Origin: an uncultured Anaerolineales bacterium
GTDB lineage: Bacteria > Chloroflexota > Anaerolineae > B4-G1
Direction of reading: 5' to 3'
Assembly: GCA_964474655.1 (NCBI GenBank)
Contig: CAYYTU010000002.1
Span: 64,095 to 128,094, forward strand
Length of the DNA: 64,000 bases
The notes under the pieces: generated by a model
What the model was told of the DNA's origin: nothing
Seen by the model: the letters and a program-made list of their open reading frames with translations, nothing else
The model's database searches: none
Translations under genes and position numbers: made by a program
In this document: piece by piece, positions 1-64,000 of the stretch
Layout of the letters: each line of letters opens with the position of its first letter
Position numbering within the stretch: the first letter of the stretch is position 1

Positions 1-345
1 GGCATCCTGAGCCTGAGAGAAGGTCTGCCACAGCAGCTTAGCCGCTTCGGCGTCGTCCACGTGCGGCATAAGCGTCTTCTCCAGAGCGGACACCACCTGC
101 AGTAACGACTCGGGGGCGAATCTATCGCCGAGCCGCTTGCCCGCATTCTCCCCGATGAACGTCACAAACGGGGCCGGGTTTTTCTCCTCCACGCACTTGA
201 TGATGAGTTGTAAATCGTATCGCGCAGCCTCGATTCTTTCGCTGGCGGGTAAATCGCCATAACCAACCACATTCCGCAGGCGAGCGCCATAGGCCTCCGC
301 CAGCGCGTCGATAGTCGCTCTAAACTTCGATGCGAGTTCCTTCAT
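1..345 (-). CDS. Hypothetical protein, N-terminal fragment (gene continues beyond the window start). Start ATG at 345.
   Basis: Open frame on the minus strand from 345 to the window edge. Translation begins MKELASKFRATIDALAEAYGARL. It lies 48 nt downstream of the PAS/GAF gene on the same strand. No domain recognised. Confidence 0.45.
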   Translation of the reverse strand, partial: MKELASKFRATIDALAEAYGARLRNVVGYGDLPASERIEAARYDLQLIIKCVEEKNPAPFVTFIGENAGKRLGDRFAPESLLQVVSALEKTLMPHVDDAEAAKLLWQTFSQAQDA

Positions 346-393
346 AAATCACTCGCCCCTTTACAAAAACCAATCGTCATATGTAGCCAGTGG

Positions 394-3300
394 CTAATCT
401 TCCGCGGTCTCACCGTCGCCATCGCCGCCGTCTGTCGGCGGCTGGGATAGCTCCTGAGCGCTGCCCAGGCGAGCGAAGGTAGGCCGCCCCAAGGCCGTGC
501 CCAGCTCACGTACAGCCGCCCGCACGATGGCATCCGGGTCAGTAAAGCCACGCACGTGGGCCGTGATCTCGCGCAGCGTCTCCTCCCGGCGGGCGCGGGC
601 CTGCGCTCGCTCCAGCAGGCGACGGCTCGCAACAACAGGGGCGGCGAGTGTCACCAAGGCCCGGTAGATTTCCCGTTCCCGCTCGCTGAACTGGTGTGGC
701 TCATCCCAGGAAAGGGTCACAAGGCCCGCCCATCGCCCGACCTGCGTCAAAGGAATGATCGCCACCGCACGGACGCCGAATTGTTGGAGGAAACGCTTGA
801 CATCCCCATCAATTCGCTCGTCGTGCGCCAGATCAGAGACGAGCAGCGGGCTATGAGGCTCGCCTTCCCACAGACGGGTGACGGGGAACTCGGCGAGTGG
901 AAGATGCCGGCCCACCGACTCTTCCAGTGCTCCCCCTCGACGCCAGACGGCCACCGTAGTCAGGCCCGTGGGTTCGCCTTGCTCATCAAGGTCGACGTAA
1001 GAGAGTTTCGCATCAAAAGCGCCGGATTCGATGGCCGTCCGTGCCAAAGCTTGGAGCAGATCCTCTTTGGTATCGGCCTCGTTGAGCTCCCGGCTGATCT
1101 CGTACAACATCTCAGCTTCGGCCAGCGCATCCTGCGTCTGCTCAAACAAGCGAGCATTCTCAATCGCGGTAGCCACCTGATCGACCATCGTCTGGAAGAC
1201 AGTGACATCCTCCTCGGAGAAGGCGGCCGCCTCGGTGCTCTGAACGGTCAACGCGCCGATGATCTCGCCACGGGCGGTGATCGGAAGCGCCAGCTCGGAG
1301 CGCGTCTCCGGCAGATAAGGATTATCAAAGCGGGCAGCCTCGTCGCCCACGTCCAGCGCGATACGGGCTTCCCCCTCGGCGACGCAGCTACCGACCATTG
1401 AGTCGCCGCCGACCCGCAACTTATGCCCGTCCTCCAACATCTGGCGTCCGGCCTCGCCGGTGCCTGTGCGCAAGACGGCCCATTCGCCCGGCTCGCCCGT
1501 CCACTCACCGGTCTCATCGACCATAAAGAGCCCGACGTAGTAGAGGTCGAAGCGCTCACGGACCGTATCGGCCGTGCGCCGAATCAGTTCATCGGGGTCG
1601 AGGATGACGCCGGTCGAGCTAGCCACCTCGGCCACGGCTGCCAGCTGGCGTGCGCGCTTCTCAATCTGCTGAGCGGCCAAGCGCTGCTCGATGTAACTTT
1701 CGAGCCGCCGGACGACGCCCCCTAGCATAGCGCTCTCCTCGTCGATGAAATCCCGATCCTCTTCGTAAGCGACGTAGAGATGACCGGCAGTCTCGCCAGA
1801 GATTCGCAGCGCCGAGACGACGTGACACGACAGCTCAAGGGCCTGGGGCTGACCATACACTTGCTCCTCAAACTTGATGGCGGTCACGCAAACTTCCGGA
1901 TACCGCATCGCCGAAGGAATACGCCCAGCGACCCACTGGAGCAAGTCGGGGATCGAGGGCTCCTCGGCTATGTACTGGCCCACGTCAGTCAGGCAGTTGA
2001 GCTCCTTAACGCGTTCGTTGAGCATCTGCTCGGCGCGTACGCGCTCGGTGATATCCTTTGTAAATCCCAGGAAGCGCGTATCGGACAGTTTGACCGCATC
2101 CACAGTCCAGTATCTTTCGGCTCCATCCTTCCTGATGAACTTGAAATCTCCGGTGGCCTTGCCCGTCTCAGTGAGTTGCTGGAAATGGTCCCCCGCCTCC
2201 GCCATACTCTCAGGAGGTAACAGATCGACGATATGCATTTCCAGGAGTTCTTCGCGGCTGTACCCCGTAATACGACAGGCCGCCTCGTTGACCTCCAGGT
2301 ATCGCCCCTCCTCGTCGGAGATGAAAATGCCATCGGGAGCGTTGTCGATGTAGCTTCGGTATCGCTCCTCGCTCTGCTGCAGCGCCTTCTCAGTCTCCTT
2401 GAGGTCCGTGATGTCCAGGAAGGTGCCAATCAATCCGCCCACGCTGCCATCGGGGTTCCGGAACGTGGTCTTGTAGAATACAACATCCCGGATCGATCCA
2501 TCAGCGTACTCAATCGGGGCCTCATAAGATTCTGTGCACGGATTGTTAAGCATCTCCATATCCAACTCGTGATAGAGCTCGGCCATTTCTTGATCGGGGG
2601 TTATATCGTAGACCGTCTTACCTTTCACATCCTCACCGGGCATACCCAGATACTCCAGGAAAGCCTCGTTGCAGCCGAGGTAGACCCCCTCTGCATCCTG
2701 GTAAAAGATCGGATTGGGTATGTTGTCGACGATGGTGTCCAGGAACTGTTGGGATTCTTGGACTTCGGCGAGCAAGTTGGTGCTCTCAATCGCGCTGGCG
2801 ATCTGCCCGGCCAGACCAAGCAACATCACCTGATCCTCTTCGGTCAGGGCGCCGGCCTGGTCGCTTTGGACGTCGAGCACGCCCAGCACCTCGTCGCGCA
2901 ATTTGATCGGCACTGCCAGCTCGCCCTCCGTCTCCGGCAAGTCTGGATGCGGCTTCCAGTGCGGATCGGCGGTGACGTCGGAAGCCAGCATCGGCTCTCC
3001 GGTAGCGGCAGCGGTGCCGACGACCCCCTCCCCGTAGGGCAAATGGTGCTCGGCCGCCTTCATCTTATCGCCGATCTCTCCATAGCCCTCGACCACCCGC
3101 ATCGCTTCGAGGTCCTCATCGTAGCGGAAGATCTGGACGTGATAATAGCCCAAGCGTTCCTTGACCAGCGTGACGACACGCCTATAGAGCGAATCCAACG
3201 CCGGGGCCCCGGCAATCTCCTGCGCGATTTCGGTGGTGAGCTCCACCTGCTGAGCGCGGCGCTCCAACGACTCCTGAATCTGTCGCTCCAACTGTCGGCG

Positions 3301-5220
3301 CTCGGCGTTTGCCAGCACCTGCGCCACCTGATCGGCGATAGCCCCGGCAAAGCTCAATTCGTCGGGCCTCCACTCACGCGGTTCGCCAACGTGCTCGTGG
3401 CACACGACGCCGACCGTCTCGCCGGTCATCCGAATCGCCGAGTCCAGCATTGAGGTAATCCCTAGCGGTTCCAGATAATCCTCGGCAAACTCGCTGGTGC
3501 GCGGATCGGTGCGAGCGCGATCGGCGTCGATCGTCCGCTCAGTCGTCACTGCCGAGAAGTAAGCGGGGTAATCCTCCGCCTCAAGGACGACGCCCTCGGT
3601 GTGAGTTTCCGACGTGCGTTCGAAGAGATCCTGGCACGTTATCGCCCGCTGATTCTCATCCAGCATCCAGATACTGACCCGTTCGACGTCCATCGTTTCG
3701 GCCACTGTCTCCGTGATAGCTGATAGGGCCTCCTCCCAATCGCCGCTCACGACAGCGTCGTGGGTAGCCAACTCGGCGATAGCATGCTGTTGCCGCTGGA
3801 CGCGCTCCAATCGAGCCTGCTGCGCTCTCTCCGTCCGCTTGCGATCAAGGGCGCTGACAAACGTTTCGCCCACCAGATGGAGAAGGGTCGCGTCATCCTC
3901 AGACCAGGCCCGCTCCTCCTCCACCGCGTCAAACCCCAGGAATCCCACCAACTCACCCTGGTACATAGCGGGGACGACGATGAGCGATTGAATGCCCTCC
4001 GATTCAAACTCCGCCTTCTCGATCCTGGCTTCGTCGGGCATATCGGCCACGCGAGGCACCAGAACATCCTCATGGTTACGAAGCTTCTCCATCAGCCATG
4101 GGAACTGGTCGCTGGGCACTTCCTGCAAGTCGTCAATGGCGGACGCAATACCTTCAGCGCACCATTCGTGAGTATTGCTCATCTGCTCCCCATCCTCGGA
4201 GAATAAGAAGAGATAGCTGCGATCCGCCTCCGTGAACTTCCCAATATCCCGCATGGCCCGGTCGATCTCGACATCCACCGCCTGCGGCTTTACATTGACG
4301 AACCGCGTGGAGATGTTGGCGATGAGGTCCTCGAATTCAGCGCGGTACTCCAACGACCGCTCCGCTTGTTTGCGCTCGGTCACGTCGCGGATGATGGCCA
4401 GCACTTCATCCTCGCCGCTGACGACCATTCGGGCTTCGTAGTCGCGCAGCACATCGTCTTCCATACGGGGCAACCGGTACTCATAGATCGCCGGTTGACC
4501 CGAAGCCAGAACTTTCTCTATATGCTCATTGGTGAGCTGAGCGACGTGCGGAGGCAGAACGTCCTCTATATTCTGCCCCAGGAAAGCCCTCGGGGGCAAG
4601 GCCAGATCGCCTCTGCCAGCGTGGAAGTCGATGAAGACCCCCTCCCGATTCAGTCGGAACATCAAGTCGGGAATAGCCTCAAGCAATGTCTCCATCTGGG
4701 CCTGGCTCTGCTGCAACTCCTCTTCCGCCCGACTACGTTCGGTGATATCGGAGATGAAGCCCTCCAGGGCCACCAGCTCGCCGTCGTCCGAGAAGACACC
4801 CTGCCCGCGCTCCCAGACCCAGCGGGGCTCACCTTCAGCGTCTCTGATGCGATAGGTGACCTGGAAAGGCTCTTTTTTCTCAACGCCAGCCTGGACTACC
4901 TCCCACACGAGGTCCTGGTCGTCCGGATGGATCAAATCGCCATAAGCCACCAGACGGCTACCGATCAAATCCTCAGGGGCATAGCCGGTCAAGTCCTCGG
5001 CCCCTTCGCTGACGAACGCCATCGGCCAATCGGGCTCGTTGCGGCAGCGGTACGCCATGCCCGGCAAGTTGCTCATCAGCCTCGAAAGCCGACGATGGCT
5101 TTCCAACAACTTTTCCCTCGTCAATTCGCGCCCGGTGAGCTCTTCGGTCATACTTTCCTCCTCGATGGGGCCGGAGCCCTCATTCCGAACTTCCCGTTCA
5201 GGCCTCTCATTATCCATCAT
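394..5220 (-). CDS. Large cytoplasmic multi-PAS / multi-GAF signalling protein (1608 aa) with no recognisable output domain. Carries the conserved C-terminal tail module shared with the GAF paralog array.
   Basis: Six-frame ORF. Several PAS-like segments at the N-terminus, for example LMFRLNREGVFIDFHAG and DITERKQAE. Several GAF domains with the LDVQS / NARLFEQ signature. C-terminus reads REETLREITAHVRGFTDPDAIVRAAVRELGTALGRPTFARLGS followed by a DG-rich tail. Start ATGATG has GGGAG 8 nt upstream. Confidence 0.8.
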   Translation of the reverse strand: MMDNERPEREVRNEGSGPIEEESMTEELTGRELTREKLLESHRRLSRLMSNLPGMAYRCRNEPDWPMAFVSEGAEDLTGYAPEDLIGSRLVAYGDLIHPDDQDLVWEVVQAGVEKKEPFQVTYRIRDAEGEPRWVWERGQGVFSDDGELVALEGFISDITERSRAEEELQQSQAQMETLLEAIPDLMFRLNREGVFIDFHAGRGDLALPPRAFLGQNIEDVLPPHVAQLTNEHIEKVLASGQPAIYEYRLPRMEDDVLRDYEARMVVSGEDEVLAIIRDVTERKQAERSLEYRAEFEDLIANISTRFVNVKPQAVDVEIDRAMRDIGKFTEADRSYLFLFSEDGEQMSNTHEWCAEGIASAIDDLQEVPSDQFPWLMEKLRNHEDVLVPRVADMPDEARIEKAEFESEGIQSLIVVPAMYQGELVGFLGFDAVEEERAWSEDDATLLHLVGETFVSALDRKRTERAQQARLERVQRQQHAIAELATHDAVVSGDWEEALSAITETVAETMDVERVSIWMLDENQRAITCQDLFERTSETHTEGVVLEAEDYPAYFSAVTTERTIDADRARTDPRTSEFAEDYLEPLGITSMLDSAIRMTGETVGVVCHEHVGEPREWRPDELSFAGAIADQVAQVLANAERRQLERQIQESLERRAQQVELTTEIAQEIAGAPALDSLYRRVVTLVKERLGYYHVQIFRYDEDLEAMRVVEGYGEIGDKMKAAEHHLPYGEGVVGTAAATGEPMLASDVTADPHWKPHPDLPETEGELAVPIKLRDEVLGVLDVQSDQAGALTEEDQVMLLGLAGQIASAIESTNLLAEVQESQQFLDTIVDNIPNPIFYQDAEGVYLGCNEAFLEYLGMPGEDVKGKTVYDITPDQEMAELYHELDMEMLNNPCTESYEAPIEYADGSIRDVVFYKTTFRNPDGSVGGLIGTFLDITDLKETEKALQQSEERYRSYIDNAPDGIFISDEEGRYLEVNEAACRITGYSREELLEMHIVDLLPPESMAEAGDHFQQLTETGKATGDFKFIRKDGAERYWTVDAVKLSDTRFLGFTKDITERVRAEQMLNERVKELNCLTDVGQYIAEEPSIPDLLQWVAGRIPSAMRYPEVCVTAIKFEEQVYGQPQALELSCHVVSALRISGETAGHLYVAYEEDRDFIDEESAMLGGVVRRLESYIEQRLAAQQIEKRARQLAAVAEVASSTGVILDPDELIRRTADTVRERFDLYYVGLFMVDETGEWTGEPGEWAVLRTGTGEAGRQMLEDGHKLRVGGDSMVGSCVAEGEARIALDVGDEAARFDNPYLPETRSELALPITARGEIIGALTVQSTEAAAFSEEDVTVFQTMVDQVATAIENARLFEQTQDALAEAEMLYEISRELNEADTKEDLLQALARTAIESGAFDAKLSYVDLDEQGEPTGLTTVAVWRRGGALEESVGRHLPLAEFPVTRLWEGEPHSPLLVSDLAHDERIDGDVKRFLQQFGVRAVAIIPLTQVGRWAGLVTLSWDEPHQFSEREREIYRALVTLAAPVVASRRLLERAQARARREETLREITAHVRGFTDPDAIVRAAVRELGTALGRPTFARLGSAQELSQPPTDGGDGDGETAED

Positions 5221-5270
5221 CCCTCAACTCCCTACGTTAAACGCGACATCACTGCGTGGGCCAGCGACGA

Positions 5271-7049
5271 TCAATCGTCCCTCCCGTTTCCATCCCGCTG
5301 CGATGCGTCCTCGCTCCCCAGCCGCGCGAAGGTCCGCGACGTGCCCAGAGCCTTATAAAGCTCATCCAACGCTGTCTGCACGATGCCCTCCACGGTAGAG
5401 GCGCGCCGCATTTGATCCGTGATCTCACGGGTCAATCGCTCCCGGGCGGCGCGGCGCTGGGTGCTTTGATAGAGCCGCGCACTTTCCAGGGCCGCCCCTA
5501 ACTGTTCCGTCAGCGCTTCTAGCAATGAAGTCTCTTCTTTGGACCAATGCGTATCGTCGGGCGACTTGTGCGCTTTGACGGTCCCGATGACCTGATCGCG
5601 CACGACGACGGGGATGGAAAACTCCGGCAAATCCTCTTGAGCCTCATCCATCTGACGACTTCCAGCCGAGAAGACACCCTCTGCATCACAATAATAACTC
5701 AACTCAGCGCGGGCCCGCAATATCTCCGCCCACGCCTCACGGCTCAGATCACCGTAGGCCCGCTGGACCCGCTCCAGGTTTTCCTGTGCTTGCTGGTAAA
5801 GCCGGGTGTTGCTGATCGCCATTGCCACCTGATCGGCCATCGTCTGAAGCACGGTCACGTCACTTTCGGTAAAGGCATCTACCTCGGTGGACTGGACATC
5901 GAGGACGCCAATGATCTCGCCACGCGCCCGCAGGGGCAACGCCGCCTCCGCCCGTACATCAACCCGGTCCGTATCATGGACGAAGAAAGGATCGTCGATC
6001 ACGTCTTGCGCCACGTAGGCCTCTCCCGTTTCGGCGACGTGACCCACCGTGCCCTCCTCCCCCACCCGGAGCCGGAAGTCCTGCTCCAGCGTCTCCCCCA
6101 CGGTCGCACCGGACGCAGCGTGGAGCACAGCCCACTCGCCGGTATCGTCCATCAGGAAAATACCCTGGCGGGAAAAGTCGAACCGCTCGTCGATCAACGT
6201 CACCACGCGTTCCATCAGCGCCGGCACGTCGAGCTCGACCGCAGCGCTGTGGGATACATCGGCGGCGGCTTGAAGATGCCGAGCGCGCTTCGCTTCGACC
6301 GCCATCTGGCGTTCCAGATCGCCATAAAGCTCTTGGAAAGCCCTCCGCATCCGATCCAGGGCCTGCCCAAGCGCCACCACTTCCGACGAGCCTCGAATTG
6401 GAATCGACGTGTCCAGATTCCCATGCCCAATGGCTTCGGCGGCGGCGCCCAGCTCCTTGAGCGACGACGTAGCACGCCGGGTCAAGAGAGCGGTGGTCAG
6501 GACGCCACCCGCGACAACCGCGACGATGGTAAGGACCATCTGGACGATCATCGGCCTAAACGAGGCCCAAAACGGCGTCAGATCAATGACGATCTCCAAC
6601 GTCCCCAGCTGGTCCGTACTCGTAGCAATAGGGCCACACAAAACCAAGTAATTTCTGCTTTCTTGCTGAACTATGTCGCCGCTGGCAAGCGCCTGGGCAG
6701 CCAGGTCCCGGCCAACGTGCTCGTCTAGAGCGGGGTCGAAGTCCTCTATCGCAGCTTCGACGATACTCTCACCCGTCTCATCCCGCACCTCAGCCCGAAC
6801 GGCGTTGACCTTTCCCACCAACTGGCTCAACATGCGCTCCAATTTCAGGTGGTCGGACTCGTAGAGGGGATCAACCATCAACTCAGACGAAAGGGAGAGC
6901 AGGGTACGATTATTCTCCTCCAGCCGTTGCCGACTGGAAAGACGCCCCGCGCGTAAGCCGACAATCAGGAAGACGCCAAGACCCACCACGAGAATACCCC
7001 CCACAACCCAGGAGGCTATCGTGATGAGGCTAAATCGTTTATGCTCCAT
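5271..7049 (-). CDS. Membrane sensor-like protein: 2 TM helices with a periplasmic domain, HAMP, GAF, a half-GAF and the conserved C-terminal tail. No kinase or other output domain.
   Basis: ORF 5271..7070. The tool start is TTG; the first ATG (MEHKRF) is at 7049 and has a GGAG upstream. TM segments are LITIASWVVGGILVVGLGVFLIV and IVQMVLTIVAVVAGGVLTTALL. GAF signature PLRARGEIIGVLDVQSTE. Tail is QRRAARERLTREITDQMRRASTVEGIVQTALDELYKALG. Confidence 0.72.
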   Translation of the reverse strand: MEHKRFSLITIASWVVGGILVVGLGVFLIVGLRAGRLSSRQRLEENNRTLLSLSSELMVDPLYESDHLKLERMLSQLVGKVNAVRAEVRDETGESIVEAAIEDFDPALDEHVGRDLAAQALASGDIVQQESRNYLVLCGPIATSTDQLGTLEIVIDLTPFWASFRPMIVQMVLTIVAVVAGGVLTTALLTRRATSSLKELGAAAEAIGHGNLDTSIPIRGSSEVVALGQALDRMRRAFQELYGDLERQMAVEAKRARHLQAAADVSHSAAVELDVPALMERVVTLIDERFDFSRQGIFLMDDTGEWAVLHAASGATVGETLEQDFRLRVGEEGTVGHVAETGEAYVAQDVIDDPFFVHDTDRVDVRAEAALPLRARGEIIGVLDVQSTEVDAFTESDVTVLQTMADQVAMAISNTRLYQQAQENLERVQRAYGDLSREAWAEILRARAELSYYCDAEGVFSAGSRQMDEAQEDLPEFSIPVVVRDQVIGTVKAHKSPDDTHWSKEETSLLEALTEQLGAALESARLYQSTQRRAARERLTREITDQMRRASTVEGIVQTALDELYKALGTSRTFARLGSEDASQRDGNGRDD

Positions 7050-7086
7050 AAAATGATTCTCCGTCCTCAAACGCCATCAGGTTGGG

Positions 7087-9588
7087 CTAGCGCCCATCGG
7101 TCTCGTTCAGCTGAACTGTGACATCATGCAGATCCAACGCCTCACGCATTTCGCGCACGGCGGTCTTTAATACGCTTTCCATATCCAGCGTCTGGCGCAT
7201 GCGGGCCGTAGCCTCACTCGTCAGACGCTCGCGGGCGGCCCGACGCTGGGTCTCCTCGTATAATCGCGCTCGCTCCAGCGTCACGTTCAAGCGCTCAGTC
7301 ACGATTTCCATTAACGCTATCTCCTCCTCAGACCAGGCGCCGTCCTCGTCCGATTTGCGCAGCCGTATCGCTCCCACGACGTTTCCACGAATCCTGATCG
7401 GGATAGCCAGAGTGGTTCCGGCTTGCTGAACTGTGCTTCTCTCCTGGCTCACCATCTCCATGACAGAAGGTGGAACTCCCTCAACCGGTCGCACGCCCTT
7501 GACGTCACTGGCGTAGCCCAGATGGGCCTGTCTCTGGACCATCTCCTGCCAGGCGCGACGACTGAGCTCACCGTGAGCGCGCCGCTCCGCCTCCAGGCTC
7601 TCCTGCGCTTGCTGGAAGAGCTGCGCGTTGCTGATCGCCAGCGCCACTTGATCGGCCAGCACCTGCAACACCGCGGTATCCTCCTCCGTAAACGCCTGCG
7701 CCTCCATGCTCTGCACGTCGAGGGCGCCGATGATCTCTCCCCGGGCTCGCAGCGGCAAGGTCATGGCCGAACGCGTCTCCGGAAGGTCTGGATTGTCGAA
7801 GAAGACGGCGTCTTCGCCCACGTCCAGCGCGACGCGAGGCTCTCCGTGCGCCGTCACATACCCCACGGTGCCCGTCTGGCCCACCTTCAAACGGTGTCCC
7901 CGCTCCAACATTCGCGCCCCACCCGCGCTGGAGGCGGCCCGGAGCACGGCCCATTCCCCCGTCTGATCGAGCAAGAAAAGGCCCGAATGGTAGAACCCGA
8001 ACCGATCACTGATCAGCCGTACCACGCGGGAGAGCAGATCGTCGAGATCCAACTCAGAAGCTGCATCGCGCGCCACCTCGGCGGTGGCTTCCAGGTAACG
8101 GGCGCGCTCCTCCAGATCCTGGGTGCGTTCCTCCACTCGCTCCTCCAGGGACTCGATCAAATCGCGCAAACGGGCTGCCATCTCATTGAACACGGTGGCC
8201 AGCTGCCCCAGCTCGTCATTGGAGCTTATCTCCTGAGGGAAAGTGGACGCCTCGGCCGCGGTACTCTCCGCCAAGTTGCCGATGCCGCCGCCGGAGCGCA
8301 CCGGGACGCGATAATCCAGATCGCCAGCGGCGATCCGTTCCACGCCCTCCGTGAGCACCTCCAAAGGGCGTCCCACGATGTAACGGAGGCTGAAGTAGAC
8401 GACGAGACCGACCAGCAAGGTTCCCATCACTGCCGTGAGCCAGATGCGAGACAACAAGCGTCGGGTCACCTGCTCCACCTCCACGACAGGGCTCAAGACG
8501 ACAGCCCGGAGATCGGCGGCAGCCCCCCCCAATGAAGCCCCGGATAGAGCCAACGGTTCCTGCGCGTAGTAGAACTCGGTCTCGTCCAGCGTTAAGGTCG
8601 TCTGGCCTTGCTCCAGCATCCTTGCCGCCCCAAGCCCTCCGTCGCCGTCCAGGCTGGTGTTCAACAGTCGTCCGCCTCGCGCCAGCCCCACGTCCAATCC
8701 CAGCTGGTTCTTGAGCCGCGTCATCATAGCGGCGTCGAACTTCTGCTCTACCAATATCAATCCCACCGACGCTACCTCTTCCTCCCAGGTCTCCGGGTGA
8801 GCAACCGGCCCCTTCACCGGATACCACGTCTGCAAGATCGGGATATTCCCTTCGACGACTATCTCCGAACGCGGTGGGGCATCCGGCTCCCAATCTCGTG
8901 GGAAGAATTCATAGGCAATCACCCTCTCCACCCGGGTGAAGTTCTGATCGGCGTAGAATTGGGCCGGAGGCGCCGAGTAGGCCGCACTGATGTCGAAGTA
9001 ACCGGGCTCTGGAGCGCGGAACGCCTCCGCATCGATGCTGTATGTCATACGCGAGTCCAGGTCGACCTTGCTGGTGAACCGATTCAGCACAATCTCATCC
9101 TCACCGAGACGAAAAGCCAGCACCGGTCTGACGTCAGAGACGACGTCGAATGGCGAAATCAAATAAAAGCTGATCGCCGTCAGATCGTTCAACCGCTGCG
9201 CCGAGCGCAAGAGCTGGACGAGATTGAGCTGGGCCTGAAAGGCATAGATCTGACTAGCGGGCTCGATGGGCTCGTCCGAACGCACGAGGGCTTCTCCAAA
9301 AGAGGATCCGGGGTCGGCGTAATAAGGGCCCAGATTGGTCAGGAGCTGGATCTCCTCGACCATAGACTCGTTCTCCTCCATACTCATTCCGGTCACCGCT
9401 GCGTTCTGCTCCATCTCAGCGATGCGCCTGGCGAAGATCTGCGACATACGCGCCAGCTCATCCTGTTTGACCGCCTCCAGGTCACTGGAGCTGGAGCTGC
9501 CCACCACAAACGAGATTCCGGCGGCGAACAGCAGGAAGATAACGCCCACGACGACCATCAATTTTTGACCAACGCCCCATCTAGACAT
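7087..9588 (-). CDS. Membrane sensor-like protein: large ~330-aa periplasmic domain, HAMP, GAF, half-GAF and conserved tail. No output domain.
   Basis: 833-aa ORF. TM segments MVVVGVIFLLFAAGISFVV and IWLTAVMGTLLVGLVVYF. HAMP motif IAAGDLDYRV. GAF signature LPLRARGEIIGALDVQSMEAQAFTEED. Tail is QRRAARERLTSEATARMRQTLDMESVLKTAVREMREALDLHDVTVQL. Confidence 0.75.
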   Translation of the reverse strand: MSRWGVGQKLMVVVGVIFLLFAAGISFVVGSSSSSDLEAVKQDELARMSQIFARRIAEMEQNAAVTGMSMEENESMVEEIQLLTNLGPYYADPGSSFGEALVRSDEPIEPASQIYAFQAQLNLVQLLRSAQRLNDLTAISFYLISPFDVVSDVRPVLAFRLGEDEIVLNRFTSKVDLDSRMTYSIDAEAFRAPEPGYFDISAAYSAPPAQFYADQNFTRVERVIAYEFFPRDWEPDAPPRSEIVVEGNIPILQTWYPVKGPVAHPETWEEEVASVGLILVEQKFDAAMMTRLKNQLGLDVGLARGGRLLNTSLDGDGGLGAARMLEQGQTTLTLDETEFYYAQEPLALSGASLGGAAADLRAVVLSPVVEVEQVTRRLLSRIWLTAVMGTLLVGLVVYFSLRYIVGRPLEVLTEGVERIAAGDLDYRVPVRSGGGIGNLAESTAAEASTFPQEISSNDELGQLATVFNEMAARLRDLIESLEERVEERTQDLEERARYLEATAEVARDAASELDLDDLLSRVVRLISDRFGFYHSGLFLLDQTGEWAVLRAASSAGGARMLERGHRLKVGQTGTVGYVTAHGEPRVALDVGEDAVFFDNPDLPETRSAMTLPLRARGEIIGALDVQSMEAQAFTEEDTAVLQVLADQVALAISNAQLFQQAQESLEAERRAHGELSRRAWQEMVQRQAHLGYASDVKGVRPVEGVPPSVMEMVSQERSTVQQAGTTLAIPIRIRGNVVGAIRLRKSDEDGAWSEEEIALMEIVTERLNVTLERARLYEETQRRAARERLTSEATARMRQTLDMESVLKTAVREMREALDLHDVTVQLNETDGR

Positions 9589-9630
9589 AGCCAGCCTCTC
9601 TCATCCCCAACTCACCCAAGACTAAATCGC

Positions 9631-11373
9631 TCACTCGCTCTCGCTCGCCCAGCGTTCGATCAGCTCATCATATTCAACTGTCTGTGGCTGCTCAGGAAGA
9701 CGCGCCGACTTGGGCGCGCCGGGCGCCGCCAACCATTCGTAGGGGTCGCGGTAGGTATTAAGCCGAGGTGAATACTTCGCCATCCGCATACGGCTCATCG
9801 CCTCATCCATCTGCCGGGCGATAGCATCCATCGCCTGCTGCGGCATCACGTCCCCCTCGAGCGCCCGGGCGATATTCGGCCACCAGTATCCAGATAATTC
9901 GGGGTAATCAGGCACGTTCGGGCCTGTGTCCGTCCACTTATCCTCCTCATCCGAGCGATAGAACTCGATCAACCCGCCCCATTGTTCCTTACGCTCCGTG
10001 AGATAATCCGAAAAGATCGTGGAGTGGCGCACCGGTGTGCCGCCCTCCAGGAACTTCTGCAGGGCCACCGTCTTAGAGACACAGAACTGGGCCCAAAGCC
10101 AGGCCATCGCCCGCCGCTGCCCTTTGACGTTCCTGGGAATGGTCCAGCTGCCAGCGTCCTGGTAGCCGACCTTCATCCCCTCATCCCAGTAGCGTCCGTG
10201 CGGCGTCGGCGCCACGCGCCACAAGCGATTACCGTCTTTGTCCACTACCGGGCTACCCGGCTCGTGGAAAGATTCATCGGAAAGCCAGGTGATATACTGG
10301 AATATCTTCTGCGCGATATCACCCCGCGAGGCCTTCGGACCAGCGTCGACCCAGCGCCAGTCCAGGGCCTCCGGCGGTGCATACTCCTCCAGCCACTTGA
10401 TGTAAGTTGACAGAGCGTAGACGGCAGCCGGCCCATTGGTCGCGCCGCCGCGGGCCACAGAGGCACCTACCGGAACCTTGTCTTCAACCCGAATGCCCCA
10501 CTCATCGACGGGCAAACCATTGGGCAAGCCCCTGTCGCCCACGCCAGCGATCGAGAGCCAGGCATCGGTAAAACGCCAGCCGAGGGAGGGCGATTTCTTG
10601 CCATAGTCCAAGTGTCCATAGACCATCTGCCCTTCAATCTCCCGTCCAGTGAAGAAGGTTGCAATATCCTCGTAGGCAGCCCAGTTGAGCGGCACACCCA
10701 GCTCGTAGCCGTACTCCTCCTCGAAGGCAGCTTTGATCTCGGGATCGGTGAACCAATCGTAGCGGAACCAATAGAGATTGGCAAACTGCTGATCGGGCAG
10801 CTGGAGCTGGTTGCCATCGTAATCCTGTCCAAACTCCAGGTTCAAGAAATCATCCAAATCCAGATCGGGGTTTGTAAATCGCTGGCCCTCACCGACCATA
10901 TACGCACTCAGGTCGACTACGCTCTGGCTACGCAGGTGCGTACCCACCAGATCGGCATCGTTGACGTAGATGTCGTAAATGATGCGCCCGGTGCTTTGCT
11001 GCTCCACCAACCGCTCGACGACCGTGCCCTCGCCCACAATCTCGTGCTCCACGTGGATACCGGTGAGCTCCTCAAAGGCCTCCGCCAACACCTCACTCTC
11101 CCAGAAGTGCGTGTTGATGTCCTCCGCCACGGAGGTGATACTACGCCCCCGAAACGGCTCAGAGGCTTCAACAAACCAACGCAGCTCAGACACACGCTCC
11201 TGCCGGGAAAGGACGGACGGCTCGAACACGTCGGCCCACTTCTGAACTGCCTCCTCGTATGCATCATCGGACACAGTGGACTGGGCCATAGCCGGCCCTG
11301 CGGTCCACAAAACCAACGAAACGCAGACGCCGAAGATCAACCCCTTCGTCAGCATCGGGACACCCGCTCTCAC
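9631..11373 (-). CDS. ABC-transporter-type extracellular solute-binding protein (family 1-like). Orphan: no permease or ATPase gene is present in the window.
   Basis: 580-aa ORF with a signal peptide MLTKGLIFGVCVSLVLWTAGPAMAQ. The GTG start at 11373 overlaps the stop of the upstream GAF gene (GTGA) and follows GGAGGAGGA. An alternative ATG is at 11355. The protein is Trp/Tyr-rich, as is typical of sugar-type solute-binding proteins. Confidence 0.7.
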   Translation of the reverse strand: MRAGVPMLTKGLIFGVCVSLVLWTAGPAMAQSTVSDDAYEEAVQKWADVFEPSVLSRQERVSELRWFVEASEPFRGRSITSVAEDINTHFWESEVLAEAFEELTGIHVEHEIVGEGTVVERLVEQQSTGRIIYDIYVNDADLVGTHLRSQSVVDLSAYMVGEGQRFTNPDLDLDDFLNLEFGQDYDGNQLQLPDQQFANLYWFRYDWFTDPEIKAAFEEEYGYELGVPLNWAAYEDIATFFTGREIEGQMVYGHLDYGKKSPSLGWRFTDAWLSIAGVGDRGLPNGLPVDEWGIRVEDKVPVGASVARGGATNGPAAVYALSTYIKWLEEYAPPEALDWRWVDAGPKASRGDIAQKIFQYITWLSDESFHEPGSPVVDKDGNRLWRVAPTPHGRYWDEGMKVGYQDAGSWTIPRNVKGQRRAMAWLWAQFCVSKTVALQKFLEGGTPVRHSTIFSDYLTERKEQWGGLIEFYRSDEEDKWTDTGPNVPDYPELSGYWWPNIARALEGDVMPQQAMDAIARQMDEAMSRMRMAKYSPRLNTYRDPYEWLAAPGAPKSARLPEQPQTVEYDELIERWASESE

Positions 11374-13232
11374 GTCTCATCCTCCTCCAAGGCAGTCTGC
11401 ATAATCCGCACCTCGGCCTCCTCCAGATCCAACGCCGTACGCATCTCACGAACAGCGGTCTGGAGCACGTCCTCCACGTCAAGCGACTGGCGCATATGCG
11501 TGGTAATCTGACCGATCAACTGCTCGCGCTGAGCCCGGCGCCGGGTCTCCTCCAGCAGACGAGCGTTCTCCAGCGCCAGCGCGATCTGATCGCTGATTTC
11601 CTCCATCAGCGCTACCTCCTCCGGCGACCAAGGCTCTTCGTCCGGACCTTGCTTTAAGAGAATCGATCCGATGTTCTGGCCCCGCAGCTGGATGGGCGCG
11701 GCCAGCTGACGACCGTTCCTTTCCTGGATGACCTTCGCCTCGCCAACCGTCTCCGTCAGTTCGGGCGACTCGGCTTCCTGGACGCCCATGTGGGTATAAT
11801 GGTAGGCTGAGCTGCGCGCGATGGATGGACGCTGCCACGCCTCGCGCACCCGCTCCCCATAAAGCCGTTCCAGCTCTCTCAAGGCCCGCCCACTTTCCTC
11901 AAGCAAGCGTGCATTTTCGATGGCGAGAGCGATCTGGTCGGCCAGGGACTTGATGATGGCCACATCCTGGTCGCTGAAGGCTCCCTTCTCCTTCGATTGA
12001 ATATCTATCACACCGATGATCTCGCCCCGCAACTCCATCGGCACCGCCACCTCTGAATGCGTCTCGGGCAGATCGGGGTTAGTAAAATGAACCGCGTCCT
12101 CGCCCACGTCCAGCGCCACACGCGTTGTGCCAGAGGCCGCCACCGCCCCCACAATCCCCTGACCCCCTACCTTCAGGCGATGGCCTCGCTCTAACATGCG
12201 GCGCCCACCCTCCGAAGACGCAGCCTGGATGACGGCGTACTCCTTATCCTCGTCCAATAGAAAGATGCCGGTATGGTAGAAGCCCAACAGCACGGACATC
12301 AGATGAGCAGTCTCGTCCAACAGTTGATCAACGTCACGGATAGAGGCCGCTTGCCTGGCCACCTGAGCAGCGCCTTCCAGCTCAAACAGGGTCTCCTCCA
12401 GCTCACGCGTACGCTCATTCACCCGCTGCTCCAGCTCTGACAACATCTCTTGTAATCGAGATGAGGTCTCGTTGAGCGTCCGAGCCAACATGCCGATCTC
12501 ATCGTGACGCTCCACTTCCACCCGCCGGGATAGGTCTCCCTGCTGAACAGCTTCGGCTGCATCCACCAGGGCCTCAATGGGCCGGGTGATACTGCCGGTA
12601 ACCATAAATACCATCCAAGAACCAATAAGGATCGCCCCCAGAGCTGCCAGGATCCAGTACCAACGGAGATTTCTCTGGATGCGCGTCGATTCGCCCATCG
12701 ACGCCTGGAGATCATGACGGAGACCATCCTCCAGGGCCTCCAAGTTCTCGTTGAAACGGCGCTCAAGCGTGGCCAGATCTGTGTGGCGCATTGTCTGAGC
12801 CCGAGACCAGCGGCCCGCGCGAGCCATAGTGGCCAATTCGGCCATCTGCTCAGCTAACTCCGCCCCCAACCTCCGAAGTGCCTCCACGGTCTCCGCATTC
12901 TGCCCGGTGATTGTAGCGGAGTCCCCGGTCGTTTCGTCCTGCAGCGCGTACAGCTCCTGATTGAGGGCCTGGAGGTCAGCGCTCAACCGATCCTCCGTCA
13001 CTCCCGTCTGACGGGTAAGCAATATCTGATCGACCGTGGACATCGCCTTCAGCCATTTTAACTTCAGATCGGCCAGCTGTTCGATTGAGACCCGGCGCTG
13101 ACGCGAGGCCTCGGACGCTCGCTCCATCTCTTGGATATAGATCAGCCCAGCTCCGCTGACGAACAAGCCCAGCACGATCATCACGCCAAAAGCGATTATC
13201 AGGCGCTGCCTTACGGATAGATTCAATCCCAT
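11370..13232 (-). CDS. Membrane sensor-like protein: periplasmic helical domain, HAMP, GAF, half-GAF and conserved tail. No output domain.
   Basis: ORF 11370..13244. The tool start is TTG; ATG (MGLNLS) is at 13232 with GGAGG 4 nt upstream. TM segments LIIAFGVMIVLGLFVSGAGLIYI and WYWILAALGAILIGSWMVFMV. GAF signature VAVPMELRGEIIGVIDIQS. Tail is RRRAQREQLIGQITTHMRQSLDVEDVLQTAVREMRTALDLEEAEV. Confidence 0.75.
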   Translation of the reverse strand: MGLNLSVRQRLIIAFGVMIVLGLFVSGAGLIYIQEMERASEASRQRRVSIEQLADLKLKWLKAMSTVDQILLTRQTGVTEDRLSADLQALNQELYALQDETTGDSATITGQNAETVEALRRLGAELAEQMAELATMARAGRWSRAQTMRHTDLATLERRFNENLEALEDGLRHDLQASMGESTRIQRNLRWYWILAALGAILIGSWMVFMVTGSITRPIEALVDAAEAVQQGDLSRRVEVERHDEIGMLARTLNETSSRLQEMLSELEQRVNERTRELEETLFELEGAAQVARQAASIRDVDQLLDETAHLMSVLLGFYHTGIFLLDEDKEYAVIQAASSEGGRRMLERGHRLKVGGQGIVGAVAASGTTRVALDVGEDAVHFTNPDLPETHSEVAVPMELRGEIIGVIDIQSKEKGAFSDQDVAIIKSLADQIALAIENARLLEESGRALRELERLYGERVREAWQRPSIARSSAYHYTHMGVQEAESPELTETVGEAKVIQERNGRQLAAPIQLRGQNIGSILLKQGPDEEPWSPEEVALMEEISDQIALALENARLLEETRRRAQREQLIGQITTHMRQSLDVEDVLQTAVREMRTALDLEEAEVRIMQTALEEDET

Positions 13233-13250
13233 CACCGCCTCCAAACGGGC

Positions 13251-15512
13251 CTAACCTCTCTCTACCACCTGCTCACCCAACGAGGAGCGACCTTCGTCGC
13301 CATCTCCCAACCGAATCCACGCCTCCGAGGCCCGCAAAGATTGTCCCAGCTCCCGAACCGCTGTGCGCAAGATGGCATCGATGTCGGAGGAAGCGCGCAC
13401 CTGGGATGTGATCTTGGCGGCCAAACGCTCCCGCTCGGCCCGCCGTTCCGTCTCCTCCAGCAGCCGTAACCCCTCAAGCGCTACCGCAATCTGATCGGCC
13501 AGGGTGCGGTAAAGTCGTATCTGGCGTTTGCTGAACGCGTAAGTCCCTTCCAAGGACTCGACGAGGAGCCATCCCAGGAACCGCTCGCCGGCGATTAGAG
13601 GTATCATAGCCATAGCATCAACCCCCAGCACATGCTGGAAGAAGTACTGAGAAGTCTCGTCCAGGGCCGACGATGTAGCCACATCCGCGATGACCAACGG
13701 GTCGGAGGACAGATCGGCCATAATAGGCGCTTGCGACATGCTCCAGCGGGTGCCGAGCAGGTCCGGTTGCTCGATGCCCGGCTCCCACGCAGCCCCGACT
13801 TCCACTACCCGATCGCCGCTGATAGTTTCGGGGCCGACGAAGGCCAAAACACAACGGTCTATCTGGGGCGGAATGACGTGGTTGGTGAAGGCCCGCAAAA
13901 TATCGGCGCGGGATTGAGCGGCCACGATGGCCCGACTGGCACGATAGAGCGCCTCCGTCTCCCCCAGCGCTCTCTGCGTCTCCTGGAAGAGCCGAGCGCT
14001 CTCCAGCGCCTGGCTCGCCTGGTCGGCCACGGACTTGACCAACGCTTCTTCCTCGGAAGTAAGTGGGCGCTCGCCCAGATCCAGATTCAGGCGTCCGATT
14101 GCCTCCCCCCGCACCCGGAGCGGGACAGTCGACTGGGGCTCCCGGCCCGGCAACTCCTCCGACTTGCGCGACGTGACATGCCCGCTATCGTAGATGTAGC
14201 CCCAGCCTGGTCGCTCCGCCACAGCCCGCTCCCAACCCTCCAGGCTCTCCTGGCGCAGCAGCGCCTTCACCTCTCGCACCCGGGCCTGAGCCTCCTCCAG
14301 CAAGCGCGTGTTATCAATGGCCAGCGCCACCTGATCGGCCATCGTCTGGAGGATAGAGATGTCCTCATCGTCGAAGGCCTGGGCCTCGGTGGACTGGACG
14401 TCCAGCACGCCGATAACCTCGCTGCGCACTTCCAGCGGCAACGCCATCTCCGACCGGGTAAGGGGAAGGTCAGGGTTATCGAAGAAGACCGCATCATCAC
14501 CCACGTCAAGGGCGATACGTGGCTCCGCAGCCTGGGCCACGTATCCCACAATCCCCTCCTGCCCGACCGCCAACCGGTGACCGCGCTTGAGCATCTGCTC
14601 CCCCCCCTCGGACGAAGCCGAGCGGAGGACAGCGTACTCCTGCAAATCATCCAGCAAGAAGAGACCAGCGTGGTAGAAGTCAAAGCGCTCCGAGATCAGG
14701 TTGACCACGCGCTCCAGCAATTGGTCCAGGTCGTGAATCGCGCTTGCCTCTCTGGCCACCAGGGCTGCAGTCTCCAGCTGGGTGGAACGCTGCCTCAGGT
14801 CAGCGGTGCGGTCGGACACCTGCTGCTCCAGAGAATGGCGGTGCTCATCAAGGGCATCCCGCGTGCTTCGCAGGCGATCTATCGTATCATGCAACGTGCG
14901 CATGTTCAGATACGTGAGTAAACCGACGGTGGTGACCAGCATCAACAACGTGAAGGCAAGCTGGGTAAACTCTCGACCGGCCGGTTCCAGTGTGAGAAGC
15001 GGCGCATAGAACCCCAGATGCTCAAGCCCGAACAGAACCGCAAAATAGCCGACCACCAATCCTGTCATAAGCAACGAATAACGAGGAGACAGCAGAACCC
15101 CGGCGATGGTAATCGTCCAGGCGTAGAGAATCCACGCCGGCGATCGTATGCCATCGAACGTGAAGGCCGCCGCCCCAATGCCCACGAAGTTGATCCAGAC
15201 GAAGAAGAGCAACATCGAACGGATGCGGCCGCGCTTGGCCTGGGTCATACAGAACAGAGAGAGGGGAATAAACCCCAGCGGGAAGGCGGCAGCGATCAAA
15301 GCAACAGAGCGCTCGGTCATCCCCAGCAGCCAGCTCGAGACAAACGTAAGGACCAGGGAAATTGTGATCCCGATACTGATCATCAGCAAGGTGTTGAAGA
15401 GACGACCCTGACGCGCCTTCTCATCATCAGGCACGTCAACCGCGACCAGTCGGTCCCACCTGGACGTAATGCGAGCCCAAACGTTCGTGGATTGCTCGTT
15501 CATATCATTCAT
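13251..15512 (-). CDS. Polytopic membrane protein (about 6-7 TM helices) with a coiled coil, GAF, half-GAF, a second GAF and the conserved tail. No output domain.
   Basis: 753-aa ORF. Hydrophobic N-terminal 200 aa. GAF signature LPLEVRSEVIGVLDVQSTEAQAF. Tail is ERRAERERLAAKITSQVRASSDIDAILRTAVRELGQSLRASEAWIRL. Confidence 0.75.
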   Translation of the reverse strand: MNDMNEQSTNVWARITSRWDRLVAVDVPDDEKARQGRLFNTLLMISIGITISLVLTFVSSWLLGMTERSVALIAAAFPLGFIPLSLFCMTQAKRGRIRSMLLFFVWINFVGIGAAAFTFDGIRSPAWILYAWTITIAGVLLSPRYSLLMTGLVVGYFAVLFGLEHLGFYAPLLTLEPAGREFTQLAFTLLMLVTTVGLLTYLNMRTLHDTIDRLRSTRDALDEHRHSLEQQVSDRTADLRQRSTQLETAALVAREASAIHDLDQLLERVVNLISERFDFYHAGLFLLDDLQEYAVLRSASSEGGEQMLKRGHRLAVGQEGIVGYVAQAAEPRIALDVGDDAVFFDNPDLPLTRSEMALPLEVRSEVIGVLDVQSTEAQAFDDEDISILQTMADQVALAIDNTRLLEEAQARVREVKALLRQESLEGWERAVAERPGWGYIYDSGHVTSRKSEELPGREPQSTVPLRVRGEAIGRLNLDLGERPLTSEEEALVKSVADQASQALESARLFQETQRALGETEALYRASRAIVAAQSRADILRAFTNHVIPPQIDRCVLAFVGPETISGDRVVEVGAAWEPGIEQPDLLGTRWSMSQAPIMADLSSDPLVIADVATSSALDETSQYFFQHVLGVDAMAMIPLIAGERFLGWLLVESLEGTYAFSKRQIRLYRTLADQIAVALEGLRLLEETERRAERERLAAKITSQVRASSDIDAILRTAVRELGQSLRASEAWIRLGDGDEGRSSLGEQVVERG

Positions 15513-15513
15513 C

Positions 15514-16173
15514 CTAGCCTACTAACGCAAAAGCCAGGGCGTAAGCTGCCCAGATCCAAAGTCCCTGGACACCCCCCAGAATCGGCGCCAGCCACCAGGG
15601 ACGCTCTTCCAATCGCCACACCAGGAGCACTGCCCCACCGGCGATCAAGAACTCTCCCATGATGATGTAAAGCGGAACCGGCCCCCACATTTGCGTCTGC
15701 TCATAAAACCACCACACGGCCCCCTTGGCCCACCATTCGTAGAGCGGAATCGTGGCAGCCCCCAACAATCCAGTCAGCACCACCGCCCATCCCAGATCGA
15801 TTTTTTGCGACAGTCGCCAGCCGATGTAGGCCGTCTGAACCAGGACAACGCCCCAGGCGAAGGGCATATAAAGCGGCGAGCGAACGACAAAAGGCCCGCC
15901 CGGGTGAAAGACCAGCGTCTCGGTCACATCCACCAGCCAGCGATCGGCCAACAGCTCCGTCCAGCCTGCCACCATAGCCAGAAGAAGGAGACGTCCCGTC
16001 AGGCGGTTCCGACTCCAGAGAAAATAGCCGATGAAGATAAGCCAGTTGAGGGCAGTGATGATACTAGCGCCGATCCAGCCCGGAGCCAGCAGCGAGCAGA
16101 GCCCATTCCAGAGAAGCGTCAGCGCCAAAGTGCCACCGATAATCCAGTCACGCGATCGCGGCATCGTCTCCAT
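15514..16173 (-). CDS. Hypothetical integral membrane protein (about 6 TM helices), embedded between two GAF genes.
   Basis: ORF 15514..16224. The preferred start METMPRS at 16173 has GGGGAGG 7 nt upstream. This start still overlaps the upstream gene end (16148) by 26 nt. The stop is 1 nt from the next gene start. Rich in Trp, Leu and Gly. No family recognised. Confidence 0.5.
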   Translation of the reverse strand: METMPRSRDWIIGGTLALTLLWNGLCSLLAPGWIGASIITALNWLIFIGYFLWSRNRLTGRLLLLAMVAGWTELLADRWLVDVTETLVFHPGGPFVVRSPLYMPFAWGVVLVQTAYIGWRLSQKIDLGWAVVLTGLLGAATIPLYEWWAKGAVWWFYEQTQMWGPVPLYIIMGEFLIAGGAVLLVWRLEERPWWLAPILGGVQGLWIWAAYALAFALVG

Positions 16174-19060
16174 TCCCGTCCTCCCCGTTATCGCTTTCAT
16201 CCGCTGCGCCATTGATCTCATCATCAGCGGTACGCCCCTCCTCGTCTACCGGGGCGCCATTCCCATCCGGACCGGTCATCTCGACGCTCACCATATCCGC
16301 CTGGAGCGCGCGGCCCAGCTCTCTGACCGTCGTCTCTAGAATCGCGTCCGGGTCCATTGAGCCCCTCAGCTGACCGGCGATTTCACCTACCAGCTGCTCA
16401 CGAGCAGCACGGCGCTGCGTCTCTCGATATAACCGTGCTCCTTCTAACGTGACCCCCAGCTGGTCCGCCACCGCTTCCAGCGTCCTTATTTCCTCCGGCG
16501 TCCAGGGATCGGCATCGCTGGGCTTATACGTATCCAGGACTCCCACCACCTGACCGCGCACTTTGATCGGCACAGAGAGAGGATGATTATTGCCAATGCG
16601 GTCCAACATCTCTCCGTGGGCCGGTTTGCCCGTGCGCACGGCCTCCTCCATAGCCGGTCGCCAGATATCGCCGACCTTGACCACGCCTCTTTCGTCGCTA
16701 TGATAACCCAGGTTCGGCTGAATCCGCAGCAGCTCGGCCCAGGATTCACGGCTCAACTCTCCGTAGGCCCGCTGGGCTGCCTCCAGCGCATCCTGCGACT
16801 CGGCGAAGAGGTACGCATTGTCCAGCGCCACCGCCACATAGTCGGCCATCGTTTGTAAGACGGTGACGACGTCTTCGTCAAAGGCGGACGGCTGGACGCT
16901 CTGGACAGTGATCGCGCCCAGGATTCGACCCCGGGAGCGGAGCGGCAGCGCCACCTCCGAGCGCGTTGACGGGAGCAACGGATTGTCAAAGTGGACCGGT
17001 TCGTCACCGACATCCAACGCGATGCGCGCCTCGCCCCGATCCACACATTGGCCGATCATCGATTCACCGCCTACTTTAAGCTTATGGCCCTGTTCCAGCA
17101 TCTGCTGTCCGGCCTCGCCGGTACCAGCCCGCAGCCGAGCCCAACCACCGGTCTCGTCCATCAGGAAAAGCCCGACATAGTAAAACCCGAACCGGCTGCG
17201 AATCAGATCGACCACGCTCTGGTTCAGCTCATCAACGTCCAGAATGGAGGAGGCGGCCCGTCCCACCTCAGCGGAAGCCTCCAGGTAGGCCGACCGGACC
17301 TCAAGATCGCGCGTGCGCTCGGCGACGCGTTGCTCCAGGTTGCCGATCAGCTCCCGCAGTCGCGCCGTCATACTATTAAACGCTTTCGCCAGAGCGCCGA
17401 TTTCATCCTGACGCTCCACACTCGCAGTGCGCTCCAGGTCGCCGGCGGCGATCTGCGAAGCCGTCTCCGAAAGGGTCTGGAGCGGTCGCCCGATGCTTTG
17501 TGCGATGAGCAACGAGACTAAGCCCGCAGCCGCAGCTGCTATCACAGCGATCCCAGCATTGGTCCAAACTGTCCTGTTGATGCCGCTCAGAGCCTCCGAT
17601 TGATCTTGCTCGGCGATCAAAGCCACCTGGAGACGAGGCAGCCAGTGGTAGACACCCACCACCGGCACCTCACGATAATCCAGGTAAAGTCCGGACCCGT
17701 CCATTTTGGTGGTTAGAGCAGTCTCGACCGCCTCCGTACGCACATAAACTCTCTCTTCATCTCCAAAACGCGAGGCCGTGATCATAGCGTTGTTGGCCCC
17801 GACGAGATAAGTCTCTCCCGTCTCGCCCAGGCCGGCTCGCTCCGACATAATCTTATCCAGCGTCTCCATACTGGCATAGCCAGCCAACACGCCCAGTAAA
17901 CGCCCATACTCGCCAAGCACTGGACGGGAAACCACCACCAACGTACGATCTAAAGAGGGGGAGTAAAATGGCGGCGTGATGTAGGATAACCGCCTGCCGC
18001 GCTGAAAAAATTCTTCCTGACGCCGGATTTGGCCCTCTTGGCTAGGCATGGTGGAGAGGATGATCTCACCATCGGGGTCCACTAAAAAAACCGTCTCAAG
18101 CAGCTGCTCCTGTTGCAATATCCGCTGGAAGTCGTTTAGGAGAATCTCGTACGATTCTTGATAGTCCGCCGAATCCTCCTGCGCATCGATCAATCTGCTC
18201 ACAACCTCGACCATCTCCGAATCCAGATACCGCAGATCCGAGGATTGCCGGACCGAGCTGGCCAAAACATCCTCAATGCTGGTCAGCCAGCGCTCAATCT
18301 CGGCCTCCTTCAGCGTGGCTACCGACTCCAGCTGATTGACGACCTGCTGGCGACCGCTGCGGGTGCCGGTGATCACCGACCCGGTGGCGACGGCCCCGGC
18401 CGTCAGCGTCACGGTGACGATGGAGGTAACAAGCATTCGATTACGGATACTCCGGAGGAGGAAGTCGCGTATAAGCCGCCACAGGACGAATCCGCCCACT
18501 AGCGCGGTGAGGGAGAAGACGAGATAGGGCACCAATCTCAATTGGGTCACATCGTAACGCGGCAGCAAATCAACCCGATTGACCAACCAAAACCAACCGC
18601 CCAGGAGCGCCAAAGCAGCGCCCCAGACCCACCACCTCTTCCACAAGATAGCGCGGGCCAGAACCAGAATCAAGAAGATGCCGCTCAGCAACAGATAGAG
18701 CGTAACTTCCTCCAACACCAGCTCGCCGCCGCCATAAGAGATCACGACGGAAAATAACAAGACGGCGCCGGCACGATCAGGGTTACCCCGTCGCAGCTGC
18801 CAGGCTGCCACAGCAACCCCGAGCAGGCTCAACGCAGCTAAGCCCATCACTACCAACATCTGCCAGGCCTGCGTCTGGAGGACAAACAGCGTATAAAAGA
18901 CGAAAACGACCAGATCGGTAAAGAGGCCAACGTGCAAAATACGCCTGATCCGTTCGCGCCGCTGCTCCTCCAGGATAGCGACATCGACCTGCGTCTCAAC
19001 GAGGCTGGCGTTACGAGCAGCGCTCGCTGGTTGCCGTTCAGCCTTCCTATCGTCAGTCAT
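16148..19060 (-). CDS. Membrane sensor-like protein: polytopic N-terminus, periplasmic Cache-like domain, HAMP, GAF, half-GAF and conserved tail. Its sensor module is homologous to that of the histidine kinase at 25329..27788, but it lacks the kinase core.
   Basis: 970-aa ORF. Cache-like block VVGVYHWLPRLQVALIAEQDQSEA matches VIGVYQWMPALELALVAEQKQETA in the kinase. HAMP motif IAAGDLERTASV. GAF signature LPLRSRGRILGAITVQS. Tail is QRRAAREQLVGEIAGQLRGSMDPDAILETTVRELGRALQADMVSVEM followed by a long acidic tail. Confidence 0.78.
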   Translation of the reverse strand: MTDDRKAERQPASAARNASLVETQVDVAILEEQRRERIRRILHVGLFTDLVVFVFYTLFVLQTQAWQMLVVMGLAALSLLGVAVAAWQLRRGNPDRAGAVLLFSVVISYGGGELVLEEVTLYLLLSGIFLILVLARAILWKRWWVWGAALALLGGWFWLVNRVDLLPRYDVTQLRLVPYLVFSLTALVGGFVLWRLIRDFLLRSIRNRMLVTSIVTVTLTAGAVATGSVITGTRSGRQQVVNQLESVATLKEAEIERWLTSIEDVLASSVRQSSDLRYLDSEMVEVVSRLIDAQEDSADYQESYEILLNDFQRILQQEQLLETVFLVDPDGEIILSTMPSQEGQIRRQEEFFQRGRRLSYITPPFYSPSLDRTLVVVSRPVLGEYGRLLGVLAGYASMETLDKIMSERAGLGETGETYLVGANNAMITASRFGDEERVYVRTEAVETALTTKMDGSGLYLDYREVPVVGVYHWLPRLQVALIAEQDQSEALSGINRTVWTNAGIAVIAAAAAGLVSLLIAQSIGRPLQTLSETASQIAAGDLERTASVERQDEIGALAKAFNSMTARLRELIGNLEQRVAERTRDLEVRSAYLEASAEVGRAASSILDVDELNQSVVDLIRSRFGFYYVGLFLMDETGGWARLRAGTGEAGQQMLEQGHKLKVGGESMIGQCVDRGEARIALDVGDEPVHFDNPLLPSTRSEVALPLRSRGRILGAITVQSVQPSAFDEDVVTVLQTMADYVAVALDNAYLFAESQDALEAAQRAYGELSRESWAELLRIQPNLGYHSDERGVVKVGDIWRPAMEEAVRTGKPAHGEMLDRIGNNHPLSVPIKVRGQVVGVLDTYKPSDADPWTPEEIRTLEAVADQLGVTLEGARLYRETQRRAAREQLVGEIAGQLRGSMDPDAILETTVRELGRALQADMVSVEMTGPDGNGAPVDEEGRTADDEINGAADESDNGEDGNGDDAAIA

Positions 19061-19096
19061 AATGGCTCCGTTCCAAACAACCTCCCAAACCCTCGC

Positions 19097-20104
19097 TTAC
19101 TCGGCCGCTCTCACAAACTCGTTGGTGAAAACGTTCAATACGCTCATCGGCGATTCAATCACGTCCTGACTCAGCAGTATATCCTGGGTGACGCGCCACG
19201 TGACCTCGTCCATCCAACCGAGAGGAGCATCTCCCGTATCAATAAAAGGGATCTGAGCCCTCATCGTTGCAGTCTGAATCTCGAGATCCAGCGAATCATC
19301 GTACGCCAGCGTCATATCCGCCGTCTCCTCCGGGTTAGAGATGGCATACTCATACCCCCGGAGCGTGGCCCGTACGACCCGCTCCACCAGCTCCGGCTCC
19401 TCCGCGATCAACGCATTGTTGGTGAAGATAGGGTTGACGTAGACGGGGACGCCGTAATCGCTGTAGAAGATAAGAGAGAGATCGTGACCATCCAGGCGAG
19501 CCTGCACGGGCTCATTGGTGGAAAAGAAACTACTCGCCGCATCCAGGCGACCGGAGGTCAACTCATTGGCGCCGTGATAATCCTCAATCGTCAGGAGCGT
19601 CATATCCTCGGGACTCATCCCCACATTATTCAACATCGCCAGGAATTGCATATCCCAGGTCGTATCCAGCTGCTCGGAGATGACGCCGACCTTCTTGCCT
19701 TCCAGATCCTGAGGGGCCTCAATGCCACTCTCCGCCAGGCTCATCACCACCAATGGGTTATGCCGGAAGATGCTGGCGATGCAGACCACGTCCTTACCTT
19801 CATCCCGCAGGCGAATGATAGTATCACCAGAGGCCAGGCCGAACTGGGCCTCGCCAGACAGCACCTCCTCGGCCACATTCACCTCCGGCCCACCTGGCAC
19901 CAGGGTTACGTCCAGGTTTTCATCGGCATAATAACCGAGCTGATCAGCGACGTAAAAGCCCGCAAACTCCACCGTCGGGAACCAGCTGAGCTGAACGGTG
20001 ACCTCTTCTGGCTCGGGGGTGGGTTTAGAGCCACCACAAGCCGTGAACGTCCCAACCAGAAGGGTCATCAACAAAATTCCAACCGACCAACGTCTCAGTT
20101 TCAT
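19097..20104 (-). CDS. NMT1/THI5-like (SsuA/TauA-type) ABC substrate-binding lipoprotein. Orphan: no permease or ATPase gene nearby.
   Basis: ORF 19097..20164. The true start is probably ATG at 20104 (MKLRRWSVGILLMTLLVGTFTACGG, with a lipobox Cys). The 20-codon tool extension is encoded by repeat copy B. GGGGGAAG lies 8 nt upstream of 20104. Confidence 0.72.
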   Translation of the reverse strand: MKLRRWSVGILLMTLLVGTFTACGGSKPTPEPEEVTVQLSWFPTVEFAGFYVADQLGYYADENLDVTLVPGGPEVNVAEEVLSGEAQFGLASGDTIIRLRDEGKDVVCIASIFRHNPLVVMSLAESGIEAPQDLEGKKVGVISEQLDTTWDMQFLAMLNNVGMSPEDMTLLTIEDYHGANELTSGRLDAASSFFSTNEPVQARLDGHDLSLIFYSDYGVPVYVNPIFTNNALIAEEPELVERVVRATLRGYEYAISNPEETADMTLAYDDSLDLEIQTATMRAQIPFIDTGDAPLGWMDEVTWRVTQDILLSQDVIESPMSVLNVFTNEFVRAAE

Positions 20105-20285
20105 AACACACTTCCCCCAGCCCGGCAATGGGCAAACGAAGCAATTCCAAAGCCTCGTAGACACATCAGATTACCTACAAACGCGTTTACCGAGCGTATC
20201 AACCCCAGCACCATTTACCTTCTTCGCACCTGAGCACACTCTGTGGCATTGAAGGCACTTTCGCAGACGATTCGCTTCGAAAACC
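20105..20285 (-). repeat. Copy B of a ~150-180-bp dispersed leader repeat (parts 1 and 2), in minus orientation immediately upstream of the NMT1-like solute-binding gene.
   Basis: The reverse complement aligns at about 85% identity with 29071..29225. Shared blocks are CGAATCGTCTGCGAA, GCCACAGAGTGTGCTCAG, GAT(A/G)CGCTCGGTAAACGCG and GGTGCTTTGGAA(C/T)TG(C/T)TTCG. Confidence 0.7.
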
Positions 20286-20316
20286 ATCGATTACGCCAGA
20301 ACTTCACGGGCCTGCT

Positions 20317-22068
20317 CTATCCACTCCCATCACTACCGTCCACATCTTCGCCGTCTCCGCGAGGCGCCAGCCGAACGGTGACCGCGGGAAGGTCCATCGC
20401 CTCACGCACCTCCTCGGCGGCGGACTTGAGGACGCTCTCCATATCCAAGGATTCACGCAGTCGAGAGGCAATGTCGCCGACCAGGCGCTCGCGCGCCGCG
20501 CGACGCTGCGATTCGTCCATCAAGCGCAAGTTCTCAATCGTCTGCGCTACTTGCTCAGCCACGGCCTCCGCCATCTCGATCTCCTCCGCCACCCACAGGC
20601 GATGAGGACGCGTATCCCTCAAGGCCATAGTGCCGATCACCTGCCCACGCAGCTTCAAAGGCACGACAAGAGCAGAACACTGAGGTTTGTCCATCGGACT
20701 CTCCGAACGGGCCTCCCCCACAACCACCACGTCGCCCCGTTGTACGACCTGCTCTCGGGCCTGGCGGAGCTCATCGCCAATCTCCAACTCCACGTCCGGC
20801 CGCGTATAATCAACCCGGCCCACCTCCCGATTGGTCAGGAAGCCCTGCCACTCTTCTGCCAAGTAACGCCGATGGATGGCCTCCACCTCTTCCAGCGCCG
20901 CCTCGGTGCGACTAAACAGCTGCGCGTTATCGATGGCAATCGCGACCTGGTCAGCCATCATCTGGAGGGTCTCAACGTCGTCCTCGCTAAAAGCAGCCTC
21001 CTGAGTACTCTGGACGCTCAAAGCGCCCAAAACTTCCCCCCGTGAGCGCAAGGGTAACGCAATTTCCGAATGCGTATGCTCCAGAAGCGGCGGAGCAAAC
21101 CGCGCTGTCTCGTCAACTTTCGGCGTCACTTGAGCCTCACGACGGATGATGGCTTGTCCCACTGTGGTCGTCCCGTCCAGCTGCAATTGATAGTTCATCT
21201 CCTGTAATTCCCGACCGGCCCGGCCGGTCGCCGCCGCTAACGTGACCCCGCTCTGCGCCTCGTCGAGCAAGAAGCAGCCCACGTAATAAACGCCCATCGA
21301 GCTAAACCCCGATTGAACGCGATGAACTACCTCGTCCAACAGACGGTCCGGATCCAGGATGGAAGAGCTGGCCTGAGTGACGCTGAGCGACGAGGCCAGC
21401 TGCTTTGCGCGATGGTGTAACTCGCGCGTGGTCTTTTCCAGATCTGCGGTACGATCTTGAAGGTCCTCCTTCACCTCACGAGCATCGGCCAGCGCTTGCC
21501 CCCACCACCGACTCAGCGTCTGTGTGCTTAGCAACAACGCCAGCACCACGATCAAAAAATCGCCCCCCTCGCCAACCCAGTAACCCAACGTGGTCGAATC
21601 GGAGACATGTAAAGGGACTTTCCCCCAGGCAACAAACAGGGTATTGGTCGCATAAATCACAAGACTTAACCCGGTAAAAGCTGTCCCCAATCTCCGTCCC
21701 AACAAGATGAAGGTCACTGTGGGAAGCAAAACTAACCAGAGCCGCCCGCTGCCCGCCATACCACTGCGGGTGAGGATGAAGGCGCTCATCGTGTAGCCTG
21801 CTATCAAGAACATCAAAGCCCGTGTGCGGTAGTATAAACTCCGCCAGACTAAGGCCACTAAGGCAAGAGCCCAGGCTACAAAGAAAGGCACCATAAAGGC
21901 CAGACGCGCCGATCTTTCAAGACCACCCAGAAAACCAGATCCGATGAAGAAGAGATAAGCCAGCAGAGCGCCCCCGCCGACAACGCCGAGCCACAACAAG
22001 CTGTTCAAGAGCTCGACCCGTCGCTGCTGAACGTCACTCCCCCACTGAGAAATACCTTGTGTGCTCAT
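20317..22068 (-). CDS. Polytopic membrane protein (about 8 TM helices) with GAF, half-GAF and conserved tail. No output domain.
   Basis: 583-aa ORF. GAF signature ALPLRSRGEVLGALSVQSTQEAAFSEDD. Tail is QRRAARERLVGDIASRLRESLDMESVLKSAAEEVREAMDLPAVTVRL followed by GDGEDVDGSDGSG. Confidence 0.75.
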   Translation of the reverse strand: MSTQGISQWGSDVQQRRVELLNSLLWLGVVGGGALLAYLFFIGSGFLGGLERSARLAFMVPFFVAWALALVALVWRSLYYRTRALMFLIAGYTMSAFILTRSGMAGSGRLWLVLLPTVTFILLGRRLGTAFTGLSLVIYATNTLFVAWGKVPLHVSDSTTLGYWVGEGGDFLIVVLALLLSTQTLSRWWGQALADAREVKEDLQDRTADLEKTTRELHHRAKQLASSLSVTQASSSILDPDRLLDEVVHRVQSGFSSMGVYYVGCFLLDEAQSGVTLAAATGRAGRELQEMNYQLQLDGTTTVGQAIIRREAQVTPKVDETARFAPPLLEHTHSEIALPLRSRGEVLGALSVQSTQEAAFSEDDVETLQMMADQVAIAIDNAQLFSRTEAALEEVEAIHRRYLAEEWQGFLTNREVGRVDYTRPDVELEIGDELRQAREQVVQRGDVVVVGEARSESPMDKPQCSALVVPLKLRGQVIGTMALRDTRPHRLWVAEEIEMAEAVAEQVAQTIENLRLMDESQRRAARERLVGDIASRLRESLDMESVLKSAAEEVREAMDLPAVTVRLAPRGDGEDVDGSDGSG

Positions 22069-22158
22069 CCCTTCACCCTCACTTCTTAACCCACAATATC
22101 TTCTTCAATTATCACACAACTCCAAACAGGCCTCCCAACCAGAAACCGAGGCCATAGC

Positions 22159-24159
22159 CTAACGCAACCTCGCATCCACCCTCTCGCTCCTGCCTGCTGC
22201 CGAACCGCCATCACCCTCCAGGTTCAATTCAATCGAGACCTGGGGCACCTTCATCACCCGCGAAAGCTCCTCGGCGGTCGTGTGGAGCGTCCGTTCTATC
22301 GTAGCGGAGCGGCGGATACGATCCACCACCCGCCGCGTCTGCTGCTCCCTTTCCGCACGCCGCCGGGCGTCCTCCAACAGACGCGCCCGTTCCAAAGCCA
22401 CCGAGGCTTGATCGCTGAGAGCCTCATATAGGCGTAACGCTGATTCGGAGAAGGGGCCAGCGGCGTCTCGCAGGACGACCACTTGCCCAATCACGCGCCC
22501 GTGGGTACGGAGCGGGATGTTGACCAGGGCTCGGACGCCGGTGGTCTCGAAGACCTGCTTGGCGCTGTTGGGCAGCCGATCATCATCCTGCACGTCGGAG
22601 ACGGCCCAGAAGCTGCTGACCAGATCAAGGGGAAAAGGGCTTTCTGAGATCGGGAGCCGCACGCCGGGCTGGAACTGGGGCGTGCGATCTCGCCGCCAGA
22701 CGTCCAGATAGAGCAAGGCCTCCGGCGATCCATCCGGTGAAAGCTCGAAAGCGACCACCAGACAGCCATCGGCCCCCGTATCAACCACGGAGGAGACCAC
22801 GGCGTCGGCCACCTCGGAGGGCGTCGTCGCCGTGGTCAGTCGACGGCTGACCTTGTACATCGGCCGCGTCGCCTCCAGCAAGGAGATGCGGCTGGAGATG
22901 CGCCGGGCGTTCTGGATGGCGACTGCGATCTGGTCCGCCAGGCTCTGCAACACCTGGACGTCGGTGGCGTCGAAGGCCGCCACCTGATCGGACTGCACGT
23001 CGAGAACGCCCAACATCTGATCTCCGACGCTCAACGGAAGGGTCACCTCAGAGGCAACATCGGGCAAGAGGGGATGGGGATGATGGATCGCATCCTCCTC
23101 CACGTTGCGCGCGATCCGCACTCGATGGTGGAGGGCGGTCCATCCCACCATACTCGTCTCTGCTACCGGCAAACGGAGCCCTTCGGTCATCAGCTTGGGA
23201 CCGCTCGCCCCGGCGGCGGCCTTCAAATCGACCTGTTCCCCACTCTCATCCAGCAGGAAAATGCTCGCGAAGTAGACATCCAGACGCTCGCATATCAAAT
23301 CCACCGTCTTATGCACCAGATGGTCGGCGTCAAAGATCGACGTAATCGCTTGCCCTACCTCAAAGCTGGCCTCCATCTGCGTCACACGACGACGCAGCAT
23401 ATGCGTGCGCTCCTCCAACCGGGCTTGATGGGCTTCCAAATCCTGCGCCAGCTTCTGGCTGCGGGCCAGCGCGTTCGCCATCCGGGGCACCAGGTAATTC
23501 TGCAACAGCAACAACAACGCGCCCACCAGAAGGAAAAGCAGACTGGTCATCACCCAGGAGGCAGCGTCGCCGGTCTCGCCCGGCGGCGGGACGACCATCC
23601 CCGTTGAATAGGCCCACCCAAATCCCACCAGCGTAAGAAGGGAAAGTCCAAAAGCGATCAGTCCACTTCGATGGTCAAAGAAGAAGGGCGCCACCAGGGA
23701 AAATGCCAGTAAAAAAAGAACACCCCCGCCGCTGCGACCAGCAGTGGATAAGGCCACAACGCCCAACCCATAGAGCACCGTCAACAACGTCCAGACTCGA
23801 ACGTCATAGGAAACGCGAGACCAGAACGTAATCACAGCCAGCCCCGCATATGTGAGCACGTAAACTGGAATCAGCCACAGCCGATCGGAGCGGTAAGCGT
23901 TATAGGTCCCAATGACTACGACCAGACCACTGATCAACAGTAAAATCCGCAGCGCACCGTAGATCAGCCACTCCCGCCACTCTTTCATATCCCCTTCGAC
24001 GCGCTTTCCCATCGCGGATAATAACCCGGCATCCAGGCCCGGCGAAGGCTCCTCTACCTCTGACGGCGGTCCTTCCAGATCCTCCTCGCTTTCTGGCTCC
24101 AGAGGGGGGAAATCGGAGAAAAGCGCCTCCATTGAGTTTTTCAGTCGATCGTCATCCAT
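22159..24159 (-). CDS. Polytopic membrane protein with an acidic N-terminal peptide (MDDDRLKNSMEALFSDFPPLEPE), GAF, GAF-like module and conserved tail. No output domain.
   Basis: 666-aa ORF with GGGAG 11 nt upstream of the ATG. GAF signature LPLSVGDQMLGVLDVQSDQVAAFDATD. Tail is ARRRAEREQQTRRVVDRIRRSATIERTLHTTAEELSRVMKVPQVSIEL. Confidence 0.75.
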   Translation of the reverse strand: MDDDRLKNSMEALFSDFPPLEPESEEDLEGPPSEVEEPSPGLDAGLLSAMGKRVEGDMKEWREWLIYGALRILLLISGLVVVIGTYNAYRSDRLWLIPVYVLTYAGLAVITFWSRVSYDVRVWTLLTVLYGLGVVALSTAGRSGGGVLFLLAFSLVAPFFFDHRSGLIAFGLSLLTLVGFGWAYSTGMVVPPPGETGDAASWVMTSLLFLLVGALLLLLQNYLVPRMANALARSQKLAQDLEAHQARLEERTHMLRRRVTQMEASFEVGQAITSIFDADHLVHKTVDLICERLDVYFASIFLLDESGEQVDLKAAAGASGPKLMTEGLRLPVAETSMVGWTALHHRVRIARNVEEDAIHHPHPLLPDVASEVTLPLSVGDQMLGVLDVQSDQVAAFDATDVQVLQSLADQIAVAIQNARRISSRISLLEATRPMYKVSRRLTTATTPSEVADAVVSSVVDTGADGCLVVAFELSPDGSPEALLYLDVWRRDRTPQFQPGVRLPISESPFPLDLVSSFWAVSDVQDDDRLPNSAKQVFETTGVRALVNIPLRTHGRVIGQVVVLRDAAGPFSESALRLYEALSDQASVALERARLLEDARRRAEREQQTRRVVDRIRRSATIERTLHTTAEELSRVMKVPQVSIELNLEGDGGSAAGRSERVDARLR

Positions 24160-24196
24160 AAGCCCAAGCTCCCAGCCTCAAAACCGTCCCGTGTCT

Positions 24197-24475
24197 CTAT
24201 CGGCGCAATTTGCCGTTTCCCGAATCGGATTGATCGTCATCCCCTCCCCGGGAAGCGAGGGTCTGCCAACCCTGGCGCCACACGCCGCCACTCTCGGCCG
24301 ATTTCTCAGCAGTATGTTCGCGCCCTTTTTCCTCGTCATCGCCGCCAGAGGCACCATGCTCAACCGATCCATCCTCACCATCCCGTGACGAAGCTTCACG
24401 CTCTACCTCCGGCTCCGGAGGGGCGAAGTCAGAAAATAATTGCTCAAGCGAGCGTTTCAGATCGTCCTTAGTCAT
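24197..24475 (-). CDS. Small acidic protein (92 aa). Its N-terminal 23 aa duplicate the N-terminal peptide of the downstream GAF protein.
   Basis: The ATG at 24475 overlaps the parA stop (ATGA). MTKDDLKRSLEQLFSDFAPPEPE aligns with MDDDRLKNSMEALFSDFPPLEPE at 22159..24159. The rest is low-complexity Asp/Glu/Gly/Ser. Confidence 0.4.
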   Translation of the reverse strand: MTKDDLKRSLEQLFSDFAPPEPEVEREASSRDGEDGSVEHGASGGDDEEKGREHTAEKSAESGGVWRQGWQTLASRGGDDDQSDSGNGKLRR

Positions 24476-25332
24476 AATTCAGCCTCGTTAATGCGTCGCC
24501 GGGCGGCCTCGGAAGCTTGCGAAGGGACCTCGGACATCGCAACGTCCCCACCCTCCTCGTCGGCAGGAGACGCGAATTTAGCGATCAATTCGCTGGCGAC
24601 GGCCCGGTACTGCCCCGCGGACCGCGTCTTGGGGGCATACTCGGTAACCGGCAGCCCATAGGCCGGTCCCTCTCGCAGACGGGTGTCCACCTGTATCATC
24701 GTCTCGAACATCGCATCCCCAAAGTGCTTACGGAGGTATTCCAGCACCATCGGGTGAACCTTATTCCGCATATCGTACATCGTCACCAACAGCCGATAGG
24801 CCAGCTGAGGGTTCGTCTTCCGGCGCACCAGCCGCGTCATATCAAGCATCTGGCGGAGCGACTGGATCGCGTAATACTCACACTGGACCGGGATGATGAG
24901 CAGATCGGCCGCCGTCAGCGCATTGACCATCAGGGTACCGAAAGTGGGCGGCGAATCCACCACCACAAAATTGTAAAGCTGATGTCGCGTCTGCGCCAGA
25001 CTTTTCCTCAGCCGATATTCGTAGCCGGGACGCTCATAAAGCACCTTATCCAACACCACTAGCTCCTGATTGGCCGGCGCCAAGTCCAACCCATAGACCT
25101 CGGTCTCGCGCGTGATGGAGGCCAAAGAGTCTTGCCCCACCACCGCATCAGCCACTGTGCCATGTATCGATTCGGGGTCAAAGCCCAAGGAGCCAGTCAA
25201 GTGAGCCTGGGGATCGAGATCCACCATCGTGACCAGCTGCTCTTGCTCCGCCAATGCTCCTCCCAGCGACAGACAAGTGGTCGTTTTAGCCACGCCGCCT
25301 TTGCTGTTTGCAACGGCGATCACGGTCGTCAT
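24472..25332 (-). CDS. ParA/MinD-family P-loop ATPase.
   Basis: Deviant Walker A motif VANSKGGVAKTT. Walker B motif is VVVDSPP. The length of 286 aa is typical. The start overlaps the kinase gene stop by 4 nt. Confidence 0.85.
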   Translation of the reverse strand: MTTVIAVANSKGGVAKTTTCLSLGGALAEQEQLVTMVDLDPQAHLTGSLGFDPESIHGTVADAVVGQDSLASITRETEVYGLDLAPANQELVVLDKVLYERPGYEYRLRKSLAQTRHQLYNFVVVDSPPTFGTLMVNALTAADLLIIPVQCEYYAIQSLRQMLDMTRLVRRKTNPQLAYRLLVTMYDMRNKVHPMVLEYLRKHFGDAMFETMIQVDTRLREGPAYGLPVTEYAPKTRSAGQYRAVASELIAKFASPADEEGGDVAMSEVPSQASEAARRRINEAEL

Positions 25333-27788
25333 CGTTCCTCCTCGCCTACACGGGCACCATCCAAGGCCTCACCTCGCTCAGAACGAGTTTCCACCGGCAA
25401 ACTAAACGTAAAAGTCGATCCTACTCCAACCTCGCTCTCAACCCAGATTTTGCCCCCGTGCATAGCCACAAACTCCTTGCTCAAGGCCAGCCCCAACCCA
25501 GCGCCATCAGGGCGCCGACCATCCCCCAGCTGCCCCTGCTCAAACCGCTCAAAGATGCGCTCCTGATCCTCCAGCGGGATGCCACGCCCGGTATCGCTGA
25601 CGCTGACCAATACCCGTCCATCCTCTGACCAGGCCCGCACGGTGATACTCCCCTGATCGGTGAAGTTGGCCGCGTTCGTCAGCAACTTCAACAAGACCTG
25701 GCGGATCCGCGTTACATCCGCCTGCACGATGGGCAGGTCGGGCTCTATCTCCTGGAGCAGATCGATCTCCTTATCGCGCACCAGAGCGCTGGCGGTCGAC
25801 ATCACGCTGTTGATCATCTCAGATAGATCGAGGTCCTGAAAGTGGAGCTCCATCAGCCCCGCTTCAATCTGGGAGATGTCCAACAAATCGTTGATCAAGC
25901 CCAGGAGGTGCTGGCTGTTGGCGTGGATGATCTTGACGTCCTTCCGCTGCTGATCGTTTAGATCGCCGTCCAGCCCTTTCAGCATCAGGCGAGAGAACCC
26001 GATGATGTTCGTCAGCGGCTCGCGCAACTCGTGGCTCATATGGCCCAGGAAGCGGGATCGGAAGCGTTCCGCCTCGCGCAGACGTCGGGCCGTCTCTTTC
26101 TCCTTCCGGTAGATGCGAGCGTTCTCCAAGGCGATGGTAATCTGATTGGCCACGTTGCGCAGGACAGAGATGGCATCCTCGTCCATCTCCTCCGACTCGG
26201 TGTCCAGGATGTCGAGCACGCCGACGGTCTCATCGCCCAGCTTGAGCGGCAGCGCCGCCTCCACCTGGATATAGGGAGAGCCGAACAAGCCATCGGCCCG
26301 ATCGGAGCCCCAGCGAACGATGCGCGGCTCACCCTTCAGCCCCGCCTCGCCCACTGCTGAACCCTCTCCAAGCGGGACCGGCGCCGCTTTGAGCTCTTTC
26401 ACCCTCTCCCCTCCGCCGGTTCCCTCGCGGAGAAAAGCCTGTTCCCCACTTTCATCCAGCAAGTAAACTCCCACGTAACAATAATCGAACCGATCGTGGA
26501 TCAAGCGCACCACCTCGTGCAAGAGTTTGCTCGGCTCCAGGATCGAGGTCGCCGCCTGGCTGACCTCGACCGTAGCGGCCAGTTGAATGGCGCGACGCTG
26601 AATCTGGTAGTTAGCCCGCTGCAACATCTCCGTACGCTGAGCCACCTTGGCCTCCAGATCGTCGTAGAGGCTTTTCAGATCCGCCGTCATCTTGTTAAAG
26701 ACGTAAGTCAGGATGCCAATTTCATCGCGCGAGGTGACGGGCACCTGCTGATCCAGCTCGCCCTCCGCCACGCTGAGCGCCGACTCCGTCAACCGCACGA
26801 CCGGACGCGTGATCTGCCGCGTCACCACCGCAGCGACGACGGCCGTCCCCAGGGCCACCAAGAGCGTGGCCCCGATGATGGCAGCAGCGACGTTGTCCGC
26901 CGGAGCAAAGGCGGTCTCCTGCTTCTGCTCGGCCACCAACGCCAGCTCCAACGCCGGCATCCATTGATAGACGCCAATGACCGGGTCGCCGGCGTAATCA
27001 TCATACAAGCCCGCCACCCGCTCGCCATCCAGCGCGGCCTCAATGCCCTCGCTGCTCACGACCTCCCCTTGCGGCAGCGCTATGCCATCCTCATCCACCA
27101 GATAGACCCGGCTATCTGATCCCAGCGCTTGGGCCGTACCTAGCTCCTGGGCCAGGTCATCCAGATCAAGCCACCCGACCAGGACGCCTTCGTCCACACC
27201 ATCTGGACCACCAATCTCCTTTGCGACCACAGCCCCTACCGACGCCTCCGGCTCCAGCGTGATCATCCGAAAGATGGTCGTCTCGTCAGGCGTCAACGCC
27301 GGGATAGACGTCTCAACCTCACCCTCCAGCGACGGGTCCGTGGCTACCAAGGTTCGCCCCTGGTCATCAAGGAGAGCCACGCACCGAAAGGCCGTATCTT
27401 GGTCTAGCAACGCGCTCAGGTGTTGGCGCAAGCTGTCGCGAGCGCGCGCTTCGTCGCCTTCTGAACCAGCCTCCGCGGGCGCGTTAGCTTCCAGCAGAGT
27501 CGAGGCTTGCTGCCGCACGCCCGGCACCGCTGCCAGAAGCGCCAGGTGCTCAAGATGGCCTTCGCCCCAACACTGGATCTGAGACTCAGTCAGCACGGCC
27601 ACAGAGGAAAGTTTGGCGATAACTTCACGGCGGAGGTCACGTCGTTCGCGTCGAGTGGCGTACCAACTGATCGCACTGAGAGGCACAATCGCCAGGAGCA
27701 AGAAGGCCGTCAGCAACGTCCGGCCCAGCCCCCCGCGCATCCCCGTGGTAGGTACGCGAGGCCCTTTTGTCGACTCCGGCGTTGCCAT
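25329..27788 (-). CDS. Sensor histidine kinase: 2 TM helices, periplasmic Cache-like domain, HAMP, GAF, HisKA and HATPase_c. It is the only kinase in the cluster.
   Basis: H-box is HMSHELREPLTNIIGF. ATPase motifs are DTGRGIP and GAGLGLALSKEFV. GAF signature is ALPLKLGDETVGVLDILDTE. The Cache block is shared with the gene at 16148..19060. Confidence 0.85.
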   Translation of the reverse strand: MATPESTKGPRVPTTGMRGGLGRTLLTAFLLLAIVPLSAISWYATRRERRDLRREVIAKLSSVAVLTESQIQCWGEGHLEHLALLAAVPGVRQQASTLLEANAPAEAGSEGDEARARDSLRQHLSALLDQDTAFRCVALLDDQGRTLVATDPSLEGEVETSIPALTPDETTIFRMITLEPEASVGAVVAKEIGGPDGVDEGVLVGWLDLDDLAQELGTAQALGSDSRVYLVDEDGIALPQGEVVSSEGIEAALDGERVAGLYDDYAGDPVIGVYQWMPALELALVAEQKQETAFAPADNVAAAIIGATLLVALGTAVVAAVVTRQITRPVVRLTESALSVAEGELDQQVPVTSRDEIGILTYVFNKMTADLKSLYDDLEAKVAQRTEMLQRANYQIQRRAIQLAATVEVSQAATSILEPSKLLHEVVRLIHDRFDYCYVGVYLLDESGEQAFLREGTGGGERVKELKAAPVPLGEGSAVGEAGLKGEPRIVRWGSDRADGLFGSPYIQVEAALPLKLGDETVGVLDILDTESEEMDEDAISVLRNVANQITIALENARIYRKEKETARRLREAERFRSRFLGHMSHELREPLTNIIGFSRLMLKGLDGDLNDQQRKDVKIIHANSQHLLGLINDLLDISQIEAGLMELHFQDLDLSEMINSVMSTASALVRDKEIDLLQEIEPDLPIVQADVTRIRQVLLKLLTNAANFTDQGSITVRAWSEDGRVLVSVSDTGRGIPLEDQERIFERFEQGQLGDGRRPDGAGLGLALSKEFVAMHGGKIWVESEVGVGSTFTFSLPVETRSERGEALDGARVGEEER

Positions 27789-27813
27789 ATCCCCTCAATT
27801 CACCGGCCCACAG

Positions 27814-28230
27814 CTAATCTAACGACCAGACAGATTCTCCTTGAAGAATGTCACGAACTTGATCGGGGAAACGATCGGGGTCGAGAGGTTTGCCGATGAA
27901 GCCGTCGAAGCCGGCCTCACGCGCACGCTCCATATTATCCATCGAAGCATCAGCCGTCACCGCGACGATAAGCGTATCCTCAAAGCGAGGATGGGAGCGT
28001 AATTCGCTCAATGCCTCGTAGCCATCCGCCTCCGGCAAGAAGATATCCATCAAGATCAAGTCAACTTTCGGAAGCGCGTCAGCAAACTCCAACACCTGCC
28101 ATCCGGAAGCTTTCCACTCACAATCCTTCACGCCCAAGTAGGCCAGCAGGCGCGTGATCAACACAAAATTCTGGAAGTTATCCTCGACGACGACAACCGT
28201 CGCATCCTCAGGTCGCACACTCATAATCAC
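27814..28230 (-). CDS. Single-domain response regulator (CheY-like receiver).
   Basis: Receiver motifs: VVVVEDN, LILMDIFLPEADG, and a conserved Lys in GFIGKP. The GTG start at 28230 overlaps the upstream regulator's stop. An alternative ATG is at 28224. Confidence 0.8.
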   Translation of the reverse strand: MIMSVRPEDATVVVVEDNFQNFVLITRLLAYLGVKDCEWKASGWQVLEFADALPKVDLILMDIFLPEADGYEALSELRSHPRFEDTLIVAVTADASMDNMERAREAGFDGFIGKPLDPDRFPDQVRDILQGESVWSLD

Positions 28231-28610
28231 CCACCGACCCGTTCCAGCGCCTCTTCAATCTGACGCGGAAGCCGATCGATGTCGATCGGCTTGGGGATGT
28301 AACCATCGCAACCGGCCTTTAACGTCTTCTCACGATCGCCTTTCATCACGTTGGCCGTAACGGCCAGGATGGGGACGCCCTCCAGCGCGGGCACCGCGCG
28401 AAAGCGCCCGGCCAGGTCATAACCGTCCACCTCCGGCAAGTTGATATCCAGCAGGATCAAATCGGGGTCCACCTGTGAAGCTTCCTCTAACCCAGAGCGC
28501 CCATCGACGGCCTCTAAGACAGTATATCCTTCCGCCTCCAACACCCGCCTCACTAACAACCGATTCTCCGGGTTGTCCTCCACATACAATATTCGAGCTT
28601 TATCGCTCAT
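28227..28610 (-). CDS. Single-domain response regulator (CheY-like receiver).
   Basis: Motifs are ILYVEDNPENR, LILLDINLPEVDG and GYIPKP. The preferred start MSDKARIL at 28610 has GGGAGAGG 6 nt upstream. The tool start at 28625 has no ribosome-binding site. Confidence 0.8.
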   Translation of the reverse strand: MSDKARILYVEDNPENRLLVRRVLEAEGYTVLEAVDGRSGLEEASQVDPDLILLDINLPEVDGYDLAGRFRAVPALEGVPILAVTANVMKGDREKTLKAGCDGYIPKPIDIDRLPRQIEEALERVGG

Positions 28611-28662
28611 CAACGCCTCTCCCATGCATCTGTTTCAGGCCGGCTTAAGGAATTCCAAAGCT

Positions 28663-28730
28663 TTAAGCGATTATATCAAATTAAGCAATCAGCGACAAGA
28701 GGTGGTTTGTTACAAATTAGTTACAATCAA
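28663..28730 (-). promoter_or_regulatory. Probable sigma-70-type promoter with an extended -10 (TTGTCG, 17-nt spacer, TGATATAAT) and upstream direct repeats TTGTAAC-N4-TTGTAAC. It drives the RR-RR-kinase-ParA-GAF operon.
   Basis: On the minus strand: -35 is the reverse complement of 28693..28698, extended -10 is the reverse complement of 28670..28678, and the repeats are at 28709..28726. This AT-rich island sits in a GC-rich context about 50 nt upstream of the regulator start. Confidence 0.55.
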
Positions 28731-28737
28731 GCCTCGC

Positions 28738-28959
28738 TCACGGGCCGCCTCGACCATCGTTCTGGTGTTTCTGCGCGTCGAGCCATTGCTCAAAATCGAC
28801 TTTTTCGACCCGCCACAGGCGTCCCACTTTGTAAGCAGGCAAAGTGCCCTCTTTGATCCAGCGACGCACCGTGTAGACCGAGACTTGTAACACATCGGAA
28901 ATATCTTGCGGGGTCATAAAAGGACGCTGTCCCGTATCTTCCAAGGTCGTGGTAGACAT
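28738..28959 (-). CDS. Small helix-turn-helix DNA-binding protein (excisionase/MerR-like HTH_17 type). Candidate regulator of the downstream signalling operon.
   Basis: Contains TPQDISDVLQVSVYTVRRWIKEGTLPAYKVGRLWRVEKVDFEQWL. The ATG (MSTTTLED) at 28959 has GGAGG 8 nt upstream. A plausible promoter TTGGAA-18-TATATT lies upstream. Confidence 0.65.
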   Translation of the reverse strand: MSTTTLEDTGQRPFMTPQDISDVLQVSVYTVRRWIKEGTLPAYKVGRLWRVEKVDFEQWLDAQKHQNDGRGGP

Positions 28960-29070
28960 CGAACGCCTCCTGAATGCAGTTACTGATGAACCTAGCAACA
29001 GTTAGTATAATATAGCATAAGACAACCTTACTTTCCAATAGGAGATTAGTACTATACCACCGCTGGGTTC

Positions 29071-29225
29071 TCGAAACGAATCGTCTGCGAAGGCACCTTC
29101 AACGCCACAGAGTGTGCTCAGATGCGAACAAGACAAACGAATCTGGGGGTGATGCGCTCGGTAAACGCGCCTCTCGGCAAGCTAATGCGTCCAGGGTGCT
29201 TTGGAACTGTTTCGTCTGTCCCCGC
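29071..29225 (+). repeat. Copy A of the dispersed leader repeat (part 1 at 29071..29172, part 2 at 29181..29225), in the 5' leader of the lipoprotein gene.
   Basis: Aligns with the reverse complement of 20105..20285 and with split copy C (33548..33575 and 33926..33990). It is in the same orientation relative to the downstream gene in all three cases. Confidence 0.7.
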
Positions 29226-29324
29226 TACGGCTGGTTTGCCGCCAAGAAAAATATGGTACAATAGCCAGCGTGTGAGACACCAACCGCATTCGCCACGGCG
29301 AACGATAGATACCAGGAGGTTCCT

Positions 29325-30035
29325 GTGCAAAAGAGACGTTTGCTCTTAGCTGCTGCCGCGCTCATCATCGTGACGTTGGCCTGTGGATTACCTGCCGCGC
29401 CAACAGTCACCCCTGAGGAAAGAGCCGGGACGGGAGAACCGACGCCCACGTCGCAGGCGACACCAGACCAACCTACGCCCAGCGACACCCCCGCTCCCAC
29501 CGAGACGGCCACGCCCACCGAACCGGCGACCGAAGCGCCTACCCCAACGCCTGAGCCCACGTCGGTGCTTTCCTGTACTATCGACATTGCCCCCGAGCTT
29601 GCGCCGCGGCTCAACGCTCACCCCGCCAAACTGCGGGCGCTGGGTTGCCCCATCGACCCCGCCCAACAGACCTGGGCCGCCGAGCAGCGCTTCCAGCTCG
29701 GGCGTATGTTCTGGCAAGAAGATACGGGAGAGATCCATCTGGTCTACGACGACGAAACGTACCAGATAGAGCCAAACCAGTACCAGGAATCTTCCGCCCA
29801 ATACCCGTGCCCGGAGGAAGGTCCACCGCCGCCCAGCCTGGAGATGCCCAAACGCGGCTTCGGCTGGCACTGGTGTAACACACCCAACGTCCAGGAGAAG
29901 ATTGGCTGGGCGCTGGAAGAGGAGATCGGCTACGAAGCCGCCTGGCAAACGTTCGAGAACGGCCACGCGCTATCCAGCCACCTCAACCACGTCTTCATCT
30001 TCTACAACGACGGCACCTGGGATTACATTGAGTAA
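29325..30035 (+). CDS. Secreted lipoprotein with a Pro/Thr-rich linker and a C-terminal Cys-containing domain of unknown function.
   Basis: GTG start with GGAGG 6 nt upstream. Signal peptide and lipobox LLAAAALIIVTLAC. TPEPT-type low-complexity linker. Probable extended -10 TGGTACAAT at about 29252..29260. Confidence 0.65.
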   Translation: MQKRRLLLAAAALIIVTLACGLPAAPTVTPEERAGTGEPTPTSQATPDQPTPSDTPAPTETATPTEPATEAPTPTPEPTSVLSCTIDIAPELAPRLNAHPAKLRALGCPIDPAQQTWAAEQRFQLGRMFWQEDTGEIHLVYDDETYQIEPNQYQESSAQYPCPEEGPPPPSLEMPKRGFGWHWCNTPNVQEKIGWALEEEIGYEAAWQTFENGHALSSHLNHVFIFYNDGTWDYIE

Positions 30036-30087
30036 CGACGGTGAAGCCCAGGTCCCGACGGACAAGCCAGTGGGACATGCCGACCCT

Positions 30088-30936
30088 ATGACCTCACAAG
30101 AATGGTTCCTGTATACGCTACGCTGCGCTGATGATACCTTCTATACCGGTATCACCACCGACCTCGCGCGTCGCGTGGCGGAGCACAACGCCGGACGAGG
30201 CGCCCGCTACACCACCGGTCGGCGCCCGGTCAAGCTGATCGGAGCCTGGCGCTTCCCCGACCGCAGCGCGGCCCAAAGCGCCGAGTTCGCTTTCAAGAAG
30301 CTCTCTCAAGCACGGAAGCTTTCAACGGTGGCCCGCGAACGTCCCTTCCGGAACGCCCCATTCCACCACGATAAGCAAGTACCCGAGGAGATGCGGGGCA
30401 CCATCCGCTTCTGCCCCCGCTGCGGGGGTCTGCTGCACGAGCGCAGAGAGCAGGCCCCTGCAAACGAGAGCCGAACCCGCCTCGTCTGCGCCGGCTGCGG
30501 GCGGATCCACTACCGCAACGCCAAGCCTTGCGCCGGCGCCCTGATCGTGCGCGACGGGAAAGTGTTGCTGATCAAACGCGCCATCCAGCCCTTTCGCGGT
30601 CACTGGGATATTCCCGGCGGCTTCCTGGAGGTAGACGAACATCCAGAGGACGGCGTCATCCGAGAAGTGGAGGAGGAAACCGGGCTGACCATCCGCCCAA
30701 CCGGGCTGTTTGGCTTCTATATGGACCGCTACGGCGAAGAGGGCGTCCATTGCCTCAACATTTACTTCACAGCTTGCGTCATCGGCGGTCAGGAGCACAC
30801 CAACGATGAAGTAACCGAGATAGCCTGGTTTGGCCCCGACGAATTGCCCGAGCGAATCGCCTTCAGCCATGCCCACGACGTCCTGAAAACCTGGGCCCAG
30901 TCGATGGAAGAGGCCTCATCAGCGAGCACGACGTGA
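30088..30936 (+). CDS. GIY-YIG nuclease-domain / C4 zinc-ribbon / NUDIX hydrolase fusion protein (NudC-like architecture).
   Basis: N-terminal block FLYTLRCADDTFYTGITTDLARRVAEHNAGRGARYT is a GIY-YIG motif. Zinc ribbon is CPRCGG...CAGCG. NUDIX box is GGFLEVDEHPEDGVIREVEEETGL. The ATG at 30088 is in-frame within tool ORF 29902..30936. Confidence 0.75.
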   Translation: MTSQEWFLYTLRCADDTFYTGITTDLARRVAEHNAGRGARYTTGRRPVKLIGAWRFPDRSAAQSAEFAFKKLSQARKLSTVARERPFRNAPFHHDKQVPEEMRGTIRFCPRCGGLLHERREQAPANESRTRLVCAGCGRIHYRNAKPCAGALIVRDGKVLLIKRAIQPFRGHWDIPGGFLEVDEHPEDGVIREVEEETGLTIRPTGLFGFYMDRYGEEGVHCLNIYFTACVIGGQEHTNDEVTEIAWFGPDELPERIAFSHAHDVLKTWAQSMEEASSASTT

Positions 30937-32600
30937 AACAAATCCCGCATCCCGCGCCCCAGGCCTTTCTGCAACGCACTCGTCACTTCCTGAGCGACCT
31001 ATACATCCACTTCTTGATCTCCGAGACGGTGGTGATGGTCACGCTGGCCCTCTTCGTGGGGCTGGGAGCAGGCTTCAGCGCCGTGGCCCTCCGCCGGCTG
31101 ATCGACCTCGCCCACCACTTCTTCTTCGGCACGCTGGGCCAATGGCTCAGCTTTATGGGCACTTACTACATCATCATCCTCCCCGCGCTGGGAGGCCTGC
31201 TGGTCGGCATATTGATCACCTTTTTGGCCCCAGAGGCCAGGGGCGCTGGTGTAGGCAACGTGATGGAAGCCATAGCCGGCTATGGGGGGCGAATTCGCCC
31301 CCTGGTGGCCGTCGTAAAGCCCGTCGCCACCGCACTCTGTCTCGGCAGCAGTGGATCGGCCGGCCGCGAAGGCCCCATCGTCCAGACCGGGGCTGCCATC
31401 GGCTCCAGCCTCGGGCAGGTGCTCCATCTATCCGACGAGCGAACCAAGAGACTGGCCGCCTATGGCGTGGCAGGCGGCATTGCTGCCACCTTCAACGCCC
31501 CGCTCACCGGCGCGATATTCGCGCTAGAGATCCTGCTGACCGAGTTCGGCTTGATGCAATTCAGCGGGGTAGTGGTCTCCTCCGTCACCGCCAGCGTGAT
31601 TGGACACGCTTATTTCGGGAACGTCCCGGCCTTTTCACTTCCCACCTCTTACTACAACCCCATTGCCGCCGGAGAGCTGCCGATCTACGGCCTGCTCGGC
31701 GTGATGGCCGCCTTCGTCGGCGTCGGTTTCACCCACACCTTCTACAAAATCGACCATCTCTTCCAATCCTGGTCCACCCCCTCATATCTCAAACCGATGA
31801 TCGGCGGGCTACTGGTTGGAGTGATCGGGTTCTGGTTCCCGCAACTCTTCGGCGTGGGGTACGAAACAATCGAGAACGTGCTTTCCGGCCGCTTCTCCCT
31901 CAACCTCATCGTCGTCCTGGGCACGCTCAAGATTTTGACCACAGGGCTCACCATCGGCTCCGGCAGCTCGGGTGGCGTCTTCGCCCCGCTGCTCTTCGTC
32001 GGCGCACTGCTCGGCGGCCTCTTCGAGCATATCGTGGCCCCGTGGCTCCCGACCAGCGCATCGACGTCGTCCCCCTACGTCCTCGTGGGTATGGCCGCCG
32101 TCTTCGGCGCCGCCAATCGCGCGCCCATCACGGCCATCCTGACGCTCTTCGAGATGTCACGCGGCTACCACGTGATCTTACCGCTTATGTTCTCCACCGT
32201 CATCAGTGCCACCATCGCCCACAACCTCTACGACCAGAGCATCTACACCGTCAACCTGGAGCATCACGAGATCGACATTCGACATCTGCGCGGGATGCTC
32301 CGCCGCGGCGACATCATCCAAGCCTACTCCCACACCCACCTGGACGAGCAAGCCCGGCTGGCCGCCCAGATCGTGGAGATCACCCTGCGAAACCATCACT
32401 ATGCAACCGGCAAGACGCTGAAGAAATTGAACTTGCCTTCGGACTGCCTCATCGCCTCGATCCGCCGGGGTAACCAGATACTCATCCCTCGCGGCGAGAC
32501 CCGCCTGGAAGCCGGCGACGTGATCGTTGCCCTGACCGCAGATGAGAACCAGACCGCACTGAGGACGCACCTGACCCATGGAGAAGAAAATGACTTCTGA
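30933..32600 (+). CDS. ClC-family chloride/proton channel with a C-terminal TrkA-C-like regulatory domain.
   Basis: ClC selectivity motifs GSAGREGP and GIFAP(L)LF, with about 10 TM helices. The GTG start overlaps the upstream stop (GTGA). The C-terminus GETRLEAGDVIVAL is TrkA-C-like. Confidence 0.8.
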   Translation: MKQIPHPAPQAFLQRTRHFLSDLYIHFLISETVVMVTLALFVGLGAGFSAVALRRLIDLAHHFFFGTLGQWLSFMGTYYIIILPALGGLLVGILITFLAPEARGAGVGNVMEAIAGYGGRIRPLVAVVKPVATALCLGSSGSAGREGPIVQTGAAIGSSLGQVLHLSDERTKRLAAYGVAGGIAATFNAPLTGAIFALEILLTEFGLMQFSGVVVSSVTASVIGHAYFGNVPAFSLPTSYYNPIAAGELPIYGLLGVMAAFVGVGFTHTFYKIDHLFQSWSTPSYLKPMIGGLLVGVIGFWFPQLFGVGYETIENVLSGRFSLNLIVVLGTLKILTTGLTIGSGSSGGVFAPLLFVGALLGGLFEHIVAPWLPTSASTSSPYVLVGMAAVFGAANRAPITAILTLFEMSRGYHVILPLMFSTVISATIAHNLYDQSIYTVNLEHHEIDIRHLRGMLRRGDIIQAYSHTHLDEQARLAAQIVEITLRNHHYATGKTLKKLNLPSDCLIASIRRGNQILIPRGETRLEAGDVIVALTADENQTALRTHLTHGEENDF

Positions 32601-33522
32601 GACCTCACCCCCTTCTCGGCCCATTCGCCTGATCGTTCACGGCGGCGCCTGGGACATTCCACCCGAGCTCCACCGACCACACGTCGAAGGCTGCACAGAG
32701 GCGGCAAGAGCAGCCCAGGAGGTGCTCGAGCGCGATGGAACCGCGCTGGAGGCCGTCGAGACCGCCGTGCGTCGGATGGAGGACGATCCCACCTTCGACG
32801 CCGGGCGTGGCTCCTTCCTCAACGCCGAGGGCGAGGCTGAGCTGGACGCTATTATTATGGACGGCCGCGATCTCAACCTGGGCGCGGTGGCGTCCGTGCG
32901 TCGCATCCGCCATCCGATCACCCTGGCGCGGCTGATTATGACCGAGTGTAAGCACGCGCTGCTCGTCAGCGAGGGCGCCGAGGCCTTCGCCCGTCAGCAC
33001 GGGCTGACGCTTTGCGCCAACCAGGATCTGATCACGACGCGCGAAAGGGAACGCTGGCGCGCCGAGCGCGACAGCGAGACCACACAGGACCTCTTCGGCG
33101 ACACCGTCGGGGCGGTGGCGCGGGACGCCTACGGGAACGTGGCGGTCGGCACCTCAACCGGCGGCACGTTCAAGAAACATCCGGGGCGCGTGGGCGATTC
33201 GCCCTTGATCGGCTGCGGGAGCTACGCCGACAACCGCATCGGCGCCGCCTCGGCCACCGGCGAAGGCGAGGCGCTAATGAAAGTGGTCATCAGCAAGACC
33301 GTGTGCGATCTGATGGCACAGGGACTGACGGCTCAGGAGGCCGCCGACGCTGCCATCCAGCTGCTGATCGAACGCACTGGCGGGCGTGGCGGCCTGATCG
33401 TGCTGGGCACACGCGGCGACATCGGCCTTGCGCACAACACGCCATACCTCGCTCACGCCCACGTCACCACCGACGGCGACATCGCAGCCGGCCTCATGTC
33501 CTCTCCGGAGGCCCAGCTGTGA
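32590..33522 (+). CDS. iaaA: Isoaspartyl peptidase / L-asparaginase (Ntn-hydrolase, plant-type asparaginase family).
   Basis: Contains HGGAW, the autoproteolysis site GTVGAVARD and GDSPLIGCG. The preferred start MTSET at 32590 has GGAGAAG upstream. The tool start is 32578. Confidence 0.8.
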   Translation: MTSETSPPSRPIRLIVHGGAWDIPPELHRPHVEGCTEAARAAQEVLERDGTALEAVETAVRRMEDDPTFDAGRGSFLNAEGEAELDAIIMDGRDLNLGAVASVRRIRHPITLARLIMTECKHALLVSEGAEAFARQHGLTLCANQDLITTRERERWRAERDSETTQDLFGDTVGAVARDAYGNVAVGTSTGGTFKKHPGRVGDSPLIGCGSYADNRIGAASATGEGEALMKVVISKTVCDLMAQGLTAQEAADAAIQLLIERTGGRGGLIVLGTRGDIGLAHNTPYLAHAHVTTDGDIAAGLMSSPEAQL

Positions 33523-33615
33523 GACCCAAGTGCTGCGCCCCCTTCGGCTGAAGTCTGATACGCTCGGTAAACGCGCCTGTAGAATTTTGATAGACGAAAT
33601 CGGTAACGAGGTTGA

Positions 33616-33824
33616 GGCACGGTCAGGAGACCGGCCCCAGCGGGTAAAAGTGCATTAGGGTAAAAGTCGCACCTAATCGCTCAAAGCCACCGTCTCGGGG
33701 GCGTCCGACACGATTTTTGTGCCCTAAACGCCCTCGGGGACGAGGGCTGTGAACAGTGGAAAAGTCGGTGTGTCACTTTTACCTCAATGCGTAAAAGTGC
33801 TCTGGCCGGTCTCCCGACCGTGCC
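33616..33824. ncRNA. Candidate structured non-coding RNA domain (about 210 nt) closed by a 21-bp long-range helix.
   Basis: GGCACGGTCAGGAGACCGGCC (33616..33636) is the reverse complement of GGCCGGTCTCCCGACCGTGCC (33804..33824) with one mismatch. Internal complementary pairs include GGTAAAAGTG / CACTTTTACC, CGGGGGCGT / ACGCCCTCG and GCCCTC / GAGGGC. It lies in a 1.1-kb ORF-poor lower-GC intergenic region. The strand is undetermined. Confidence 0.4.
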
Positions 33825-34620
33825 AGCGGTACTCTCGACAGAAATGAAACACAACCCAATCAATCTAATCTGACGAAAGAAATCACGTCTTTACCGAACT
33901 TGAACGTCAAAACTCATTAGGCAATCGATTGCGTCTAGGGTGCTTGGGAACTGCTTCGCTTGCCCATCCGACAGGCTTCGGCCTGAGCCCAGCCGAACGG
34001 CTCAGGATGACTATCGAGGGATCAACTTCGTTGAAATCCCGTTGTAGTGCTAAGGAACCTCGTAATAACCTCCCCCTTTTCAGATTGAGCCAAAATTACC
34101 CTCCGACGAGCTTCGGATGATTTTGGCGACCTCCGAGTGCAAAGCCACTCGAAATCGCCCTTCGACGCTCAGGGCAATTTCTCGCTAGACAGTGAGCAAG
34201 AAAGTCATCTGCTCGTCGTTCCTAAAGATGGTACCATAGTACCATCTTGACCCCGTAACTACGCCCCCTCTCTGTCCGTTAGTCAAAATGAATAGGTCGA
34301 CAATGGCAACATAACATTCCGGGTCTCCAGGATTTCGCTGGCCGGCAACTCGGGCTAGCTCAGAGGGGGTGTTCCACCCCCGTATCGGGTCCGAAATTGG
34401 GCCTGGCCCCCAGATATGGGACGCGGGTGACACACCCGCTGTGAGCACCCTTGAGCACCACGCAAAATCCCAAAGAGCCAACATTCCAAGCCACCAGCGA
34501 TCAAATACTGAGGAACGCGTCTCCCCCTATGGGACCCTATCACAAAACTTAAAACACGCGCCCAAGTAGATTTGGGTCGAAAAGACCCCGCACCAAGAAG
34601 TAAAAGATAAGGAGGATCAG

Positions 34621-35556
34621 ATGACAACGGTATTGATTGTACTGACAATCGCGTCCTTGGTCGGAGGAGGCCTGGTTCAAGTGGCCGACGAATCCGGCCC
34701 AGGCAGCCCGCTCTATGAGCTGAATCGAAGAATCGAGGCGGTCCAGATCGAGATGACGACCAATCCCACGGCCAGGACCGAGCTCCAGACGAATCTGGCC
34801 GAAGAGCGACTAGAAGAGGCCGAAGCATTAGCCCAAGCGGGTGAAATAGAAAACGCTCGCCAGGCCCTGCAGATCTATGATGAGCAGGTCTCTCACACCA
34901 CACAGACCGACGAAGTCGATGAAGCTGCGTTGCTTGGGTCCCTCGCCAACCACGAGGAACAGTTGGACCGAATATACAACGCCTTAGCAGATCGCGCCAG
35001 AGAGGACGATACCTCCGGACAGCCCGATAACGAACCCCCAAATCAGGAAGAAGAGGAAGGGGAAGGGGAAGAAGAAGAAGAGAACGAAAGTGAGCTCCCC
35101 ACCGATTCACCCTGGTGCACCGGTGAATGGGAACATCCCGTAGCCAGCCAGATGGCCTCCTACCACGACGTGAGCTACAACGAAGTCATCGGGTGGTTCT
35201 GCAACGAGGGCTACGGCCTCGGCGAAATCAAATTGGCGTTGCAAACGAGCCAACTGCTCGGATCCACAGACGTACTGACCGACACCAGCGCCGGTGCGCT
35301 TCTGACGATGAAGAGGGAGCTAGGTGGCTGGGGAGACGTATGGCAAGATTTCGATCTGATCGGTCAGCCCGATGAGGCTGCCCCCCCCGAAGAAGTCGGT
35401 CCACCCGAGGAAGTCGGGCCTCCAGATGAAGCTGGCCCACCTGACGACGCCGGCCCTCCCGACGAAGCCGGGCCCCCAGACGAAGCTGGCCCACCTGACG
35501 GCGCTGGCCCACCTGACGACGCCGGGCCCCCCGCTAAAGGCGGTCCCAATAACTGA
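34621..35556 (+). CDS. Membrane-anchored protein with a coiled coil, an acidic stretch, a Cys-containing domain and C-terminal GPPDEA hexapeptide tandem repeats.
   Basis: AAGGAGG lies 7 nt upstream of the ATG. N-terminal TM segment VLIVLTIASLVGGGLV. Eight 18-bp DNA tandem repeats at 35395..35545 encode (E/D)(E/A)(V/A)GPP-type repeats. Confidence 0.6.
   Translation: MTTVLIVLTIASLVGGGLVQVADESGPGSPLYELNRRIEAVQIEMTTNPTARTELQTNLAEERLEEAEALAQAGEIENARQALQIYDEQVSHTTQTDEVDEAALLGSLANHEEQLDRIYNALADRAREDDTSGQPDNEPPNQEEEEGEGEEEEENESELPTDSPWCTGEWEHPVASQMASYHDVSYNEVIGWFCNEGYGLGEIKLALQTSQLLGSTDVLTDTSAGALLTMKRELGGWGDVWQDFDLIGQPDEAAPPEEVGPPEEVGPPDEAGPPDDAGPPDEAGPPDEAGPPDGAGPPDDAGPPAKGGPNN
35395..35545 (+). 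repeat. About 8 tandem 18-bp repeats inside the coding sequence (GG(C/G)CC(A/C)CC(T/C)GA(C/G)GA(A/C)G(C/T)(C/T)).
   Basis: Direct read: ggtccacccgaggaagtc / gggcctccagatgaagct / ggcccacctgacgacgcc and so on. Confidence 0.8.
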
Positions 35557-35602
35557 GCGGGACGCCAGACCGGGACGCGAGGAGCCTATAACACGAGGAG
35601 GT

Positions 35603-38410
35603 ATGATGAAGAACATCACACACCCCCGACACGCCTACCTGAGCGCTGCCTTGATCGTTGCTACTCTTCTGACAGGAACGCTGCTTCTACTCCTGAACAG
35701 CAACCCGCCAGTAGTAAACGCCGACCCGATCCCACCAGAAGAGGGCGGATACCCCAAGTTTAACACCTCGATCAAGACCGTGACGCCCACGCTGGCTCAC
35801 ACCGGCGGGGAAACGCTGCGCTACCTCATCGAGATTCGCAACACCGGCGCTTACACCGCCGCCGACACCACGCTGACCGACGCCATTCCTGACGGCACCA
35901 GCTACAACGACGACGCCCAGGCCAGCGTGCCTTCTACTTTCACTGAGGAAGAGGACAAGCTGACGTGGGAAGGCGACGTCGGCTTCGACGAAAGTGTGGT
36001 GATCAGCTTCAGCCTCACCGTCGACGATAACTTCAGCGGCGTAGTGCGCAACTCGGCAGTCATCAGCCATCCGCGCATCGCCGAGCCGGTCACGAGGACC
36101 GCCGAGACCGCGGTCACCGACGAGCCGATTCTGGTCATCGACAAGACGTCAGCCCCCGCTCAGCCCGGCGCCGAAAAGCCACTGACCTACACGCTCACCG
36201 TCGCCAACCAGGGCCAACCGGCGCACGACTTGTCCCTCACCGTCACTGACCAGGTGCCGGACGACACCACCGTGAGAGACGTGGGGGCCGACGGCGATAC
36301 CGACGGCGATACCGTCACCTGGACCCGCTCCGTCACGCTGGATCTGGGGGAGACCACCAAGTTCACCTTCAGCGTCGACGTGAACGACGTGCCCAGCGGC
36401 ACGGTCATCACTAATGATGACTACCAGGTCGACAGCCCCGCTACAAGCGTCGCCGCCGGCGAACCGTACACCGTCACCATCGTCGATCCCATCTTCCGGC
36501 TCTCCAAACACGTCTGGCCCGACCCACCCGGCTCCAACCGCGAGATGACCTACACCCTCGAGCTGCTCAACAAGGGCTCGCTGGCGACGGATCTAGTCAT
36601 CACCGATCGGGTGCCGGCCGGCGTCGAATATCGGCGCGGCGGTTCGGAAACCGATGGACTCGTCTCGTGGACGTTGGATGAGCTCGATACGGGCGAGTCC
36701 GCGGCCTTCACCTTCACCGTCTACGTCAGCGACGTGCTGAACGTGCCCATCGTCAACGACGACTACGCCGTCTGCGCCCAAGGCGAGGATGTCTGCCAGA
36801 CCGGCGAGGTGCTGACCAGTGTGGTGCGCGGGCCGCATTTCGCCGCCTCGGCCGAGCTGGATCCCTTCGTCCATCAGCCCGGCGGCGGTCAAAGCCGTGT
36901 CACCCCCACCCTGAAGGTGCGCAACCTCGGTCCGGGCAACGCCCTAGATGCTCAAGCGCTCCTCTACTTTGATAACATCAACGTCCGCAATATCGATGAC
37001 GTAGATGTCATCCCCGACAAGGGTTCGCTGAGCGAGGGCCCAGACTGCGGCGACACCTGTAAGGCTTTCGTCTGGGTAGGAGACCTCAACGTTCAGGAAA
37101 TCGTGACTTTCACGACAACCTATGATCCAATGTGGGGGCACAGAGGACGGAACACCGAAGGGAGCCATCCTTTCACCACCACCATCGTCATCACCGACAG
37201 CCTCGACAACGGAACCACGGATCCCATCAGCGCAACCGCGGAGGGCTTCGCCACGGAATCGGCCGATCTGGTCGTGAGTAAATCGGCCCCGCCCGTGATC
37301 GGCCGTGGGCAATTGATGACCTATCACGTCCGGGTGCGAAACAACGCCCTGAGCACCGATGATAACCCCTGGCTGACGGATACGGTGCCCTTCAGCACCT
37401 CGCTGGTGAGCATCAGCGACGGGGGCGTGAGCCAAACCGTGGACAGCTCGACCGTCATCTCCTGGACGCTGCCGGAGATGGACCCCGCGGATGAGGTGCG
37501 CCGCTCCTTTAGCGTGCGCGTGGACGGCGATCTGGTCAGCGGCACTAGAATCGTCAATCAAGACTACAGCGTGTATTGGACGGAATCAGAGACCGAGACA
37601 CTATCCCACACCGGAGACCCGGTGACCACCACGGTCAAAGAGGTTGGTCTGATCGACTCCTACAAGGAGGTCACGCCCACGCTGACCCCGCCGGGACCGG
37701 GCAACGTGCTGACCTACTTCCTCCACATCGTCAATTCGGGGCCCCTGACGGCCACGGACGTCTCCGTCTATGATTATCTACCCTGGGAGTCCAGCACCTA
37801 TCAGCGCGACGCCGTCGCCAGCGCCGGCGAGGTCATAAGCGACATCATCAGCCTGGAGTGGACGGGCGAGGTGGGCGCGTTCTCGTCCGAGATAGTGACC
37901 TTCACCATACTCGTCGACGAGGATTATCAAGGCCCGATCACCAACACCGCCACTATCACCCATCCTGACCTGCTTAGCGAGGTTGAAGTGCAGGCCGTGG
38001 CCTACGTCACAGAGAAGCCTGTGCTGGAGATCGCCAAGCAGGCCTCACGCGATGAGGTGGAGGACGGCAACGTCCTGGAATACACCATCCGCGTGAACAA
38101 TCGGGGCCAACAGGCGACTGACCTGGTAATCACCGACACATTGCCCCAGAATACCACCTATATCCCAGATAGCGGTGGAAAGCTGGTTGATGGAGAGCTT
38201 CGCTGGAGCGCTGCTGTGCTGGAACCCGGCGGAAGCTGCGAGTTTGGATTTGCGGTGACGGTAACACAGCAAAGCAACTGGGAAGTCGCCAACGAGCGGT
38301 ATGGTGTAAGCTGCGAGGAAGGCGTCGTCGCCACAGGCGAACCAGTGGTGACGAAAATTTCCGGGGGCGGTCAGATCTACTTGCCGCTGGTGCTGAAGCA
38401 ATACAATTGA
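35603..38410 (+). CDS. Large secreted or surface protein with about 7 DUF11 ('conserved repeat domain') repeats. Adhesin-like.
   Basis: The ATGATG start at 35603 has GAGGAGG upstream. N-terminal TM or signal segment AALIVATLLTGTLLLLL. Recurring DUF11-type blocks include LTYTLTVANQGQPAHDLSLTVTDQVPDDTTV and MTYTLELLNKGSLATDLVITDRVPAGVEY. The tool ORF start at 35372 is a spurious extension. Confidence 0.75.
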   Translation: MMKNITHPRHAYLSAALIVATLLTGTLLLLLNSNPPVVNADPIPPEEGGYPKFNTSIKTVTPTLAHTGGETLRYLIEIRNTGAYTAADTTLTDAIPDGTSYNDDAQASVPSTFTEEEDKLTWEGDVGFDESVVISFSLTVDDNFSGVVRNSAVISHPRIAEPVTRTAETAVTDEPILVIDKTSAPAQPGAEKPLTYTLTVANQGQPAHDLSLTVTDQVPDDTTVRDVGADGDTDGDTVTWTRSVTLDLGETTKFTFSVDVNDVPSGTVITNDDYQVDSPATSVAAGEPYTVTIVDPIFRLSKHVWPDPPGSNREMTYTLELLNKGSLATDLVITDRVPAGVEYRRGGSETDGLVSWTLDELDTGESAAFTFTVYVSDVLNVPIVNDDYAVCAQGEDVCQTGEVLTSVVRGPHFAASAELDPFVHQPGGGQSRVTPTLKVRNLGPGNALDAQALLYFDNINVRNIDDVDVIPDKGSLSEGPDCGDTCKAFVWVGDLNVQEIVTFTTTYDPMWGHRGRNTEGSHPFTTTIVITDSLDNGTTDPISATAEGFATESADLVVSKSAPPVIGRGQLMTYHVRVRNNALSTDDNPWLTDTVPFSTSLVSISDGGVSQTVDSSTVISWTLPEMDPADEVRRSFSVRVDGDLVSGTRIVNQDYSVYWTESETETLSHTGDPVTTTVKEVGLIDSYKEVTPTLTPPGPGNVLTYFLHIVNSGPLTATDVSVYDYLPWESSTYQRDAVASAGEVISDIISLEWTGEVGAFSSEIVTFTILVDEDYQGPITNTATITHPDLLSEVEVQAVAYVTEKPVLEIAKQASRDEVEDGNVLEYTIRVNNRGQQATDLVITDTLPQNTTYIPDSGGKLVDGELRWSAAVLEPGGSCEFGFAVTVTQQSNWEVANERYGVSCEEGVVATGEPVVTKISGGGQIYLPLVLKQYN

Positions 38411-38436
38411 CGATCAGACGCCAATTATCACAGACA

Positions 38437-38478
38437 GACCAACAATCCCCCTGAATCACTCAGGGGGATTTTCCATTG
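38437..38478 (+). terminator. Probable intrinsic (Rho-independent) terminator for the DUF11 gene.
   Basis: Hairpin ATCCCCCTGA-atcac-TCAGGGGGAT followed by TTTTCC. Confidence 0.6.
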
Positions 38479-38593
38479 GTAGGAAACGCCGCCGGCGCAG
38501 AAAACCGCCCGCGGAAGCGCCCTACACCCAGCGCGAGCTGATGAGCCCGAATCAGATTAACGGGAGGTCGTAGGGCATCCGTCTATACCCGAA

Positions 38594-39883
38594 TCAATCC
38601 CTTAGACGCCATAACACCTCTCGCGCTGCCTCCACCGTGCGCTCGATATCCTCGTCGGAGTGAGCCAGGGAGATAAACCCGGCCTCGAACTGCGACGGCG
38701 CGATGTAGACGCCGCGCTCCAGCATCGCGTGGAAGTAACGCCCGAAGCGCTCCGTATCCGACACCTTGGCGCTCTCGTAATCGGTCACCGGCTCCGGGCT
38801 GAAGAAGTTGGAGAACATCGTGCCCACGCGCGTCTGGTAGATCGGCACGCCGGCCTCCTCGGCGGCCTCGCCGACGCCCGCGGCCAGCTTCGCCGCCTTC
38901 TGCTCAATCTCGTCGAAGACACCCAGCTCGCGCAGCACCTTCAGCGTCTCAATGCCGGCCGTCATCGCCAACGGATTTCCGGAGAGCGTACCCGCCTGAT
39001 ACATCGGCCCGGCCGGCGCCACCGTCTCCATAATCTCTCGCTTGCCCGCGTAGGCCCCGACGGGCAGCCCGCCGCCGATCACCTTGCCCAGCGTCGTCAC
39101 GTCCGGCTCGATGTCGTACAGCTCCTGCGCGCCGCCGTAGGCCACGCGGAAGCCCGTCATCACCTCGTCGAAGATCAACACCGCGTCGTGCGCCTCGGTC
39201 AACGCCCGCAGCCCCTCCAAGAAGCCCTCCTCCGGCGGGACGACGCCCATATTCCCGCCCACCGGCTCCACGATGACCGCCGCGATCTCCTCTGGGTATG
39301 TCTCGAAGGCCGCCTCCACCGCCTCCAAGTCGTTGAAGGGCGCGGTGAGCGTATCCTGCGCCGTGCCCGCCGGCACGCCCGGGCTATCCGGCAGGCCGAG
39401 CGTCGCCACGCCGGAGCCAGCCTGCACCAGCAGGAAGTCGGCGTGGCCGTGGTAGCAGCCCACGAACTTGACGATCTTGTCGCGCCCGGTGTAGGCCCGG
39501 GCCAGGCGCAGAGCGCTCATCGTGGCCTCGGTGCCGGAGTTGACGAAGCGCACCATCTCCACCGCTGGCATGGCCTCGATCACCAGCTCGGCCAATTCCG
39601 TCTCCAGCTCGGTCGGCGCGCCGTAACTGGTGCCGCGCTCCACGGCCCGCTTGAGCGGCTCGGCCACCCGGGGGTGCGCGTGCCCCAAAATCAACGGTCC
39701 CCACGAGAGGACATAATCGACGTACCGGTTGCCGTCGGCGTCGTAGACGTACGGCCCCTCGCCGCGCTCAATGAAGAGCGGCTGCCCACCGACGGCGCTG
39801 AACGCCCGCGCGGGGCTATCCACCCCACCGGGAATGACCCGCTGGGCCTCATCGAAAAGCTCTACCGATCGTTGAATCTCCAT
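38594..39883 (-). CDS. hemL: Glutamate-1-semialdehyde 2,1-aminomutase.
   Basis: Class-III aminotransferase motifs, including the PLP-lysine region [21 protein letters not shown] (MEIQRS) at 39883 has AGGAGAG upstream. The tool's 5' extension is spurious. Confidence 0.9.
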
Positions 39884-39893
39884 TCTCTCTCCT

Positions 39894-39940
39894 AACTTGC
39901 TTACTTGCCACTTGCAAACTTGCACACTTGCAGACTTGCT
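39894..39940 (-). repeat. Six tandem octamer repeats (mRNA sense GCAAGUNN) filling the ahbAB-hemL intergenic space immediately 5' of the hemL Shine-Dalgarno sequence.
   Basis: Plus strand reads aacttgc ttacttgc cacttgc aaacttgc acacttgc agacttgc. Minus-strand sense reads GCAAGUCU GCAAGUGU GCAAGUUU GCAAGUG GCAAGUAA GCAAGUU followed by AGGAGAG and the ATG. Confidence 0.85.
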
Positions 39941-40937
39941 ACTCTTCCACGAAATACCGCACGCGCTCCTTCTTGAACTCCCGCTGGCTGTAAAGGATGG
40001 TGTGTTCGAGCGGGCCAATCTCGCGGATGGACATCATCCGTAGACGAATCTGCTCGACGATCGTCTCCACCTCCTCCTTCGATTGTCCGTGAACCATCGT
40101 GAACAGGTTGTACGGCCAGCGCGGCGGACAGGCCGGGCGCTGATAGCAGTGGCTGACGGCCGGGAAGGCTGCCGCCGCCTGCCCCGCCTCCACGATCCGC
40201 TCCTCCGGCACCACCCAGCAGGCCATCCCGTTGGCCGTGAAGCCGGCCCGTCGATGCTTGAGCACCGCGCTGAAGCGCCGCATCACGCCTCGCCGGTCCA
40301 TATCACGCGCCGCCTCCAAAAGTTCTTCCTCCAGCACGCCGAGCTGAGCGGCTGCCTCCTCGAAGGGCCGCTTCACCAGCGGCATGTGGCCCTGCAGGAC
40401 GCGCACCACGTCGCGATCGAAGTCGGTGAGCGTGACCGCATCTTCGGAGCCCTGGGGCGCACTCTCCGCCTTCGCCCGGCGCTTATCCCGCGACATATCG
40501 AAGTGCACGCCGAGCTTGAAGAGCCGCAGCGAGGGCAGGTTGAGCCAATCGCCCACGCCACCATCTTCGGCCAGTCGAGCGATCTCCTCCTCCAGAACTT
40601 GCTCCGGCGGCAGGGTCAGCGTGAACCAGAGGTTGTAGTAGTGATTCCGCGAGTAGTTGTGGCTGACGCCCGGGTGCGTGCTGACCATCGCGGCCACCTC
40701 GTCGAGGCGCTCCGGCTCCACGCGAAAGGCCACCAGCGTGCTCTGGTAGCCCAGGCGGCGCGAGGAGAAGATCGGCCCAATCTGGCGGATGATGTTTTCC
40801 TCCTTCAGCCGCCGGACCCGTCGCAGCACCTCATCCTCGCTCAGACCTAACGTCTCACCCAGCGCCGCGAAAGGCCGCGGCACCAGCGGGACGGCCTCCT
40901 GTAGCGCATCCAGCAGTTGACGATCAACGGTGTCCAT
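39939..40937 (-). CDS. ahbAB: Fused siroheme decarboxylase (AhbA/AhbB, NirD/NirL-like) with two Lrp/AsnC-type modules. Alternative haem biosynthesis pathway.
   Basis: Two repeated halves, each with an HTH-like N-terminus ([30 protein letters not shown] / [27 protein letters not shown]) and the NirDL-type RAM-like domain motifs GVSHNY / AVSHCY. Confidence 0.72.
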
Positions 40938-41020
40938 GACTTGTTTCCCAATGCTCCAGGCGGGTCTGCCACCCGCGTCTCTTCAGCGGCGGGGTTACAA
41001 CCCCCGCCGGAGCAGAAAAA

Positions 41021-42088
41021 TCACGATGGCTCATACAGGCAGTACGGCTCCTCGGCCATATAATCGCCGGTCAGGCTGTAGGCGCGGGCGCGGCAGCCGC
41101 CGCAGCGATGCACAAACGCACACTCGCCGCACTTCCCCTCCAGCTGGCTCAGATCGCGCAACTTACGGAACACGGGCGACTCCTGGTAGATGGTCCCGAA
41201 GTCCTGCTCGCGCACGTTGCCCGCCAGCACCGGCAGGTAGCCGCAGGGATAGACCTCGCCCCGATGCGAGATGAAGCAGTAGCCCATCCCAGCCAGACAG
41301 CCGCGGCTCATCCGATCCAGCCCGCGCTGACGCCCCACCAGGTTCGGCGGCGTCTCCGATTCCTTCTGGCGCGTCAGCACCAAGCGCATAAACTGCGGCC
41401 CACAGGTCACCCGCAGCGGGATGGGCGAATCGAGCGCCGCGTCGTAGATCCAGTTGAGGATCGACTCGTACTCCTCCGGCGACAGCTCATCGTCCACCTG
41501 ACCGCGCCCGGTCGGCACGAGCATAAAGACGTGCCAGGCCGCCGCCCCCAGCGCGACGGACAGGTCGTGAATCGCCTCCAGATCGTCCACGTTCTGGCGC
41601 ATCACCGTGGTGTTGATCTGAAAGGGCAGCTCCCCCTCAGCACAATACCGGATGCCGCGCACGGCCTCGTCGAAGGCGCCGGGCACGCCGCGGATAGCGT
41701 CGTGACGCTCGTCGCAGGAGCCATCAATGCTAACCGAGACCCGCTTGATCCCCACATCCTTCATCCGCTCCACAATCGCCGGCGTGATCAGCGTGCCGTT
41801 GGGGGAGATCGCCACGCGCAGGCCCTGCTCGTTGGCGTAGGCCGCGATGTCGAAGACGTCCGCGCGCATCAGGGGCTCGCCGCCGCTGATGATGAAGATC
41901 GGCCTGGACAGCGTCGCGATCTCGTCGATCAGGCCCATCACCTCGTCGGTGGTCAATTCGTCGGGGGCTGGGTCGCGCTGGGCGCTGGCCCGGCAGTGGC
42001 GGCAGACCAGGTTGCAGGCCCTCGTTGATTCCCAGGCGATGACGCGCGGGGCCGGGCCGATGGCGTCGCTTCCGAATGGATGGGGCAT
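41021..42088 (-). CDS. Radical-SAM/SPASM enzyme of the AhbC/AhbD (NirJ-like) family.
   Basis: Radical-SAM cluster CNLVCRHC. C-terminal auxiliary cluster cysteines CGECAFVHRCGGCRARAY. Sits in the hem/ahb context. Confidence 0.7.
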   Translation of the reverse strand: MPHPFGSDAIGPAPRVIAWESTRACNLVCRHCRASAQRDPAPDELTTDEVMGLIDEIATLSRPIFIISGGEPLMRADVFDIAAYANEQGLRVAISPNGTLITPAIVERMKDVGIKRVSVSIDGSCDERHDAIRGVPGAFDEAVRGIRYCAEGELPFQINTTVMRQNVDDLEAIHDLSVALGAAAWHVFMLVPTGRGQVDDELSPEEYESILNWIYDAALDSPIPLRVTCGPQFMRLVLTRQKESETPPNLVGRQRGLDRMSRGCLAGMGYCFISHRGEVYPCGYLPVLAGNVREQDFGTIYQESPVFRKLRDLSQLEGKCGECAFVHRCGGCRARAYSLTGDYMAEEPYCLYEPS

Positions 42089-42091
42089 CGG

Positions 42092-43126
42092 CTACCTCCC
42101 CTCGCTCAGCCAACGGGCGGCGTCCTTGGCCCAATAGGTCAGGATCACGTCGGCGCCGGCCCGCTTGATGGAAGTGAGCGCCTCCAGCGCCACGGCCCGC
42201 TCGTCGATCCAGCCCTTCTGTGCCGCGGCCTTGATCATCGAGAACTCGCCGCTGACGCTGTAGGCCGCCACCGGGTAATCGAAAGTCTCCCGCACCCGCC
42301 GAATGATGTCGAGATACGGCAGCGCTGGCTTGACCATCACGATGTCGGCGCCCTCGTCGATATCGAGCGCCACCTCGCGCAGCGCCTCGCAGGCGTTGGG
42401 CGGGTCCATCTGATGGCTGCTGCGGTCGCCGAACTGCGGCGGCGACTGACAGGCATCCCGAAACGGGCCATAGAAACTGGAAGCGTACTTGGCGGCGTAG
42501 GAGAGGATGCTCACGTGCGCGTAGCCAGCCCCGTCCAGCGCCTCGCGGATCGCGCCCACCATCCCGTCCATCATCCCCGAGGGGGCCACCATATCGGCGC
42601 CGGCCTCGGCGTGCGAGACGGCGACCTTGGCCAGGACGTCCAGTGTCTCATCGTTCAAGATGTAGCCATCGGGCAGGCCGCAGCTTTCGGGACGGAGGTC
42701 GTGCCCGCCCCACTGCCCCCCTTTGATCAGGCCGCAGTGGCAACACTCGGTGTACTCGCAGAGGCAGACGTCGGTGATGACCGTCAGATCGGGCACGGTG
42801 TCCTTGATGGCACGGATGGCCTGCTGGACGATGCCGTGCTCGGCGAAGTTCTCTCGGCCGATGGGGTCCCGTTCCGCTGGCAGGCCGAAGAGGATCACGG
42901 CTGGGATGCCCAGGTCCGCGATCTCCTCCACCTCCGCCGGCAGCCGGTCAATGGACCAGTGGTAGTTGCCCGGCATCGACGGTATCTCGCGCTTCACGTC
43001 CTCGCCGTGGACGGCGAAAAGCGGATAGATCAGGTCAGATGGTGCAAGCGTCGTCTCCCGCACCATCCGGCGGACGTTCTCACTGATCCGCAGCCGGCGC
43101 AGTCGATAGGCAGGGAAATGACTCAT
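42092..43126 (-). CDS. hemB: Porphobilinogen synthase (delta-aminolevulinic acid dehydratase).
   Basis: Cys-rich zinc site [14 protein letters not shown] and the active-site Lys region [12 protein letters not shown] ([13 protein letters not shown]) at 43126 has GGAGGAG upstream. The tool start is a TTG extension. Confidence 0.9.
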
Positions 43127-43278
43127 AAAATACTCCTCCAGAGAAACCAATGCGGCTCCTATGAAATGGGGAAACCTCTAATCCCCAGTCATAACTCGCT
43201 CGAGGTCACGTGCAGAGGTGCAGAAAACACTAGCTGCGAGGGGAAGCGCCATACATTTAGAGATGGATGACCAGTGGA

Positions 43279-43662
43279 TCATCTGACATACGGCTCAAGC
43301 ACCTCAAGGCCAGAGAAATTCCGGTAATGCTTGAGGTTAAACGTATAGAGCGGCGCGTCGCGCTCCAACGCCATAGCCGCGATGATACAATCGGGAGCCT
43401 CAACGCCAAATTCAAGCCGATAGGTCACCAATAAATCGAATGCCCGCTCAAATTCGCTGGCTTCGGGCCAAATCACGTTGAAGCGACGGATGAACGCTTG
43501 CACACGTTCCAGATCGGCCTTGTCTCGACACCCGGCGACCAACTCCATCGCTACAACGCCAGGGATCCCGAAGACCCGGTCCGAGGAGTGACGCAACCAC
43601 CTGTCGGCTGACGCTAAGCCGCGCAGACAGTCGATCAAAACGTCAGTATCGAGCAGTATCAT
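43279..43662 (-). CDS. vapC: PIN-domain toxin (VapC-like).
   Basis: MILLDTDVLID carries the PIN acidic residues. Length 127 aa. Its start overlaps the upstream antitoxin's stop. Confidence 0.8.
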   Translation of the reverse strand: MILLDTDVLIDCLRGLASADRWLRHSSDRVFGIPGVVAMELVAGCRDKADLERVQAFIRRFNVIWPEASEFERAFDLLVTYRLEFGVEAPDCIIAAMALERDAPLYTFNLKHYRNFSGLEVLEPYVR

Positions 43663-43922
43663 CGCTCAGAACGCTTCCAGGTTTCTTCACGAAGGGTGCG
43701 AGCGAGCGCAGGACTGGCAGGCAGATCATCACGCTCCTCCCACATACCGAAGAACTCCGATTCTCGCAGATCGCCCAGTGTGGAATGGCGCTCCGATGCG
43801 GTTTCGGTGGGTGCGAATACGATGATGACCTCCATCGAGCCAGCCGGCACATCTTCTGGAACCCGAAGGGTAAGCGTGCGTTCGGGGGTGACTGTGGTCT
43901 TGAATTTGACAAGGCGTATCAT
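43659..43922 (-). CDS. vapB: Antitoxin partner of VapC (VapB-like).
   Basis: Small ORF translationally coupled to vapC. The preferred start MIRLVKF at 43922 sits directly behind GGAGGTGAGG. The tool start is 43937. Confidence 0.55.
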   Translation of the reverse strand: MIRLVKFKTTVTPERTLTLRVPEDVPAGSMEVIIVFAPTETASERHSTLGDLRESEFFGMWEERDDLPASPALARTLREETWKRSER

Positions 43923-43935
43923 CCTCACCTCCGCC

Positions 43936-43953
43936 ATCTATGGTACCATAGAT
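43936..43953. promoter_or_regulatory. Perfect 18-bp palindrome ATCTATGGTACCATAGAT just upstream of vapB. Probable toxin-antitoxin operator.
   Basis: The sequence is self-complementary. It is positioned at -14 to -31 relative to the vapB start. Its core ATGGTACCATAG recurs at 34228 and, as ATGGTACAATAG, at 29250. Confidence 0.6.
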
Positions 43954-44021
43954 CGATAGTTATACCAATGTGCAAGTCGCATAGGGAAAGTCTACAGCTC
44001 CAAGTGAAACAGGGTTCACCA

Positions 44022-45200
44022 TCACATACCAATTTCTTCATCGGTCAGATAGCAGGCCGGGTCCGGCGCCCAGACGTCGCCGTGGACCGCCTCGGCGCGC
44101 ACCCGGAAGTTGCCGTTGCAGATGTCCAGGTACTGGCACTCGGCGCAGCGCCCCTTGAGCAACGGCTTGCGGTCCTTCAGCCCCGCCATCAGCGGATCGG
44201 ACGTGTCGGTCCAGATCTCGCCAAAGGGTCGCTCGCGCACGTTGCCGAACGAATGATGCTGCCAGAACTGGTCGGGGTGGACGTTCCCCAGGTGATCCAC
44301 CGCCGCGATGCCAACGCCGGAGGCATTGCCACCGTTGGCCTGCAGCAGCGAGAGCACCTCCTCGTACCGCTCCGGCTGCTCGCGCCTCACGCGCTCCAGG
44401 AGGTACGGCGCGTCGGCGTGGTTGTCGACGGTCAGGATCTCGATGTCCACCCCCTGGCGGTGAAACGCCATCGCGCGGTCGAAGATCATATCGACGGCGG
44501 CGCGGGTCTCCTCCAGCGTCAGGTCGTCGGCCCGCATACGCTCGCCGCGTCCGGCGTAGACCAGGTGATAGAAACAGGCCCGCGGGATGCCCTCGTCGCG
44601 CAGCAAGTCCAGGATGGCGGGAAGATCCTCGACGTTATGCTTATTGAGCGTCAGTCGCAGCCCTGTGCGCACGCCGACCGCCTGACAGCGATGGAAGCCC
44701 TCCAGCGCCGCGTCGAAGGCGCCGTCCACCCCGCGGAAGCGATCGTTGGTCTCGCCGATGCCGTCGAGCGAGATGCCAACGTAGGAAAAGCCCGCGTCCC
44801 GGATGCGCTGGGCGTTGGCGCGGTTGATCAACGTGCCATTGGTGGAGATCACCGTGCGCAGCCCCCGCTCGACGGCATAGGCGCCCAGCTCGAACAGATC
44901 GCCGCGCATCAGCGGCTCGCCGCCAGAGAAGAGCAGCACCGGCACGCCGAAGTCGGCCAGGTCGTCGATGAAGCCTTTCGCTTCGACGGTGCTCAGCTCA
45001 TTAGGCGCAGGCTCGGCCTTGGCGGTGTAATAGCAATGCACGCAGCGCAAGTTGCACGCCTTGGTCGAGTTCCAGACCACGATCGGTTTTCGGCTCAAAT
45101 TGGCCTCTCGGCGACTGGCGTACTCCTTCTCCCGCCACTTGTAACGCAGACGGTCCTGAGGACCAATCTGATCGCAGAGAAGCCGGGTAACACTGATCAT
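44022..45200 (-). CDS. Radical-SAM/SPASM enzyme of the AhbC/AhbD (NirJ-like) family. Second copy.
   Basis: Radical-SAM cluster CNLRCVHCY. C-terminal cysteines CAECQYLDICNGNFR. GGAGAGGA lies upstream of the ATG. Confidence 0.7.
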   Translation of the reverse strand: MISVTRLLCDQIGPQDRLRYKWREKEYASRREANLSRKPIVVWNSTKACNLRCVHCYYTAKAEPAPNELSTVEAKGFIDDLADFGVPVLLFSGGEPLMRGDLFELGAYAVERGLRTVISTNGTLINRANAQRIRDAGFSYVGISLDGIGETNDRFRGVDGAFDAALEGFHRCQAVGVRTGLRLTLNKHNVEDLPAILDLLRDEGIPRACFYHLVYAGRGERMRADDLTLEETRAAVDMIFDRAMAFHRQGVDIEILTVDNHADAPYLLERVRREQPERYEEVLSLLQANGGNASGVGIAAVDHLGNVHPDQFWQHHSFGNVRERPFGEIWTDTSDPLMAGLKDRKPLLKGRCAECQYLDICNGNFRVRAEAVHGDVWAPDPACYLTDEEIGM

Positions 45201-45227
45201 CCTATCCTCTCCATCATCTTTTGTGCG

Positions 45228-45262
45228 TTTATCAATTTTACGCTACAATCAGACCATAAGTC
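45228..45262 (+). promoter_or_regulatory. Near-consensus sigma-70 promoter TTGTGC-17-TACAAT for the small plus-strand gene.
   Basis: ttgtgc gtttatcaattttacgc tacaat sits in an AT-rich divergent region between ahbC-like (minus) and 45285..45599 (plus). Confidence 0.6.
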
Positions 45263-45284
45263 CCAATCGCGAAAGAGGTGGTGT

Positions 45285-45599
45285 ATGGCTCTATCTCCTA
45301 CAGTCGTCTCCAAGCCGGCTCAAAAAGTGCTCAAGGAACTAACGGGAGAGACGCGCCCCGACTTGGCGCTTCCCCTGGCCTTGAAAGATCTGGTGCAACT
45401 GCGCTTGGAAGCTGCAGAATCCAAAATCGCTGCTTTCGAAGAAAAGTACAGTATGGACTTCGCCCAGTTCAAAGAGGCCTGGGAGCGCGGCGACATTGAC
45501 GCCCCTTACTCCTACGCCGTAGAAAAAGACTACTGGGAATGGGAAGCCGCGATAACTGACAAGGCCAAACTCGAAGAGCTACAAGACGCGCTGATTTGA
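45285..45599 (+). CDS. Small hypothetical protein (105 aa), independently transcribed and convergent with cobA-hemD.
   Basis: ATG with AAGAGGTGG upstream and a strong promoter. The protein is MALSPTVVSKPAQKVLKELTGETRPDLALPLALKDLVQLRLEAAESKIAAFEEKYSMDFAQFKEAWERGDIDAPYSYAVEKDYWEWEAAITDKAKLEELQDALI. The rest of tool ORF 43785..45599 is antisense artefact. Confidence 0.5.
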   Translation: MALSPTVVSKPAQKVLKELTGETRPDLALPLALKDLVQLRLEAAESKIAAFEEKYSMDFAQFKEAWERGDIDAPYSYAVEKDYWEWEAAITDKAKLEELQDALI

Positions 45600-45671
45600 G
45601 CACCTCCGAATTCCTCTTCTGCTGCTCCCGCAATCGTACGAGATCGCCGTCAAGAGACGCCTCCCACAAAG

Positions 45672-45708
45672 CCTACAACTTGCAACTTGCAACCTGCTAA
45701 CCTGTAAC
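45672..45708 (-). repeat. Tandem heptamer/octamer repeats (mRNA sense GCAAGUUG / GCAGGUUA) immediately 3' of the cobA-hemD stop codon.
   Basis: Plus strand reads caacttg caacttg caacctg ctaacctg. They share the GCAAGU core with the repeats upstream of hemL. Confidence 0.8.
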
Positions 45709-47235
45709 TTCTTTTTGATACGTCACCAACGCGTTGAGCAGCCCCTCAATCGTGTGCTCGCTGGCGCTGACGTGCACCGGCAGGCCCAGCTCCCGCGCCG
45801 TCCCCGCCGTGATGGGCCCGATGCAGGCGACGACGATGCCCTCCGGAAGCTCCGGCAGCGGCTCCAGCGCCGCCACGAAGTTACGCACGGTCGAGGAACT
45901 GGTGAAGGTCAGGACGTCGATCTCGCCCGCCGCCAGCAACTCGCGGATTCGCTCCGCATCCTCGGCATCGGCCGACACCGTCCGGTAGGCCGCGATCTCG
46001 TCGACGTCGGAGCCAGCATCAATCAACCCGTCGGCAAGCGCCGGGCGGGCGATGTCGGCCCGCGGCAGCAGCACGCGCTGCCCCTCCACCGCGCCGATCT
46101 CGTCCAGGATCGCCTCCGCAACGTACTGATCGGGCACCAGGTCGGCCCGCAGGCCGTGACGGGCCAGCTCCCCGGCGGTGACCGGGCCGATGGCGCCCAA
46201 GCGCGCGCCGGCGAAGGCCCGCGCGTCCTTCCCCAACGCCTCCAACCGCCGCCAGAAGAACCGCACCCCGTTGGTGCTGGTGAAGATGGTCCAATCGTAG
46301 TGACCGCTCGCCAGCCGCTCAATCGCCGCATCCAGCGCTGCCCAATCCTCCGGCGGGCGGATCTCAATGGTCGGGAAGATAACCGGAGCGGCGCCCAGTT
46401 CCCGCAGCCGCGCCGCGGTCCCCCCGGCCTTCTCGCGAGGCCGCGTGACCAGCACCCGCTGCCCAAACAACAGCCGCGTATCGAACCAGCGCAGCTCGTC
46501 CCGCAGCGCCGCCACGCCGCCCACCACGAGCACAGCCGGCGGTCGCAACTCGGCCTCCCGGGCCCGCTCGGCGATGGTTTCCAGCGTACCGGCCACCGCC
46601 TCCTGCCGGGGCGTCGTCCCCCAGCGAATGAGGGCCGCGGGCGTCTGCGGATCGCGCCCCGTCGCCAGCAGCTCCCGCGCGATGACCGGCAGGTTGCCCA
46701 CGCCCATCAGCACGATCAGCGTGTCCATCCGCGCCAGGGCGTCCCAATCGAGCCCCAGGCCCTCGTCGGCGCCCTCGCCGCCCTTGCGCCGGTGACCGGT
46801 GACCACGGCGAAGTTCGAGGCCACGTCCCGATGAGTGACGGGAATCCCGGCGTAGGCCGGGACGGCGATCGGGCTGGTGATGCCCGGCACCACCTCGAAG
46901 GGAACCCCGGCCGCCGATAAAACCTGGGCCTCCTCGCCGCCGCGCCCGAAGACGAAGGGATCGCCGCCCTTGAGCCGCACTACCCTCAGCCCGGCCCGCG
47001 CCTTCTCCACCAGCAAGTCGTTGATCTCCTGCTGCGACAGTTTGTGCTTGTGCGCCGACTTGCCGACGTAGATCAGCTCCGCGTCCGGCCGCGCCGCATC
47101 CAGCAGATCATCGCCGATCAGACGATCGTAGAGCACGACGTCGGCCCGCGCCAGGCAATCGCGCCCGCGCACGGTGATCAGGCCCGGATCGCCCGGCCCG
47201 GCGCCGATGAGGTAGACAATGCCAATGTTGGTCAA
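45697..47235 (-). CDS. cobA-hemD: Bifunctional uroporphyrinogen-III C-methyltransferase / uroporphyrinogen-III synthase.
   Basis: N-terminal SAM-methyltransferase motifs VYLIGAGPGDPGLITVRG and VVRLKGGDPFVFGRGGEE. The C-terminal half is HemD-like. The start is TTG with AGGAGGG 6 nt upstream and an in-frame TGA just beyond. Confidence 0.85.
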   Translation of the reverse strand: MTNIGIVYLIGAGPGDPGLITVRGRDCLARADVVLYDRLIGDDLLDAARPDAELIYVGKSAHKHKLSQQEINDLLVEKARAGLRVVRLKGGDPFVFGRGGEEAQVLSAAGVPFEVVPGITSPIAVPAYAGIPVTHRDVASNFAVVTGHRRKGGEGADEGLGLDWDALARMDTLIVLMGVGNLPVIARELLATGRDPQTPAALIRWGTTPRQEAVAGTLETIAERAREAELRPPAVLVVGGVAALRDELRWFDTRLLFGQRVLVTRPREKAGGTAARLRELGAAPVIFPTIEIRPPEDWAALDAAIERLASGHYDWTIFTSTNGVRFFWRRLEALGKDARAFAGARLGAIGPVTAGELARHGLRADLVPDQYVAEAILDEIGAVEGQRVLLPRADIARPALADGLIDAGSDVDEIAAYRTVSADAEDAERIRELLAAGEIDVLTFTSSSTVRNFVAALEPLPELPEGIVVACIGPITAGTARELGLPVHVSASEHTIEGLLNALVTYQKEVTG

Positions 47236-47283
47236 AATCGCCCTCCTGATTCAAAACGTGTTGCGTAGTGCGCAACCTTTCTG

Positions 47284-47316
47284 CTTACGCCTTACGTTTT
47301 TACGTTTTACGTTTCA
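47284..47316 (-). repeat. Four tandem heptamer repeats (mRNA sense AACGUAA) spanning the hemC stop codon.
   Basis: Minus-sense sequence gaaACGTAAaACGTAAaaACGTAAggCGTAAgc gives several in-frame TAA codons. Confidence 0.75.
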
Positions 47317-48238
47317 ACAAGTCGCCCGCGCCGCGCCCCAGCAGATCCTCGGCCACGGCCTCGCCTACTGCCTCCGCCTGCTCCATCGGACCGCGCCGCT
47401 CGTTGCGGATCATCCTCTGCCCGTCGTGGCTGGCGACCAGGCCGCGCAGCCACACGTCGCCCTCGTCGATCACGGCGTAGGCCGCGGCGGGCACGTGGCA
47501 GCCGGCGCCCAGACGAGCCATAAAGCTCCGTTCGGCGGCGGCAGCGGCCCAACTCGACGGGTGATTGACCGGCGCGACCAGCGTACGCGTCTGCTCGTCG
47601 TCCGCGCGGATCTCCACCGCAAGCGCACCCTGCCCCGCCGCCGGCAGCAGCGTCTCCGGCGGCAGCACCTCGGTGATCGCATCCTCGCGCTCCAGCCGGG
47701 TCAGCCCGGCGGCCGCCAGGACGACCGCATCGTAATCGGCCCCCTCGGCCTTGCGCAGGCGCGTATCCACGTTACCGCGGATGCCCACCACCTCCAGATC
47801 GGGACGCCGATTCAGCAGCTGCGCCTTGCGGCGCGGCGAGCCAGTGCCGACTCGCGCTCCGGCCGGCAGCTCCAGCAGCGAAGCGCCCGCGGGCGAGACC
47901 AGCACATCGCGCGGATCGGCTCGCTCCGGCACAGCAGCGAGCGCCAGCGCTGGCGGTACTCGACTGGGCATATCCTTCAGGCTATGAACCGCCAGGTCGA
48001 TCGCGTCGTCCAACAGCGCAACCTCCAGCGCCTTAACGAACAACCCCACACCTCCCGCTCGATGGAGCGGCGTCTTCCGGTCCCGATCGCCTTGGGTGGT
48101 AACCTCGACGATCTGGAAGCGAACGTCGGGATGATGGGCCTGCAACCGATCCATCACCCACCGCGCCTGCCAGAGCGCCAGATCGCTGCCGCGCGTACCG
48201 ACGCGGACGGTCGTCTGCTCATCGCTCTTCAGCGTCAC
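47300..48238 (-). CDS. hemC: Hydroxymethylbilane synthase (porphobilinogen deaminase).
   Basis: N-terminal motif VRVGTRGSDLALWQA and the dipyrromethane cofactor Cys region. Overlaps hemA by 4 nt. Confidence 0.9.
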   Translation of the reverse strand: MTLKSDEQTTVRVGTRGSDLALWQARWVMDRLQAHHPDVRFQIVEVTTQGDRDRKTPLHRAGGVGLFVKALEVALLDDAIDLAVHSLKDMPSRVPPALALAAVPERADPRDVLVSPAGASLLELPAGARVGTGSPRRKAQLLNRRPDLEVVGIRGNVDTRLRKAEGADYDAVVLAAAGLTRLEREDAITEVLPPETLLPAAGQGALAVEIRADDEQTRTLVAPVNHPSSWAAAAAERSFMARLGAGCHVPAAAYAVIDEGDVWLRGLVASHDGQRMIRNERRGPMEQAEAVGEAVAEDLLGRGAGDLLKRKT

Positions 48239-49557
48239 GTCGAGCGCTCCTTGACGCTCCCGTTGCCACCGTGTCCATTGCCGCCCAGGCCAAACAGATC
48301 GCGGGCCACCTCGGCGTAGTGGTAGCCATCGTCGCAGCCGGCGTGCTCCTTGAGGCAGACGGTGGGGTGATGCAAAATCTTGTTTACCAATCGCTTCGTC
48401 ATCGCCTGAATGATCTCGCGCTCGCGCTCAGAAAGGCCGTTCACGCGCCGCAGTGCTCGCTCGACCTCGGCCTGCCGCAGACCGTGAATCTCCCTCCGCA
48501 GATCGATGATGGTGGGCACCACATCCAGCGACCGGTGCCAGCTCAGAAACTCCTCTTGCACCTGTCCGATGATCGTCTCGACTCTCGGCACCTCCTGACG
48601 GCGGCGGGTCTTGTTCTGCTCGACCACGGCCTGCAAGTCGTCGATGTCGTAGAGGTAGACGCCATCCAGGCTGCCCACCGCCGGCTCGGCGTCGCGCGGC
48701 ACGGCGATATCGATCAGAAAGAGCGGGCGGTCACAGCGCGCCGTCATCGCCTGTTGGACGTTTTCCAGATGGACGATGGCATGCGGCGCCGCCGTCGAGG
48801 TGATGACGATGTCGGCCCACGAGAGCGCCTCATCCATCCGCTCCCAGCCCAACGCGCGGGCGTCGAACTGCGCCGCCAGCCGCTCGGCCCGGGCTCGGGT
48901 GCGGTTCAGGATGGAAAGATCCTCGGCGCCGGCCCCCACCAGCGCCTCGACCGTCAATTCCGCCATCTCCCCGGCGCCGATCACCAGCACCCGGCACGCC
49001 GACAGATCGCCGAAGACATCCTCCGCCAGATCGACCGCCACGTGACCGATCGAGGTCACGCCCTGGCTGATGTTCGTCTCGGTGCGGGCCCGTTTGCCCG
49101 CCTCAATGGCGTGCCGGAAGAGCGCCGCCAGCACCTTGCCGGCCGCGCCCAGCGAAAGCGCCGTCTCCATCGCATCGGTAACCTGGCCCAGTACCTCGTG
49201 CTCGCCCAGGACCATCGAATCGAGCCCGGCCGCCACGGAGAAGAGATGCTCGACCGCCTCCTCATCGGCGTAGGTGTAGAGATAGGGCTCGAACGCCTCG
49301 CGAGGCTCCCCGTGGCAATCCTCCAGCAGCCGACAGACGGCCTCGTAGCCCTCGTCGCGGGAGGAGGCCACGGTGTAGACCTCCAGGCGATTGCAGGTGG
49401 AGAGGATGACGCCCTCCGCGCCGTAAGGACACGAGCCGTTGCCGGACCGGTAGCGGGCCAGCGCCTCCTCCAGGGATCGCCTGTTGAACGCCAGTGTCTC
49501 TCGCACCTCAACCGGCGCGACCTTGTGATTGAGGCCCACAACCACGATTCGTTTCAT
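48235..49557 (-). CDS. hemA: Glutamyl-tRNA reductase.
   Basis: MKRIVVVGLNHKVAPVEVRE, the active-site Cys in ILSTCNRLEVY, and the NADPH-binding site VLVIGAGEMAEL. ATG at 49557 overlaps the sirC-like stop (TGATG). The tool's 5' extension to 50067 is spurious. Confidence 0.9.
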   Translation of the reverse strand: MKRIVVVGLNHKVAPVEVRETLAFNRRSLEEALARYRSGNGSCPYGAEGVILSTCNRLEVYTVASSRDEGYEAVCRLLEDCHGEPREAFEPYLYTYADEEAVEHLFSVAAGLDSMVLGEHEVLGQVTDAMETALSLGAAGKVLAALFRHAIEAGKRARTETNISQGVTSIGHVAVDLAEDVFGDLSACRVLVIGAGEMAELTVEALVGAGAEDLSILNRTRARAERLAAQFDARALGWERMDEALSWADIVITSTAAPHAIVHLENVQQAMTARCDRPLFLIDIAVPRDAEPAVGSLDGVYLYDIDDLQAVVEQNKTRRRQEVPRVETIIGQVQEEFLSWHRSLDVVPTIIDLRREIHGLRQAEVERALRRVNGLSEREREIIQAMTKRLVNKILHHPTVCLKEHAGCDDGYHYAEVARDLFGLGGNGHGGNGSVKERST

Positions 49558-50204
49558 CAGTCGCCTCCAGCTATCGTCTGATCCAAAATCTCCCGAGCGC
49601 GATGACGAGCTGCGATCTCGTCGCCGGAAGCCAATAATGCCAGCACATCCGATTGGAAAACCCGTTTCCAGAAGATGCGTCGCTCGGCAAGCGCCAGTTC
49701 GTCGACGGCCCGCCCGCGCAGCTCGCCCAGCAGCTCGACGTAATCGGCGTAGGCTGGGCCGAACTCCTGCTCCAGATGCTTTCGCAGATGACGGGAGAAG
49801 GCAGGGCAATAGCCACTGGTGGAGATGGCCAGCGTCAGCGAGCCGCGCCGCACCACGCTGGGCGCGATGAAGGTGCAATGCGCCGGATCGTCCACCACGT
49901 TGACCGGCATACCACGCTCCTGCGCCTCCTCCCACACCCGCCGGTTGACCTCGGGATCGTCGGTGGCGGCGATGGCGAGCGCCGCGCCCTCCAGATCGCC
50001 CCGACGGTAGGCCCGTCGCACGACCTCGACAGCGTCGCTCGCGGCCAGTTCCTCCAGCCGGTCGCACAGCTGGGGGCTGATCACCACCACCCGCGCGTCG
50101 GCCTTGCGCAGCCCGCTCACCTTGCGGGCTGCCACCTTGCCGCCGCCCACGACCACGCAGCGGGCGCGGTCCAGGTGGACCAGGAAGATGGGATAGCCTT
50201 TCAC
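49557..50204 (-). CDS. sirC: Precorrin-2 dehydrogenase / sirohydrochlorin ferrochelatase (siroheme synthase N-terminal domain type).
   Basis: Rossmann motif VVVGGGKVAARK. The length of 215 aa is typical for SirC/CysG-N. Overlaps the upstream regulator gene by 4 nt. Confidence 0.72.
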   Translation of the reverse strand: MKGYPIFLVHLDRARCVVVGGGKVAARKVSGLRKADARVVVISPQLCDRLEELAASDAVEVVRRAYRRGDLEGAALAIAATDDPEVNRRVWEEAQERGMPVNVVDDPAHCTFIAPSVVRRGSLTLAISTSGYCPAFSRHLRKHLEQEFGPAYADYVELLGELRGRAVDELALAERRIFWKRVFQSDVLALLASGDEIAARHRAREILDQTIAGGD

Positions 50205-50872
50205 TGCGAGGACCTCGAGGTCACTTGTTCGCGCAGCGTCCGCTCGTAGGCGTCCATCGCGGCGCAGAAGACCTCGTCCAGGAACTCCTGGAGGCTGCGA
50301 TGGATGTGAGTATCCTCCGCGTCGTGCGCCCCCGCAGGCCCCGGAAGGGCCGCGCGGACGAGCGTCTCGCGAAAGAAGAGGAAGGCCTGGGCCGTATCCG
50401 CCAGCGACAGACCGCGTTCTGCGGCGTCTTTTCCATAATCCCAGCCGATGCTCCGCCCTTCTCTGAGCACCGCCGCTCGCCCGGTGCTGCGAGACGTGTA
50501 GCGAATCGCCAGCCCCAGAAGTCGGCGACCGCTCTCACGCCGCGCGGCGCGCTCGGACGCGTCGAATGCAGCGCGCCAGGGCTTCTGATCCAATCTCTCA
50601 GCCGCCATCTCGTGGCGCGTATGACGGATCAGCGTATCCGCCAGGGCGTCAGGGGACGCTACGACACCACCGTGATCGCTCGAAGCCAGAAACGCTTGCA
50701 GATCACTCTCGAGGAAACGTCGGTGACCACCTGGTGTGCGCATACAGCGCAGATCGCCGTCATTGGTCCAGCGACGCACGGTGGAAGGGTGAACACCAAG
50801 ACGCTGAGCAGCTTCGCTCAGCGTCAACCAACGAGGCTGATTGGAGGGGATAGAGAGTTCTCGCCCGTTCAT
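50201..50872 (-). CDS. HTH (excisionase/MerR-like) transcriptional regulator with a C-terminal helical domain. First gene of the regulator-sirC-hemA-hemC-cobA/hemD operon.
   Basis: HTH segment LTLSEAAQRLGVHPSTVRRWTNDGDLRCMRTPGGHRRF. Translationally coupled to sirC. Confidence 0.6.
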   Translation of the reverse strand: MNGRELSIPSNQPRWLTLSEAAQRLGVHPSTVRRWTNDGDLRCMRTPGGHRRFLESDLQAFLASSDHGGVVASPDALADTLIRHTRHEMAAERLDQKPWRAAFDASERAARRESGRRLLGLAIRYTSRSTGRAAVLREGRSIGWDYGKDAAERGLSLADTAQAFLFFRETLVRAALPGPAGAHDAEDTHIHRSLQEFLDEVFCAAMDAYERTLREQVTSRSSQ

Positions 50873-50894
50873 AAAGCAACCAAAACAGTATAAA

Positions 50895-50950
50895 GTTATG
50901 CAAACCTATGCAAGGCGAGATTATATCAGGACCCTCGAACCGCGTCAAGT
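50895..50950 (-). promoter_or_regulatory. Consensus sigma-70 promoter TTGACG-17-TATAAT with a direct repeat TTGCATA-N3-TTGCATA over the transcription start.
   Basis: On the minus strand: -35 is the reverse complement of 50943..50948, -10 is the reverse complement of 50920..50925, and the repeats are the reverse complement of 50897..50913. Confidence 0.65.
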
Positions 50951-50979
50951 ACAGAGCACGCTGGGAAATCGCAGCGGCC

Positions 50980-52491
50980 TTATTCGCATCCGACGAGCGC
51001 GTCCAGCGCCGCCATATCCAGCGCCGCCTCGACGGTATCGGCCAGGCGGTCGAAAGCTGCCTCGTGCCGCGCCGAGAGGGCGGGCTTTTCGCCGCGATAG
51101 TCCCAGCCCAGCGTCGCAAGCCAGGCTCGACGCAGGCCCTCGTTTTCGAACAAGCCGTGGAGATAGCAGCCCCACACGCGTCCATCGCCGCTGGCGGCTC
51201 CGTCGGCCACGCTGACGGCGGCCCCGCTCCGCTCGGTGAGCTCCAGCCACGGCTCCCCGCCCCAGGTGCGGCCCATATGGATTTCGTAGCCGCGGACGCG
51301 TTGGCCTTCAAGCGCAGAAAGCCAGCCGCCCCCGCCGGTCACCCGTGCTCGAGCGCGATGGGTCGCCTTCTCGCCCGCGAAGGTCGTCTCTATCGGCAGC
51401 AGCCCGAGGGCCGCCACCTCGTCCACCGAGGCCTCGACGTGCTCGGGATCGCGGATCACGCGCCCCAGCATCTGATACCCGCCGCAGACGCCGACGACGG
51501 CCACGCCAGCCTCGGTCAGATGCTCCAGCGCTCGGGCGAAGCCCTGCTCTTGCATCCAAAGCAGATCGGCCACGGTGCTCTTGGTGCCGGGGATGATCAC
51601 GGCGTCCGGCTCGCCCAGCTCCTGCACCGTGGAGACGTAGCGCACCGCCACGCCCGGCTCGGCCTCCAGCGGATCGAAATCGTCGAAGTTGGAGATGCGC
51701 GGCAGCTTGATCACGGCGATGTCCACATCGGCCTCGTCCCCATATCGACGACTGGCGTCCGGCACCTCCAGCGCCACGCCATCCTCCTCCGGAATGTCGA
51801 GCGCGGGCAGGTAGGGCACCACACCCAGCACCGGCACGCCGCCGCGCTCCTCCAGGATGTCCACACCGTCGGCGAAGAGCGCCAGATCACCCCGGAACTT
51901 GTTGACGATCAGACCTGCCACCAGGACCTGCTCCTCCGGCTCCAGCAGCCAGAGCGTGCCGAGCAGCTGCGCGAAGATGCCGCCGCGGTCGATGTCGCCG
52001 ACCAGCAGCACTGGCGCCTGGGCATAGCGGGCCACAGCCATATTGACGATGTCGCCGTCCTTCAGGTTCAGCTCGACCGGGCTTCCGGCGCCCTCGACGA
52101 TCACCAGCTCGTACCGCTCGCGCAGCCGATCCAGCGCGTCGGTGACCGCGGACCAGAGCTGCTGTTTGCGCTGGTAGTACGACCGCGCCGATTCGGTGCG
52201 CACCGGGCGGCCCATCAGCACCACCTGCGAGCGCGAATCGGCCTCGGGCTTGAGCAGCACCGGGTTGATGTCGGCCGTCGGCTCGATCCCGGCGGCGGCG
52301 GCCTGCACCGCCTGCGCCCGCCCGATCTCAGCGCCGTCGGGGCAGACGGCCGCGTTGTTCGACATATTCTGCGCCTTGAAGGGCGTCACGCGCACGCCGC
52401 GCCGGGCGTAGATGCGACACAGCGCCGTCACCAGCAGGCTCTTACCCGCCGAGGACGACGTGCCTAGAACGACAATGACGTTTGCCGACAT
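50980..52491 (-). CDS. cobQ: Cobyric acid synthase.
   Basis: N-terminal P-loop GTSSSAGKS and a C-terminal glutamine amidotransferase with [13 protein letters not shown] (MSANVIVV) at 52491 has GAGAGGA upstream. Confidence 0.85.
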
Positions 52492-52573
52492 AAAATCCTC
52501 TCTACCAATCAACAAGCGTAAGTGAGCGAATATGGAAGCCTCAAGTGAGAAAGCAGCCTATTGAAAACGCGTC

Positions 52574-53557
52574 TCAAAGCCCGCCGCCCCGCAGCGCGTG
52601 GCGAGCGATCGTCACCTCTCGCGGCATTCTGCGGGCCAGGAAGTCCAGCGCGGCCGGCACGTCGGCCTGCGCCGGATCGAACAACAGCCCCAACAGGGTG
52701 CCGCTGTGCGCCCGACAGACGCCCAAGGCCCCTACCTCCCGTGCCAGCTCCAACACTGGCTCAAGCAGCGGATTTGGCAGAATGGCCTGATGCACGCAGG
52801 CGCTGAGCGTGGCCGCCTCGCCGACGGCGTGCCAATCGTCGGTTTCCAGACCCTCAAATAGCAGCTCAAACGCCTCGCGATGGGAAGGCGCCAGTCGCCT
52901 CAGTACCTCGCGGTGATCCAGCCGATTGAAGGCCAACGTGTCCACCTCGCCGCCCGGGTCGATCAGTGCCACCGCCAGGGGAGGCGCTGGCCCCAGCCGT
53001 CGCCAGAAACTGCCCGTCCGATGATCGAACAGCGCCAGCCCGGGGAAGATGGTGCTGTCGCTGGGCTCGATGCTCACGGCCAGCCGGGCTACCTCCTCCG
53101 GCGCCATCGGCTGGCCCAACGCCTGTCTCAGCGCGTAGAGCGTGGCCCCCACGTCGGCGGTGCTGGAGGCGTACCCGCGCCCGCAGGGCAGCTCCGACGC
53201 AATCCGCAGGCGAACGCGAGCGACGGTCTCGCGCAGCTCGGCCCGCGCCTGCCGCAGACCCACGCGCAGCGCCTCGACGGCCTTGGGCGTGTCCGTGGGG
53301 ACGTCCCAGTGGCGCGAACCGTTCCCCTGCCCGCAATCGCCAGGCGGCTCGGCCCCAAGGGCAACCTCGGCGACAGCGTAGCGGTCGATGGGGCACGAGA
53401 CCAGGCAGCGCACGCCGTCCAGCGTCCCCTGCACCAGCTCGCCGCAGGCGGCCGGCAGCGCCGCTCGCCCGATCCGCACGCCGGAGGCCCGCGCGACGCG
53501 CTCCCTCGTCGCACACGGCACCGGAACGTCGACCCGTGCCTGCTGCAATCGCGCCAT
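52574..53557 (-). CDS. GHMP-family kinase in a cobalamin context. Putative L-threonine kinase (PduX-like).
   Basis: GHMP motif PCGRGYASSTADVGATLYAL. Located between cobO and cobQ. Confidence 0.6.
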   Translation of the reverse strand: MARLQQARVDVPVPCATRERVARASGVRIGRAALPAACGELVQGTLDGVRCLVSCPIDRYAVAEVALGAEPPGDCGQGNGSRHWDVPTDTPKAVEALRVGLRQARAELRETVARVRLRIASELPCGRGYASSTADVGATLYALRQALGQPMAPEEVARLAVSIEPSDSTIFPGLALFDHRTGSFWRRLGPAPPLAVALIDPGGEVDTLAFNRLDHREVLRRLAPSHREAFELLFEGLETDDWHAVGEAATLSACVHQAILPNPLLEPVLELAREVGALGVCRAHSGTLLGLLFDPAQADVPAALDFLARRMPREVTIARHALRGGGL

Positions 53558-54093
53558 CAGAACTCGATCCCGCGCTGTGCGCCCACGCCGCGCTTCAGGG
53601 GATGCTTCACCGCCCGCATCTCGGTGACCAGATCGGCGAAGGCGACCAGCACAGGCGGCGCGTCGCGCCCGGTGATGACCACGTGGAGCGTCGGCGGCTT
53701 ATGCTCGCGCAGCCAGGCGATCGCGTCAGCCGCGTCGATCCAGCCGTACTTCAACGGGTAGGTGAACTCGTCCAGAATGATCAGATCGTACTGCCCGCCG
53801 GCGATCTTCTCCCGCGCCAACGCCCAGGCGTGGCGTGCCTTGTCCGCGCTCGCATCCAAATCGTCGGAGAGACGGGTGAAGCCGTCGCCCATCTGATGCC
53901 ACTCAATACCCATCCGCTTCGCCGCCTTTACCTCCCCCAGGTTCTTCGACCGCCCCTTGATGAACTGGATCACGCACGCCCGCATACCGTGGCCCCAGGC
54001 GCGCATCAGCACCCCGAACGCGGCCGTCGTCTTCCCCTTGCCACGCCCGGTGTTGACGATGACGAGTCCCTTCTTCTGTTTCCTATCGCTCAT
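53557..54093 (-). CDS. cobO: ATP:cob(I)alamin / cob(I)yrinic acid a,c-diamide adenosyltransferase (CobO/BtuR type).
   Basis: P-loop GRGKGKTTAAFG. Length 178 aa. The motif DEFTYPLKYGWID is typical. Confidence 0.85.
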   Translation of the reverse strand: MSDRKQKKGLVIVNTGRGKGKTTAAFGVLMRAWGHGMRACVIQFIKGRSKNLGEVKAAKRMGIEWHQMGDGFTRLSDDLDASADKARHAWALAREKIAGGQYDLIILDEFTYPLKYGWIDAADAIAWLREHKPPTLHVVITGRDAPPVLVAFADLVTEMRAVKHPLKRGVGAQRGIEF

Positions 54094-54859
54094 CGCGTCT
54101 TCCTGCTCTCTCGCGTGAGGCGATCCGCCATACTGCAGAAAGGCCGATTCGGGCCATCAACGCCTCGTCAGCCAGCAGCTCGTCGGGGCTGCCGGCGAAC
54201 GCGGCCTGCCCGCCGTCCATCACCACCACGAAGGTGGCCCAACGTCGCACGACGTCCAGGTTATGCGTGGCCAGCATCAGCGTCTTGCCCCGCCGGTGCA
54301 AGCGATGGAAAATATCCAGGATACTCAAGCGCACCCACGGATCGAGATTCGCCAGCAGCTCGTCGGCGACGAGTACCTGCGGGTCCATCGCCAACACGCC
54401 GGCCAGGGCGACCCGCGCCTTCTCGCCGCCGCTGAGGGCGTGCGTGGGGCGCTCCAACAAGTCACTGATCTCGCACAACTGGGCCGCCATCTGCACCCGC
54501 CGACGCACCTCGCGCTCCTCCAGGCCCAGGTTGAGCGGGCCGAAGCTGATGTCCTGCCGCACGCTGGCGCTGAAGAGCTGGTCGTCGGGGTTCTGGAAGA
54601 CGATGCCCACCTGCTGACGGAGCCGACGCAGTGACCTGCGGTCGTATTCTACCACGCTTCCCTCGAAACACACGACGCCGGTCTGAGGCTGATAAAGCCC
54701 GTTGCAATGGAGAAAGACCGTCGATTTCCCCGACCCGTTCCGCCCGATGAAGGCGATCCGCTCGCCCGCGGGCAACGCCAGCGTGAAGCCGTGTAGCGCA
54801 AATGTCTCCTGCCCCGGGTAGCGGTAGTAGACATCTTCGAACGCCAATATGGGCGTCAT
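54083..54859 (-). CDS. cbiO: Cobalt ECF/ABC transporter ATP-binding protein.
   Basis: Walker A GRNGSGKST, ABC signature LSGGEKARV, Walker B LVADE. ATG (MTPILAF) at 54859. The tool's 5' extension to 55534 is spurious. Confidence 0.85.
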   Translation of the reverse strand: MTPILAFEDVYYRYPGQETFALHGFTLALPAGERIAFIGRNGSGKSTVFLHCNGLYQPQTGVVCFEGSVVEYDRRSLRRLRQQVGIVFQNPDDQLFSASVRQDISFGPLNLGLEEREVRRRVQMAAQLCEISDLLERPTHALSGGEKARVALAGVLAMDPQVLVADELLANLDPWVRLSILDIFHRLHRRGKTLMLATHNLDVVRRWATFVVVMDGGQAAFAGSPDELLADEALMARIGLSAVWRIASRERAGRRDER

Positions 54860-55632
54860 ACCGCCGTCCACGCCAGGAACTGACTGGCGACCACGGCCAC
54901 GCTCGCCAGCATCATCGTCGGATCGCGCCGGTAGCGCGAGGGAAGCACGCGCAGCTCGCGCTCGTAGCCGCGCGATTCCAGCGCCGTCTGCAGCTGCTGA
55001 CTGCGCTGGTAGGCGTCGATGAAGAGGCGGCTCGCCAGCAGGCCAGCGCTCCGAATGCCGCGCCGGAACGATCCGTAGCCCAATCGGCTCTCCTGGGCCG
55101 CCTGCATCCGCTCCAGGCTTTCCAGCAGGATGAAGATGAAGCGATACATCACCGTCATCAGATCGATCAGCAGCGGTGGCACGCCCAGGCGCCGAAAGAG
55201 ATCCACGATATCGACCAGGGGCGTCGTCAGGGCCAGGAAGTTCATCGCCGCCGTGCCGCCCAGCGTGCGCGTGATGAGCCGAAAGGCCAGCGCCAACGCC
55301 TCCATCGAGCTGGAGACCCAGAGCGGGCCGACGCGCCAGATCCAATCGCCCGCCGTCGGCGCCCGGGTGTTGATGCTGACGGCGACGCCGACCGTCGTCA
55401 GGAGCAGAAAAGCCGCCTCGGCCAGCAGGATGCGCCCGAAGACCTCGAACGGCAATCCCGCCAGCAGCGTCGCCAGGCCCCACATCCACGCCACGGCCAG
55501 CAACCCTACCACGGGCTCGTTTAGCGCCAGGCACAACAGCAGCACCACCATCGCCAGGCCCGCCTTGTGGGCCGGGTCGACGGAGCGGATGCGATTGGTG
55601 TACGCGTAACGGTCAATGATTTGCATAGCCAC
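54856..55632 (-). CDS. cbiQ: Cobalt ECF transporter transmembrane (T) component.
   Basis: Polytopic 258-aa protein with an EcfT-like pattern. Lies between cbiN and cbiO. Confidence 0.8.
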   Translation of the reverse strand: MAMQIIDRYAYTNRIRSVDPAHKAGLAMVVLLLCLALNEPVVGLLAVAWMWGLATLLAGLPFEVFGRILLAEAAFLLLTTVGVAVSINTRAPTAGDWIWRVGPLWVSSSMEALALAFRLITRTLGGTAAMNFLALTTPLVDIVDLFRRLGVPPLLIDLMTVMYRFIFILLESLERMQAAQESRLGYGSFRRGIRSAGLLASRLFIDAYQRSQQLQTALESRGYERELRVLPSRYRRDPTMMLASVAVVASQFLAWTAV

Positions 55633-55709
55633 CTCGGCAGATGAGTGGGCAAAGCGGGCAACGGACGCTTTCGCCGACGCCCATCGCCCGCTTGCCCGAA
55701 GCGATCACG

Positions 55710-56006
55710 TCAGCTCTGAGACTCGCGGTGATCGCTTCGCTTCAGCCCAAAGAAATAGCCGATCACGCCGGCCCCCAGCGCCGCCTGGAGCCCGAACAGC
55801 AGGCTCTCGGTCTCGCCGCCCGGCGGTTCCCAGATGGGATCGAACCAGGGCTCGGTTTCGGGGGCAACCTCGGTAATCGTCTCCTCGGCCATACCGTCCG
55901 CCCCGCCGAACTCCGATTCCGGGTTCAGGAAGAGCGGCACAATCGCCAGCACCACGACCAGCGCCAACAGCAACCACGTCGTGCCACCTTGTTTTCTCTC
56001 TGTCAT
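55710..56006 (-). CDS. cbiN: Cobalt transport protein CbiN.
   Basis: 98 aa with two TM helices. Immediately downstream of cbiM. Confidence 0.75.
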   Translation of the reverse strand: MTERKQGGTTWLLLALVVVLAIVPLFLNPESEFGGADGMAEETITEVAPETEPWFDPIWEPPGGETESLLFGLQAALGAGVIGYFFGLKRSDHRESQS

Positions 56007-56007
56007 C

Positions 56008-56769
56008 TTACACCTCCACGCCCAAAACCTGCATCTCCGCCGGTGCGTTGCTGCGGAGCGCGTTGAAGATCACGACCGTCAGCAGCCCCTCGCTGATCGC
56101 CAGGGGGACCTGCGTGACGGCGAAGACGGCCCCGAACTTGAGGAACGAGGCCATAAAGCCGCCCGTCGGGTCGGGATAGGCCAGCGCCAGCTGCACCGAG
56201 GTCACGACGTAAGTGGCCCAGTCGGCGAAGGCCGCGGCCAGGAACACCGCCACGCCGCGGGGTAGATTCCCCTTCAGCGCACGCCAGATCGCCGCGGCGA
56301 CCAGCGGTCCGGCGATGGCCATACTGAACGCGTTGGCGCCCAACGTCGTCAGGCCGCCGTGGGCCAGCAGGAGCGCCTGGAACAACAGCACGATGGAGCC
56401 CAGCACGCTCATAATCGTCGGCCCGAAGAGCACGGCTCCCAGCCCGGTGCCGGTGGGATGACTGCTGGAACCGGTGACGCTGGGGATCTTCAGTGCGCTG
56501 AGCACGAAGGCGAAGGCCCCGCTGAGCGCCAGCAGCAGCCGCGATTCCGGCTTCTCAGCCACCGTGCGGCGCAGGCGGATGAAGCCCACTACCCAGAACG
56601 GGATCGTCACCGCGAACCAGAAGATGGCCCAGCCCGGCGGCAGATACCCTTCCATAATGTGCATTTCTGGTGGGGCAGCGACCGTGCGAGCCCAGGCCAC
56701 GCGCACCCCGGCCAGCAACAGCGCCGCAAGGCCCACCAGACACCAACGCGTCATCCGTTTCTTTGACAT
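56008..56769 (-). CDS. cbiM: Cobalt transport substrate-capture component CbiM.
   Basis: Signal peptide, then the CbiM N-terminal motif MHIMEGYLP and seven TM helices. AAGGAGAG lies upstream. Confidence 0.85.
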
Positions 56770-57052
56770 TGTTTCTCTCCTTTACCTTGATCTTGTGAGT
56801 ACACTTTGCAGTTGCGTGGCGCTCACGAGCCAGGTTGCGCACCGGCTCCGAGCGTCACGTCCGAACCATCCTTGAGATAGAGCGATGCGTGCCCTCTACG
56901 ATCCATCAGGGCAGCGCACCCAACGCTGCATAGACGATCACCTCCTCGATACACGATGAACGCGCAGCAGGGCAGGATATGACCGTCTCGTCGCCGTGCA
57001 GCGTCTCTCAGGACAGCCCGACCGTCTTCATAATCGAGATGATCGAGCGGAG

Positions 57053-57095
57053 AAACAGAAACCCCTTGCCAGTTCGATGCTCGGCAAGGGGCAGG
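57053..57095 (-). terminator. Intrinsic terminator hairpin forming the expression platform of the cobalamin riboswitch.
   Basis: Minus-sense hairpin CCCCTTGCC-gagcatcgaact-GGCAAGGGG followed by TTTCTGTTTCT. Confidence 0.55.
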
Positions 57096-57099
57096 CGCA

Positions 57100-57275
57100 A
57101 GAATCTCGGCTGCTCCCACTCCCTTCCGCGAGGATGTGTGGAGCCGATGGCGGCGGGCGATCTGACTTCCTGGTCGAGCCAGGTTACAGCTGCGGGACAA
57201 CGCCGGACTCTCACCGGCTTCGCCGTTGCCACCCGGGCCATCCGGAGCCGCGGGTACCGCCATCGCTCGTTTCAA
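57100..57275 (-). ncRNA. Probable cobalamin (B12) riboswitch aptamer upstream of cbiMNQO.
   Basis: Minus-sense sequence contains GGTGAGAGTCCGG (consensus GGTGAAAATCC), CCCGCAGCTGTAA (consensus CCCGCAACTGTAA) and a B12-box-like AGTCAGATCGCCCGCC. Upstream of a cobalt transporter is the classical position. Confidence 0.6.
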
Positions 57276-57299
57276 TTGTCAACGTCAGTAAACCAGTAG

Positions 57300-57490
57300 G
57301 ACGGGATTGCTAACTGACTGGACTTTGGACAAATCTTGTTTGAACCTTCCCGAAAGCTTTCCAGTGTGATGAAACTGGCTGAGAATTGCTTGAAAGTGGG
57401 CCTTTCTGACCTTTTAGGCTGTTCTTTTCAGCTTTCGGGAAGGTTGTTGGCGAAAATCTGAGCTTTATCCAAAGTCCAGTAACTGACTAC
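57300..57490. repeat. About 190-bp lower-GC imperfect inverted-repeat element. A candidate MITE or structured RNA.
   Basis: Outer arms CTGGACTTTGGA (57318..57329) and TCCAAAGTCCAG (57469..57480). Inner arms ACCTTCCCGAAAGC (57344..57357) and GCTTTCGGGAAGGT (57431..57444). The 73-nt centre carries three short hairpins. Confidence 0.5.
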
Positions 57491-58893
57491 TATCGTCGGT
57501 CTTGGCCTTCCCGCCAGCGCACGCAGGCCTGGACGAAGTTGGGCGCCAGCACGGACGAGGACCCGAAGTGCAAATGAACGTAGGAGGCCAGCAGGTTGCC
57601 GACTGCGAAGCCCTCCTGGCGCATCTCCTCCCCGCGCCGAGGCACAATCTCGTATGCGTAGGGCAGCTCGGCTGGGCGCTCCACCCAGTCCGAATAGTGG
57701 AACTCGTGCCCGCGGGTCCGCTCGCCCCGATCCAGAAGCAGCGTATCGCGTCGCGCCGTCACCTGCCGGTAGCCCATCCGCAGCCGCTCCCGCATCCGCG
57801 AGCGACCGGGCACCACGCCGACCATCGGGTACGTCCGTCCCTCCAGGTCCGTGATGCTCTCGGTCAGCACCATCAGCCCGCCACATTCGGCGTAGATCGG
57901 CATGCCGGCCTCGTGCGCCGCGCGGATGGCCGCCAGCAGCGGCTCGTTGCGGGCCAATCGCGCCGCGTAGAGCTCCGGATACCCGCCGCCCAGGTAAAGC
58001 CCGGCCACGTCCGCTGGCAGGCGATCATCATTCAGCGGGCTGAACGCCACGATCTCGGCCCCAGCCGCCCGCAGCAAATCAAGGTTGTCCTCGTAGTAAA
58101 AGCAGAACGCCTCGTCACGTGCCACGGCCAGTCGCACCAGCGCGTCCGGCGCCGCGGCCGGGGGCGAGAGCGCTCCTCCGCCCGCCAGTGGCCCGACGTC
58201 GCCGGCGATAGCCCACAATCGCGCCAGATCGACGTGCCGCGTCACCAGCGCGGCCGCGTGCTCCAAGAACGCTTCGACCTCGACCGCGCGCTCGACGGCG
58301 GTGTGCAACCCCAGATGCCGCTCCGGGATCACGATCTCGGGCGACTTCGGCAGGCAGCCCAGCACCGGCAGCCCCACCCCCTCGACGGCCTCAGTCACCC
58401 AACGCGCGTGCCGCTCGCTGCCCACCTGATTGCAGATCACGCCGGCGACGTTCAGCGCGGGATCGAAGTCGCGGTATCCCAGGGCCATCGCCCCGGCGCT
58501 GCGCGCCATCTTGCCCACGTCCAGCACCAGGATCACCGGTGCGCCGAGCAGCTTGGCGACCTCGGCGGTGCTGCCGCTTTCCGTAGTGGCGCCGTGCCCG
58601 TCGAACAGCCCCATCACGCCCTCGACGACGGCGATGTCGGCGTCGGAGGCCGCGCGGACGACGGTGACTTGCACCTGCGCCTGAGGGACCATCCACGTAT
58701 CGAGGTTGCGCGAGGGCCGTCCGGTGGCCTGGGTGTGATACATCGGATCGATGTAGTCGGGGCCGACCTTGAAGCCCTGCACGACGTGGTCGCGGGCGAG
58801 CGCCGCCATCAGCCCGGTGGCGACGGTGCTCTTGCCGCTGCCGCTGGCCGGCGCCGCGATCACCAGCCGCGGCACGTCGATGCGCTCGCTCAC
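57490..58893 (-). CDS. cbiA: Cobyrinic acid a,c-diamide synthase.
   Basis: N-terminal P-loop APASGSGKST and a C-terminal GATase domain with YAECGGLMVL. Confidence 0.85.
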   Translation of the reverse strand: MSERIDVPRLVIAAPASGSGKSTVATGLMAALARDHVVQGFKVGPDYIDPMYHTQATGRPSRNLDTWMVPQAQVQVTVVRAASDADIAVVEGVMGLFDGHGATTESGSTAEVAKLLGAPVILVLDVGKMARSAGAMALGYRDFDPALNVAGVICNQVGSERHARWVTEAVEGVGLPVLGCLPKSPEIVIPERHLGLHTAVERAVEVEAFLEHAAALVTRHVDLARLWAIAGDVGPLAGGGALSPPAAAPDALVRLAVARDEAFCFYYEDNLDLLRAAGAEIVAFSPLNDDRLPADVAGLYLGGGYPELYAARLARNEPLLAAIRAAHEAGMPIYAECGGLMVLTESITDLEGRTYPMVGVVPGRSRMRERLRMGYRQVTARRDTLLLDRGERTRGHEFHYSDWVERPAELPYAYEIVPRRGEEMRQEGFAVGNLLASYVHLHFGSSSVLAPNFVQACVRWREGQDRR

Positions 58894-59639
58894 GTTGGCC
58901 TCCCATCGCGCCCGCCGCGCACAATCAGCAGCGAAAGGTAGTGAATCGCCGCCCCGCGCAGCGTGCGCACGTCTCGCACCACGCGCCCCGCCTCGTGCGA
59001 GGCACGTTCGATCAGCACCGCCTCGTCGAGCAGACGCATCGCCGCCAACAGATCAAGCAGCTGGTCGAGCACGCGATGGACCTTGAGCAGCACCACCGTG
59101 TCAAAGTCACGCAGCACGCGCCGCAGCTCGTCCATCGCCTCGAACGTGGCTGGCATCAGCGCCAGCCGTTGATCGCCGTTCACCAGCGGGACCGGGACCT
59201 GAGCCGCCGCCGCCATCACCGAGCTGACCCCCGGCACGACCGTCACCGGCAGCTCCTCCGGCAGATGACGCAGCACGTAGATGAAGGTACTGTGGAGCAG
59301 CGGATCGCCCTCGGTGAGGAACGCGACGTCGTGCCCGGCGCGTAACGTCTCGGCCACCGCTCGCGCCGCCGCGCGCCGATGCAGCTCCCGCGCCTCGACG
59401 CTCCGGATCATCGGGAAGTGGAGGCGCAATACCTCCGGGCGAGCCCCCGGCTCAGCACGCAGCAACGGCTCAGCGATGGTCAGCGCGTAGCTATCGCCGT
59501 CCTTCTGCGCCACCGGCACGGCCAGCACGTCCACCTCGCGCACCACCCGGGCCGCCTTGAGCGTCATCAGCTCGGGATCGCCCGGCCCGACGCCCAGGCC
59601 GTAAAGGGTGCCCGGCGTCGATGTGTCACGAGCGGTCAT
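58890..59639 (-). CDS. cbiL: Cobalt-factor-2 / precorrin-2 C20-methyltransferase.
   Basis: Tetrapyrrole methylase motifs LYGLGVGPGDPELMT and VAFLTEGDPLLHS. Confidence 0.85.
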   Translation of the reverse strand: MTARDTSTPGTLYGLGVGPGDPELMTLKAARVVREVDVLAVPVAQKDGDSYALTIAEPLLRAEPGARPEVLRLHFPMIRSVEARELHRRAAARAVAETLRAGHDVAFLTEGDPLLHSTFIYVLRHLPEELPVTVVPGVSSVMAAAAQVPVPLVNGDQRLALMPATFEAMDELRRVLRDFDTVVLLKVHRVLDQLLDLLAAMRLLDEAVLIERASHEAGRVVRDVRTLRGAAIHYLSLLIVRGGRDGRPT

Positions 59640-60849
59640 TGGTTACCTTCCCCTTCAGGATAAACACCGGATTGAGCGGCGCCAGGCGCGTGCGTCCGGC
59701 GATGGCTCGCCCGTGCGCTACGCTCACCTGCGAGACCTGTGGCGCCCAGCCCAGCGCGTCCATCACGCCCATCGCCTGGTGCAGATTCTCCAACGTCGCC
59801 AGGTTCATCACGACCCGACAGCCGGGGCGCGCCACGTCGTCAACGTAGTTCAGGATCGGCTCCAACACACCCCCGGTGCCGCCTACGAAGACGGCCGACG
59901 GGCGCGACAGGTCCTCCAGCGCCGCCGGCGCCCGGCCCGCCACCACGGCGACGTTGAGTGCGCCGAAGCGGGCGACGTTCTCCCGGATGTAGCCCAGGTT
60001 CTCCGCATCTTTCTCGACGGCGAAGACCCGACCGCGCCAGGCGAGCTGGGCCATCTCGATGCTCACCGCGCCGCTTCCGGCGCCCACGTCCCAGACCGTG
60101 TCCGTCTCGCTCAGCGCCAGGCGCGTCAGGCTCAAGGCGCGGACGTCGGCCTTGGTGATCAATCCGCCGCGATGGGCGTAGGCCGCGTCGGGCCGCGGGG
60201 CGATGATCGGCTGCGGTCGCCAATTCGCGTCGCGAATCAGGAGCAGCACGTTCAACGGCGCGAACGACGAGCCGGGCAGGGCCGCCAGGCGCGTATCGAC
60301 GATGCGCTCGTCGGAGCAGCCCAGGTTTTCGGCCACGATGGCCCGGCAATCGCCTGTGCCAGCCTCCAGCAGCGCCTCCGCGATGACTGACGGTGTGTGC
60401 TCACGATCAGTGAGGATACCAAGCTTGGGCGCTCGCCGGGCCCAGCCGACCACCTCGGCCAGCGGGCGGGCGTGCGCGCTGGTGAAGATCGCATCGCTCC
60501 AACCGAGCCCAGCGCGGGCGAACGCCAGCTGCAGCGCGCCGACGTGCGGCACGATCTCCAGCGTGTCCGGCGGGAGATAGCGCAACAGGGTCTCGGCGAT
60601 GCCGTAGAACCCGGGATCGCCGGACGCCAGCACCACGGTCCGGGCCTCGCCGCGCTGGCGCAGCCGCTCGATCAGCGCCGGGATGTTCGCCCCGATGGTT
60701 ACCTTCTCGGCCGGATGATCGGGCCAGTGGGCCAGCAGCCGATCCCCGCCGATCAGCAGCTCGGCCCGCGCGATGCGCTCCCGCAGCTCGGGCGTGAGTC
60801 CGGCGGGGCCGTCGCCCCCCACGCCGATCACCAGCACCGGATCGCTCAT
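59626..60849 (-). CDS. cbiET: Precorrin-6Y C5,15-methyltransferase (decarboxylating), fused CbiE/CbiT.
   Basis: N-terminal tetrapyrrole-methylase fold VLVIGVGGDGPAGLT and VVLASGDPGFYG. C-terminal SAM-methyltransferase VWDVGAGSGAVSIE. Confidence 0.85.
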   Translation of the reverse strand: MSDPVLVIGVGGDGPAGLTPELRERIARAELLIGGDRLLAHWPDHPAEKVTIGANIPALIERLRQRGEARTVVLASGDPGFYGIAETLLRYLPPDTLEIVPHVGALQLAFARAGLGWSDAIFTSAHARPLAEVVGWARRAPKLGILTDREHTPSVIAEALLEAGTGDCRAIVAENLGCSDERIVDTRLAALPGSSFAPLNVLLLIRDANWRPQPIIAPRPDAAYAHRGGLITKADVRALSLTRLALSETDTVWDVGAGSGAVSIEMAQLAWRGRVFAVEKDAENLGYIRENVARFGALNVAVVAGRAPAALEDLSRPSAVFVGGTGGVLEPILNYVDDVARPGCRVVMNLATLENLHQAMGVMDALGWAPQVSQVSVAHGRAIAGRTRLAPLNPVFILKGKVTNDRS

Positions 60850-61982
60850 AGTGTGCCCTCCTTGCTTCCGATCGCCAGCAGGTCGCCGCCGATGTCGAAG
60901 AGCAGCACCTCGACGTCGAACGCGCCGTCGACCCAGGCATAGGCCCGCTCGGCCGCCAGCTGCGCCAGTCGCTCCTCCAGGCCGGCGATGCCGGCCTCGC
61001 GTAGCAGCATCTGGACGTGGCGAGCGGTGTTCGCCCGACCGATCCGGGCCAGCAGCGGCGCGTCGACGTCCAGCTGCTCGACCAGCCCGGTCAGGAAGTC
61101 GAAATCGACCCCGCCCTCGCTGACGTGGGTCTGCATCCGCCCCTGGGCCAGCTTGGAGAGCTTGCCCACCATCCCGGCCACGACCACCATCGGGAACCCC
61201 AGCCGCCGCGCCTTACGGAGCGCGTAGCCCATATGATCCCCCACCTGCACGAAGCCAAGCGCGGGCCAATCGGCGTGATGGGCCATTGCATACTCCTCGC
61301 TGCGGCTCCCGGTGGTCAGCACGGCGTGGCGCAGGCCATCCTCGGCGGCCACGTTCAGCTCGAAGTAGATGCTGGCCCGATAGGCCGCCTTCGAGAACGG
61401 CTTGACGATCCCCGTCGTGCCCAGGATCGAGATACCGCCCACGATGCCCAGCCGCGGGTTGAGCGTCTCCTGGGCGATAGCCTCGCCGCCGGGCACCGTG
61501 ATGGTGACCTGGAGCCCCTCCCCGCGCCCGGAGCGGCCCCGGTGCTCGTCGACCTCGTCAGTCACGGCCTCGGTGATCAGCCGGCGCGGGACGGGGTTGA
61601 TGGCCGGCTGGCCGATCTCGACCGGGAGCCCCGGCTTGGTGACGACGCCGACACCCTCGCCGCCAAGCAGCGTCACGCCAGGCTCGTCAGTCCATTCGAC
61701 CGTGGCCTGGATCTCGGTGTCGTCGGTGACGTCGGGATCGTCGCCGGCGTCTTTGATCGTGCCACAGGTCACGCGATCCGCCGAACGCTCGCAGCGCGTC
61801 ATCTGGAACGTGACGCCGCTCTCCCCCGGCAGGTCGATGGTGACCTGACGCACGGCCCGCTCGCCGACGAGCGCCCGGGTCGCCGCCGCCGCGGCCGCCG
61901 TCGCGCAGGCGCCGGTGGTGTAGCCGTGCCGTAAGTTCGGCCGACGGTGATGGCGTCGTGGCTTACGCGCGTGAGCCGTCAT
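60846..61982 (-). CDS. cbiD: Cobalt-precorrin-5B C1-methyltransferase.
   Basis: CbiD motifs GYTTGACATAAA and ILGTTGIVKPFS. ATG (MTAHARK) at 61982. The tool's 5' extension is spurious. Confidence 0.85.
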   Translation of the reverse strand: MTAHARKPRRHHRRPNLRHGYTTGACATAAAAAATRALVGERAVRQVTIDLPGESGVTFQMTRCERSADRVTCGTIKDAGDDPDVTDDTEIQATVEWTDEPGVTLLGGEGVGVVTKPGLPVEIGQPAINPVPRRLITEAVTDEVDEHRGRSGRGEGLQVTITVPGGEAIAQETLNPRLGIVGGISILGTTGIVKPFSKAAYRASIYFELNVAAEDGLRHAVLTTGSRSEEYAMAHHADWPALGFVQVGDHMGYALRKARRLGFPMVVVAGMVGKLSKLAQGRMQTHVSEGGVDFDFLTGLVEQLDVDAPLLARIGRANTARHVQMLLREAGIAGLEERLAQLAAERAYAWVDGAFDVEVLLFDIGGDLLAIGSKEGTL

Positions 61983-62613
61983 CGTCCCCTTCCGCCAGCC
62001 GCAGCAGCGCGTTGACAATCGAAGCCGCCACCGTTGAGCCGCCCTTGCGACCGACCGCCGTGATCGTCGGCACGTCAACGTCTAAGTCTAGCAGCGCATC
62101 CTTCGATTCGACAGCGTTGACGAAGCCGACCGGCACGCCGACGATCAGCGCCGGGCGCACGTCCTCCTCTTGCACCAGGCGGATCACCTCCAGCAGCGCT
62201 GTGGGCGCGTTGCCAATCGCCACGATGCCGCCGTCGATGACCTCGACGTTGCGCCGCATCGCCAGCGTCGAGCGCGTGACGCCCAGCGCCGCGGCCTGCT
62301 CGCGCACCTCGGGGTGAGCGATGTCGCACGCCGTCCGCCCGCCCAGCGCGGCAAGTCGCCGCGAGGAGATGCCCACCTCGACCATCCGCACGTCGGTGAC
62401 GACCGTGCAACCGCGCCGCAGCGCCGTCACGCCCGCCTCTACCGCCTGGGGATGGAAGCGCAGCGTATCCTGGAAATCGAAGTCAGCCGTGGCGTGGATC
62501 ACGCGCACCGCCACCGCCAGCTCGCCCGCGGAAAAATCGTGGGCGTCCATCTCGTCGAGCACGATGTGAAAGCTCTCCCGCTCAATCTCGTGTGGTAACA
62601 CGTTACCTCTCAT
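61963..62613 (-). CDS. cbiC: Cobalt-precorrin-8 methylmutase.
   Basis: CbiC/CobH motifs IHATADFDF and VAIGNAPTAL. Confidence 0.85.
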   Translation of the reverse strand: MRGNVLPHEIERESFHIVLDEMDAHDFSAGELAVAVRVIHATADFDFQDTLRFHPQAVEAGVTALRRGCTVVTDVRMVEVGISSRRLAALGGRTACDIAHPEVREQAAALGVTRSTLAMRRNVEVIDGGIVAIGNAPTALLEVIRLVQEEDVRPALIVGVPVGFVNAVESKDALLDLDVDVPTITAVGRKGGSTVAASIVNALLRLAEGDDDGSRA

Positions 62614-62665
62614 TGCTCTAGGCGGACGTCCGTCCGCGCCTTAACCTCTGCCGCCAGCCAAAGGG

Positions 62666-63421
62666 CTACTCACCGTCCAGGGCATACTTACGATCGTACC
62701 CCCGCGGCGTCACCATCTTCCCATCGTGGACGAACGTGCGGCTGTTGCCCACGACGACCAGCGTCAGCATATCGACGTCAGCCTGGGGCAGCTCGGCCAG
62801 TCTGATGAGCTCGACTCGCTGACCGGCGCGATAGGCCGCTCGCACGATGCCCACCGGCGTCTCCGGCGCGCGGTGCTGCGCCAGCACCTCACAGGCCCGT
62901 TCGAAGGGCTCAGTCCGGCGGCGGCCCTTGGGGTTATAGAGGCAGACCACGAAGTCGGCCTGGGCCGCCAGAACGAGCCGCCGCAGAATCGTCTCCCGCG
63001 GGATCAGGTGATCGCTGAGGCTGACGACGGCGAAGTCGGTCATCAGCGGCGCGCCCAGCAGCGAGGCCGCCGCGTTCAGCGCCGAGACGCCGGGCACGAC
63101 CTCGACCGACACGTCCTCGTCGCGCTCCCGCAACACCTCGTAGACCAGGCCTGCCATCCCGTAGACCCCGGCGTCGCCGCTGGAGACCAGGGCCACGCGC
63201 TGCCCCGAGCGTGCCAGCTCGACGGCGCGGTGGACGCGTTCGACTTCCTGGCCCATCCCGCTCGCTTCGCGCGGGACGCCCGGTGCCAGCGCCTCGATCA
63301 GCTCCAGGTACGTCCTGTAACCCAGGATCACGTCGGCGTGCTCGATGGCCTGCCGCGCCGCCGCCGTCATCTGCGCCGTCGCCCCCGGCCCGAGCCCCAC
63401 CACAGTGATGGCGCCGCTCAT
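62666..63421 (-). CDS. cbiH: Cobalt-factor III / precorrin-3B C17-methyltransferase.
   Basis: Methylase motifs ITVVGLGPG and VALVSSGDAGVYGM. Confidence 0.85.
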   Translation of the reverse strand: MSGAITVVGLGPGATAQMTAAARQAIEHADVILGYRTYLELIEALAPGVPREASGMGQEVERVHRAVELARSGQRVALVSSGDAGVYGMAGLVYEVLRERDEDVSVEVVPGVSALNAAASLLGAPLMTDFAVVSLSDHLIPRETILRRLVLAAQADFVVCLYNPKGRRRTEPFERACEVLAQHRAPETPVGIVRAAYRAGQRVELIRLAELPQADVDMLTLVVVGNSRTFVHDGKMVTPRGYDRKYALDGE

Positions 63422-64000
63422 TTGGCCTCCTCGCTGCGCAGCGCCAGGGCCACGGTCACGTTGCGAAACTTACGTTTCTCCACCAGCAGCGTCTCGGCCT
63501 CGGCCGCCAGCAACGCCGAAGGCTCCGCCACGCCCGGCACGCCCAGCACCCGCTCCGCCCAGACCGAAGGATTCGGCACCTCCTCGACCTGCGACACCGC
63601 CTCCCGGCTGAAGATCCGCAGCGACCAGCCGCGTGCCTCGCACGCTTCAATGAGGCCCTCCTCGTCGGCCTTGTCCTCGATGGTCGCCACGCAGCAGACG
63701 CTCGCCGCCGCCAGCCCGGCCTCGTCCAGCGTGCGGTCGATGCCGCCGAGAATCTCGTCGGCCGGCGTGTCCCGATTGCAGCCCACGCCCACGGCCAGGC
63801 AAGGCGGGCGGTAGATCACCGCGTGCGGCACGACGTCCAGCACGTCATTAGGCACATGGCGCGGCGTGATCAGCAAGGCCGCCGGCGGCGACGCCTCTCG
63901 TAGCGCATCCAGCGTCGCATAGCGGACGAGGTTCTCTGGCGTTGGATCGGGCCACCAGCTGGCGTCGCCGGCCTCCTGCACCACGCCGACCGGCTCGCCG
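63418..64000 (-). CDS. cbiG: Cobalt-precorrin-5A hydrolase (CbiG), C-terminal part. The gene continues beyond the window end.
   Basis: The CbiG C-terminal domain pattern AVGVGCNRDTPADEI fits its place in the cbiGHCDETLA series. The open frame runs to the window edge. Confidence 0.7.
   Translation of the reverse strand, partial: GEPVGVVQEAGDASWWPDPTPENLVRYATLDALREASPPAALLITPRHVPNDVLDVVPHAVIYRPPCLAVGVGCNRDTPADEILGGIDRTLDEAGLAAASVCCVATIEDKADEEGLIEACEARGWSLRIFSREAVSQVEEVPNPSVWAERVLGVPGVAEPSALLAAEAETLLVEKRKFRNVTVALALRSEEAK

What the first reader, a model, noticed from the sequence alone, without database searches (positions are those of the whole stretch)
24197..25332. ParA/MinD ATPase inside the signalling operon, followed by a mini-ORF that duplicates the N-terminal peptide of the next GAF protein (possible ParA-interaction motif)
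A canonical ParA (KGGVAKTT deviant Walker A) is translationally coupled between the kinase and the GAF genes. Directly after it, a 92-aa acidic ORF (ATGA overlap with parA) begins MTKDDLKRSLEQLFSDFAPPEPE. The following 666-aa GAF protein begins MDDDRLKNSMEALFSDFPPLEPE. ParA/MinD partners such as ParB, MinE and chemoreceptor-array positioning adaptors typically contact the ATPase through short N-terminal peptides. A duplicated conserved N-terminal peptide right next to parA suggests such a motif. It also suggests ParA-dependent spatial positioning of this sensor assembly. This is analogous to ParC/PpfA positioning of cytoplasmic chemoreceptor clusters, but here with GAF proteins.
Basis: inference. 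Interest (0 to 1): 0.6.

Follow-up and report, generated by a model that had tools for sequence, protein, structure and literature searches.

The report
ParA partner tag on sensor proteins
The short peptide shared by the mini-ORF and the next GAF sensor closely resembles the tag that ParB uses to dock on ParA, and it sits next to a special ParA in dozens of Anaerolineae genomes, so these bacteria probably use a chromosome-partition-type ATPase to handle sensor proteins.

Summary
On the minus strand, a histidine kinase gene, parA, a 92-aa ORF and a 666-aa MASE11-GAF-GAF gene follow each other. Both junctions flanking parA are ATGA overlaps. The two downstream proteins start with the same about 23-residue peptide.

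The mini-ORF is a real gene. At least 11 related small proteins (82-139 aa) occupy the same slot in related metagenome contigs. They conserve the N-terminal peptide and a C-terminal WRxGWxxLAS helix. Synonymous sites in the peptide codons are saturated while the amino acids are kept.

The peptide is general. In about 46 distinct Chloroflexota loci, the gene directly downstream of a ParA homolog (41-100% identity) begins with h-x-B-x-h-[DE]-x-L-F-x-[DE]-h. [quoted passage not shown] The tagged proteins vary: MASE11-GAF, HAMP-GAF, PAS-GAF kinases, LytR and CheW.

In these ParAs, the positions that form the ParB-binding pocket in M. xanthus ParA are systematically changed. That points to a separate, insulated ParA-partner pair.

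Verdict: a new variant of the ParA/MinD partner-tag principle, with moderate to high interest.

The parts
24472..25332 (-). Soj-like ParA ATPase (286 aa), member of a sensor-linked Anaerolineae clade
   Evidence: Pfam AAA_31/CbiA/ParA. Closest solved structures are M. xanthus ParA 8RAY (E 2.5e-47), H. pylori Soj 6IUB and T. thermophilus Soj. K11, K16, D38, D40 and D126 are invariant in 40 homologs. ParB-pocket positions are altered.
24197..24475 (-). Mini-ORF: 92-aa acidic, mostly disordered small protein, proposed tag-only ParA partner
   Evidence: ATGA overlap with parA. Homologs P0002, P0123-P0131 (82-139 aa) occupy the same slot. dN/dS is 0.19 against L083. AF2 predicts helices 3-13 and 63-76 with the rest at low confidence.
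24407..24475 (-). N-terminal tag of the mini-protein (residues 1-23, MTKDDLKRSLEQLFSDFAPPEPE); L6, R8, L10, L13, F14 have ParB-motif spacing
   Evidence: Invariant columns in the family alignment. In the first 26 codons, 13.5 of 16.5 synonymous sites differ against 2.5 of 61.5 non-synonymous sites. Position table; ParB motif.
24251..24280 (-). Conserved C-terminal helix WRQGWQTLAS of the mini-protein (residues 66-75)
   Evidence: W66, R67, G69, W70, L73, A74 and S75 are invariant in 9 family members and present in P0130 and P0131. AF2 helix 63-76. It corresponds to the start of MASE11 in the sensor (W61-R62-E63-W64).
22159..24159 (-). 666-aa MASE11-GAF-GAF membrane sensor, the tagged partner and proposed cargo
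   Evidence: Pfam MASE11 61-224 plus two GAF domains. Six hydrophobic segments place the N-tail and the GAF domains on the same side of the membrane.
24091..24159 (-). N-terminal tag of the sensor (residues 1-23, MDDDRLKNSMEALFSDFPPLEPE)
   Evidence: A near-identical peptide (at most three conservative substitutions, e.g. R5K, K7R, P18S) is kept in the L083 and L177 orthologs.
25329..27788 (-). dCache-HAMP-GAF-HisKA-HATPase histidine kinase, ATGA-coupled to parA
   Evidence: Pfam. The same gene precedes parA in L083-L090, L172, L174 and L178.
27814..28625 (-). Two single-domain response regulators at the head of the operon (27814-28230 and 28227-28625)
   Evidence: ORFs. Response_reg Pfam hits in the identical or orthologous loci.
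16148..22068 (-). Rest of the conserved operon: second MASE-GAF-GAF protein (20317-22068), NMT1 binding protein (19097-20164), dCache-HAMP-GAF-GAF (16148-19060). None carries the tag.
   Evidence: Pfam; synteny; motif scan.

Best explanation
The window carries one module of a Chloroflexota (mostly Anaerolineae) family. In this family a Soj-derived ParA ATPase has exchanged ParB for sensor proteins.

The partner is recognised through a short N-terminal amphipathic tag, h-x-B-x-h-[DE]-x-L-F-x-[DE]-h, with the Phe at residues 12-19. [quoted passage not shown] By analogy with ParB, the tag should fold into a helix that docks at the edge of the ATP-bound ParA dimer and stimulates ATP hydrolysis. 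The pocket positions in this clade are re-tuned (Y81 to A/S/G, V116 to K/Q/R, E117 to hydrophobic, L152 to T/A/S, L192 to T/D/S). The pair is therefore probably insulated from the chromosomal ParABS system.

In this window two proteins carry the tag.
- One is the six-TM MASE11-GAF-GAF sensor, whose tag sits on a roughly 60-residue cytoplasmic tail.
- The other is a soluble 92-aa protein that arose by duplication of that tail. It consists of the tag, an acidic disordered linker, and the first amphipathic turns of MASE11 (WRxGWxxLAS).

I propose that the ParA dimer, probably bound to the nucleoid, tethers and distributes the sensor complex. I further propose that the mini-protein is a second, diffusible partner. 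It would compete for the two tag sites per dimer and/or trigger ATP hydrolysis, setting the turnover of the ParA-sensor contact. It could also link ParA to another component through its C-terminal helix.

Shown here: gene order, conservation of the mini-protein, motif pattern and linkage, and pocket divergence. Inferred: binding, ATPase stimulation, nucleoid binding, positioning, and the role of the mini-protein.
For: (1) Linkage. In essentially all Chloroflexota loci whose ParA is 41-100% identical to the window's, the gene directly downstream begins with the motif. The start usually overlaps the parA stop by 3-55 nt. This gives 46 unique peptides.

(2) Specificity of the linkage. A loose regex hits 21 of 311 other long ORFs in the same loci. 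Of these, 18 are transmembrane-like chance matches and 3 are the tagged sensors that follow a mini-ORF.

(3) Pattern. Hydrophobic residues occur at -8 (89%), -4 (100%), -1 (100%) and 0 (Phe, 100%). Basic residues occur at -6 (46%) and -5 (61%). Acidic residues occur at -3 (80%). This matches M. xanthus ParB L11, R13, L15, L18, I19, which were shown experimentally to bind ParA (PMC12462528).

(4) Cargo independence. The same tag heads MASE11-GAF, HAMP-GAF, PAS-GAF-HK-RR, PAS-GAF-LytR, PD40 and CheW-domain proteins. It therefore behaves as a portable module.

(5) ParA is Soj-like with catalytic residues intact.

(6) Pocket positions are near-invariant in 85 ParB-partnered ParAs but systematically different in 49 sensor-partnered ones.

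(7) The mini-ORF is a gene. At least 11 clusters exist with two conserved motifs and constant synteny. Overall dN/dS is 0.19, and the tag codons show saturated synonymous change with almost no amino-acid change.

(8) AF2 predicts an N-terminal helix (pLDDT about 85) and a helix at 63-76, with a disordered linker between them.

(9) Topology allows contact. Six hydrophobic segments put the sensor's tail in the cytoplasm.

(10) The mini-protein peptide and the sensor peptide are each conserved in their own form across lineages: RSLEQLF against NSMEALF.
Against: - No physical evidence of binding exists.
- The central basic residue of the ParB motif is only partly conserved. The window's sensor has N8, and L177's mini-protein has E-H at the corresponding positions.
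- The acidic residues that receive that basic residue in M. xanthus ParA are partly lost.
- Only 2 of the 4 basic DNA-patch residues of H. pylori Soj are retained (R218, K235). Nucleoid binding is therefore uncertain.
- Two lineages inside the clade (ParA 75% and 77% identical; L086, L176) lack the mini-ORF. It is therefore dispensable.
- I could not check whether the same genomes also carry a canonical parAB.
- All sequences come from uncultured organisms.
Confidence: 0.62

Rival explanations
1. ParA works here as a regulatory switch rather than a positioning motor. ATP-dependent dimerisation would clamp the N-terminal tails of two sensors, or of a sensor and the mini-protein, and so control sensor oligomerisation or signalling. 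Alternatively, the sensors and the mini-protein could control ParA, and through it nucleoid organisation or division, in response to signals. The tag is still a ParA-binding peptide under this reading.
For: ParA is always embedded in two-component/GAF operons. The partners are polytopic membrane proteins, and a nucleoid-based transport mechanism is less obvious for such cargo. The DNA-binding patch is only half conserved. By established knowledge, ParA/MinD relatives such as Soj (acting on DnaA) and FlhG act as switches.
Against: Nothing here distinguishes this reading from positioning. The best-studied signalling relatives, ParC/ParP and PpfA/TlpT, are positioning systems. CheW-tagged variants exist in the same clade.
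Confidence: 0.25
2. The mini-ORF is a functionless remnant of a partial tandem duplication of the 5' end of the sensor gene. It stays open only by chance or because it relays translational coupling from parA.
For: Its architecture equals the sensor's N-terminal tail up to the start of TM1. The sequence just upstream of the sensor start resembles the parA 3' end (GAGGCTG...TTATG). The linker evolves fast, with dN 0.46. Two sister lineages lack it.
Against: At least 11 protein clusters keep it open, at ParA divergence down to 70%. The two terminal motifs are invariant while the linker length varies from 82 to 139 aa. The tag codons show 13.5 of 16.5 synonymous against 2.5 of 61.5 non-synonymous differences. 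The C-terminal WRxGWxxLAS has diverged from the sensor's version and is conserved in its own form. The 138-aa form carries an additional conserved basic tail.
Confidence: 0.06
3. The shared peptide is unrelated to ParA. It could be a membrane-insertion, oligomerisation or degradation signal of these sensors, or a by-product of the overlap between the sensor start and the parA 3' end.
For: In many loci the first 10-18 codons overlap parA in another frame, which constrains the sequence. No binding data exist.
Against: The motif is equally conserved where there is no overlap: +4 to +106 nt in L005, L086, L092, L057, L035 and the window's sensor. It occurs on soluble CheW proteins and on the soluble mini-protein as well as on membrane proteins. 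It is absent from the other MASE11/GAF proteins of the same operons. Its hydrophobic spacing matches a proven ParA-binding motif.
Confidence: 0.07

Closest known systems
Chromosomal ParABS (Soj-Spo0J): N-terminal ParA-binding peptide of ParB
   Same: The ATPase is Soj-like (8RAY, 6IUB, 1WCV). The partner is encoded immediately downstream. The motif lies in the first 20 residues of a disordered tail. The hydrophobic spacing is identical (-8, -4, -1, 0), with a nearby basic residue and an acidic residue at -3. Compare RGLDALL with RSLEQLF.
   Different: The partner is not a ParB. No HTH/CTPase domain was found (Pfam), and parS was not examined. Phe is invariant at position 0. Extra conserved positions appear at +2 and +3. 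The glycines of GxGRG are absent. The ParA pocket residues are replaced.
ParC-ParP (Vibrio) and PpfA-TlpT (Rhodobacter) chemoreceptor-array positioning
   Same: A ParA-like ATPase sits inside a signalling operon. The partner is a signalling protein that contacts the ATPase through its N-terminus (PMC5706961). Two loci of the same clade (L035, L057) even have a tagged CheW-domain partner, as ParP is.
   Different: The window has no chemotaxis genes. The cargo is a MASE11-GAF membrane sensor in a two-component operon. The ATPase scores best against chromosomal Soj structures; relatedness to ParC was not tested directly. Similarity of the tag to the ParP or TlpT N-termini was not tested.
McdA-McdB carboxysome positioning (small disordered adaptor downstream of the ATPase)
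   Same: A small, largely disordered protein is encoded directly after a ParA-type ATPase. It has a conserved N-terminal interaction peptide and conserved tryptophans near the C-terminus. The McdB features are from my own knowledge of the literature. McdA appears among the distant PDB hits (6NOO).
   Different: There is no sequence relationship (no Pfam or NCBIfam hit) and no carboxysome genes. The mini-protein is a paralog of the cargo's own tail.
PomXYZ (Myxococcus): one ParA/MinD ATPase with two ATPase-activating partners
   Same: It sets a precedent for two different partner proteins acting on one ParA-like ATPase, one of them through a short N-terminal peptide (PMC13170346, listed; abstract only).
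   Different: The proteins are unrelated and the system positions the divisome. The parallel is conceptual only.

Membership tests
ParA/MinD (deviant Walker A) ATPase, Soj-type | Deviant Walker A KGGxxK[ST] with signature lysine, plus Walker A' and Walker B aspartates | tested here: met
   SKGGVAKTT. K11, K16, D38, D40 and D126 are invariant in 40 homologs.
ParA/MinD (deviant Walker A) ATPase, Soj-type | Full-length sequence similarity to solved Soj/ParA structures | tested here: met
   8RAY E 2.5e-47; 6IUB 2.3e-43; 1WCV 1.7e-39, over residues 1-254.
ParA/MinD (deviant Walker A) ATPase, Soj-type | Basic patch for non-specific DNA binding (H. pylori Soj K199, K227, K230, K247) | tested here: inconclusive
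   The equivalents are P194, V215, R218 and K235, so 2 of 4 are retained. Other basic residues lie nearby (R189, K191, R220, R237).
Chromosomal ParABS system | Partner is a ParB (HTH/CTPase, parS-binding) encoded downstream | tested here: not met
   The downstream genes are the 92-aa protein and a MASE11-GAF-GAF sensor. By contrast, 86 control loci with 34-44% identical ParAs (85 distinct sequences) do have a ParB-type GxGRGLxALL N-terminus downstream.
Chromosomal ParABS system | Conserved ParB-binding pocket of ParA (M. xanthus Y81, V116, E117, L150, L152, L155, L192) | tested here: not met
   The window has A61, K96, V97, F131, T133, V136 and T173. The differences are clade-wide.
ParB-type N-terminal ParA-binding motif | Four hydrophobic residues spaced i, i+4, i+7, i+8 around a central basic residue, within about the first 20 residues of a disordered tail | tested here: met
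   Mini-protein: L6, R8, L10, L13, F14. Sensor: L6, (K7, N8), M10, L13, F14. Statistics over 46 peptides; reference motif; AF2 helix 3-13 followed by disorder.
ParB-type N-terminal ParA-binding motif | Binds the ParA dimer and stimulates its ATPase | not testable with these tools
ParC/ParP or PpfA/TlpT chemotaxis-array positioning | Located in a chemotaxis gene cluster; partner is a CheW-like or MCP protein integrated in arrays | tested here: not met
   The operon has no che genes. Only the distant clade members L035 and L057 have a tagged CheW.
Mini-ORF small-protein family (defined here) | 82-139 aa; encoded between parA and a tagged MASE11-GAF gene; N-terminal tag plus C-terminal WRxGWxxLAS | tested here: met
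   for the sequences. for the context.

The most novel reading that the evidence does not exclude
Anaerolineae harbour a large, undescribed branch of the ParA/MinD family that has been repurposed from DNA to sensor proteins. At least two modules can occur in one genome. A re-tuned ParB-like 'luggage tag' and a matching re-tuned pocket would let nucleoid-bound ParA gradients space or partition different sensory complexes along these filamentous cells. Tag-only mini-proteins such as the one in this window would be dedicated soluble ATPase activators or competitors that tune the system. This would add a new cargo class, and a natural set of orthogonal tag-ATPase pairs, to the family.
Probability: 0.35. 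Interest if true: 0.8.

Novelty: new variant of a known kind. Interest (0 to 1): 0.64.

Why it matters
The ParA/MinD cargo classes tabulated in the one recent review I consulted (PMC11407121) are chromosomes, carboxysomes, the divisome, flagella, chemotaxis arrays and secretion machinery. Plasmid partition is also a well-known role of the family.

General two-component and GAF sensors are not on that list. My literature searches found no description of this Anaerolineae system.

If the tag binds ParA, the family offers three things:
- a new cargo class;
- dozens of natural tag and pocket variants that show how partner specificity is re-wired away from ParB;
- a tag-only small protein as a possible built-in regulator.

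The prediction is directly testable with peptides and purified ParA.

Tried and rejected
- **First genome scan.** Scanning genome contigs with the single ParA sequence found no relatives. Repeating with a 40-sequence alignment worked.
- **Metagenome scan.** The metagenome-contig scan returned mostly ordinary ParA-ParB loci because the patterns were generic. I used these loci as the ParB-partnered control set instead.
- **Complex prediction.** I tried AlphaFold on fused ParA-linker-peptide sequences with a paired alignment. No interface model exists as a result.
- **ORF caller.** My first ORF caller took the first start codon in each open frame. It therefore missed tagged genes whose frame opens inside parA (L008, L015, L019, L029, L030, L039, L043). 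Re-inspection fixed this.
- **H. pylori Soj numbering.** Mapping with a 13-residue tag offset gave wrong letters. An offset of one residue less reproduces K199, K227, K230 and K247.
- **Spurious hit.** P0132 from the representative search is a chance repeat match (GVYRNGWFYLASS) and not a relative.
- **Databases.** Pfam and NCBIfam give nothing for the mini-protein.
- **Rejected idea.** I considered that motif conservation comes from the overlap with parA. It is rejected because non-overlapping cases keep the motif.
Full report
**1. The observation**

The operon lies on the minus strand. Its gene order is:
- an HTH_17 gene;
- two response regulators (28227-28625 and 27814-28230);
- a dCache-HAMP-GAF-HisKA-HATPase kinase (25329-27788);
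- ParA (24472-25332);
- a 92-aa ORF (24197-24475);
- a 666-aa MASE11-GAF-GAF protein (22159-24159);
- a second MASE-GAF-GAF protein, an NMT1-type binding protein and a dCache-HAMP-GAF-GAF protein.

The kinase-ParA junction and the ParA-mini-ORF junction are both 4-nt ATGA overlaps. A GAGG lies 7 nt before the mini-ORF start. The sensor gene starts 37 nt after the mini-ORF stop.

BLASTP gives 21/46 identities with E = 7e-7. A six-frame motif scan of all 64 kb finds only these two copies.

**2. Is the mini-ORF a gene?**

The protein database holds the identical sequence and a 63% identical 90-aa homolog. A profile search added P0123-P0129 (134-139 aa). An exhaustive HMMER scan of 1.84 billion representatives added P0130 (93 aa) and P0131 (82 aa), and nothing unrelated of significance.

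Every context I fetched shows the same arrangement: RR-RR-kinase-ParA-(ATGA)-mini-ORF-MASE11-GAF-GAF-MASE11-GAF-GAF. In the 138-aa form, the mini-ORF stop also overlaps the sensor start.

The family alignment has two invariant blocks:
- the N-terminal peptide M-[ST]-x-D-x-L-x-x-S-L-[DE]-x-L-F-S-D-F-x-P-P-x-P-E;
- a C-terminal W-R-x-G-W-x-x-L-A-S.

An acidic linker of very variable length joins them. The long form adds a basic tail (SIGIRRRRL).

Comparing the window with L083, whole-gene dN/dS is 0.19. In the first 26 codons, 13.5 of 16.5 synonymous sites differ against 2.5 of 61.5 non-synonymous sites. That pattern is selection on the peptide, not on the DNA.

AlphaFold2 with this alignment predicts a helix at residues 3-13 (pLDDT about 85) and a helix at 63-76. 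The rest is below 50. The protein has no hydrophobic segment.

Lineages with ParA 75% and 77% identical (L086, L176) lack the mini-ORF. There the tagged sensor directly follows ParA.

**3. Origin of the mini-ORF**

The mini-protein equals the sensor's cytoplasmic tail: tag, acidic linker, then the first turns of MASE11. The Pfam MASE11 match in the sensor begins at W61 (WREWLIYG...). Other orthologs read TWRQRLIRG or IWREELIHG at that point.

The region upstream of the sensor start resembles the last codons of parA.

A partial tandem duplication of the parA 3' end plus the sensor 5' end is therefore the likely origin. The product has been retained, and its C-terminal helix has diverged into its own conserved form.

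**4. The peptide is a general mark of the gene downstream of this kind of ParA**

ParA homologs at 55-88% identity are abundant in Anaerolineae, Thermoflexales and Caldilineaceae MAGs.

In the Chloroflexota loci with 41-100% identical ParA, the next gene starts with the same kind of peptide. Its start usually overlaps the parA stop. Examples:
- MNDDELKRSLESLFSDV
- MESFKQSLEELFSDF
- MATNDLRKQLEGLFSDL
- MPKKPKIDKRLDKLFKEI
- MSKNEINNRINKLFSGI

Exceptions are few: L016, L020, L036 and L045. L012 has LL in place of LF.

Anchored on the invariant Phe, the 46 unique peptides show the following:

| Position | Residue class | Frequency |
|---|---|---|
| -8 | hydrophobic | 89% |
| -6 | basic | 46% |
| -5 | basic | 61% |
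| -4 | hydrophobic | 100% |
| -3 | acidic | 80% |
| -1 | hydrophobic (Leu in 44 of 46) | 100% |
| 0 | Phe | 100% |
| +2 | acidic | 65% |
| +3 | hydrophobic | 93% |

The Phe sits at residue 12-19 of the protein.

As a control, a deliberately loose regex hits 21 of 311 other ORFs of at least 250 aa in the same loci. Eighteen are transmembrane-like chance matches without the charge pattern. Three are the tagged sensors that follow a mini-ORF.

The tagged proteins are diverse:
- MASE11-GAF-GAF;
- HAMP-GAF;
- PAS-GAF-HisKA-HATPase-receiver hybrid kinases;
- PAS-GAF-LytR_cpsA_psr;
- a PD40-repeat protein;
- in L035 and L057, a CheW-domain protein.

Upstream of ParA there is usually a dCache-HAMP-GAF protein or a kinase. 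In L057 it is an MCP. One MAG has at least two such modules (L022 and L178).

**5. What the peptide resembles**

Control loci with ordinary ParA (34-44% identical) are followed by ParB, whose N-terminus reads ...KKRGLGRGLDALLGG....

[quoted passage not shown] L11, L15, L18 and I19 are each required for binding. A central R13, which is K in about half of ParBs, promotes ATPase activation. [quoted passage not shown]

The spacing -8/-6/-4/-1/0 found here is exactly L11/R13/L15/L18/I19. In the window's mini-protein the residues are L6, R8, L10, L13 and F14. In the sensor they are L6, N8 (with K7 adjacent), M10, L13 and F14. Even the acidic residue at -3 is shared: RGLDALL against RSLEQLF.

General knowledge of the family says that partners contact their ATPase through a charged, disordered N-terminus (PMC10241942 and PMC11407121).

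**6. The ATPase**

The closest solved structures are M. xanthus ParA (8RAY, E = 2.5e-47), H. pylori Soj and T. thermophilus Soj. The catalytic residues are intact.

I mapped the published pocket residues through the 8RAY alignment. The numbering was verified because all ten reference letters match. The mapping gives Y81 to A61, E82 to D62, D110 to E90, V116 to K96, E117 to V97, L150 to F131, L152 to T133, L155 to V136, L187 to L168 and L192 to T173.

I then compared 85 ParB-partnered ParAs with 49 sensor-partnered ParAs:

| M. xanthus position | ParB-partnered (n = 85) | Sensor-partnered (n = 49) |
|---|---|---|
| Y81 | Y in 77 | S/A/G |
| V116 | V/I/L in 83 | K/Q/R |
| E117 | E in 70 | F/V/L/I |
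| L150 | L in 83 | L/F |
| L152 | L/M/I in 80 | A/T/S |
| L192 | mostly L | T/D/S/G |

The site that binds the ParB peptide has thus been rebuilt across the whole clade. This is what one expects if a new peptide class (invariant Phe, acidic -3 and +2) co-evolved with it and became insulated from ParB. That reading is inference.

Of the four basic DNA-patch residues of H. pylori Soj, two are kept (R218, K235), with other basic residues nearby. There is no C-terminal amphipathic membrane helix of the MinD type; this is a direct reading of the sequence.

**7. Mechanism proposed**

The ATP-bound ParA dimer offers two tag sites.

The sensor has six hydrophobic segments, so its tail and its GAF domains are on the same side of the membrane, which must be the cytoplasm. 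It would be tethered through its 60-residue flexible tail.

The soluble mini-protein carries the same tag in a slightly different, separately conserved version. The mini-protein keeps the Arg at the ParB R13 position. The window's sensor has Asn there.

The mini-protein would act as a second partner in one of three ways: as an activator of hydrolysis, as a competitor, or as an adaptor through its amphipathic WRxGWxxLAS helix.

Whether the outcome is spatial positioning, as for ParC/ParP and PpfA/TlpT, or regulation of signalling cannot be decided here.

**8. Comparison with known systems and novelty**

The system works like the known ParA/MinD partner-peptide systems. It fails membership of ParABS because there is no ParB and the pocket residues are changed. 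It fails membership of ParC/ParP because there are no che genes in the window.

Literature searches found no description of ParA modules linked to GAF or two-component sensors in Chloroflexota, nor of the mini-protein. The 2024 review's cargo table does not list such cargo.

I therefore rate it a new variant of a known kind. Its limits are clear: all evidence is comparative, the organisms are uncultured, and no interaction model could be computed.

Noticed in passing
L070:4465-5712, L066:6725-8140, L075:6737-8089: In Thermoleophilia, Gaiellales and Solirubrobacterales MAGs, a ParA homolog is followed by an FtsZ gene whose start overlaps the parA stop (Pfam Tubulin plus FtsZ_C). The FtsZ has an N-terminal extension containing a ParB-like peptide (e.g. 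SMRDGPLAQLFKATE). This suggests direct ParA-FtsZ coupling.
   Followed up: partly
L057:3034-12662 and L035:2324-3217: Two members of the same ParA clade have a CheW-domain protein carrying the tag, which is ParP-like. In L057 the operon is MCP, ParA, tagged CheW, then a 1667-aa MASE11-PAS-GAFx5-kinase-receiver protein without the tag.
   Followed up: partly
L022 and L178 (contigs JAXHUO010000036 and JAXHUO010000012 of one MAG): One genome carries at least two ParA-sensor modules with different tagged partners, PAS-GAF-LytR_cpsA_psr and HAMP-GAF. The ParAs are 59% and 69% identical to the window's. The system is therefore paralogously expanded.
   Followed up: partly
window 13251-22068 (-): Several of the large GAF proteins in this operon (583, 970 and 753 aa) end with a similar C-terminal segment (...RRAAREQLVGEIA..LR.S.D.D.IL.TAV.EL...). 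This was seen by eye in the translations. Its meaning was not examined.
   Followed up: no
window 34621-35556 (+): A 311-aa ORF ends in about ten tandem hexapeptide repeats (PPEEVG/PPDEAG/PPDDAG). It is unrelated to the finding and was not studied.
   Followed up: no
window 29902-30936 (+) and L083, L089, L172: A GIY-YIG/NUDIX fusion gene is conserved next to, and divergent from, the sensor operon in several related contigs.
   Followed up: no
L004:6840-7032: In this locus (ParA 64.5% identical) the tagged MASE11-GAF gene (MSDDRLTGFIDDVFSGL...) starts 192 nt after parA. The spacer is open in frame with the sensor gene but shows no mini-ORF motif. It may be a decayed or never-formed mini-ORF.
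   Followed up: no

Follow-up and report, generated by a model that had tools for sequence, protein, structure and literature searches.

The window analysed here, a 64,000-nucleotide stretch of DNA from an uncultured Anaerolineales bacterium, carries on its minus strand (1–27800) a long array of paralogous sensor genes with GAF, HAMP, dCache, MASE, and HisKA domains, whose shared domains yield many direct-repeat families of 60–75% identity (D1–D8) and in whose middle lies a gene for an NMT1/THI5-like lipoprotein. Beyond the array are a minus-strand HTH_17 (excisionase/MerR-like) gene of 73 aa (28738–28959), a plus-strand lipoprotein gene with a GTG start codon at 29325, an asparaginase gene and, after a 1.1-kb non-coding stretch, a gene for a DUF5667 protein (start 34621). 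The C-terminus of the DUF5667 protein contains GPP(D/E)(E/D)A-type repeats encoded by eight in-frame 18-nt tandem units (35350–35547), and these units overlap the listed start of a 1012-aa DUF11 ORF. A minus-strand heme/siroheme biosynthesis cluster follows at 38594–50067 (class III aminotransferase, AhbA/B-like siroheme decarboxylase, radical SAM/SPASM protein, HemD-methylase fusion, and glutamyl-tRNA reductase), and the sole gathering-level Rfam match in the window is a full-length Cobalamin riboswitch (RF00174; 57135–57276, minus strand; 54.3 bits, E 1e-10).

Three of the spacers between these genes contain copies of a short non-coding element. A preliminary description had singled out three dispersed look-alike stretches, and they prove to be a real repeat, far above chance expectation. 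Copy A (29064–29234, plus strand; nhmmer E 3.5e-56) and copy B (20117–20286, minus strand; nhmmer E 2.5e-55) are full length at ~170 nt and are also recovered by blastn, which aligns them without gaps at 79.5% identity over 156 nt (E 4e-35). A repeat finder returns the same inverted pair (20130–20285 and 29066–29221; 156 nt, 79%), and inspection by eye extends the homology slightly further, to the limits given here. Copy C (plus strand) comes in two parts, the first (33555–33582) consisting of the block GATACGCTCGGTAAACGCGCCTGTAG, which is 93% identical to B by the repeat finder and 95.7% identical to A over 23 nt (blastn E 1e-4), and the second (33921–33978) beginning with GCAATCGATTGCGTCTAGGGTGCTTGGGAACTGCTTCGCTTGCCCAT and detected by both nhmmer (E 4.6e-8) and blastn (84.6% identity to A over 39 nt, E 7e-7). 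The three loci named in the preliminary description therefore stand with corrected limits, the stretch 20105–20129, for example, being flank and Shine-Dalgarno sequence. The high identity reported there was likewise real, but the figure of about 85% over 110 bp was too generous, the best 110-nt stretch reaching 82%.

Both of the conserved blocks described for the repeat occur as one exact match in each of A, B, and C: GATRCGCTCGGTAAACGCG is found exactly three times, against 0.04 occurrences expected by chance, and GCTTKGGAAYTGYTTCG three times, once per copy. The first 45-mer of the element at its 5′ end is confined to A and B, and copy C thus lacks the 5′ ~85 nt. All copies are intergenic and without a conserved ORF, their edges are sharp, and the sequences flanking them are unrelated to one another, with left flanks of CCGC and TCGA. 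The G+C content of the element (0.49–0.56) is below that of the window (0.63). An nhmmer profile that combines A and B with a relative’s ortholog of A detects no other copy in the 64 kb; the three copies seen directly all lie inside 14 kb, with none in the remaining 50 kb of the window. No match to the element was found by blastn among plasmid and phage sequences, and exact-core scans of GTDB genomes (596 Gb), JGI metagenomes, and IMG/VR, collections that do not hold the source genome, returned chance matches in coding sequence only.

Each copy is in sense orientation to the gene that follows it (3/3), as had been proposed, and all three downstream products carry N-terminal signal or lipobox-like sequences, in agreement with the earlier view that they are exported. 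The settings differ in other respects. Copy B occupies the spacer between the stop codon of a GAF/MASE sensor gene (20317) and the ATG of the NMT1/THI5-like lipoprotein gene (20104) on the minus strand; it starts 30 nt past the GAF stop codon and ends 12 nt before the NMT1 start codon, abutting the Shine-Dalgarno sequence. The position of that start is itself a revision, the true ATG being at 20104 and the ORF listing having a GTG at 20164. Copy C starts 33 nt past the asparaginase stop codon and ends ~640 nt upstream of the DUF5667 gene, inside the 1.1-kb non-coding stretch. What lies between its 3′ edge and that gene (33979–34620) is ~640 nt of non-coding sequence with a G+C content of 0.53 and a longest plus-strand ORF of 66 aa. 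No tRNA gene lies near the copies.

Copy A fills a divergent spacer, with its 3′ edge 90 nt from the start codon of the plus-strand lipoprotein gene and its other edge 105 nt upstream of the HTH_17 gene (start 28959, minus strand), to which it is antisense. An extended −10-like box read from the sequence, TGGTACAAT, is located between A and the lipoprotein gene (29254–29262, plus strand). It is kept in the closest relative, and a comparable box, TGCTAGAAT, sits upstream of the lipoprotein ortholog in a more distant one (L022); the promoter consensus scan did not call TGGTACAAT, which has no −35. A second extended −10-like box, TGGTATAGT, faces the HTH_17 gene from just outside the 5′ edge of A (29051–29059, minus strand), within 24 nt that are identical in the closest relative, and another promoter-like site is present on the minus strand at 29038–29009. 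We infer that the TGGTACAAT and TGGTATAGT boxes are promoters; if so, copy A would not be transcribed with either gene.

The preliminary description treated the repeat as bipartite, its two parts being separated in copy C by about 350 bp. The split is genuine and measures 338 nt (33583–33920, plus strand), but the bipartite architecture is a product of a nested insertion in C and not a feature of the element. With the 338 nt removed, the two parts of C join into an ungapped alignment that matches A at 60 of 74 positions and B at 59 of 74. The insert folds as a whole into one long imperfect hairpin (z −6.5), with TAG at both junctions as its direct repeat (3 nt only) and with no inverted repeat beyond a near-terminal TTTTGA/TCAAAA, and it holds no ORF over 60 aa and no Rfam match. 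An assembly contig from the same strain ends within it, at 33706. The insert is probably a separate, unrelated MITE-like element that landed in C, and the contig end suggests that it too is multi-copy. Its insertion point corresponds to 29176/29177 in A, 3 nt from a contig break at 29180, although the k−1 geometry of the assembly (see below) places the divergence behind that break at ~29209/29210.

Comparison with relatives separates copies that are shared from copies that are not. The closest relative (L026/L028) is a JGI metagenome that is syntenic with the window at ~82% DNA identity over 9 kb. It carries an ortholog of A (L026A, at 9039–9203 of L026, with a counterpart, L028A, in L028) as well as the adjoining HTH_17 gene. 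In L022, whose lipoprotein ortholog is 52% identical at the amino acid level, nhmmer finds no copy of A, and the HTH_17 gene is missing between the response-regulator and lipoprotein genes. The L026 locus also contains a 496-nt insert (9237–9732) between the TGGTACAAT box and the lipoprotein gene that the window lacks. This insert is moderately structured (fold z −2.4), contains a hairpin resembling a terminator (GGCCCGC...ACGGGCTTTTT), and matches no Rfam family; it may represent an sRNA gene or a further repeat. It has no similarity to the insert in copy C; alongside this comparison, 24 nt matching the sequence that follows the asparaginase gene in relatives (E 0.16) were recorded.

Copy B is absent from the orthologous site in L026 (by nhmmer) and in L031 and L034 (by eye), whose NMT1 proteins are 83%, 74%, and 66% identical to that of the window. 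The spacer from GAF stop codon to NMT1 ATG measures 214 nt in the window, 112 nt in L026, 10 nt in L031, and 54 nt in L034. Because the relatives’ spacers are short, the ancestral state of the site appears to be a tight GAF–NMT1 operon junction, with copy B as a lineage-specific filling. Comparison of the empty L026 site with the ends of the element gives faint and inconsistent similarity (p = 0.002 against L026A, 0.11 against B, and a further value of 0.66), and a partial deletion in L026 therefore stays as a minor alternative to an insertion in the lineage studied here. At the third locus, L027 is not syntenic with the window past the asparaginase gene (33523 onward in the window, 4243–6242 in L027), which places copy C at a synteny break. 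Past its asparaginase gene L027 carries a minus-strand gene of the URO-D family with no homolog in the window by tblastn.

Between A and its ortholog in L026, divergence is uneven. Copy A and L026A are ~64% identical over the whole element, while the flanks are 84% identical (28940–29058); inside the element, identity is 62% in the 5′ part, 85% in the centre (29118–29157), and 55% in the 3′ part. The 5′ part that differs so much between A and its ortholog is 90% identical between A and B within this genome, and the block GATRCGCTCGGTAAACGCG, identical in the three window copies, reads GACGCCGGGCAAACAGG in L026A. Such mosaic divergence fits weak constraint combined with exchange among repeat copies, rather than a conserved functional core.

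Short-read assemblies of the same organism offer a view of the element beyond the window, and they stand in here for the genome-wide copy count proposed in the preliminary description. In Logan contigs, assembled by the de Bruijn method with k = 31, every 31-mer occurs once (PMC12424806). Same-strain contigs from three sequencing runs, found via exact proteins, align to the window by megablast at 99.96–100% identity: one runs through 9097 and ends at 20207, one of 8,866 bp has both ends in view (20257–29122), one covers 29180–33706, and one begins at 34409 and runs on through 38556. Among the six contig ends in this ~35 kb, four fall in A or B, one in the insert of C, and one in the spacer just downstream; the last, at 34409, suggests that the spacer 33979–34620 holds more repeated sequence. 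No 31-mer is repeated within the window, and the longest exact word shared by A and B is 18 nt, so the branches that end these contigs must arise from sequence elsewhere in the samples.

The positions of the ends are informative. The middle contig enters B by exactly 30 nt (k−1) from its 5′ edge (20286 to 20257), and the next contig begins 30 nt short of 20178. Another sequence identical to B over 20286–20178 (~109 nt), beginning with the first base of the element, is thereby implied. The same reasoning at A implies a sequence identical to it over 29093–29209 (~117 nt). The overlap contains many positions at which A differs from B, so the two implied twins cannot be one copy, and the geometry of the breaks fits repeats better than allelic SNPs. 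From the assembly graph, and not from sequence seen directly, we infer at least two further near-identical copies elsewhere in the genome or the community, which points to at least five copies in total, some of them very recent.

The element does not have the terminal inverted repeats of a classical MITE: its termini (GGTTYTCG... and ...GGCTGG) do not form an inverted pair. A sub-terminal inverted repeat of 6–11 nt (CGAARC...GYTTCG) extends in B to 11 nt at 82% (20137–20147/20269–20279), and A has no inverted repeat of 7 nt or more. TGG is found on each side of A, B, and L026A and may belong to the element, the relatives’ empty sites being too diverged to fix the junctions. Among 18 of the larger ORFs compared with Pfam, drawn from 16–50 kb and from a minor part of 1–16 kb, none encodes a transposase, and in the same set no reverse transcriptase, integrase, or TnpA/TnpB domain was found. 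Diversity-generating retroelement repeats, integron attC sites, IS200/IS605-type ends, and retron ncRNAs were considered and set aside on this ground and because the copies are intergenic, have differing left flanks, and form no sub-terminal hairpins. With no terminal inverted repeats, no stable hairpin, and no unambiguous target-site duplication, the element is assigned here only, in a broad sense, to the small intergenic repeats of bacteria.

A protein-coding or pseudogene origin was also rejected. One frame is open across A and would encode a CxxC-like peptide, but B has a stop codon in it and L026A is frameshifted, with one +1 and one −2 indel relative to A. The 36 mismatches between A and B are spread over the codon positions as 13/12/11, and concatenated six-frame peptides of the element have no match at E ≤ 10 in 5.8e9 predicted proteins.

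The preliminary description favored a cis-regulatory RNA leader. Such a leader, comparable to a riboswitch or an attenuator, would form part of the 5′ UTR, where a structure responsive to a ligand or a protein would control the genes for exported proteins. The uniform sense orientation invites this reading, as does the placement of B, which ends at the Shine-Dalgarno sequence 12 nt from the NMT1 start codon. A structure can also be drawn: when copies A and B are combined with L026A and L028A, RNAalifold proposes two helices with a total of five pairs changed on both sides. The closing helix (CGAAGCGA/..GCUUCG) exchanges a G-C for an A-U pair between copies B and A, and the internal helix (ACAGAGUG/CGCUCGGU) shows two double changes from AU to GC when the window is compared with L026. 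However, the structure came from the same four sequences, which biases the built-in controls, and a column-shuffle null was therefore run. Shuffled alignments give 4.9 ± 1.8 compensatory pairs against 5 in the real one, so that covariation, which had been put forward as a check on the leader, stands at the null level in this four-sequence alignment; the consensus energy is at z −1.6 (p ~0.06–0.07). The interior of the consensus structure shifts once the near-duplicate L028A is dropped, and these two results together leave no significant structural signal. Nor do single copies fold better than dinucleotide shuffles (z +0.80 for A, +0.51 for B), and in copy C the 5′ strand of each proposed helix is missing. 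Rfam 15 has no relevant match for A, B, or C in gathering-level or E-value scans, and a scan of the element found no terminator, expression platform, or sigma-70-like or ECF promoter. The context also counts against a leader: neither the three NMT1 orthologs nor the lipoprotein ortholog of L022 have the element upstream, the start codons lie 90, 12, and ~640 nt from A, B, and C, and at A a conserved extended −10-like box intervenes between element and gene. The leader reading is accordingly not supported, and we regard it as very unlikely.

Two other explanations dispense with RNA structure. The element could be a regulator-binding or promoter cassette that carries DNA sites for the HTH_17 protein (excisionase/BldC-like) or for a response regulator of the neighboring sensor cluster and whose spread wires genes into one regulon. 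Copy A fills the gap between divergent promoter-like boxes beside the HTH_17 gene, an arrangement that is the same in L026, all three downstream genes encode exported proteins, and blocks that are identical within the genome and different in the relative are what would be expected of sites that co-evolve with a genome-specific factor. Yet 170 nt is long for an operator, and the element has no internal palindromes, no clear repeated sites, and no sigma-70-like promoter. An ECF promoter built on the GGAAC of the second block was considered and rejected, since no −10 partner is conserved at the spacing of ECF promoters and the ortholog L026A reads GGATC instead. Moreover, B lies in an operon spacer whose ancestral length was 10–54 nt, C is broken and lies ~640 nt away from the gene it precedes, divergence of the orthologous copy outpaces that of its flanks, and the cassette leaves the assembly breaks unexplained; we judge it unlikely. 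The alternative of a local, non-mobile duplication, in which a piece of the A spacer was copied two or three times nearby by ectopic recombination or template switching, without machinery of its own and without further copies in the genome, draws on the clustering of the visible copies, on the lack of terminal inverted repeats, of a clear target-site duplication, and of a transposase in the scanned ORFs, and on the finding that A is ancestral and common to L026 while B and C are not. Against it, the same unit, identically bounded at its 5′ and 3′ ends, would have had to be copied in three separate events, the k = 31 breaks require outside sequences identical to A and to B over more than 100 nt each (~117 and ~109 nt), and the mosaic pattern suggests exchange with other copies. 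We hold this reading, too, to be unlikely.

On balance we lean toward the view that the element is a small (~170-nt), non-coding, lineage-restricted dispersed repeat without terminal inverted repeats, which is being or was recently copied, has since eroded, and was hit in copy C by a second, MITE-like element. Of the three candidates that the preliminary description listed, this corresponds to the degenerate mobile element, and it is the one that fits best. We hypothesize that the element is copied to new intergenic sites where it then decays, as a selfish or neutral, non-autonomous sequence, and that copying could occur in trans through a transposase or recombinase encoded elsewhere, or through recombination between copies. 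The shared sense orientation would then reflect the tolerance of insertions in transcribed spacers rather than a leader function, and effects on neighboring genes, such as the lengthening of an operon spacer by B and its abutment on the NMT1 ribosome-binding site, would be by-products. There is a slim chance that the element is instead a sense-inserting mobile module with a function of its own, which would move without terminal inverted repeats, serve as a binding platform for the adjacent HTH_17/BldC-like protein or the neighboring two-component systems, or as a loosely structured RNA, rewire genes for exported proteins into one regulon, and be a specific target of the hairpin-type element.

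If the favored reading of a decaying dispersed repeat is correct, the element adds one more lineage-specific family of small repeats, from the poorly studied, uncultured Anaerolineae-like Chloroflexota, to which the names of its homologs assign the organism. The element would flag where the genome is plastic, through an operon spacer that is filled or empty, a break in synteny, and insertions nested in one another, and it would account for the fragmentation of this organism’s short-read assemblies at these places. The case also counsels caution, in that position and orientation alone are insufficient to annotate such repeats as riboswitch-like leaders. Interest would be greater only if the copies regulate their neighbors or if their mode of movement does without terminal inverted repeats.

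Among known systems, the element resembles riboswitches and other cis-regulatory leaders collected in Rfam in lying upstream of genes, in sense, at a length of ~150 nt and with a closing helix that can be drawn. It departs from them in having no family match and no significant structure or covariation, in not being kept at orthologous genes, and in its variable distance from start codons. A second point of comparison is provided by bacterial MITEs, of which Correia/CREE elements in Neisseria, ERIC, RUP, Nezha, and Chunjie have been reviewed (PMC3184786). Like MITEs, which are often co-transcribed with their neighbors, the element is 100–200 nt long, intergenic, and without an ORF; it is lineage-restricted, with filled and empty sites between close relatives, and it is tied to broken synteny and to points at which short-read assemblies break. 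Unlike MITEs, it has neither terminal inverted repeats nor a long stable hairpin, no unambiguous target-site duplication flanks it, and the number of its copies seems low. By contrast, the 338 nt that interrupt copy C do look like a classical MITE.

Pneumococcal BOX elements and the bcr repeats of the Bacillus cereus group are further intergenic families (PMC3184786). The element does not share the box A/B/C architecture of BOX, nor does it have the tandem structure of mycobacterial MIRUs, and similarity in sequence to any of the three families is not expected. BOX, bcr, and MIRU repeats are not known to be delimited by terminal inverted repeats, and MIRUs occur in operon spacers between co-oriented genes, in sense orientation. 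Like these three, the element is modular or mosaic, with parts that are unequally conserved between copies, and it sits in spacers in sense orientation, where the expression of neighbors would be altered only incidentally. Likened by behavior and not by sequence, BOX elements, bcr repeats, and MIRUs thus appear to be its closest parallels.

Follow-up and report, generated by a model that had tools for sequence, protein, structure and literature searches.

The region studied here is a 1.1-kb gap between iaaA and the next gene, located within a 64-kb stretch of DNA (hereafter the window). The two genes lie on the same strand, and the gene 3' of the gap has a strong ribosome-binding site. The lower GC content described in the initial annotation is real: the GC fraction falls from 0.62-0.69 in iaaA to 0.50-0.58 over 33500-34700. 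The gap is also ORF-poor as claimed, containing short ORFs only, and a 251-aa antisense ORF belongs to the opposite strand of the next gene. A Pfam search with five gap ORFs gave no credible match. Four of the five showed no match up to E = 0.1, and the fifth, which overlaps the end of iaaA, showed a sub-threshold match to CBM_19 (17.5 bits, below the cut-off of 20.1; E = 0.004).

The gap had been highlighted for an RNA-like domain closed by a 21-bp helix. The 21-nt inverted repeat (33616-33636 and 33804-33824) was confirmed, with a single mismatch and 167 nt enclosed. The mismatch is A.C on the plus strand and would give G.U on the minus strand. In an inverted-repeat search the arms could be extended to 26 nt with 88% complementarity and 167 nt between them. 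The segment 33610-33830 was predicted to fold into a single long hairpin on both strands, with z-scores of -7.6 and -9.7 relative to shuffled sequence. The nested complementary segments GGTAAAAGTG and CACTTTTACC (33643-33652 and 33774-33783) and the hairpin GCCCTC-ggggac-GAGGGC were also present as described. More than 790 nt separate the domain 33616-33824 from the next start codon, and the nested palindromes described below are located 94 nt past the iaaA stop codon. The features assigned to the region are as follows.

33550..33582, plus strand: 5' piece of leader repeat copy C, TGATACGCTCGGTAAACGCGCCTGTAG, ending in TAG; matched by BLAST to copies A and B and by nhmmer to profile positions 82-114 (E = 5e-7)
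33583..33917, no strand: extra segment of about 335 nt in copy C, missing from copies A and B; flanked by TAG at 33580-33582 and TAG at 33918-20
33616..33636, plus strand: REP-like 21-nt unit, GGCACGGTCAGGAGACCGGCC; its hairpin has the stem GGC-a-CGGTC and the loop AGGA, and a conserved CC-AGC tail comes next
33644..33651: left copy of the target-site duplication, GTAAAAGT; direct repeat, perfect (8/8)
33652..33790, no strand: MITE, non-coding, 139 bp, with paired ends and target-site duplication
33652-33672: left terminal repeat of the MITE, GCATTAGGGTAAAAGTCGCAC; type of the transposase-distal end of the IS
33770-33790: right terminal repeat of the MITE, GCATTGAGGTAAAAGTGACAC on the minus strand; type of the transposase-proximal end of the IS
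33791..33798: right copy of the target-site duplication, GTAAAAGT; direct repeat, perfect (8/8)
33804..33824, minus strand: second REP-like hairpin unit, inverted, GGCACGGTCGGGAGACCGGCC on the minus strand
33917..33974, plus strand: 3' piece of leader repeat copy C, TAGGCAATCGATTGCGTCTAGGGTGCTTGGGAACTGCTTCGCTTGCCCAT; matched by BLAST and by nhmmer (E = 3.4e-14)
34225..34248, no strand: perfect 10+10 palindrome, AAGATGGTAC-cata-GTACCATCTT, outside the nested element
34357..34447, no strand: second long hairpin, unrelated to the nested element; its two small GC hairpins are inverted copies of a unit of about 34 nt

The innermost layer is the 139-bp MITE. Its terminal inverted repeats are 21 nt long (GCATTRRGGTAAAAGTSRCAC), with 81% complementarity between the two arms. 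Both ends fit the family pattern with no mismatches, whereas 0.00 matches are expected in the window. The two copies of the duplication are spaced by 147 nt, that is, 139 + 8, and the chance of an 8-bp duplication at fixed positions is about 1.5e-5 (arithmetic, 4^-8). Joining 33651 to 33799 reconstructs the empty site as GGGTAAAAGTGCTCT. The only ORFs overlapping the element encode 60 aa and 32 aa, and neither has a Pfam match. The MITE is an intact non-autonomous transposon, which keeps just both 21-bp terminal inverted repeats of an IS of about 1.8 kb. Another 139-bp MITE (L186) aligns with it over the full length (74% over 156 nt). Since a scan of the 64-kb window gave a single MITE copy and no autonomous IS, it is from the relatives that we infer that the MITE may be mobile in this genome.

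No empty-site allele was found when Logan contigs of the same organism and the nearest relative were compared. The exact iaaA and DUF5667 proteins occurred only in Logan contigs of the same organism, which break inside palindromes at 33706 and 34409. The same organism is present in samples SRR7048219, SRR7048227 and SRR7048228. Downstream of iaaA, in which it is 83% identical, the nearest relative shows no synteny. The MITE end was found in no viral contig.

The same ends occur elsewhere. The end pattern matched 64 metagenome contigs; the sequence beyond GCATT was unrelated in all of them, and many of the matches lay at contig ends. Outside the window, paired ends bound 22 elements of 1803-1814 bp and 17 elements of 78-171 bp, and perfect AT-rich duplications of 8 bp were found in at least 15 paired-end elements (e.g. 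CTAATTAG, GTATTAAG and GTGAAAAC). A complete element of 1809 bp (L164) contains one ORF of 568 aa. The 568-aa product of the parent IS, which is about 1.8 kb long, is a DDE transposase of the IS256/Mutator type. D160, D216, CxxH and NxxE (E472) are invariant in 34 homologues. We take these motifs to be the DDE triad, the CxxH motif and 'TNNxxES..K/R' around the E, with a helical insertion between the second D and the E.

An AF2 model of the transposase (pLDDT 79.5) was compared with the PDB by Foldseek. The best matches were the IS256-family ISCth4 structures 6xgx_A (E = 2.5e-7) and 6xg8_A (E = 1.1e-6), with a probability of 1.0 and low global TM-scores of 0.17-0.23, followed by the Hermes and P element transposases. 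As in the solved IS256-family transposase, the DDE core has an RNase-H fold into which a helical domain is inserted. The sequence fails the curated cut-off of NCBIfam transpos_IS256 (23.1 versus 150 bits) and is below that of Pfam MULE (19.4 versus 27.6 bits). At E <= 1e-20, 578 homologues were found, annotated merely as "hypothetical protein", and none of the homologues carries a precomputed Pfam domain. That the parent transposase family has no Pfam annotation adds modest interest to the element.

The target duplication of IS256 elements is 8-9 bp, and the parent IS likewise makes an 8-bp duplication. The likeness to this family extends to structure, the solved ISCth4 (PDB 6xgx and 6xg8) being the best structural match of the parent transposase. 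The parent transposase differs from the family, however, in scoring far below the curated cut-offs, in its length (568 aa against about 400 aa), in a D-to-E spacing of 256 residues and in an N-terminal zinc-ribbon-like region with weak resemblance to the IS66 N-terminus. A related IS is found on plasmids of Nostoc sp. PCC 7120, which carry a 1678-bp IS encoding a "transposase" of 497 aa (WP_010999504.1). The two transposases are 29% identical over 85% of the transposase length. The end core of the Nostoc element, GGCAAAACTTAC, is similar to the end of the parent IS; its 29-nt terminal repeats have a related core (GTGGCAAAACTTAC versus AGGTAAAAGTGAC), and it is flanked by an 8-bp duplication, GTCTTATC, as in the parent IS family. 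The Nostoc element, which is presumably IS892, is nevertheless distant in sequence, encodes a shorter transposase (497 aa) and belongs to a different phylum.

On both sides of the MITE lies one copy of the 21-nt hairpin GGCACGGTCRGGAGACCGGCC, an imperfect palindrome (GGC-a-CGGTC/AGGA/GACCG-GCC). The consensus of the hairpin with its flanks is G-S-K-GGCACGGTCRGGAGACCGGCC-M-S-AGC, in which the AGC at +23..+25 is conserved at 97%, 86% and 97%. The 21-mer matches the window twice, against 0.02 matches expected, and no further copy of it or of its CGGTC-N4-GACCG core was found in the window. The hairpin was found in at least 119 loci of other genomes, in Chloroflexota, Planctomycetota and other phyla, on at least 26 contigs of one MAG, and in 12 viral contigs. 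It is identical over 21 nt in Chloroflexota, Planctomycetota, Verrucomicrobiota, Hydrogenedentota and Desulfarculales, and this conservation to the nucleotide across phyla is of modest added interest. Copies are depleted in stop-free stretches of at least 200 aa (41% of copies versus 83% in the background). They occur singly, in inverted doublets or in tandem arrays. Among these arrangements the inverted doublet prevails: 50 pairs are of the '-+' kind, 29 of which have a spacer of 6 nt, and 9 are of the '+-' kind. The doublet in the window is of the '+-' kind and had a 20-nt spacer before the MITE insertion; the spacers of the other '+-' pairs are 12-31 nt. The reconstructed pre-MITE site is 77% identical to the doublet of locus L117 over 66 columns. 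The hairpin and IS/MITE families are independent of each other: no hairpin was found in 364 kb of IS/MITE loci, and the hairpin loci contain at most one near-match, with 3 mismatches, to the IS end.

The surroundings of the hairpin were also analyzed. All-against-all clustering of 3532 ORFs from the 119 loci gave only generic multidomain proteins as recurrent neighbours. A Pfam scan of 134 ORFs adjoining the repeat showed housekeeping genes and no recurrent family, with no Y1 transposase among the best 25 of 117 families. One locus (L030) has two '+-' copies 2.1 kb apart and was considered as an IS, but an ordinary secreted-protein gene lies between them. The tandem copies, with a period of 35-90 nt, have no unique spacers, and a CRISPR array was rejected. 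A full-text literature search with the hairpin sequence returned one unrelated human primer only. In several MAGs, MITEs equipped with terminal repeats and 8-bp duplications of their own have the 21-mer at their centre. These MITEs have at least two kinds of terminal repeat, GTATCWTCTCAATAA (two MAGs) and GTCATG.GAGTA (another). As a speculative and rather doubtful idea, the hairpin might go beyond a lineage-specific REP and represent a functional module, so far undescribed, that spreads horizontally and is carried or targeted by different transposons, for example a recognition hairpin for a conserved enzyme or a DNA/RNA-binding protein. The parent IS, for its part, belongs to a large transposase family without Pfam entry.

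The outermost layer concerns a repeat found upstream of local genes. BLAST matched leader copies A (29150-29172) and B (20201-20175), and the split of copy C into two halves was verified by both BLAST and nhmmer. The domain does not lie exactly between the halves, as had been proposed: they are 335-338 nt apart (33583-33920), and the 209-nt domain is the middle part of this segment. Joining 33582 to 33921 restores the colinearity of copy C with A and B. The two ends of the segment of about 335 nt (33575-33612 and 33886-33923) match each other weakly and imperfectly as an inverted repeat some 38 nt long. With a score of 24, compared with a mean of 15.7 for shuffled sequences, this repeat is marginal: 6 of the 500 shuffles scored as high (p about 0.01). 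The segment is possibly an older MITE-like element that carries the hairpin doublet and would itself have been mobile.

The nested arrangement could have arisen in the following way. An older insertion at a TAG in copy C of the local 165-nt upstream repeat would have brought in the doublet together with its flanks, about 188 nt in all prior to the arrival of the MITE. A transposase supplied in trans would bind both ends of the MITE, cut an AT-rich target with an 8-bp stagger and insert the MITE, whereby GTAAAAGT would be duplicated. The target was the 20-nt spacer between the two inverted copies of the 21-nt hairpin. None of these steps needs, or gives evidence for, a function of a transcript. 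We conclude, with a probability of about 90%, that the region consists of repeated DNA in nested layers and is not an RNA gene. The "21-bp closing helix" arises because two copies of the 21-nt REP-like repeat face each other, and the "nested complementary segments" because of the terminal repeats and internal palindromes of the MITE. Since the long helix derives from nested mobile DNA, no riboswitch or new RNA gene is called for. The element is ordinary mobile DNA of a known kind. The initial annotation had offered a degraded mobile element, as if inserted into the leader repeat, as one of its candidates. The mobile element stands; it is an intact MITE rather than a degraded one, and it is nested, lying in a REP-like doublet that lies in a larger insertion.

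The other candidate was a novel structured ncRNA or riboswitch-like leader, in which 33616-33824 would be transcribed, closed by the 21-bp helix, and would regulate the downstream DUF5667/DUF11 genes. This reading seems exceedingly improbable and is already largely refuted. The region does fold far better than shuffled sequence, occupies a long gap between same-strand genes, the downstream one of which has a strong ribosome-binding site, and its sole helix mismatch becomes G.U on the minus strand. However, the two strands fold equally well, as palindromic DNA would, each helix arm belongs to a repeat that is scattered over hundreds of unrelated places, transposon ends and an 8-bp duplication delimit the interior, and the next start codon is more than 790 nt away. 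Rfam 15 was searched with the whole window at the gathering score and with the region at E <= 10; the region gave only chance-level miRNA-type matches, and the sole match in the window was a cobalamin riboswitch elsewhere. Leader copy A gave no Rfam match at E <= 5. In an alignment of six related MITEs, none of 30 pairs was changed on both sides, and the alifold covariation term was +3.63. The relatives share their termini alone, with internal deletions of 12-45 nt and large insertions/deletions. No homologue of the interior as an RNA was found. A retron, ωRNA or bridge RNA was also considered and rejected, since no gene for RT, TnpB or IS110 adjoins the region and Rfam gave no match.

It might also be considered that the 209-nt segment is a single MITE or REPIN, with the 21-mers as terminal repeats, that moves as one unit. 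Its inverted 21-nt arms and its folding as one long hairpin would fit, and in locus L070 two copies in the same '+-' orientation enclose about 550 nt of non-coding sequence. The interior, however, comes with terminal repeats and a duplication of its own, while no target duplication lies outside 33616/33824. In addition, the interior is found in none of the 119 genome loci with the 21-mer, and the 21-mer in none of the 64 loci with the ends of the interior. Removal of the MITE and one duplication copy leaves a family-typical doublet with a 20-nt spacer, 77% identical to that of L117. A single unit is thus very unlikely. A co-opted role of the nested palindromes, such as a transcription terminator, an insulator or an mRNA-stabilising hairpin between iaaA and the downstream operon, is unlikely too, though the location 94 nt past the iaaA stop codon, the very stable hairpins and a terminator-like site inside the MITE (33695-33708) are consistent with it. 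A role in terminating transcription or stabilising mRNA has been hypothesised for REP elements (PMC3733652). The large stems, on the other hand, are not followed by a T-run, and the count of terminator-like sites is in modest excess only (5 versus 1.8 +/- 1.2 in shuffles). Such a role would in any case be a side effect of insertion, not a rival account of origin. The biological effect of the insertion in the window is probably small. The insertion is separated from the next start codon by more than 790 nt and sits within an already truncated copy of the upstream repeat.

Both the MITE and the 21-mer resemble known systems. Nezha, a MITE of Anabaena/Nostoc, is about 130-170 bp long and has terminal repeats in common with ISNpu3 (PMC3184786). 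Like Nezha-type MITEs, the element in the window is short (139 bp), non-coding and intergenic, has terminal repeats of the same type as those of a full-length IS, is flanked by direct repeats and is predicted to form a very stable hairpin. It differs in its end sequence and in its parent IS, which is unnamed, and its host is probably a member of Chloroflexota, whereas Nezha is cyanobacterial. For Nezha, empty and filled sites have been compared. The 21-mer resembles REP, REPIN and BIME units (PMC3733652) in that it belongs to the 20-40-nt class and folds into an imperfect hairpin that contains a bulge and has a loop of 4 nt. It is also high-copy in some genomes, mostly extragenic, and arranged in inverted doublets and some tandem clusters. 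REP/REPIN units have an unpaired GTAG or CGTC tag at one end (PMC3733652), and the consensus of the 21-mer has neither. Further differences are that no RAYT was seen next to it (best 25 of 117 families, 134 adjacent ORFs), that all of its 21 nt are the same in several phyla, and that in several MAGs it centres MITEs with their own terminal repeats and 8-bp duplications. Some MITEs, like REP elements, have been proposed to act as terminators, insulators or mRNA stabilisers.

Nested mobile DNA accounts fully for the 209-nt "RNA-like" fold (z near -8 to -10), and a false lead is thereby removed. Before long closing helices and nested complementary segments in a GC-rich genome are called an ncRNA, one should look there for terminal repeats, target duplications and copies of dispersed repeats. 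For annotation, GCATTRRGGTAAAAGTSRCAC ends with an 8-bp duplication mark the IS/MITE family, and the 21-mer GGCACGGTCRGGAGACCGGCC marks the REP-like repeat, which fragments assemblies and yields spurious small ORFs (e.g. "...RSGDRPQR...").

Farther downstream, the perfect palindrome described previously is present at 34225-34248, one base off the 34226-34249 first given. Within it, TGGTACCAT looks like an extended -10 box and was likened by eye to TATGGTACAAT at 29251-29263. The hairpins GGGGGTG-ttc-CACCCCC (34364-34380) and GCGGGTG-aca-CACCCGC (34423-34439) were also located, and no other copy of their unit of about 34 nt was found when looked for. Three Logan contigs begin at window position 34409, inside the second long hairpin.

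The 1.1-kb gap between the isoaspartyl peptidase gene (iaaA) and the DUF5667 gene had a GC content of 0.50-0.58, against 0.62-0.69 in the flanking genes. Its only ORFs were short or antisense to the DUF5667 gene and gave no credible Pfam match, the best being a sub-threshold match to CBM_19 (E 0.004) in an ORF overlapping the end of iaaA. These facts bear out the ORF-poor, lower-GC gap described in the initial annotation. The 21-nt inverted repeat proposed there, 33616-33636 / 33804-33824, is also real, with one mismatch; its arms can be extended to 26 nt with 88% complementarity and enclose 167 nt. A search of the window for the 21-mer gave two matches, where 0.02 were expected. The stretch 33610-33830 folds as one long hairpin on either strand (z = -7.6 and -9.7), and the smaller complementary segments and two GC hairpins noticed earlier were all present. 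The region consists of ordinary mobile DNA in nested layers, with a non-coding miniature transposon (MITE) inside a REP-like doublet. The features are as follows.

20120-20292 (-), leader copy B
29063-29230 (+), leader copy A
32578-33522, isoaspartyl peptidase gene, iaaA (Pfam Asparaginase_2)
33550-33582 and 33917-33974 (+), leader copy C, split
33583-33917, extra segment of 335 nt in leader copy C, missing from copies A and B and holding the hairpin doublet
33644-33651 and 33791-33798, target duplication GTAAAAGT flanking the MITE
33652-33790, MITE, 139 bp, both ends matching the end pattern with 0 mismatches
34357-34447, inverted pair of small hairpins forming a 91-nt long hairpin, unrelated to the nested element
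34621-35556, DUF5667 gene

The interior between the arms was not found among the listed genome loci holding the 21-mer, and metagenome contigs were therefore searched for its own inverted repeat, written as the degenerate pattern GCATTRRGGTAAAAGTSRCAC. All 64 matches, many of them at contig ends, had unrelated sequence outside GCATT and fell into a few families inside it; the GCATT boundary behaves as a transposon terminus does. One contig of 1809 nt (L164) carries the end motif inverted at both ends and a single 568-aa ORF, and represents a complete element, the parent insertion sequence (IS). When the ends were paired in all loci, 22 elements of 1803-1814 bp emerged, together with 17 of 78-171 bp outside the window; perfect 8-bp AT-rich duplications flank at least 15 of the paired elements. 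On its left, the window MITE has the GTCGCAC type of end, which in the IS is the transposase-distal one, and on its right the GTGACAC type, which precedes the transposase gene; these are the two ends that an internal-deletion derivative of the IS would keep. A 139-bp element in L186 can be aligned with the whole MITE (74% over 156 nt), and the MITE groups with elements in L195, L152, L179 and L185. The segments CGGGGGCGT / ACGCCCTCG and GCCCTC...GAGGGC, previously listed as nested complementary segments, are internal palindromes of the MITE; in GGTAAAAGTG / CACTTTTACC, the left copy of the duplication and the base that opens the left terminal repeat pair with part of the right terminal repeat. 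The 64-kb window holds one copy of the MITE and no autonomous IS.

A structured ncRNA or riboswitch-like leader had been proposed for this domain, with a mobile element as the alternative. The RNA proposal was unsupported, since the region folds equally on both strands, an Rfam search over it matched no family, and covariation was absent: in an RNAalifold analysis of six related MITEs, compensatory changes were found in 0 of 30 pairs, and the covariation term was positive (+3.63). The related MITEs have internal deletions of 12-45 nt and invariant termini. Such invariant termini with a variable interior are the pattern of a transposon, the opposite of that of a structured RNA. The mobile element was the right alternative, as indicated by the terminal repeats, the 8-bp duplication and the IS with the same ends.

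The 21-mer itself folds as a small hairpin (GGC-a-CGGTC, loop RGGA, GACCG-GCC). In a scan of one genome per species, the exact 21-mer was found in at least 119 stretches, where we estimate a chance expectation of about 2. Its hosts include many Chloroflexota MAGs (Anaerolineae, Caldilineae, Ardenticatenaceae, Thermoflexia) and, beyond this phylum, Planctomycetota (including contigs of 264 and 472 kb), Verrucomicrobiota, Hydrogenedentota and Desulfarculales. The conserved flanks are only a few bases long (G-S-K and, on the opposite side, M-S-AGC). Copies were rarer in long stop-free stretches, which contained 41% of them as compared with 83% of the background bases, and the neighbouring genes are unrelated housekeeping genes (134 adjacent ORFs; first 25 of 117 families listed). 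The 21-mer is a REP-like dispersed palindrome. It occurs as single units, tandem arrays (period 35-90 nt) and inverted doublets, the last being commonest among the loci listed; there, 50 doublets are of the '-+' type (spacer of 6 nt in 29) and nine are of the '+-' type, with spacers mostly of 12-62 nt. The pair in the window is a '+-' doublet. Tandem arrays of the 21-mer or doublet, some of them at contig ends, were found in four loci.

L005 691-978, period about 35 nt
L024 7229-7567, period about 43 nt
L042 6570-6690, period 42-93 nt
L058 4766-4921, period 78-90 nt

A CRISPR reading of these arrays was rejected because unique spacers are absent.

In two Chloroflexota MAGs, the hairpin doublet is central in MITEs of 111-113 bp that end in the terminal repeats GTATCWTCTCAATAA and have clear target duplications of 8 bp, possibly 9 bp in one locus.

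MAG DSAR01: L004, L021, L023, L056, L061 and others
MAG PHCA01: L062, L087

By eye, the hairpin in L037 apparently lies inside an element with other ends, GTCATG.GAGTA; one hairpin module therefore occurs in MITEs with differing termini. This 21-nt hairpin, kept across phyla and recurring centrally in MITEs whose ends differ, could be worth following up. Translation through the 21-mer gives peptide strings such as '...RSGDRPQR...' and '...GRPATTWGDRPQ...', as in the ORFs at 33428-33658 (+) in the window and 2063-4156 (+) in L030, and mechanical ORF lists therefore acquire spurious N-termini and small 'hypothetical proteins'. Plausibly, the 21-mer also adds spurious proteins to automatic annotations.

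The order of the insertions was analyzed on the basis of these elements. Without the MITE and one copy of the duplication, the sequence reads GGCACGGTCAGGAGACCGGCC-CCAGCGGGTAAAAGTGCTCT-GGCCGGTCTCCCGACCGTGCC, a '+-' doublet that has a spacer of 20 nt, resembles others of the 21-mer family and is 77% identical over 66 columns to a doublet in L117. Since a typical doublet is restored, the MITE was inserted into an already existing doublet. The 21-mer hairpin was absent from 364 kb of IS/MITE loci, and in the hairpin loci at most one near-match to the IS end was seen, with 3 mismatches (L060); apart from the nesting in the window, the two families are independent. Joining 33582 to 33921 restores colinearity of leader copy C with copies A and B, with TAG on either border, and the ends of 33583-33917 form a weak inverted repeat equalled by 6 of 500 shuffles. 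It is plausible that this layer would be an older MITE-like insertion, because the hairpin doublet is central in the GTATCWTCTCAATAA MITEs elsewhere. An empty-site allele of the MITE was not found in the Logan contigs of the same organism and relatives examined. Logan contigs from this organism stop at 33706, and three start at 34409; both positions are inside the two long palindromes, and we read them as assembly breaks and not variants.

The parent transposase (L164:23-1729 (-), with homologues P0121-P0240) gave sub-threshold family matches only: Pfam MULE (E 1.4e-3) and, in NCBIfam, the IS66 N-terminus (1.7e-6) and IS256 (3.2e-5). At E <= 1e-20 the transposase has 578 homologues, all of them lacking a precomputed Pfam domain. 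Nearly all the named ones are 'hypothetical protein', and most lie on contigs of 1.8-3 kb; family members are 565-640 aa long. In an alignment of 34 homologues, D160, D216, C237-x-x-H240 and N469-x-x-E472 (within "RTNNDLESLFGQxKRQ") are invariant, a pattern that we take to be the Mutator/IS256-type DDE signature. The AlphaFold2 model (pLDDT 79.5) most resembles the IS256-family ISCth4 transposase in the PDB (E 2.5e-7), followed by the Hermes and P element transposases, all with an RNase-H fold and an inserted helical domain. Among annotated proteins, the parent transposase is closest to a 'transposase' encoded on plasmids of Nostoc PCC 7120, with 29% identity across 85% of its sequence. The 1678-bp IS holding that gene, presumably IS892, has 29-nt terminal repeats with a core related to the ends of the parent IS, and likewise has an 8-bp duplication. 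A transposase family without a Pfam domain could also be worth following up.

Downstream of the nested elements, 33975-34620 (650 nt) had no homologue among any sequences fetched, and 33921-34620 folds moderately better than shuffles (z = -3.1). One unit of about 34 nt, present in two inverted copies, makes up the two tight GC hairpins, GGGGGTGttcCACCCCC and GCGGGTGacaCACCCGC; neither the window nor the fetched loci had a third copy. The perfect 10+10 palindrome of the initial annotation, AAGATGGTACcataGTACCATCTT, is present one base away from its reported position, at 34225-34248, and includes TGGTACCAT. By eye, TGGTACCAT is resembled by TATGGTACAAT (29251-29263), after leader copy A, and by TGTGGTATCAT, after the transposase-proximal IS end; these could represent promoter boxes of the extended -10 kind, or an operator.

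The leader repeat, about 165 nt long, has three copies within 14 kb, each just upstream of a gene. These genes encode a 236-aa protein that has no Pfam domain, an NMT1-like binding protein and the DUF5667 protein. In copies A and B, the two ends are complementary to each other (CGAARCG / YGYTTCG), and one compensatory change was seen; the repeat had no match in Rfam. A cis-regulatory RNA, a promoter module and another MITE are all candidates for its nature. In the window as a whole, the cobalamin riboswitch RF00174, at 57135-57276 (-), was the one Rfam family to exceed its threshold (54.3 bits, against a gathering score of 31.5). The ORF at 29902-30936 (+) encodes an unusual fusion of a GIY-YIG nuclease domain, a Nudix zinc ribbon and a NUDIX hydrolase domain.

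Follow-up and report, generated by a model that had tools for sequence, protein, structure and literature searches.

Miniature inverted-repeat elements (MITEs) of prokaryotes measure 50–800 bp, have terminal repeats of at least 10–15 bp, are bordered by duplications of 2–10 bp and contain no transposase (PMC11602168). The element described here is like the known examples, among them MITEAba12 of Acinetobacter, the cyanobacterial MITEs and the cMITEs of PMC11602168, in its size, its perfect terminal repeats and its short duplication. It is also like them in being without a transposase, in lying between genes and in forming a stable hairpin when transcribed, and the family to which it belongs likewise includes length variants with internal deletions (71, 117 and about 160 bp). 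Compared with the catalogued prokaryotic MITEs, its hosts are distinctive, as they are Chloroflexota, a phylum that the text of the 2024 MITE census does not mention.

The Correia elements (CREE/NEMIS) of Neisseria are likewise MITEs, of about 100–155 bp, that often lie between genes and are co-transcribed with them. Their termini are 26 bp long and they duplicate TA. The present element differs in its duplication of 6–7 bp (TAACTGA, 7 bp, at this locus), in its termini and in having no promoter-like or IHF-like motif; with no TA duplication and with different termini, it was not accepted as a Correia-type MITE. The Correia elements are nevertheless of interest as the best-studied MITEs that alter the expression of their neighbours, which they do through promoters, IHF sites and RNase III cleavage (PMC10969869). 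The REP/BIME palindromes, which RAYT (TnpA_REP) transposases mobilise, are similarly short and intergenic, and they too can follow stop codons and fold in the mRNA. REPs are GC-rich single hairpins of 20–40 nt that have neither terminal inverted repeats nor target duplications, whereas the element here is 162 bp long, AT-rich relative to its host, and has both terminal repeats and a duplication.

The window, that is, the whole stretch of 64 kb that was analysed, contains a run of cobalamin genes on its minus strand in the order cbiH, cbiC, cbiD, cbiET, cbiL and cbiA. The last of these, cbiA, has its homologs in Chloroflexota metagenome-assembled genomes (MAGs) and ends with a stop codon at 57492-57490. 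Beyond it is a cobalamin riboswitch, the only Rfam match in the 64 kb and well recognised in relation to the RF00174 gathering score of 31.5. According to the gene calls on L027, a contig that is described below, the riboswitch is followed by cbiM, cbiN, cbiQ, an ABC ATPase gene, cobO and a GHMP-kinase gene. The features of the locus are as follows.

57490..58893, minus strand: cbiA (cobyrinate a,c-diamide synthase), an ORF whose homologs are so named, with PF01656/PF07685.
57480..57486, no strand given: cbiA-proximal target-site duplication, TAACTGA, ending 3 nt before the cbiA stop codon.
57318..57479, no strand given: the element, very probably a MITE; 162 bp, non-coding, GC 0.44; missing from the otherwise collinear contig L032.
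57464..57479, minus strand: right terminal inverted repeat, reading CTGGACTTTGGATAAA on the minus strand.
57430..57445, minus strand: partner arm of the inner palindrome, pairing with 57343-57358.
57343..57358, plus strand: arm of the inner (subterminal) palindrome, AACCTTCCCGAAAGCT, complementary at 16/16 positions to 57430-57445.
57318..57333, plus strand: left terminal inverted repeat, CTGGACTTTGGACAAA, with perfect pairing to the right end over its first 12 nt.
57311..57317, no strand given: riboswitch-proximal target-site duplication, TAACTGA on the plus strand and TCAGTTA on the minus strand.
57135..57276, minus strand: cobalamin riboswitch aptamer (Rfam RF00174, 54.3 bits, E = 1e-10).
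56008-56769, minus strand: cbiM, downstream of the riboswitch.

Downstream of the aptamer, the minus strand has a terminator-like hairpin at 57051-57091 that resembles a riboswitch expression platform. It consists of CCCCTTGCC, a 12-nt loop and GGCAAGGGG (57091-57062), followed by TTTCTGTTTCT, and it was missed by the terminator scan because its loop is longer than 8 nt. About 280 nt separate this hairpin from the cbiM start codon. A tiny ORF, MQRWVRCPDGS*, with GAGGAGG ahead of it, lies in this interval (56896-56931, minus strand), and it may be a chance occurrence or a leader peptide.

The preliminary description had placed an inverted-repeat element at 57300-57490, between cbiA and the riboswitch. 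The nested inverted repeat is real; its extent is 57318-57479, or 162 bp. The repeat finder returned outer arms, with CTGGACTTTGGA at 57318-57329, that pair perfectly (12/12) with the complement at 57468-57479, as had been reported for the outer 12-bp pair. The inner arms proved longer than the 14 bp reported, being perfect at 16 of 16 positions, and they enclose a centre of 71 nt and not of 73 nt. Taken over 16 nt, the outer arms have one mismatch, and an imperfect extension reaches 37 nt at 73%. Chance matches to the inner 16-mer arm are expected 0.03 times in the window. The three short hairpins ascribed to the centre are present as written. The lower GC content was also borne out, with 0.44 in the element against 0.66 in its 1-kb flanks, and with 0.45–0.46 across the element in 100-nt windows against 0.65–0.74 in cbiA.

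A 9-nt direct repeat that is not in the preliminary description, TAACTGACT, brackets the inverted repeat at 57311-57319 and 57480-57488. When symmetrical ends CTGGAC...GTCCAG are assumed, the element spans 57318-57479 and the duplication is 7 bp. It can be read as 8 or 9 bp if the shared extra bases are counted, and in the 9-bp reading the cbiA-side repeat runs to 57488, 1 nt from the stop codon. The insertion point is thus 1–3 nt past the cbiA stop and about 41 nt upstream of the riboswitch aptamer. On the minus strand, the order is TAG-TAG-TCAGTTA-(CTGGAC...GTCCAG, 162 bp)-TCAGTTA-GCAATCCCGTCC. Because the target was duplicated, some 50 nt directly ahead of the aptamer keep their sequence, and what lies further upstream is shifted by 169 bp.

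Folding of the 211-nt stretch that includes the element gave -68.7 kcal/mol for the minus strand and -80.6 kcal/mol for the plus strand. The z values for the two strands were -6.7 and -6.3, and none of 200 shuffles folded as well. There is no transposase gene within the 162 bp, where the longest ORF is one of 41 aa. An exact look-up of this ORF in the protein collection found no record, and a search with concatenated six-frame translations, aimed at spurious ORFs called on other copies, found no homologous protein among the 5.8 billion covered.

The closest CbiA in public data, P0001, is 92% identical to that of the window and is encoded on a 2.1-kb JGI contig, L032, which extends 238 nt beyond its cbiA stop codon. 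L032 aligns to the window on both sides of the junction, and what it lacks is precisely the inverted repeat together with one of the two direct-repeat copies. Its sequence there is TGA-AGATCGCGG-TCGGTTA-GCAATCCCG, where GCAATCCCG also follows TCAGTTA in the window; in a longer form, the same junction is TGA-AGATCGCGG-TCGGTTA-GCAATCCCGTCC. The single copy of the target in the empty site, TCGGTTA, is at L032:1919-1925. Identity between the two sequences is about 97% in the riboswitch region and complete in the leader just ahead of the aptamer. The window represents the filled site, with its target-site duplication, and L032 the empty one. Evidence for the empty site comes from this one contig, since only L032 shares the cbiA|riboswitch junction; the more distant cbiA relatives (L033-L035, L066 and L067, 73–74% identity) are uninformative on the junction because other genes follow their cbiA.

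The insertion is recent, because it postdates the split from a relative with a 92% identical CbiA and because the duplication and the 12-nt termini are still perfect. Since L032 keeps the same leader without the element, the promoter and the riboswitch are independent of it. The B12 biology of the locus is presumably unchanged, given that a relative without the element has a riboswitch region that is about 97% identical. The last 30 nt or so of cbiA together with the target (57480-57520 versus L032:1880-1925) are about 65% identical by hand count, and the CbiA C-termini read ...WREGQDRR in the window and ...WREARG in L032.

It had been suggested that a MITE might have brought a promoter to this site, and a TTGACA was pointed out at the reverse complement of 57277-57282. 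The hexamer is there, right next to position 57276, where the Rfam aptamer match starts; P1 pairing of the aptamer begins about 9 nt beyond the match start. It is unlikely to be the -35 element of the riboswitch promoter, because the matching -10 element and the transcription start would fall inside the aptamer. Nor did the notion of an insertion that carries a promoter hold up, as no sigma-70-like site was detected in the element or its surroundings, even with the threshold relaxed to 8/12, and L032, where the element is absent, shares both the riboswitch and the 50 nt that precede it.

Copies elsewhere were sought by several routes. A scan with the terminus pattern over one genome per species yielded 26 loci, about the number expected by chance. 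Six of them (L001, L006, L007, L014, L015 and L018) are real elements as judged by BLAST and terminus pairing, and the 16-mer CTGGACTTTGGACAAA ends the element in each; the remaining 20 are single ends, most of them inside long ORFs. By BLAST, the copy in L007 is 92% identical to the window's element over 161 nt and that in L001 is 77% identical over 162 nt. A half-element pattern run over the JGI metagenomes retrieved six contigs (L036-L041), all from metagenome Ga0180301, with full, shortened (117 bp, 71 bp) or truncated copies. The profile HMM matched L001, L007, L036-L041 and L068, and the inner palindrome arm (57343-57358) is conserved in L001, L007 and L036-L041. Among the Ga0180301 contigs, L039 has the left half only (4200-4389), and L036 has both halves of the MITE with about 190 bp of GC-rich, unrelated sequence between them (3713-3977). 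This interrupted copy could be a nested insertion.

The other four elements, in L006, L014, L015 and L018, have the same 16-nt terminus and interiors that are unrelated to that of the window's element. Common ends with differing interiors would be expected where a single type of transposase acts on several deletion derivatives. Three of these contigs (L006, L014, L018) are from Anaerolineae MAGs, and L015 is from Spirulina sp. CS-785/01, so the terminus is shared across phyla and presumably its transposase is as well. The elements at L006:2979-3129, L014:2871-3021 and L018:394-594 have a different subterminal palindrome (AGAAACCNGGTTT...) inside the same terminus. The Spirulina element, at L015:7447-7696, is 250 bp long.

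For the reading of duplications, the ends of the copies were defined as YTGGAC...GTCCAR. On this definition, duplications are ACAATTA in L040, TCAGTA in L041, ATTTTG in L015 and TGTTCA in L006, that is, 6 or 7 bp depending on the copy, with an ambiguous terminal base; three copies (L001, L007 and L014) have no clean duplication. Every copy is intergenic and has a GC content below that of its flanks, which for L007 are 48% GC compared with 66% at the window locus. The low GC, the long hairpin potential and the absence of coding capacity are traits of the element and not of the locus. The neighbours of the other copies are unrelated to cobalamin: a sigma-70 gene and a metallo-beta-lactamase-fold gene in L001, nusG and rplK on the two sides of the copy in L040, genes for a TPR protein and ornithine carbamoyltransferase in L041, ABC transporter genes in L006, beta-lactamase-like genes in L014 and an M48 peptidase gene in L007. 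The preliminary description had regarded multiple copies with short target-site duplications as the mark of a plain MITE, and its suggestion of a MITE-like insertion is the one that agrees with these data: copies do exist elsewhere, and short duplications flank several of them.

The contigs that host the element family are Chloroflexota (Anaerolineae-type). At first sight L007 is out of place here, as this contig (CAZSOZ010000010.1, region 3528-5048) belongs to a MAG labelled 'uncultured archaeon'. Its M48 gene, however, has its nearest named homologs exclusively in Chloroflexota/Anaerolineae, with Acidobacteriota near the bottom of the list at 44–47% identity. The archaeal label is therefore doubtful, we do not propose a transfer between domains by way of L007, and the contig is likely mis-binned or mislabelled.

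The pattern search and the profile HMM found one copy only in the 64-kb window. Contig breaks in other assemblies of the organism bear on the rest of its genome. Two Logan assemblies from different runs, L027 and L028, encode the window's exact CbiM, and both start at 57348, 31 nt inside the element, from where they run into unique flank. Logan assemblies presumably use k = 31. In a graph of 31-mers, the start of a unique contig lies 30 nt ahead of the divergence, which is thereby placed at 57318, the element's last base. A break at 57348 would be expected if other copies had the same end. From these breaks we infer, indirectly, several copies in the source genome. A contig from another run, L068, ends 43 nt into a copy of the L007 type. 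Three further Logan contigs of the same organism (L029, L030 and L031) break 22–122 codons into cbiA, and the exact CbiA of the window returned no record in an exact-protein look-up; together, these observations suggest strain variation in cbiA within those samples.

As for a parent, no transposase-bearing element with these termini was present in the fetched loci, viral contigs or plasmids. One pair of termini, in L004, is 1.4 kb apart and was considered as a full-length IS; it was rejected since it is inside ordinary coding sequence. The intergenic single ends with a large adjacent ORF were also checked, L026 excepted, and the ORFs adjoining those in L020, L022, L002 and L008 turned out to encode FAD synthetase, M16 peptidases, MutY-like and RecG-like proteins, none of them a transposase. 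In the viral contigs, the half-element pattern had 0 matches and the 16-nt terminus had 24 single, unpaired matches that were taken as chance. Plasmid BLAST searches with the element alone, and then with five family members concatenated with the window copy, gave no match, and neither did CTGGACTTTGGACAAA with the interior in the plasmid or phage-contig collections. The terminal sequence was not found in the searchable literature, where papers that treat IS families by duplication length gave no terminal consensus sequences. Few IS groups are known to make 6–7-bp duplications, which offers a lead to the IS family. It would appear, then, that this is a MITE of a new and apparently undescribed family.

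Taken together, the data make it very probable that 57318-57479 is one copy of a non-autonomous DNA transposon, i.e., a MITE. The size of 162 bp is delimited by the empty site in L032, the terminal repeats are perfect at 12/12 positions, TAACTGA stands on both sides in place of the one copy (TCGGTTA) of L032, there is no transposase, and copies are dispersed at unrelated loci (L001, L007, L036-L041, L068). These comparisons establish that the segment was inserted, has terminal inverted repeats, duplicated its target and belongs to a dispersed family with deletion variants. As to how it arrived, a transposase encoded elsewhere would recognise the inverted CTGGACTTTGGACAAA ends; from established transposon biology, this would be a DDE-type enzyme acting in trans. 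It would make a staggered cut of 6–7 bp at an AT-rich target, and repair of the stagger would duplicate TAACTGA (7 bp). If cbiA and the riboswitch are co-transcribed, their transcript would gain a hairpin of about 160 nt and about -60 kcal/mol. For the expression of cbiMNQO, the insertion is most likely a neutral passenger, which we take as the default assumption.

It is tempting to ask whether the MITE has been co-opted, so that its hairpin or its ends act as a promoter, a terminator/insulator or an RNase site that separates cbiMNQO from the upstream cbi operon. The element does lie between two co-directional units that have no recognisable terminator or promoter of their own, the hairpin in the transcript is very stable (-68.7 kcal/mol for the 211-nt stretch), and the copy in L040 is also inside an operon, between nusG and rplK. 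Moreover, MITEs elsewhere supply promoters, IHF sites, RNase III sites and terminator-like structures (PMC10969869). We nonetheless consider co-option unlikely. At relaxed thresholds, no sigma-70-like promoter, intrinsic terminator or IHF consensus was found in or beside the element; there is no -35/-10 pair even at 8/12 and no U-tract after the hairpin, which on the minus strand is followed by TCAGTTAGCAATCCC, and the terminator scan of 56700-57700 detected no GC-rich hairpin with a U-tract directly after it. In addition, the insertion is recent and has left intact the core 50 nt that precede the aptamer, and L032 keeps an identical riboswitch and leader, so the locus works without the element. 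A more elaborate proposal starts from an undescribed transposon family that moved recently between distant hosts, in view of the L007 copy with its 48% GC flanks and of the 16-nt terminus in Spirulina. Here the insertion would have been retained because a hairpin of some 160 nt serves to insulate or process the RNA that runs from the cobalamin biosynthesis genes into the cobalt transporter genes under riboswitch control. This proposal is likewise improbable.

The remaining explanations concern the nature of the segment itself. MITEs arise when a full-length insertion sequence loses its transposase gene, and with no parent known it might be supposed that such a sequence landed here and was deleted in place, never having moved as a MITE. 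This is very unlikely, for the same interior (inner palindrome and central segment) is present at other loci in other genomes at 77–92% identity, which means that the deleted form itself has spread. Among the earlier suggestions was a non-coding RNA with a defined structure. Such an RNA, whether a small RNA or a second leader element that regulates in cis together with the B12 riboswitch, might seem to agree with the strong predicted folding on both strands and with the position directly upstream of the riboswitch. Folding that is equal on both strands, however, is expected of a DNA palindrome. No Rfam model matches the element above its gathering score: permissive thresholds gave only noise, the best being mir-186, a eukaryotic miRNA model, at 23 bits where the gathering score is 70. 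Base pairs of the central hairpins are lost without compensation in L007, L001 and L039; the first hairpin, CCAGT...ACTGG, is changed to CAAGT...ACTAG in L007 and to CAGAA...TCTAG in L001, and the mismatches are uncompensated. Copies occur in unrelated contexts, and the closest relative, L032, has the same riboswitch and is without the element. The RNA proposal is largely refuted by this empty site, and we regard it as extremely unlikely. Lower still is the probability, practically negligible, of a large palindromic operator for a cobalt- or B12-responsive regulator. Dyad symmetry and a place in the control region of a cobalt transporter operon would be in keeping with this earlier suggestion, but the same sequence flanks rpoD, nusG/rplK, M48 peptidase, ornithine carbamoyltransferase (OTCase) and ABC transporter genes elsewhere, its copies show no enrichment near cobalamin or cobalt genes, a target-site duplication flanks it, and the orthologous control region of L032 does not contain it.

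For annotation, the MITE accounts for the compositional and structural anomaly beside the riboswitch, and its palindrome should not be taken as a promoter, an operator or an RNA gene. It would also account for the breaks in short-read assemblies of the source organism at this point. A MITE family is added to the Chloroflexota (Anaerolineae-type genomes), a phylum with few catalogued transposons, together with a clear filled/empty site pair and a defined terminus, CTGGACTTTGGACAAA, with which the parent transposase can be sought.

A second intergenic inverted repeat was observed in the window at 33616-33824, between an ORF that ends at 33551 (plus strand) and an ORF at 34355-35110 (minus strand). 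Its 26-nt arms, GGCACGGTCAGGAGACCGGCCCCAGC and GCTCTGGCCGGTCTCCCGACCGTGCC, are 88% complementary and 157 nt apart, and the interior contains repeated GTAAAAGTG motifs. This element could represent another MITE-like family.
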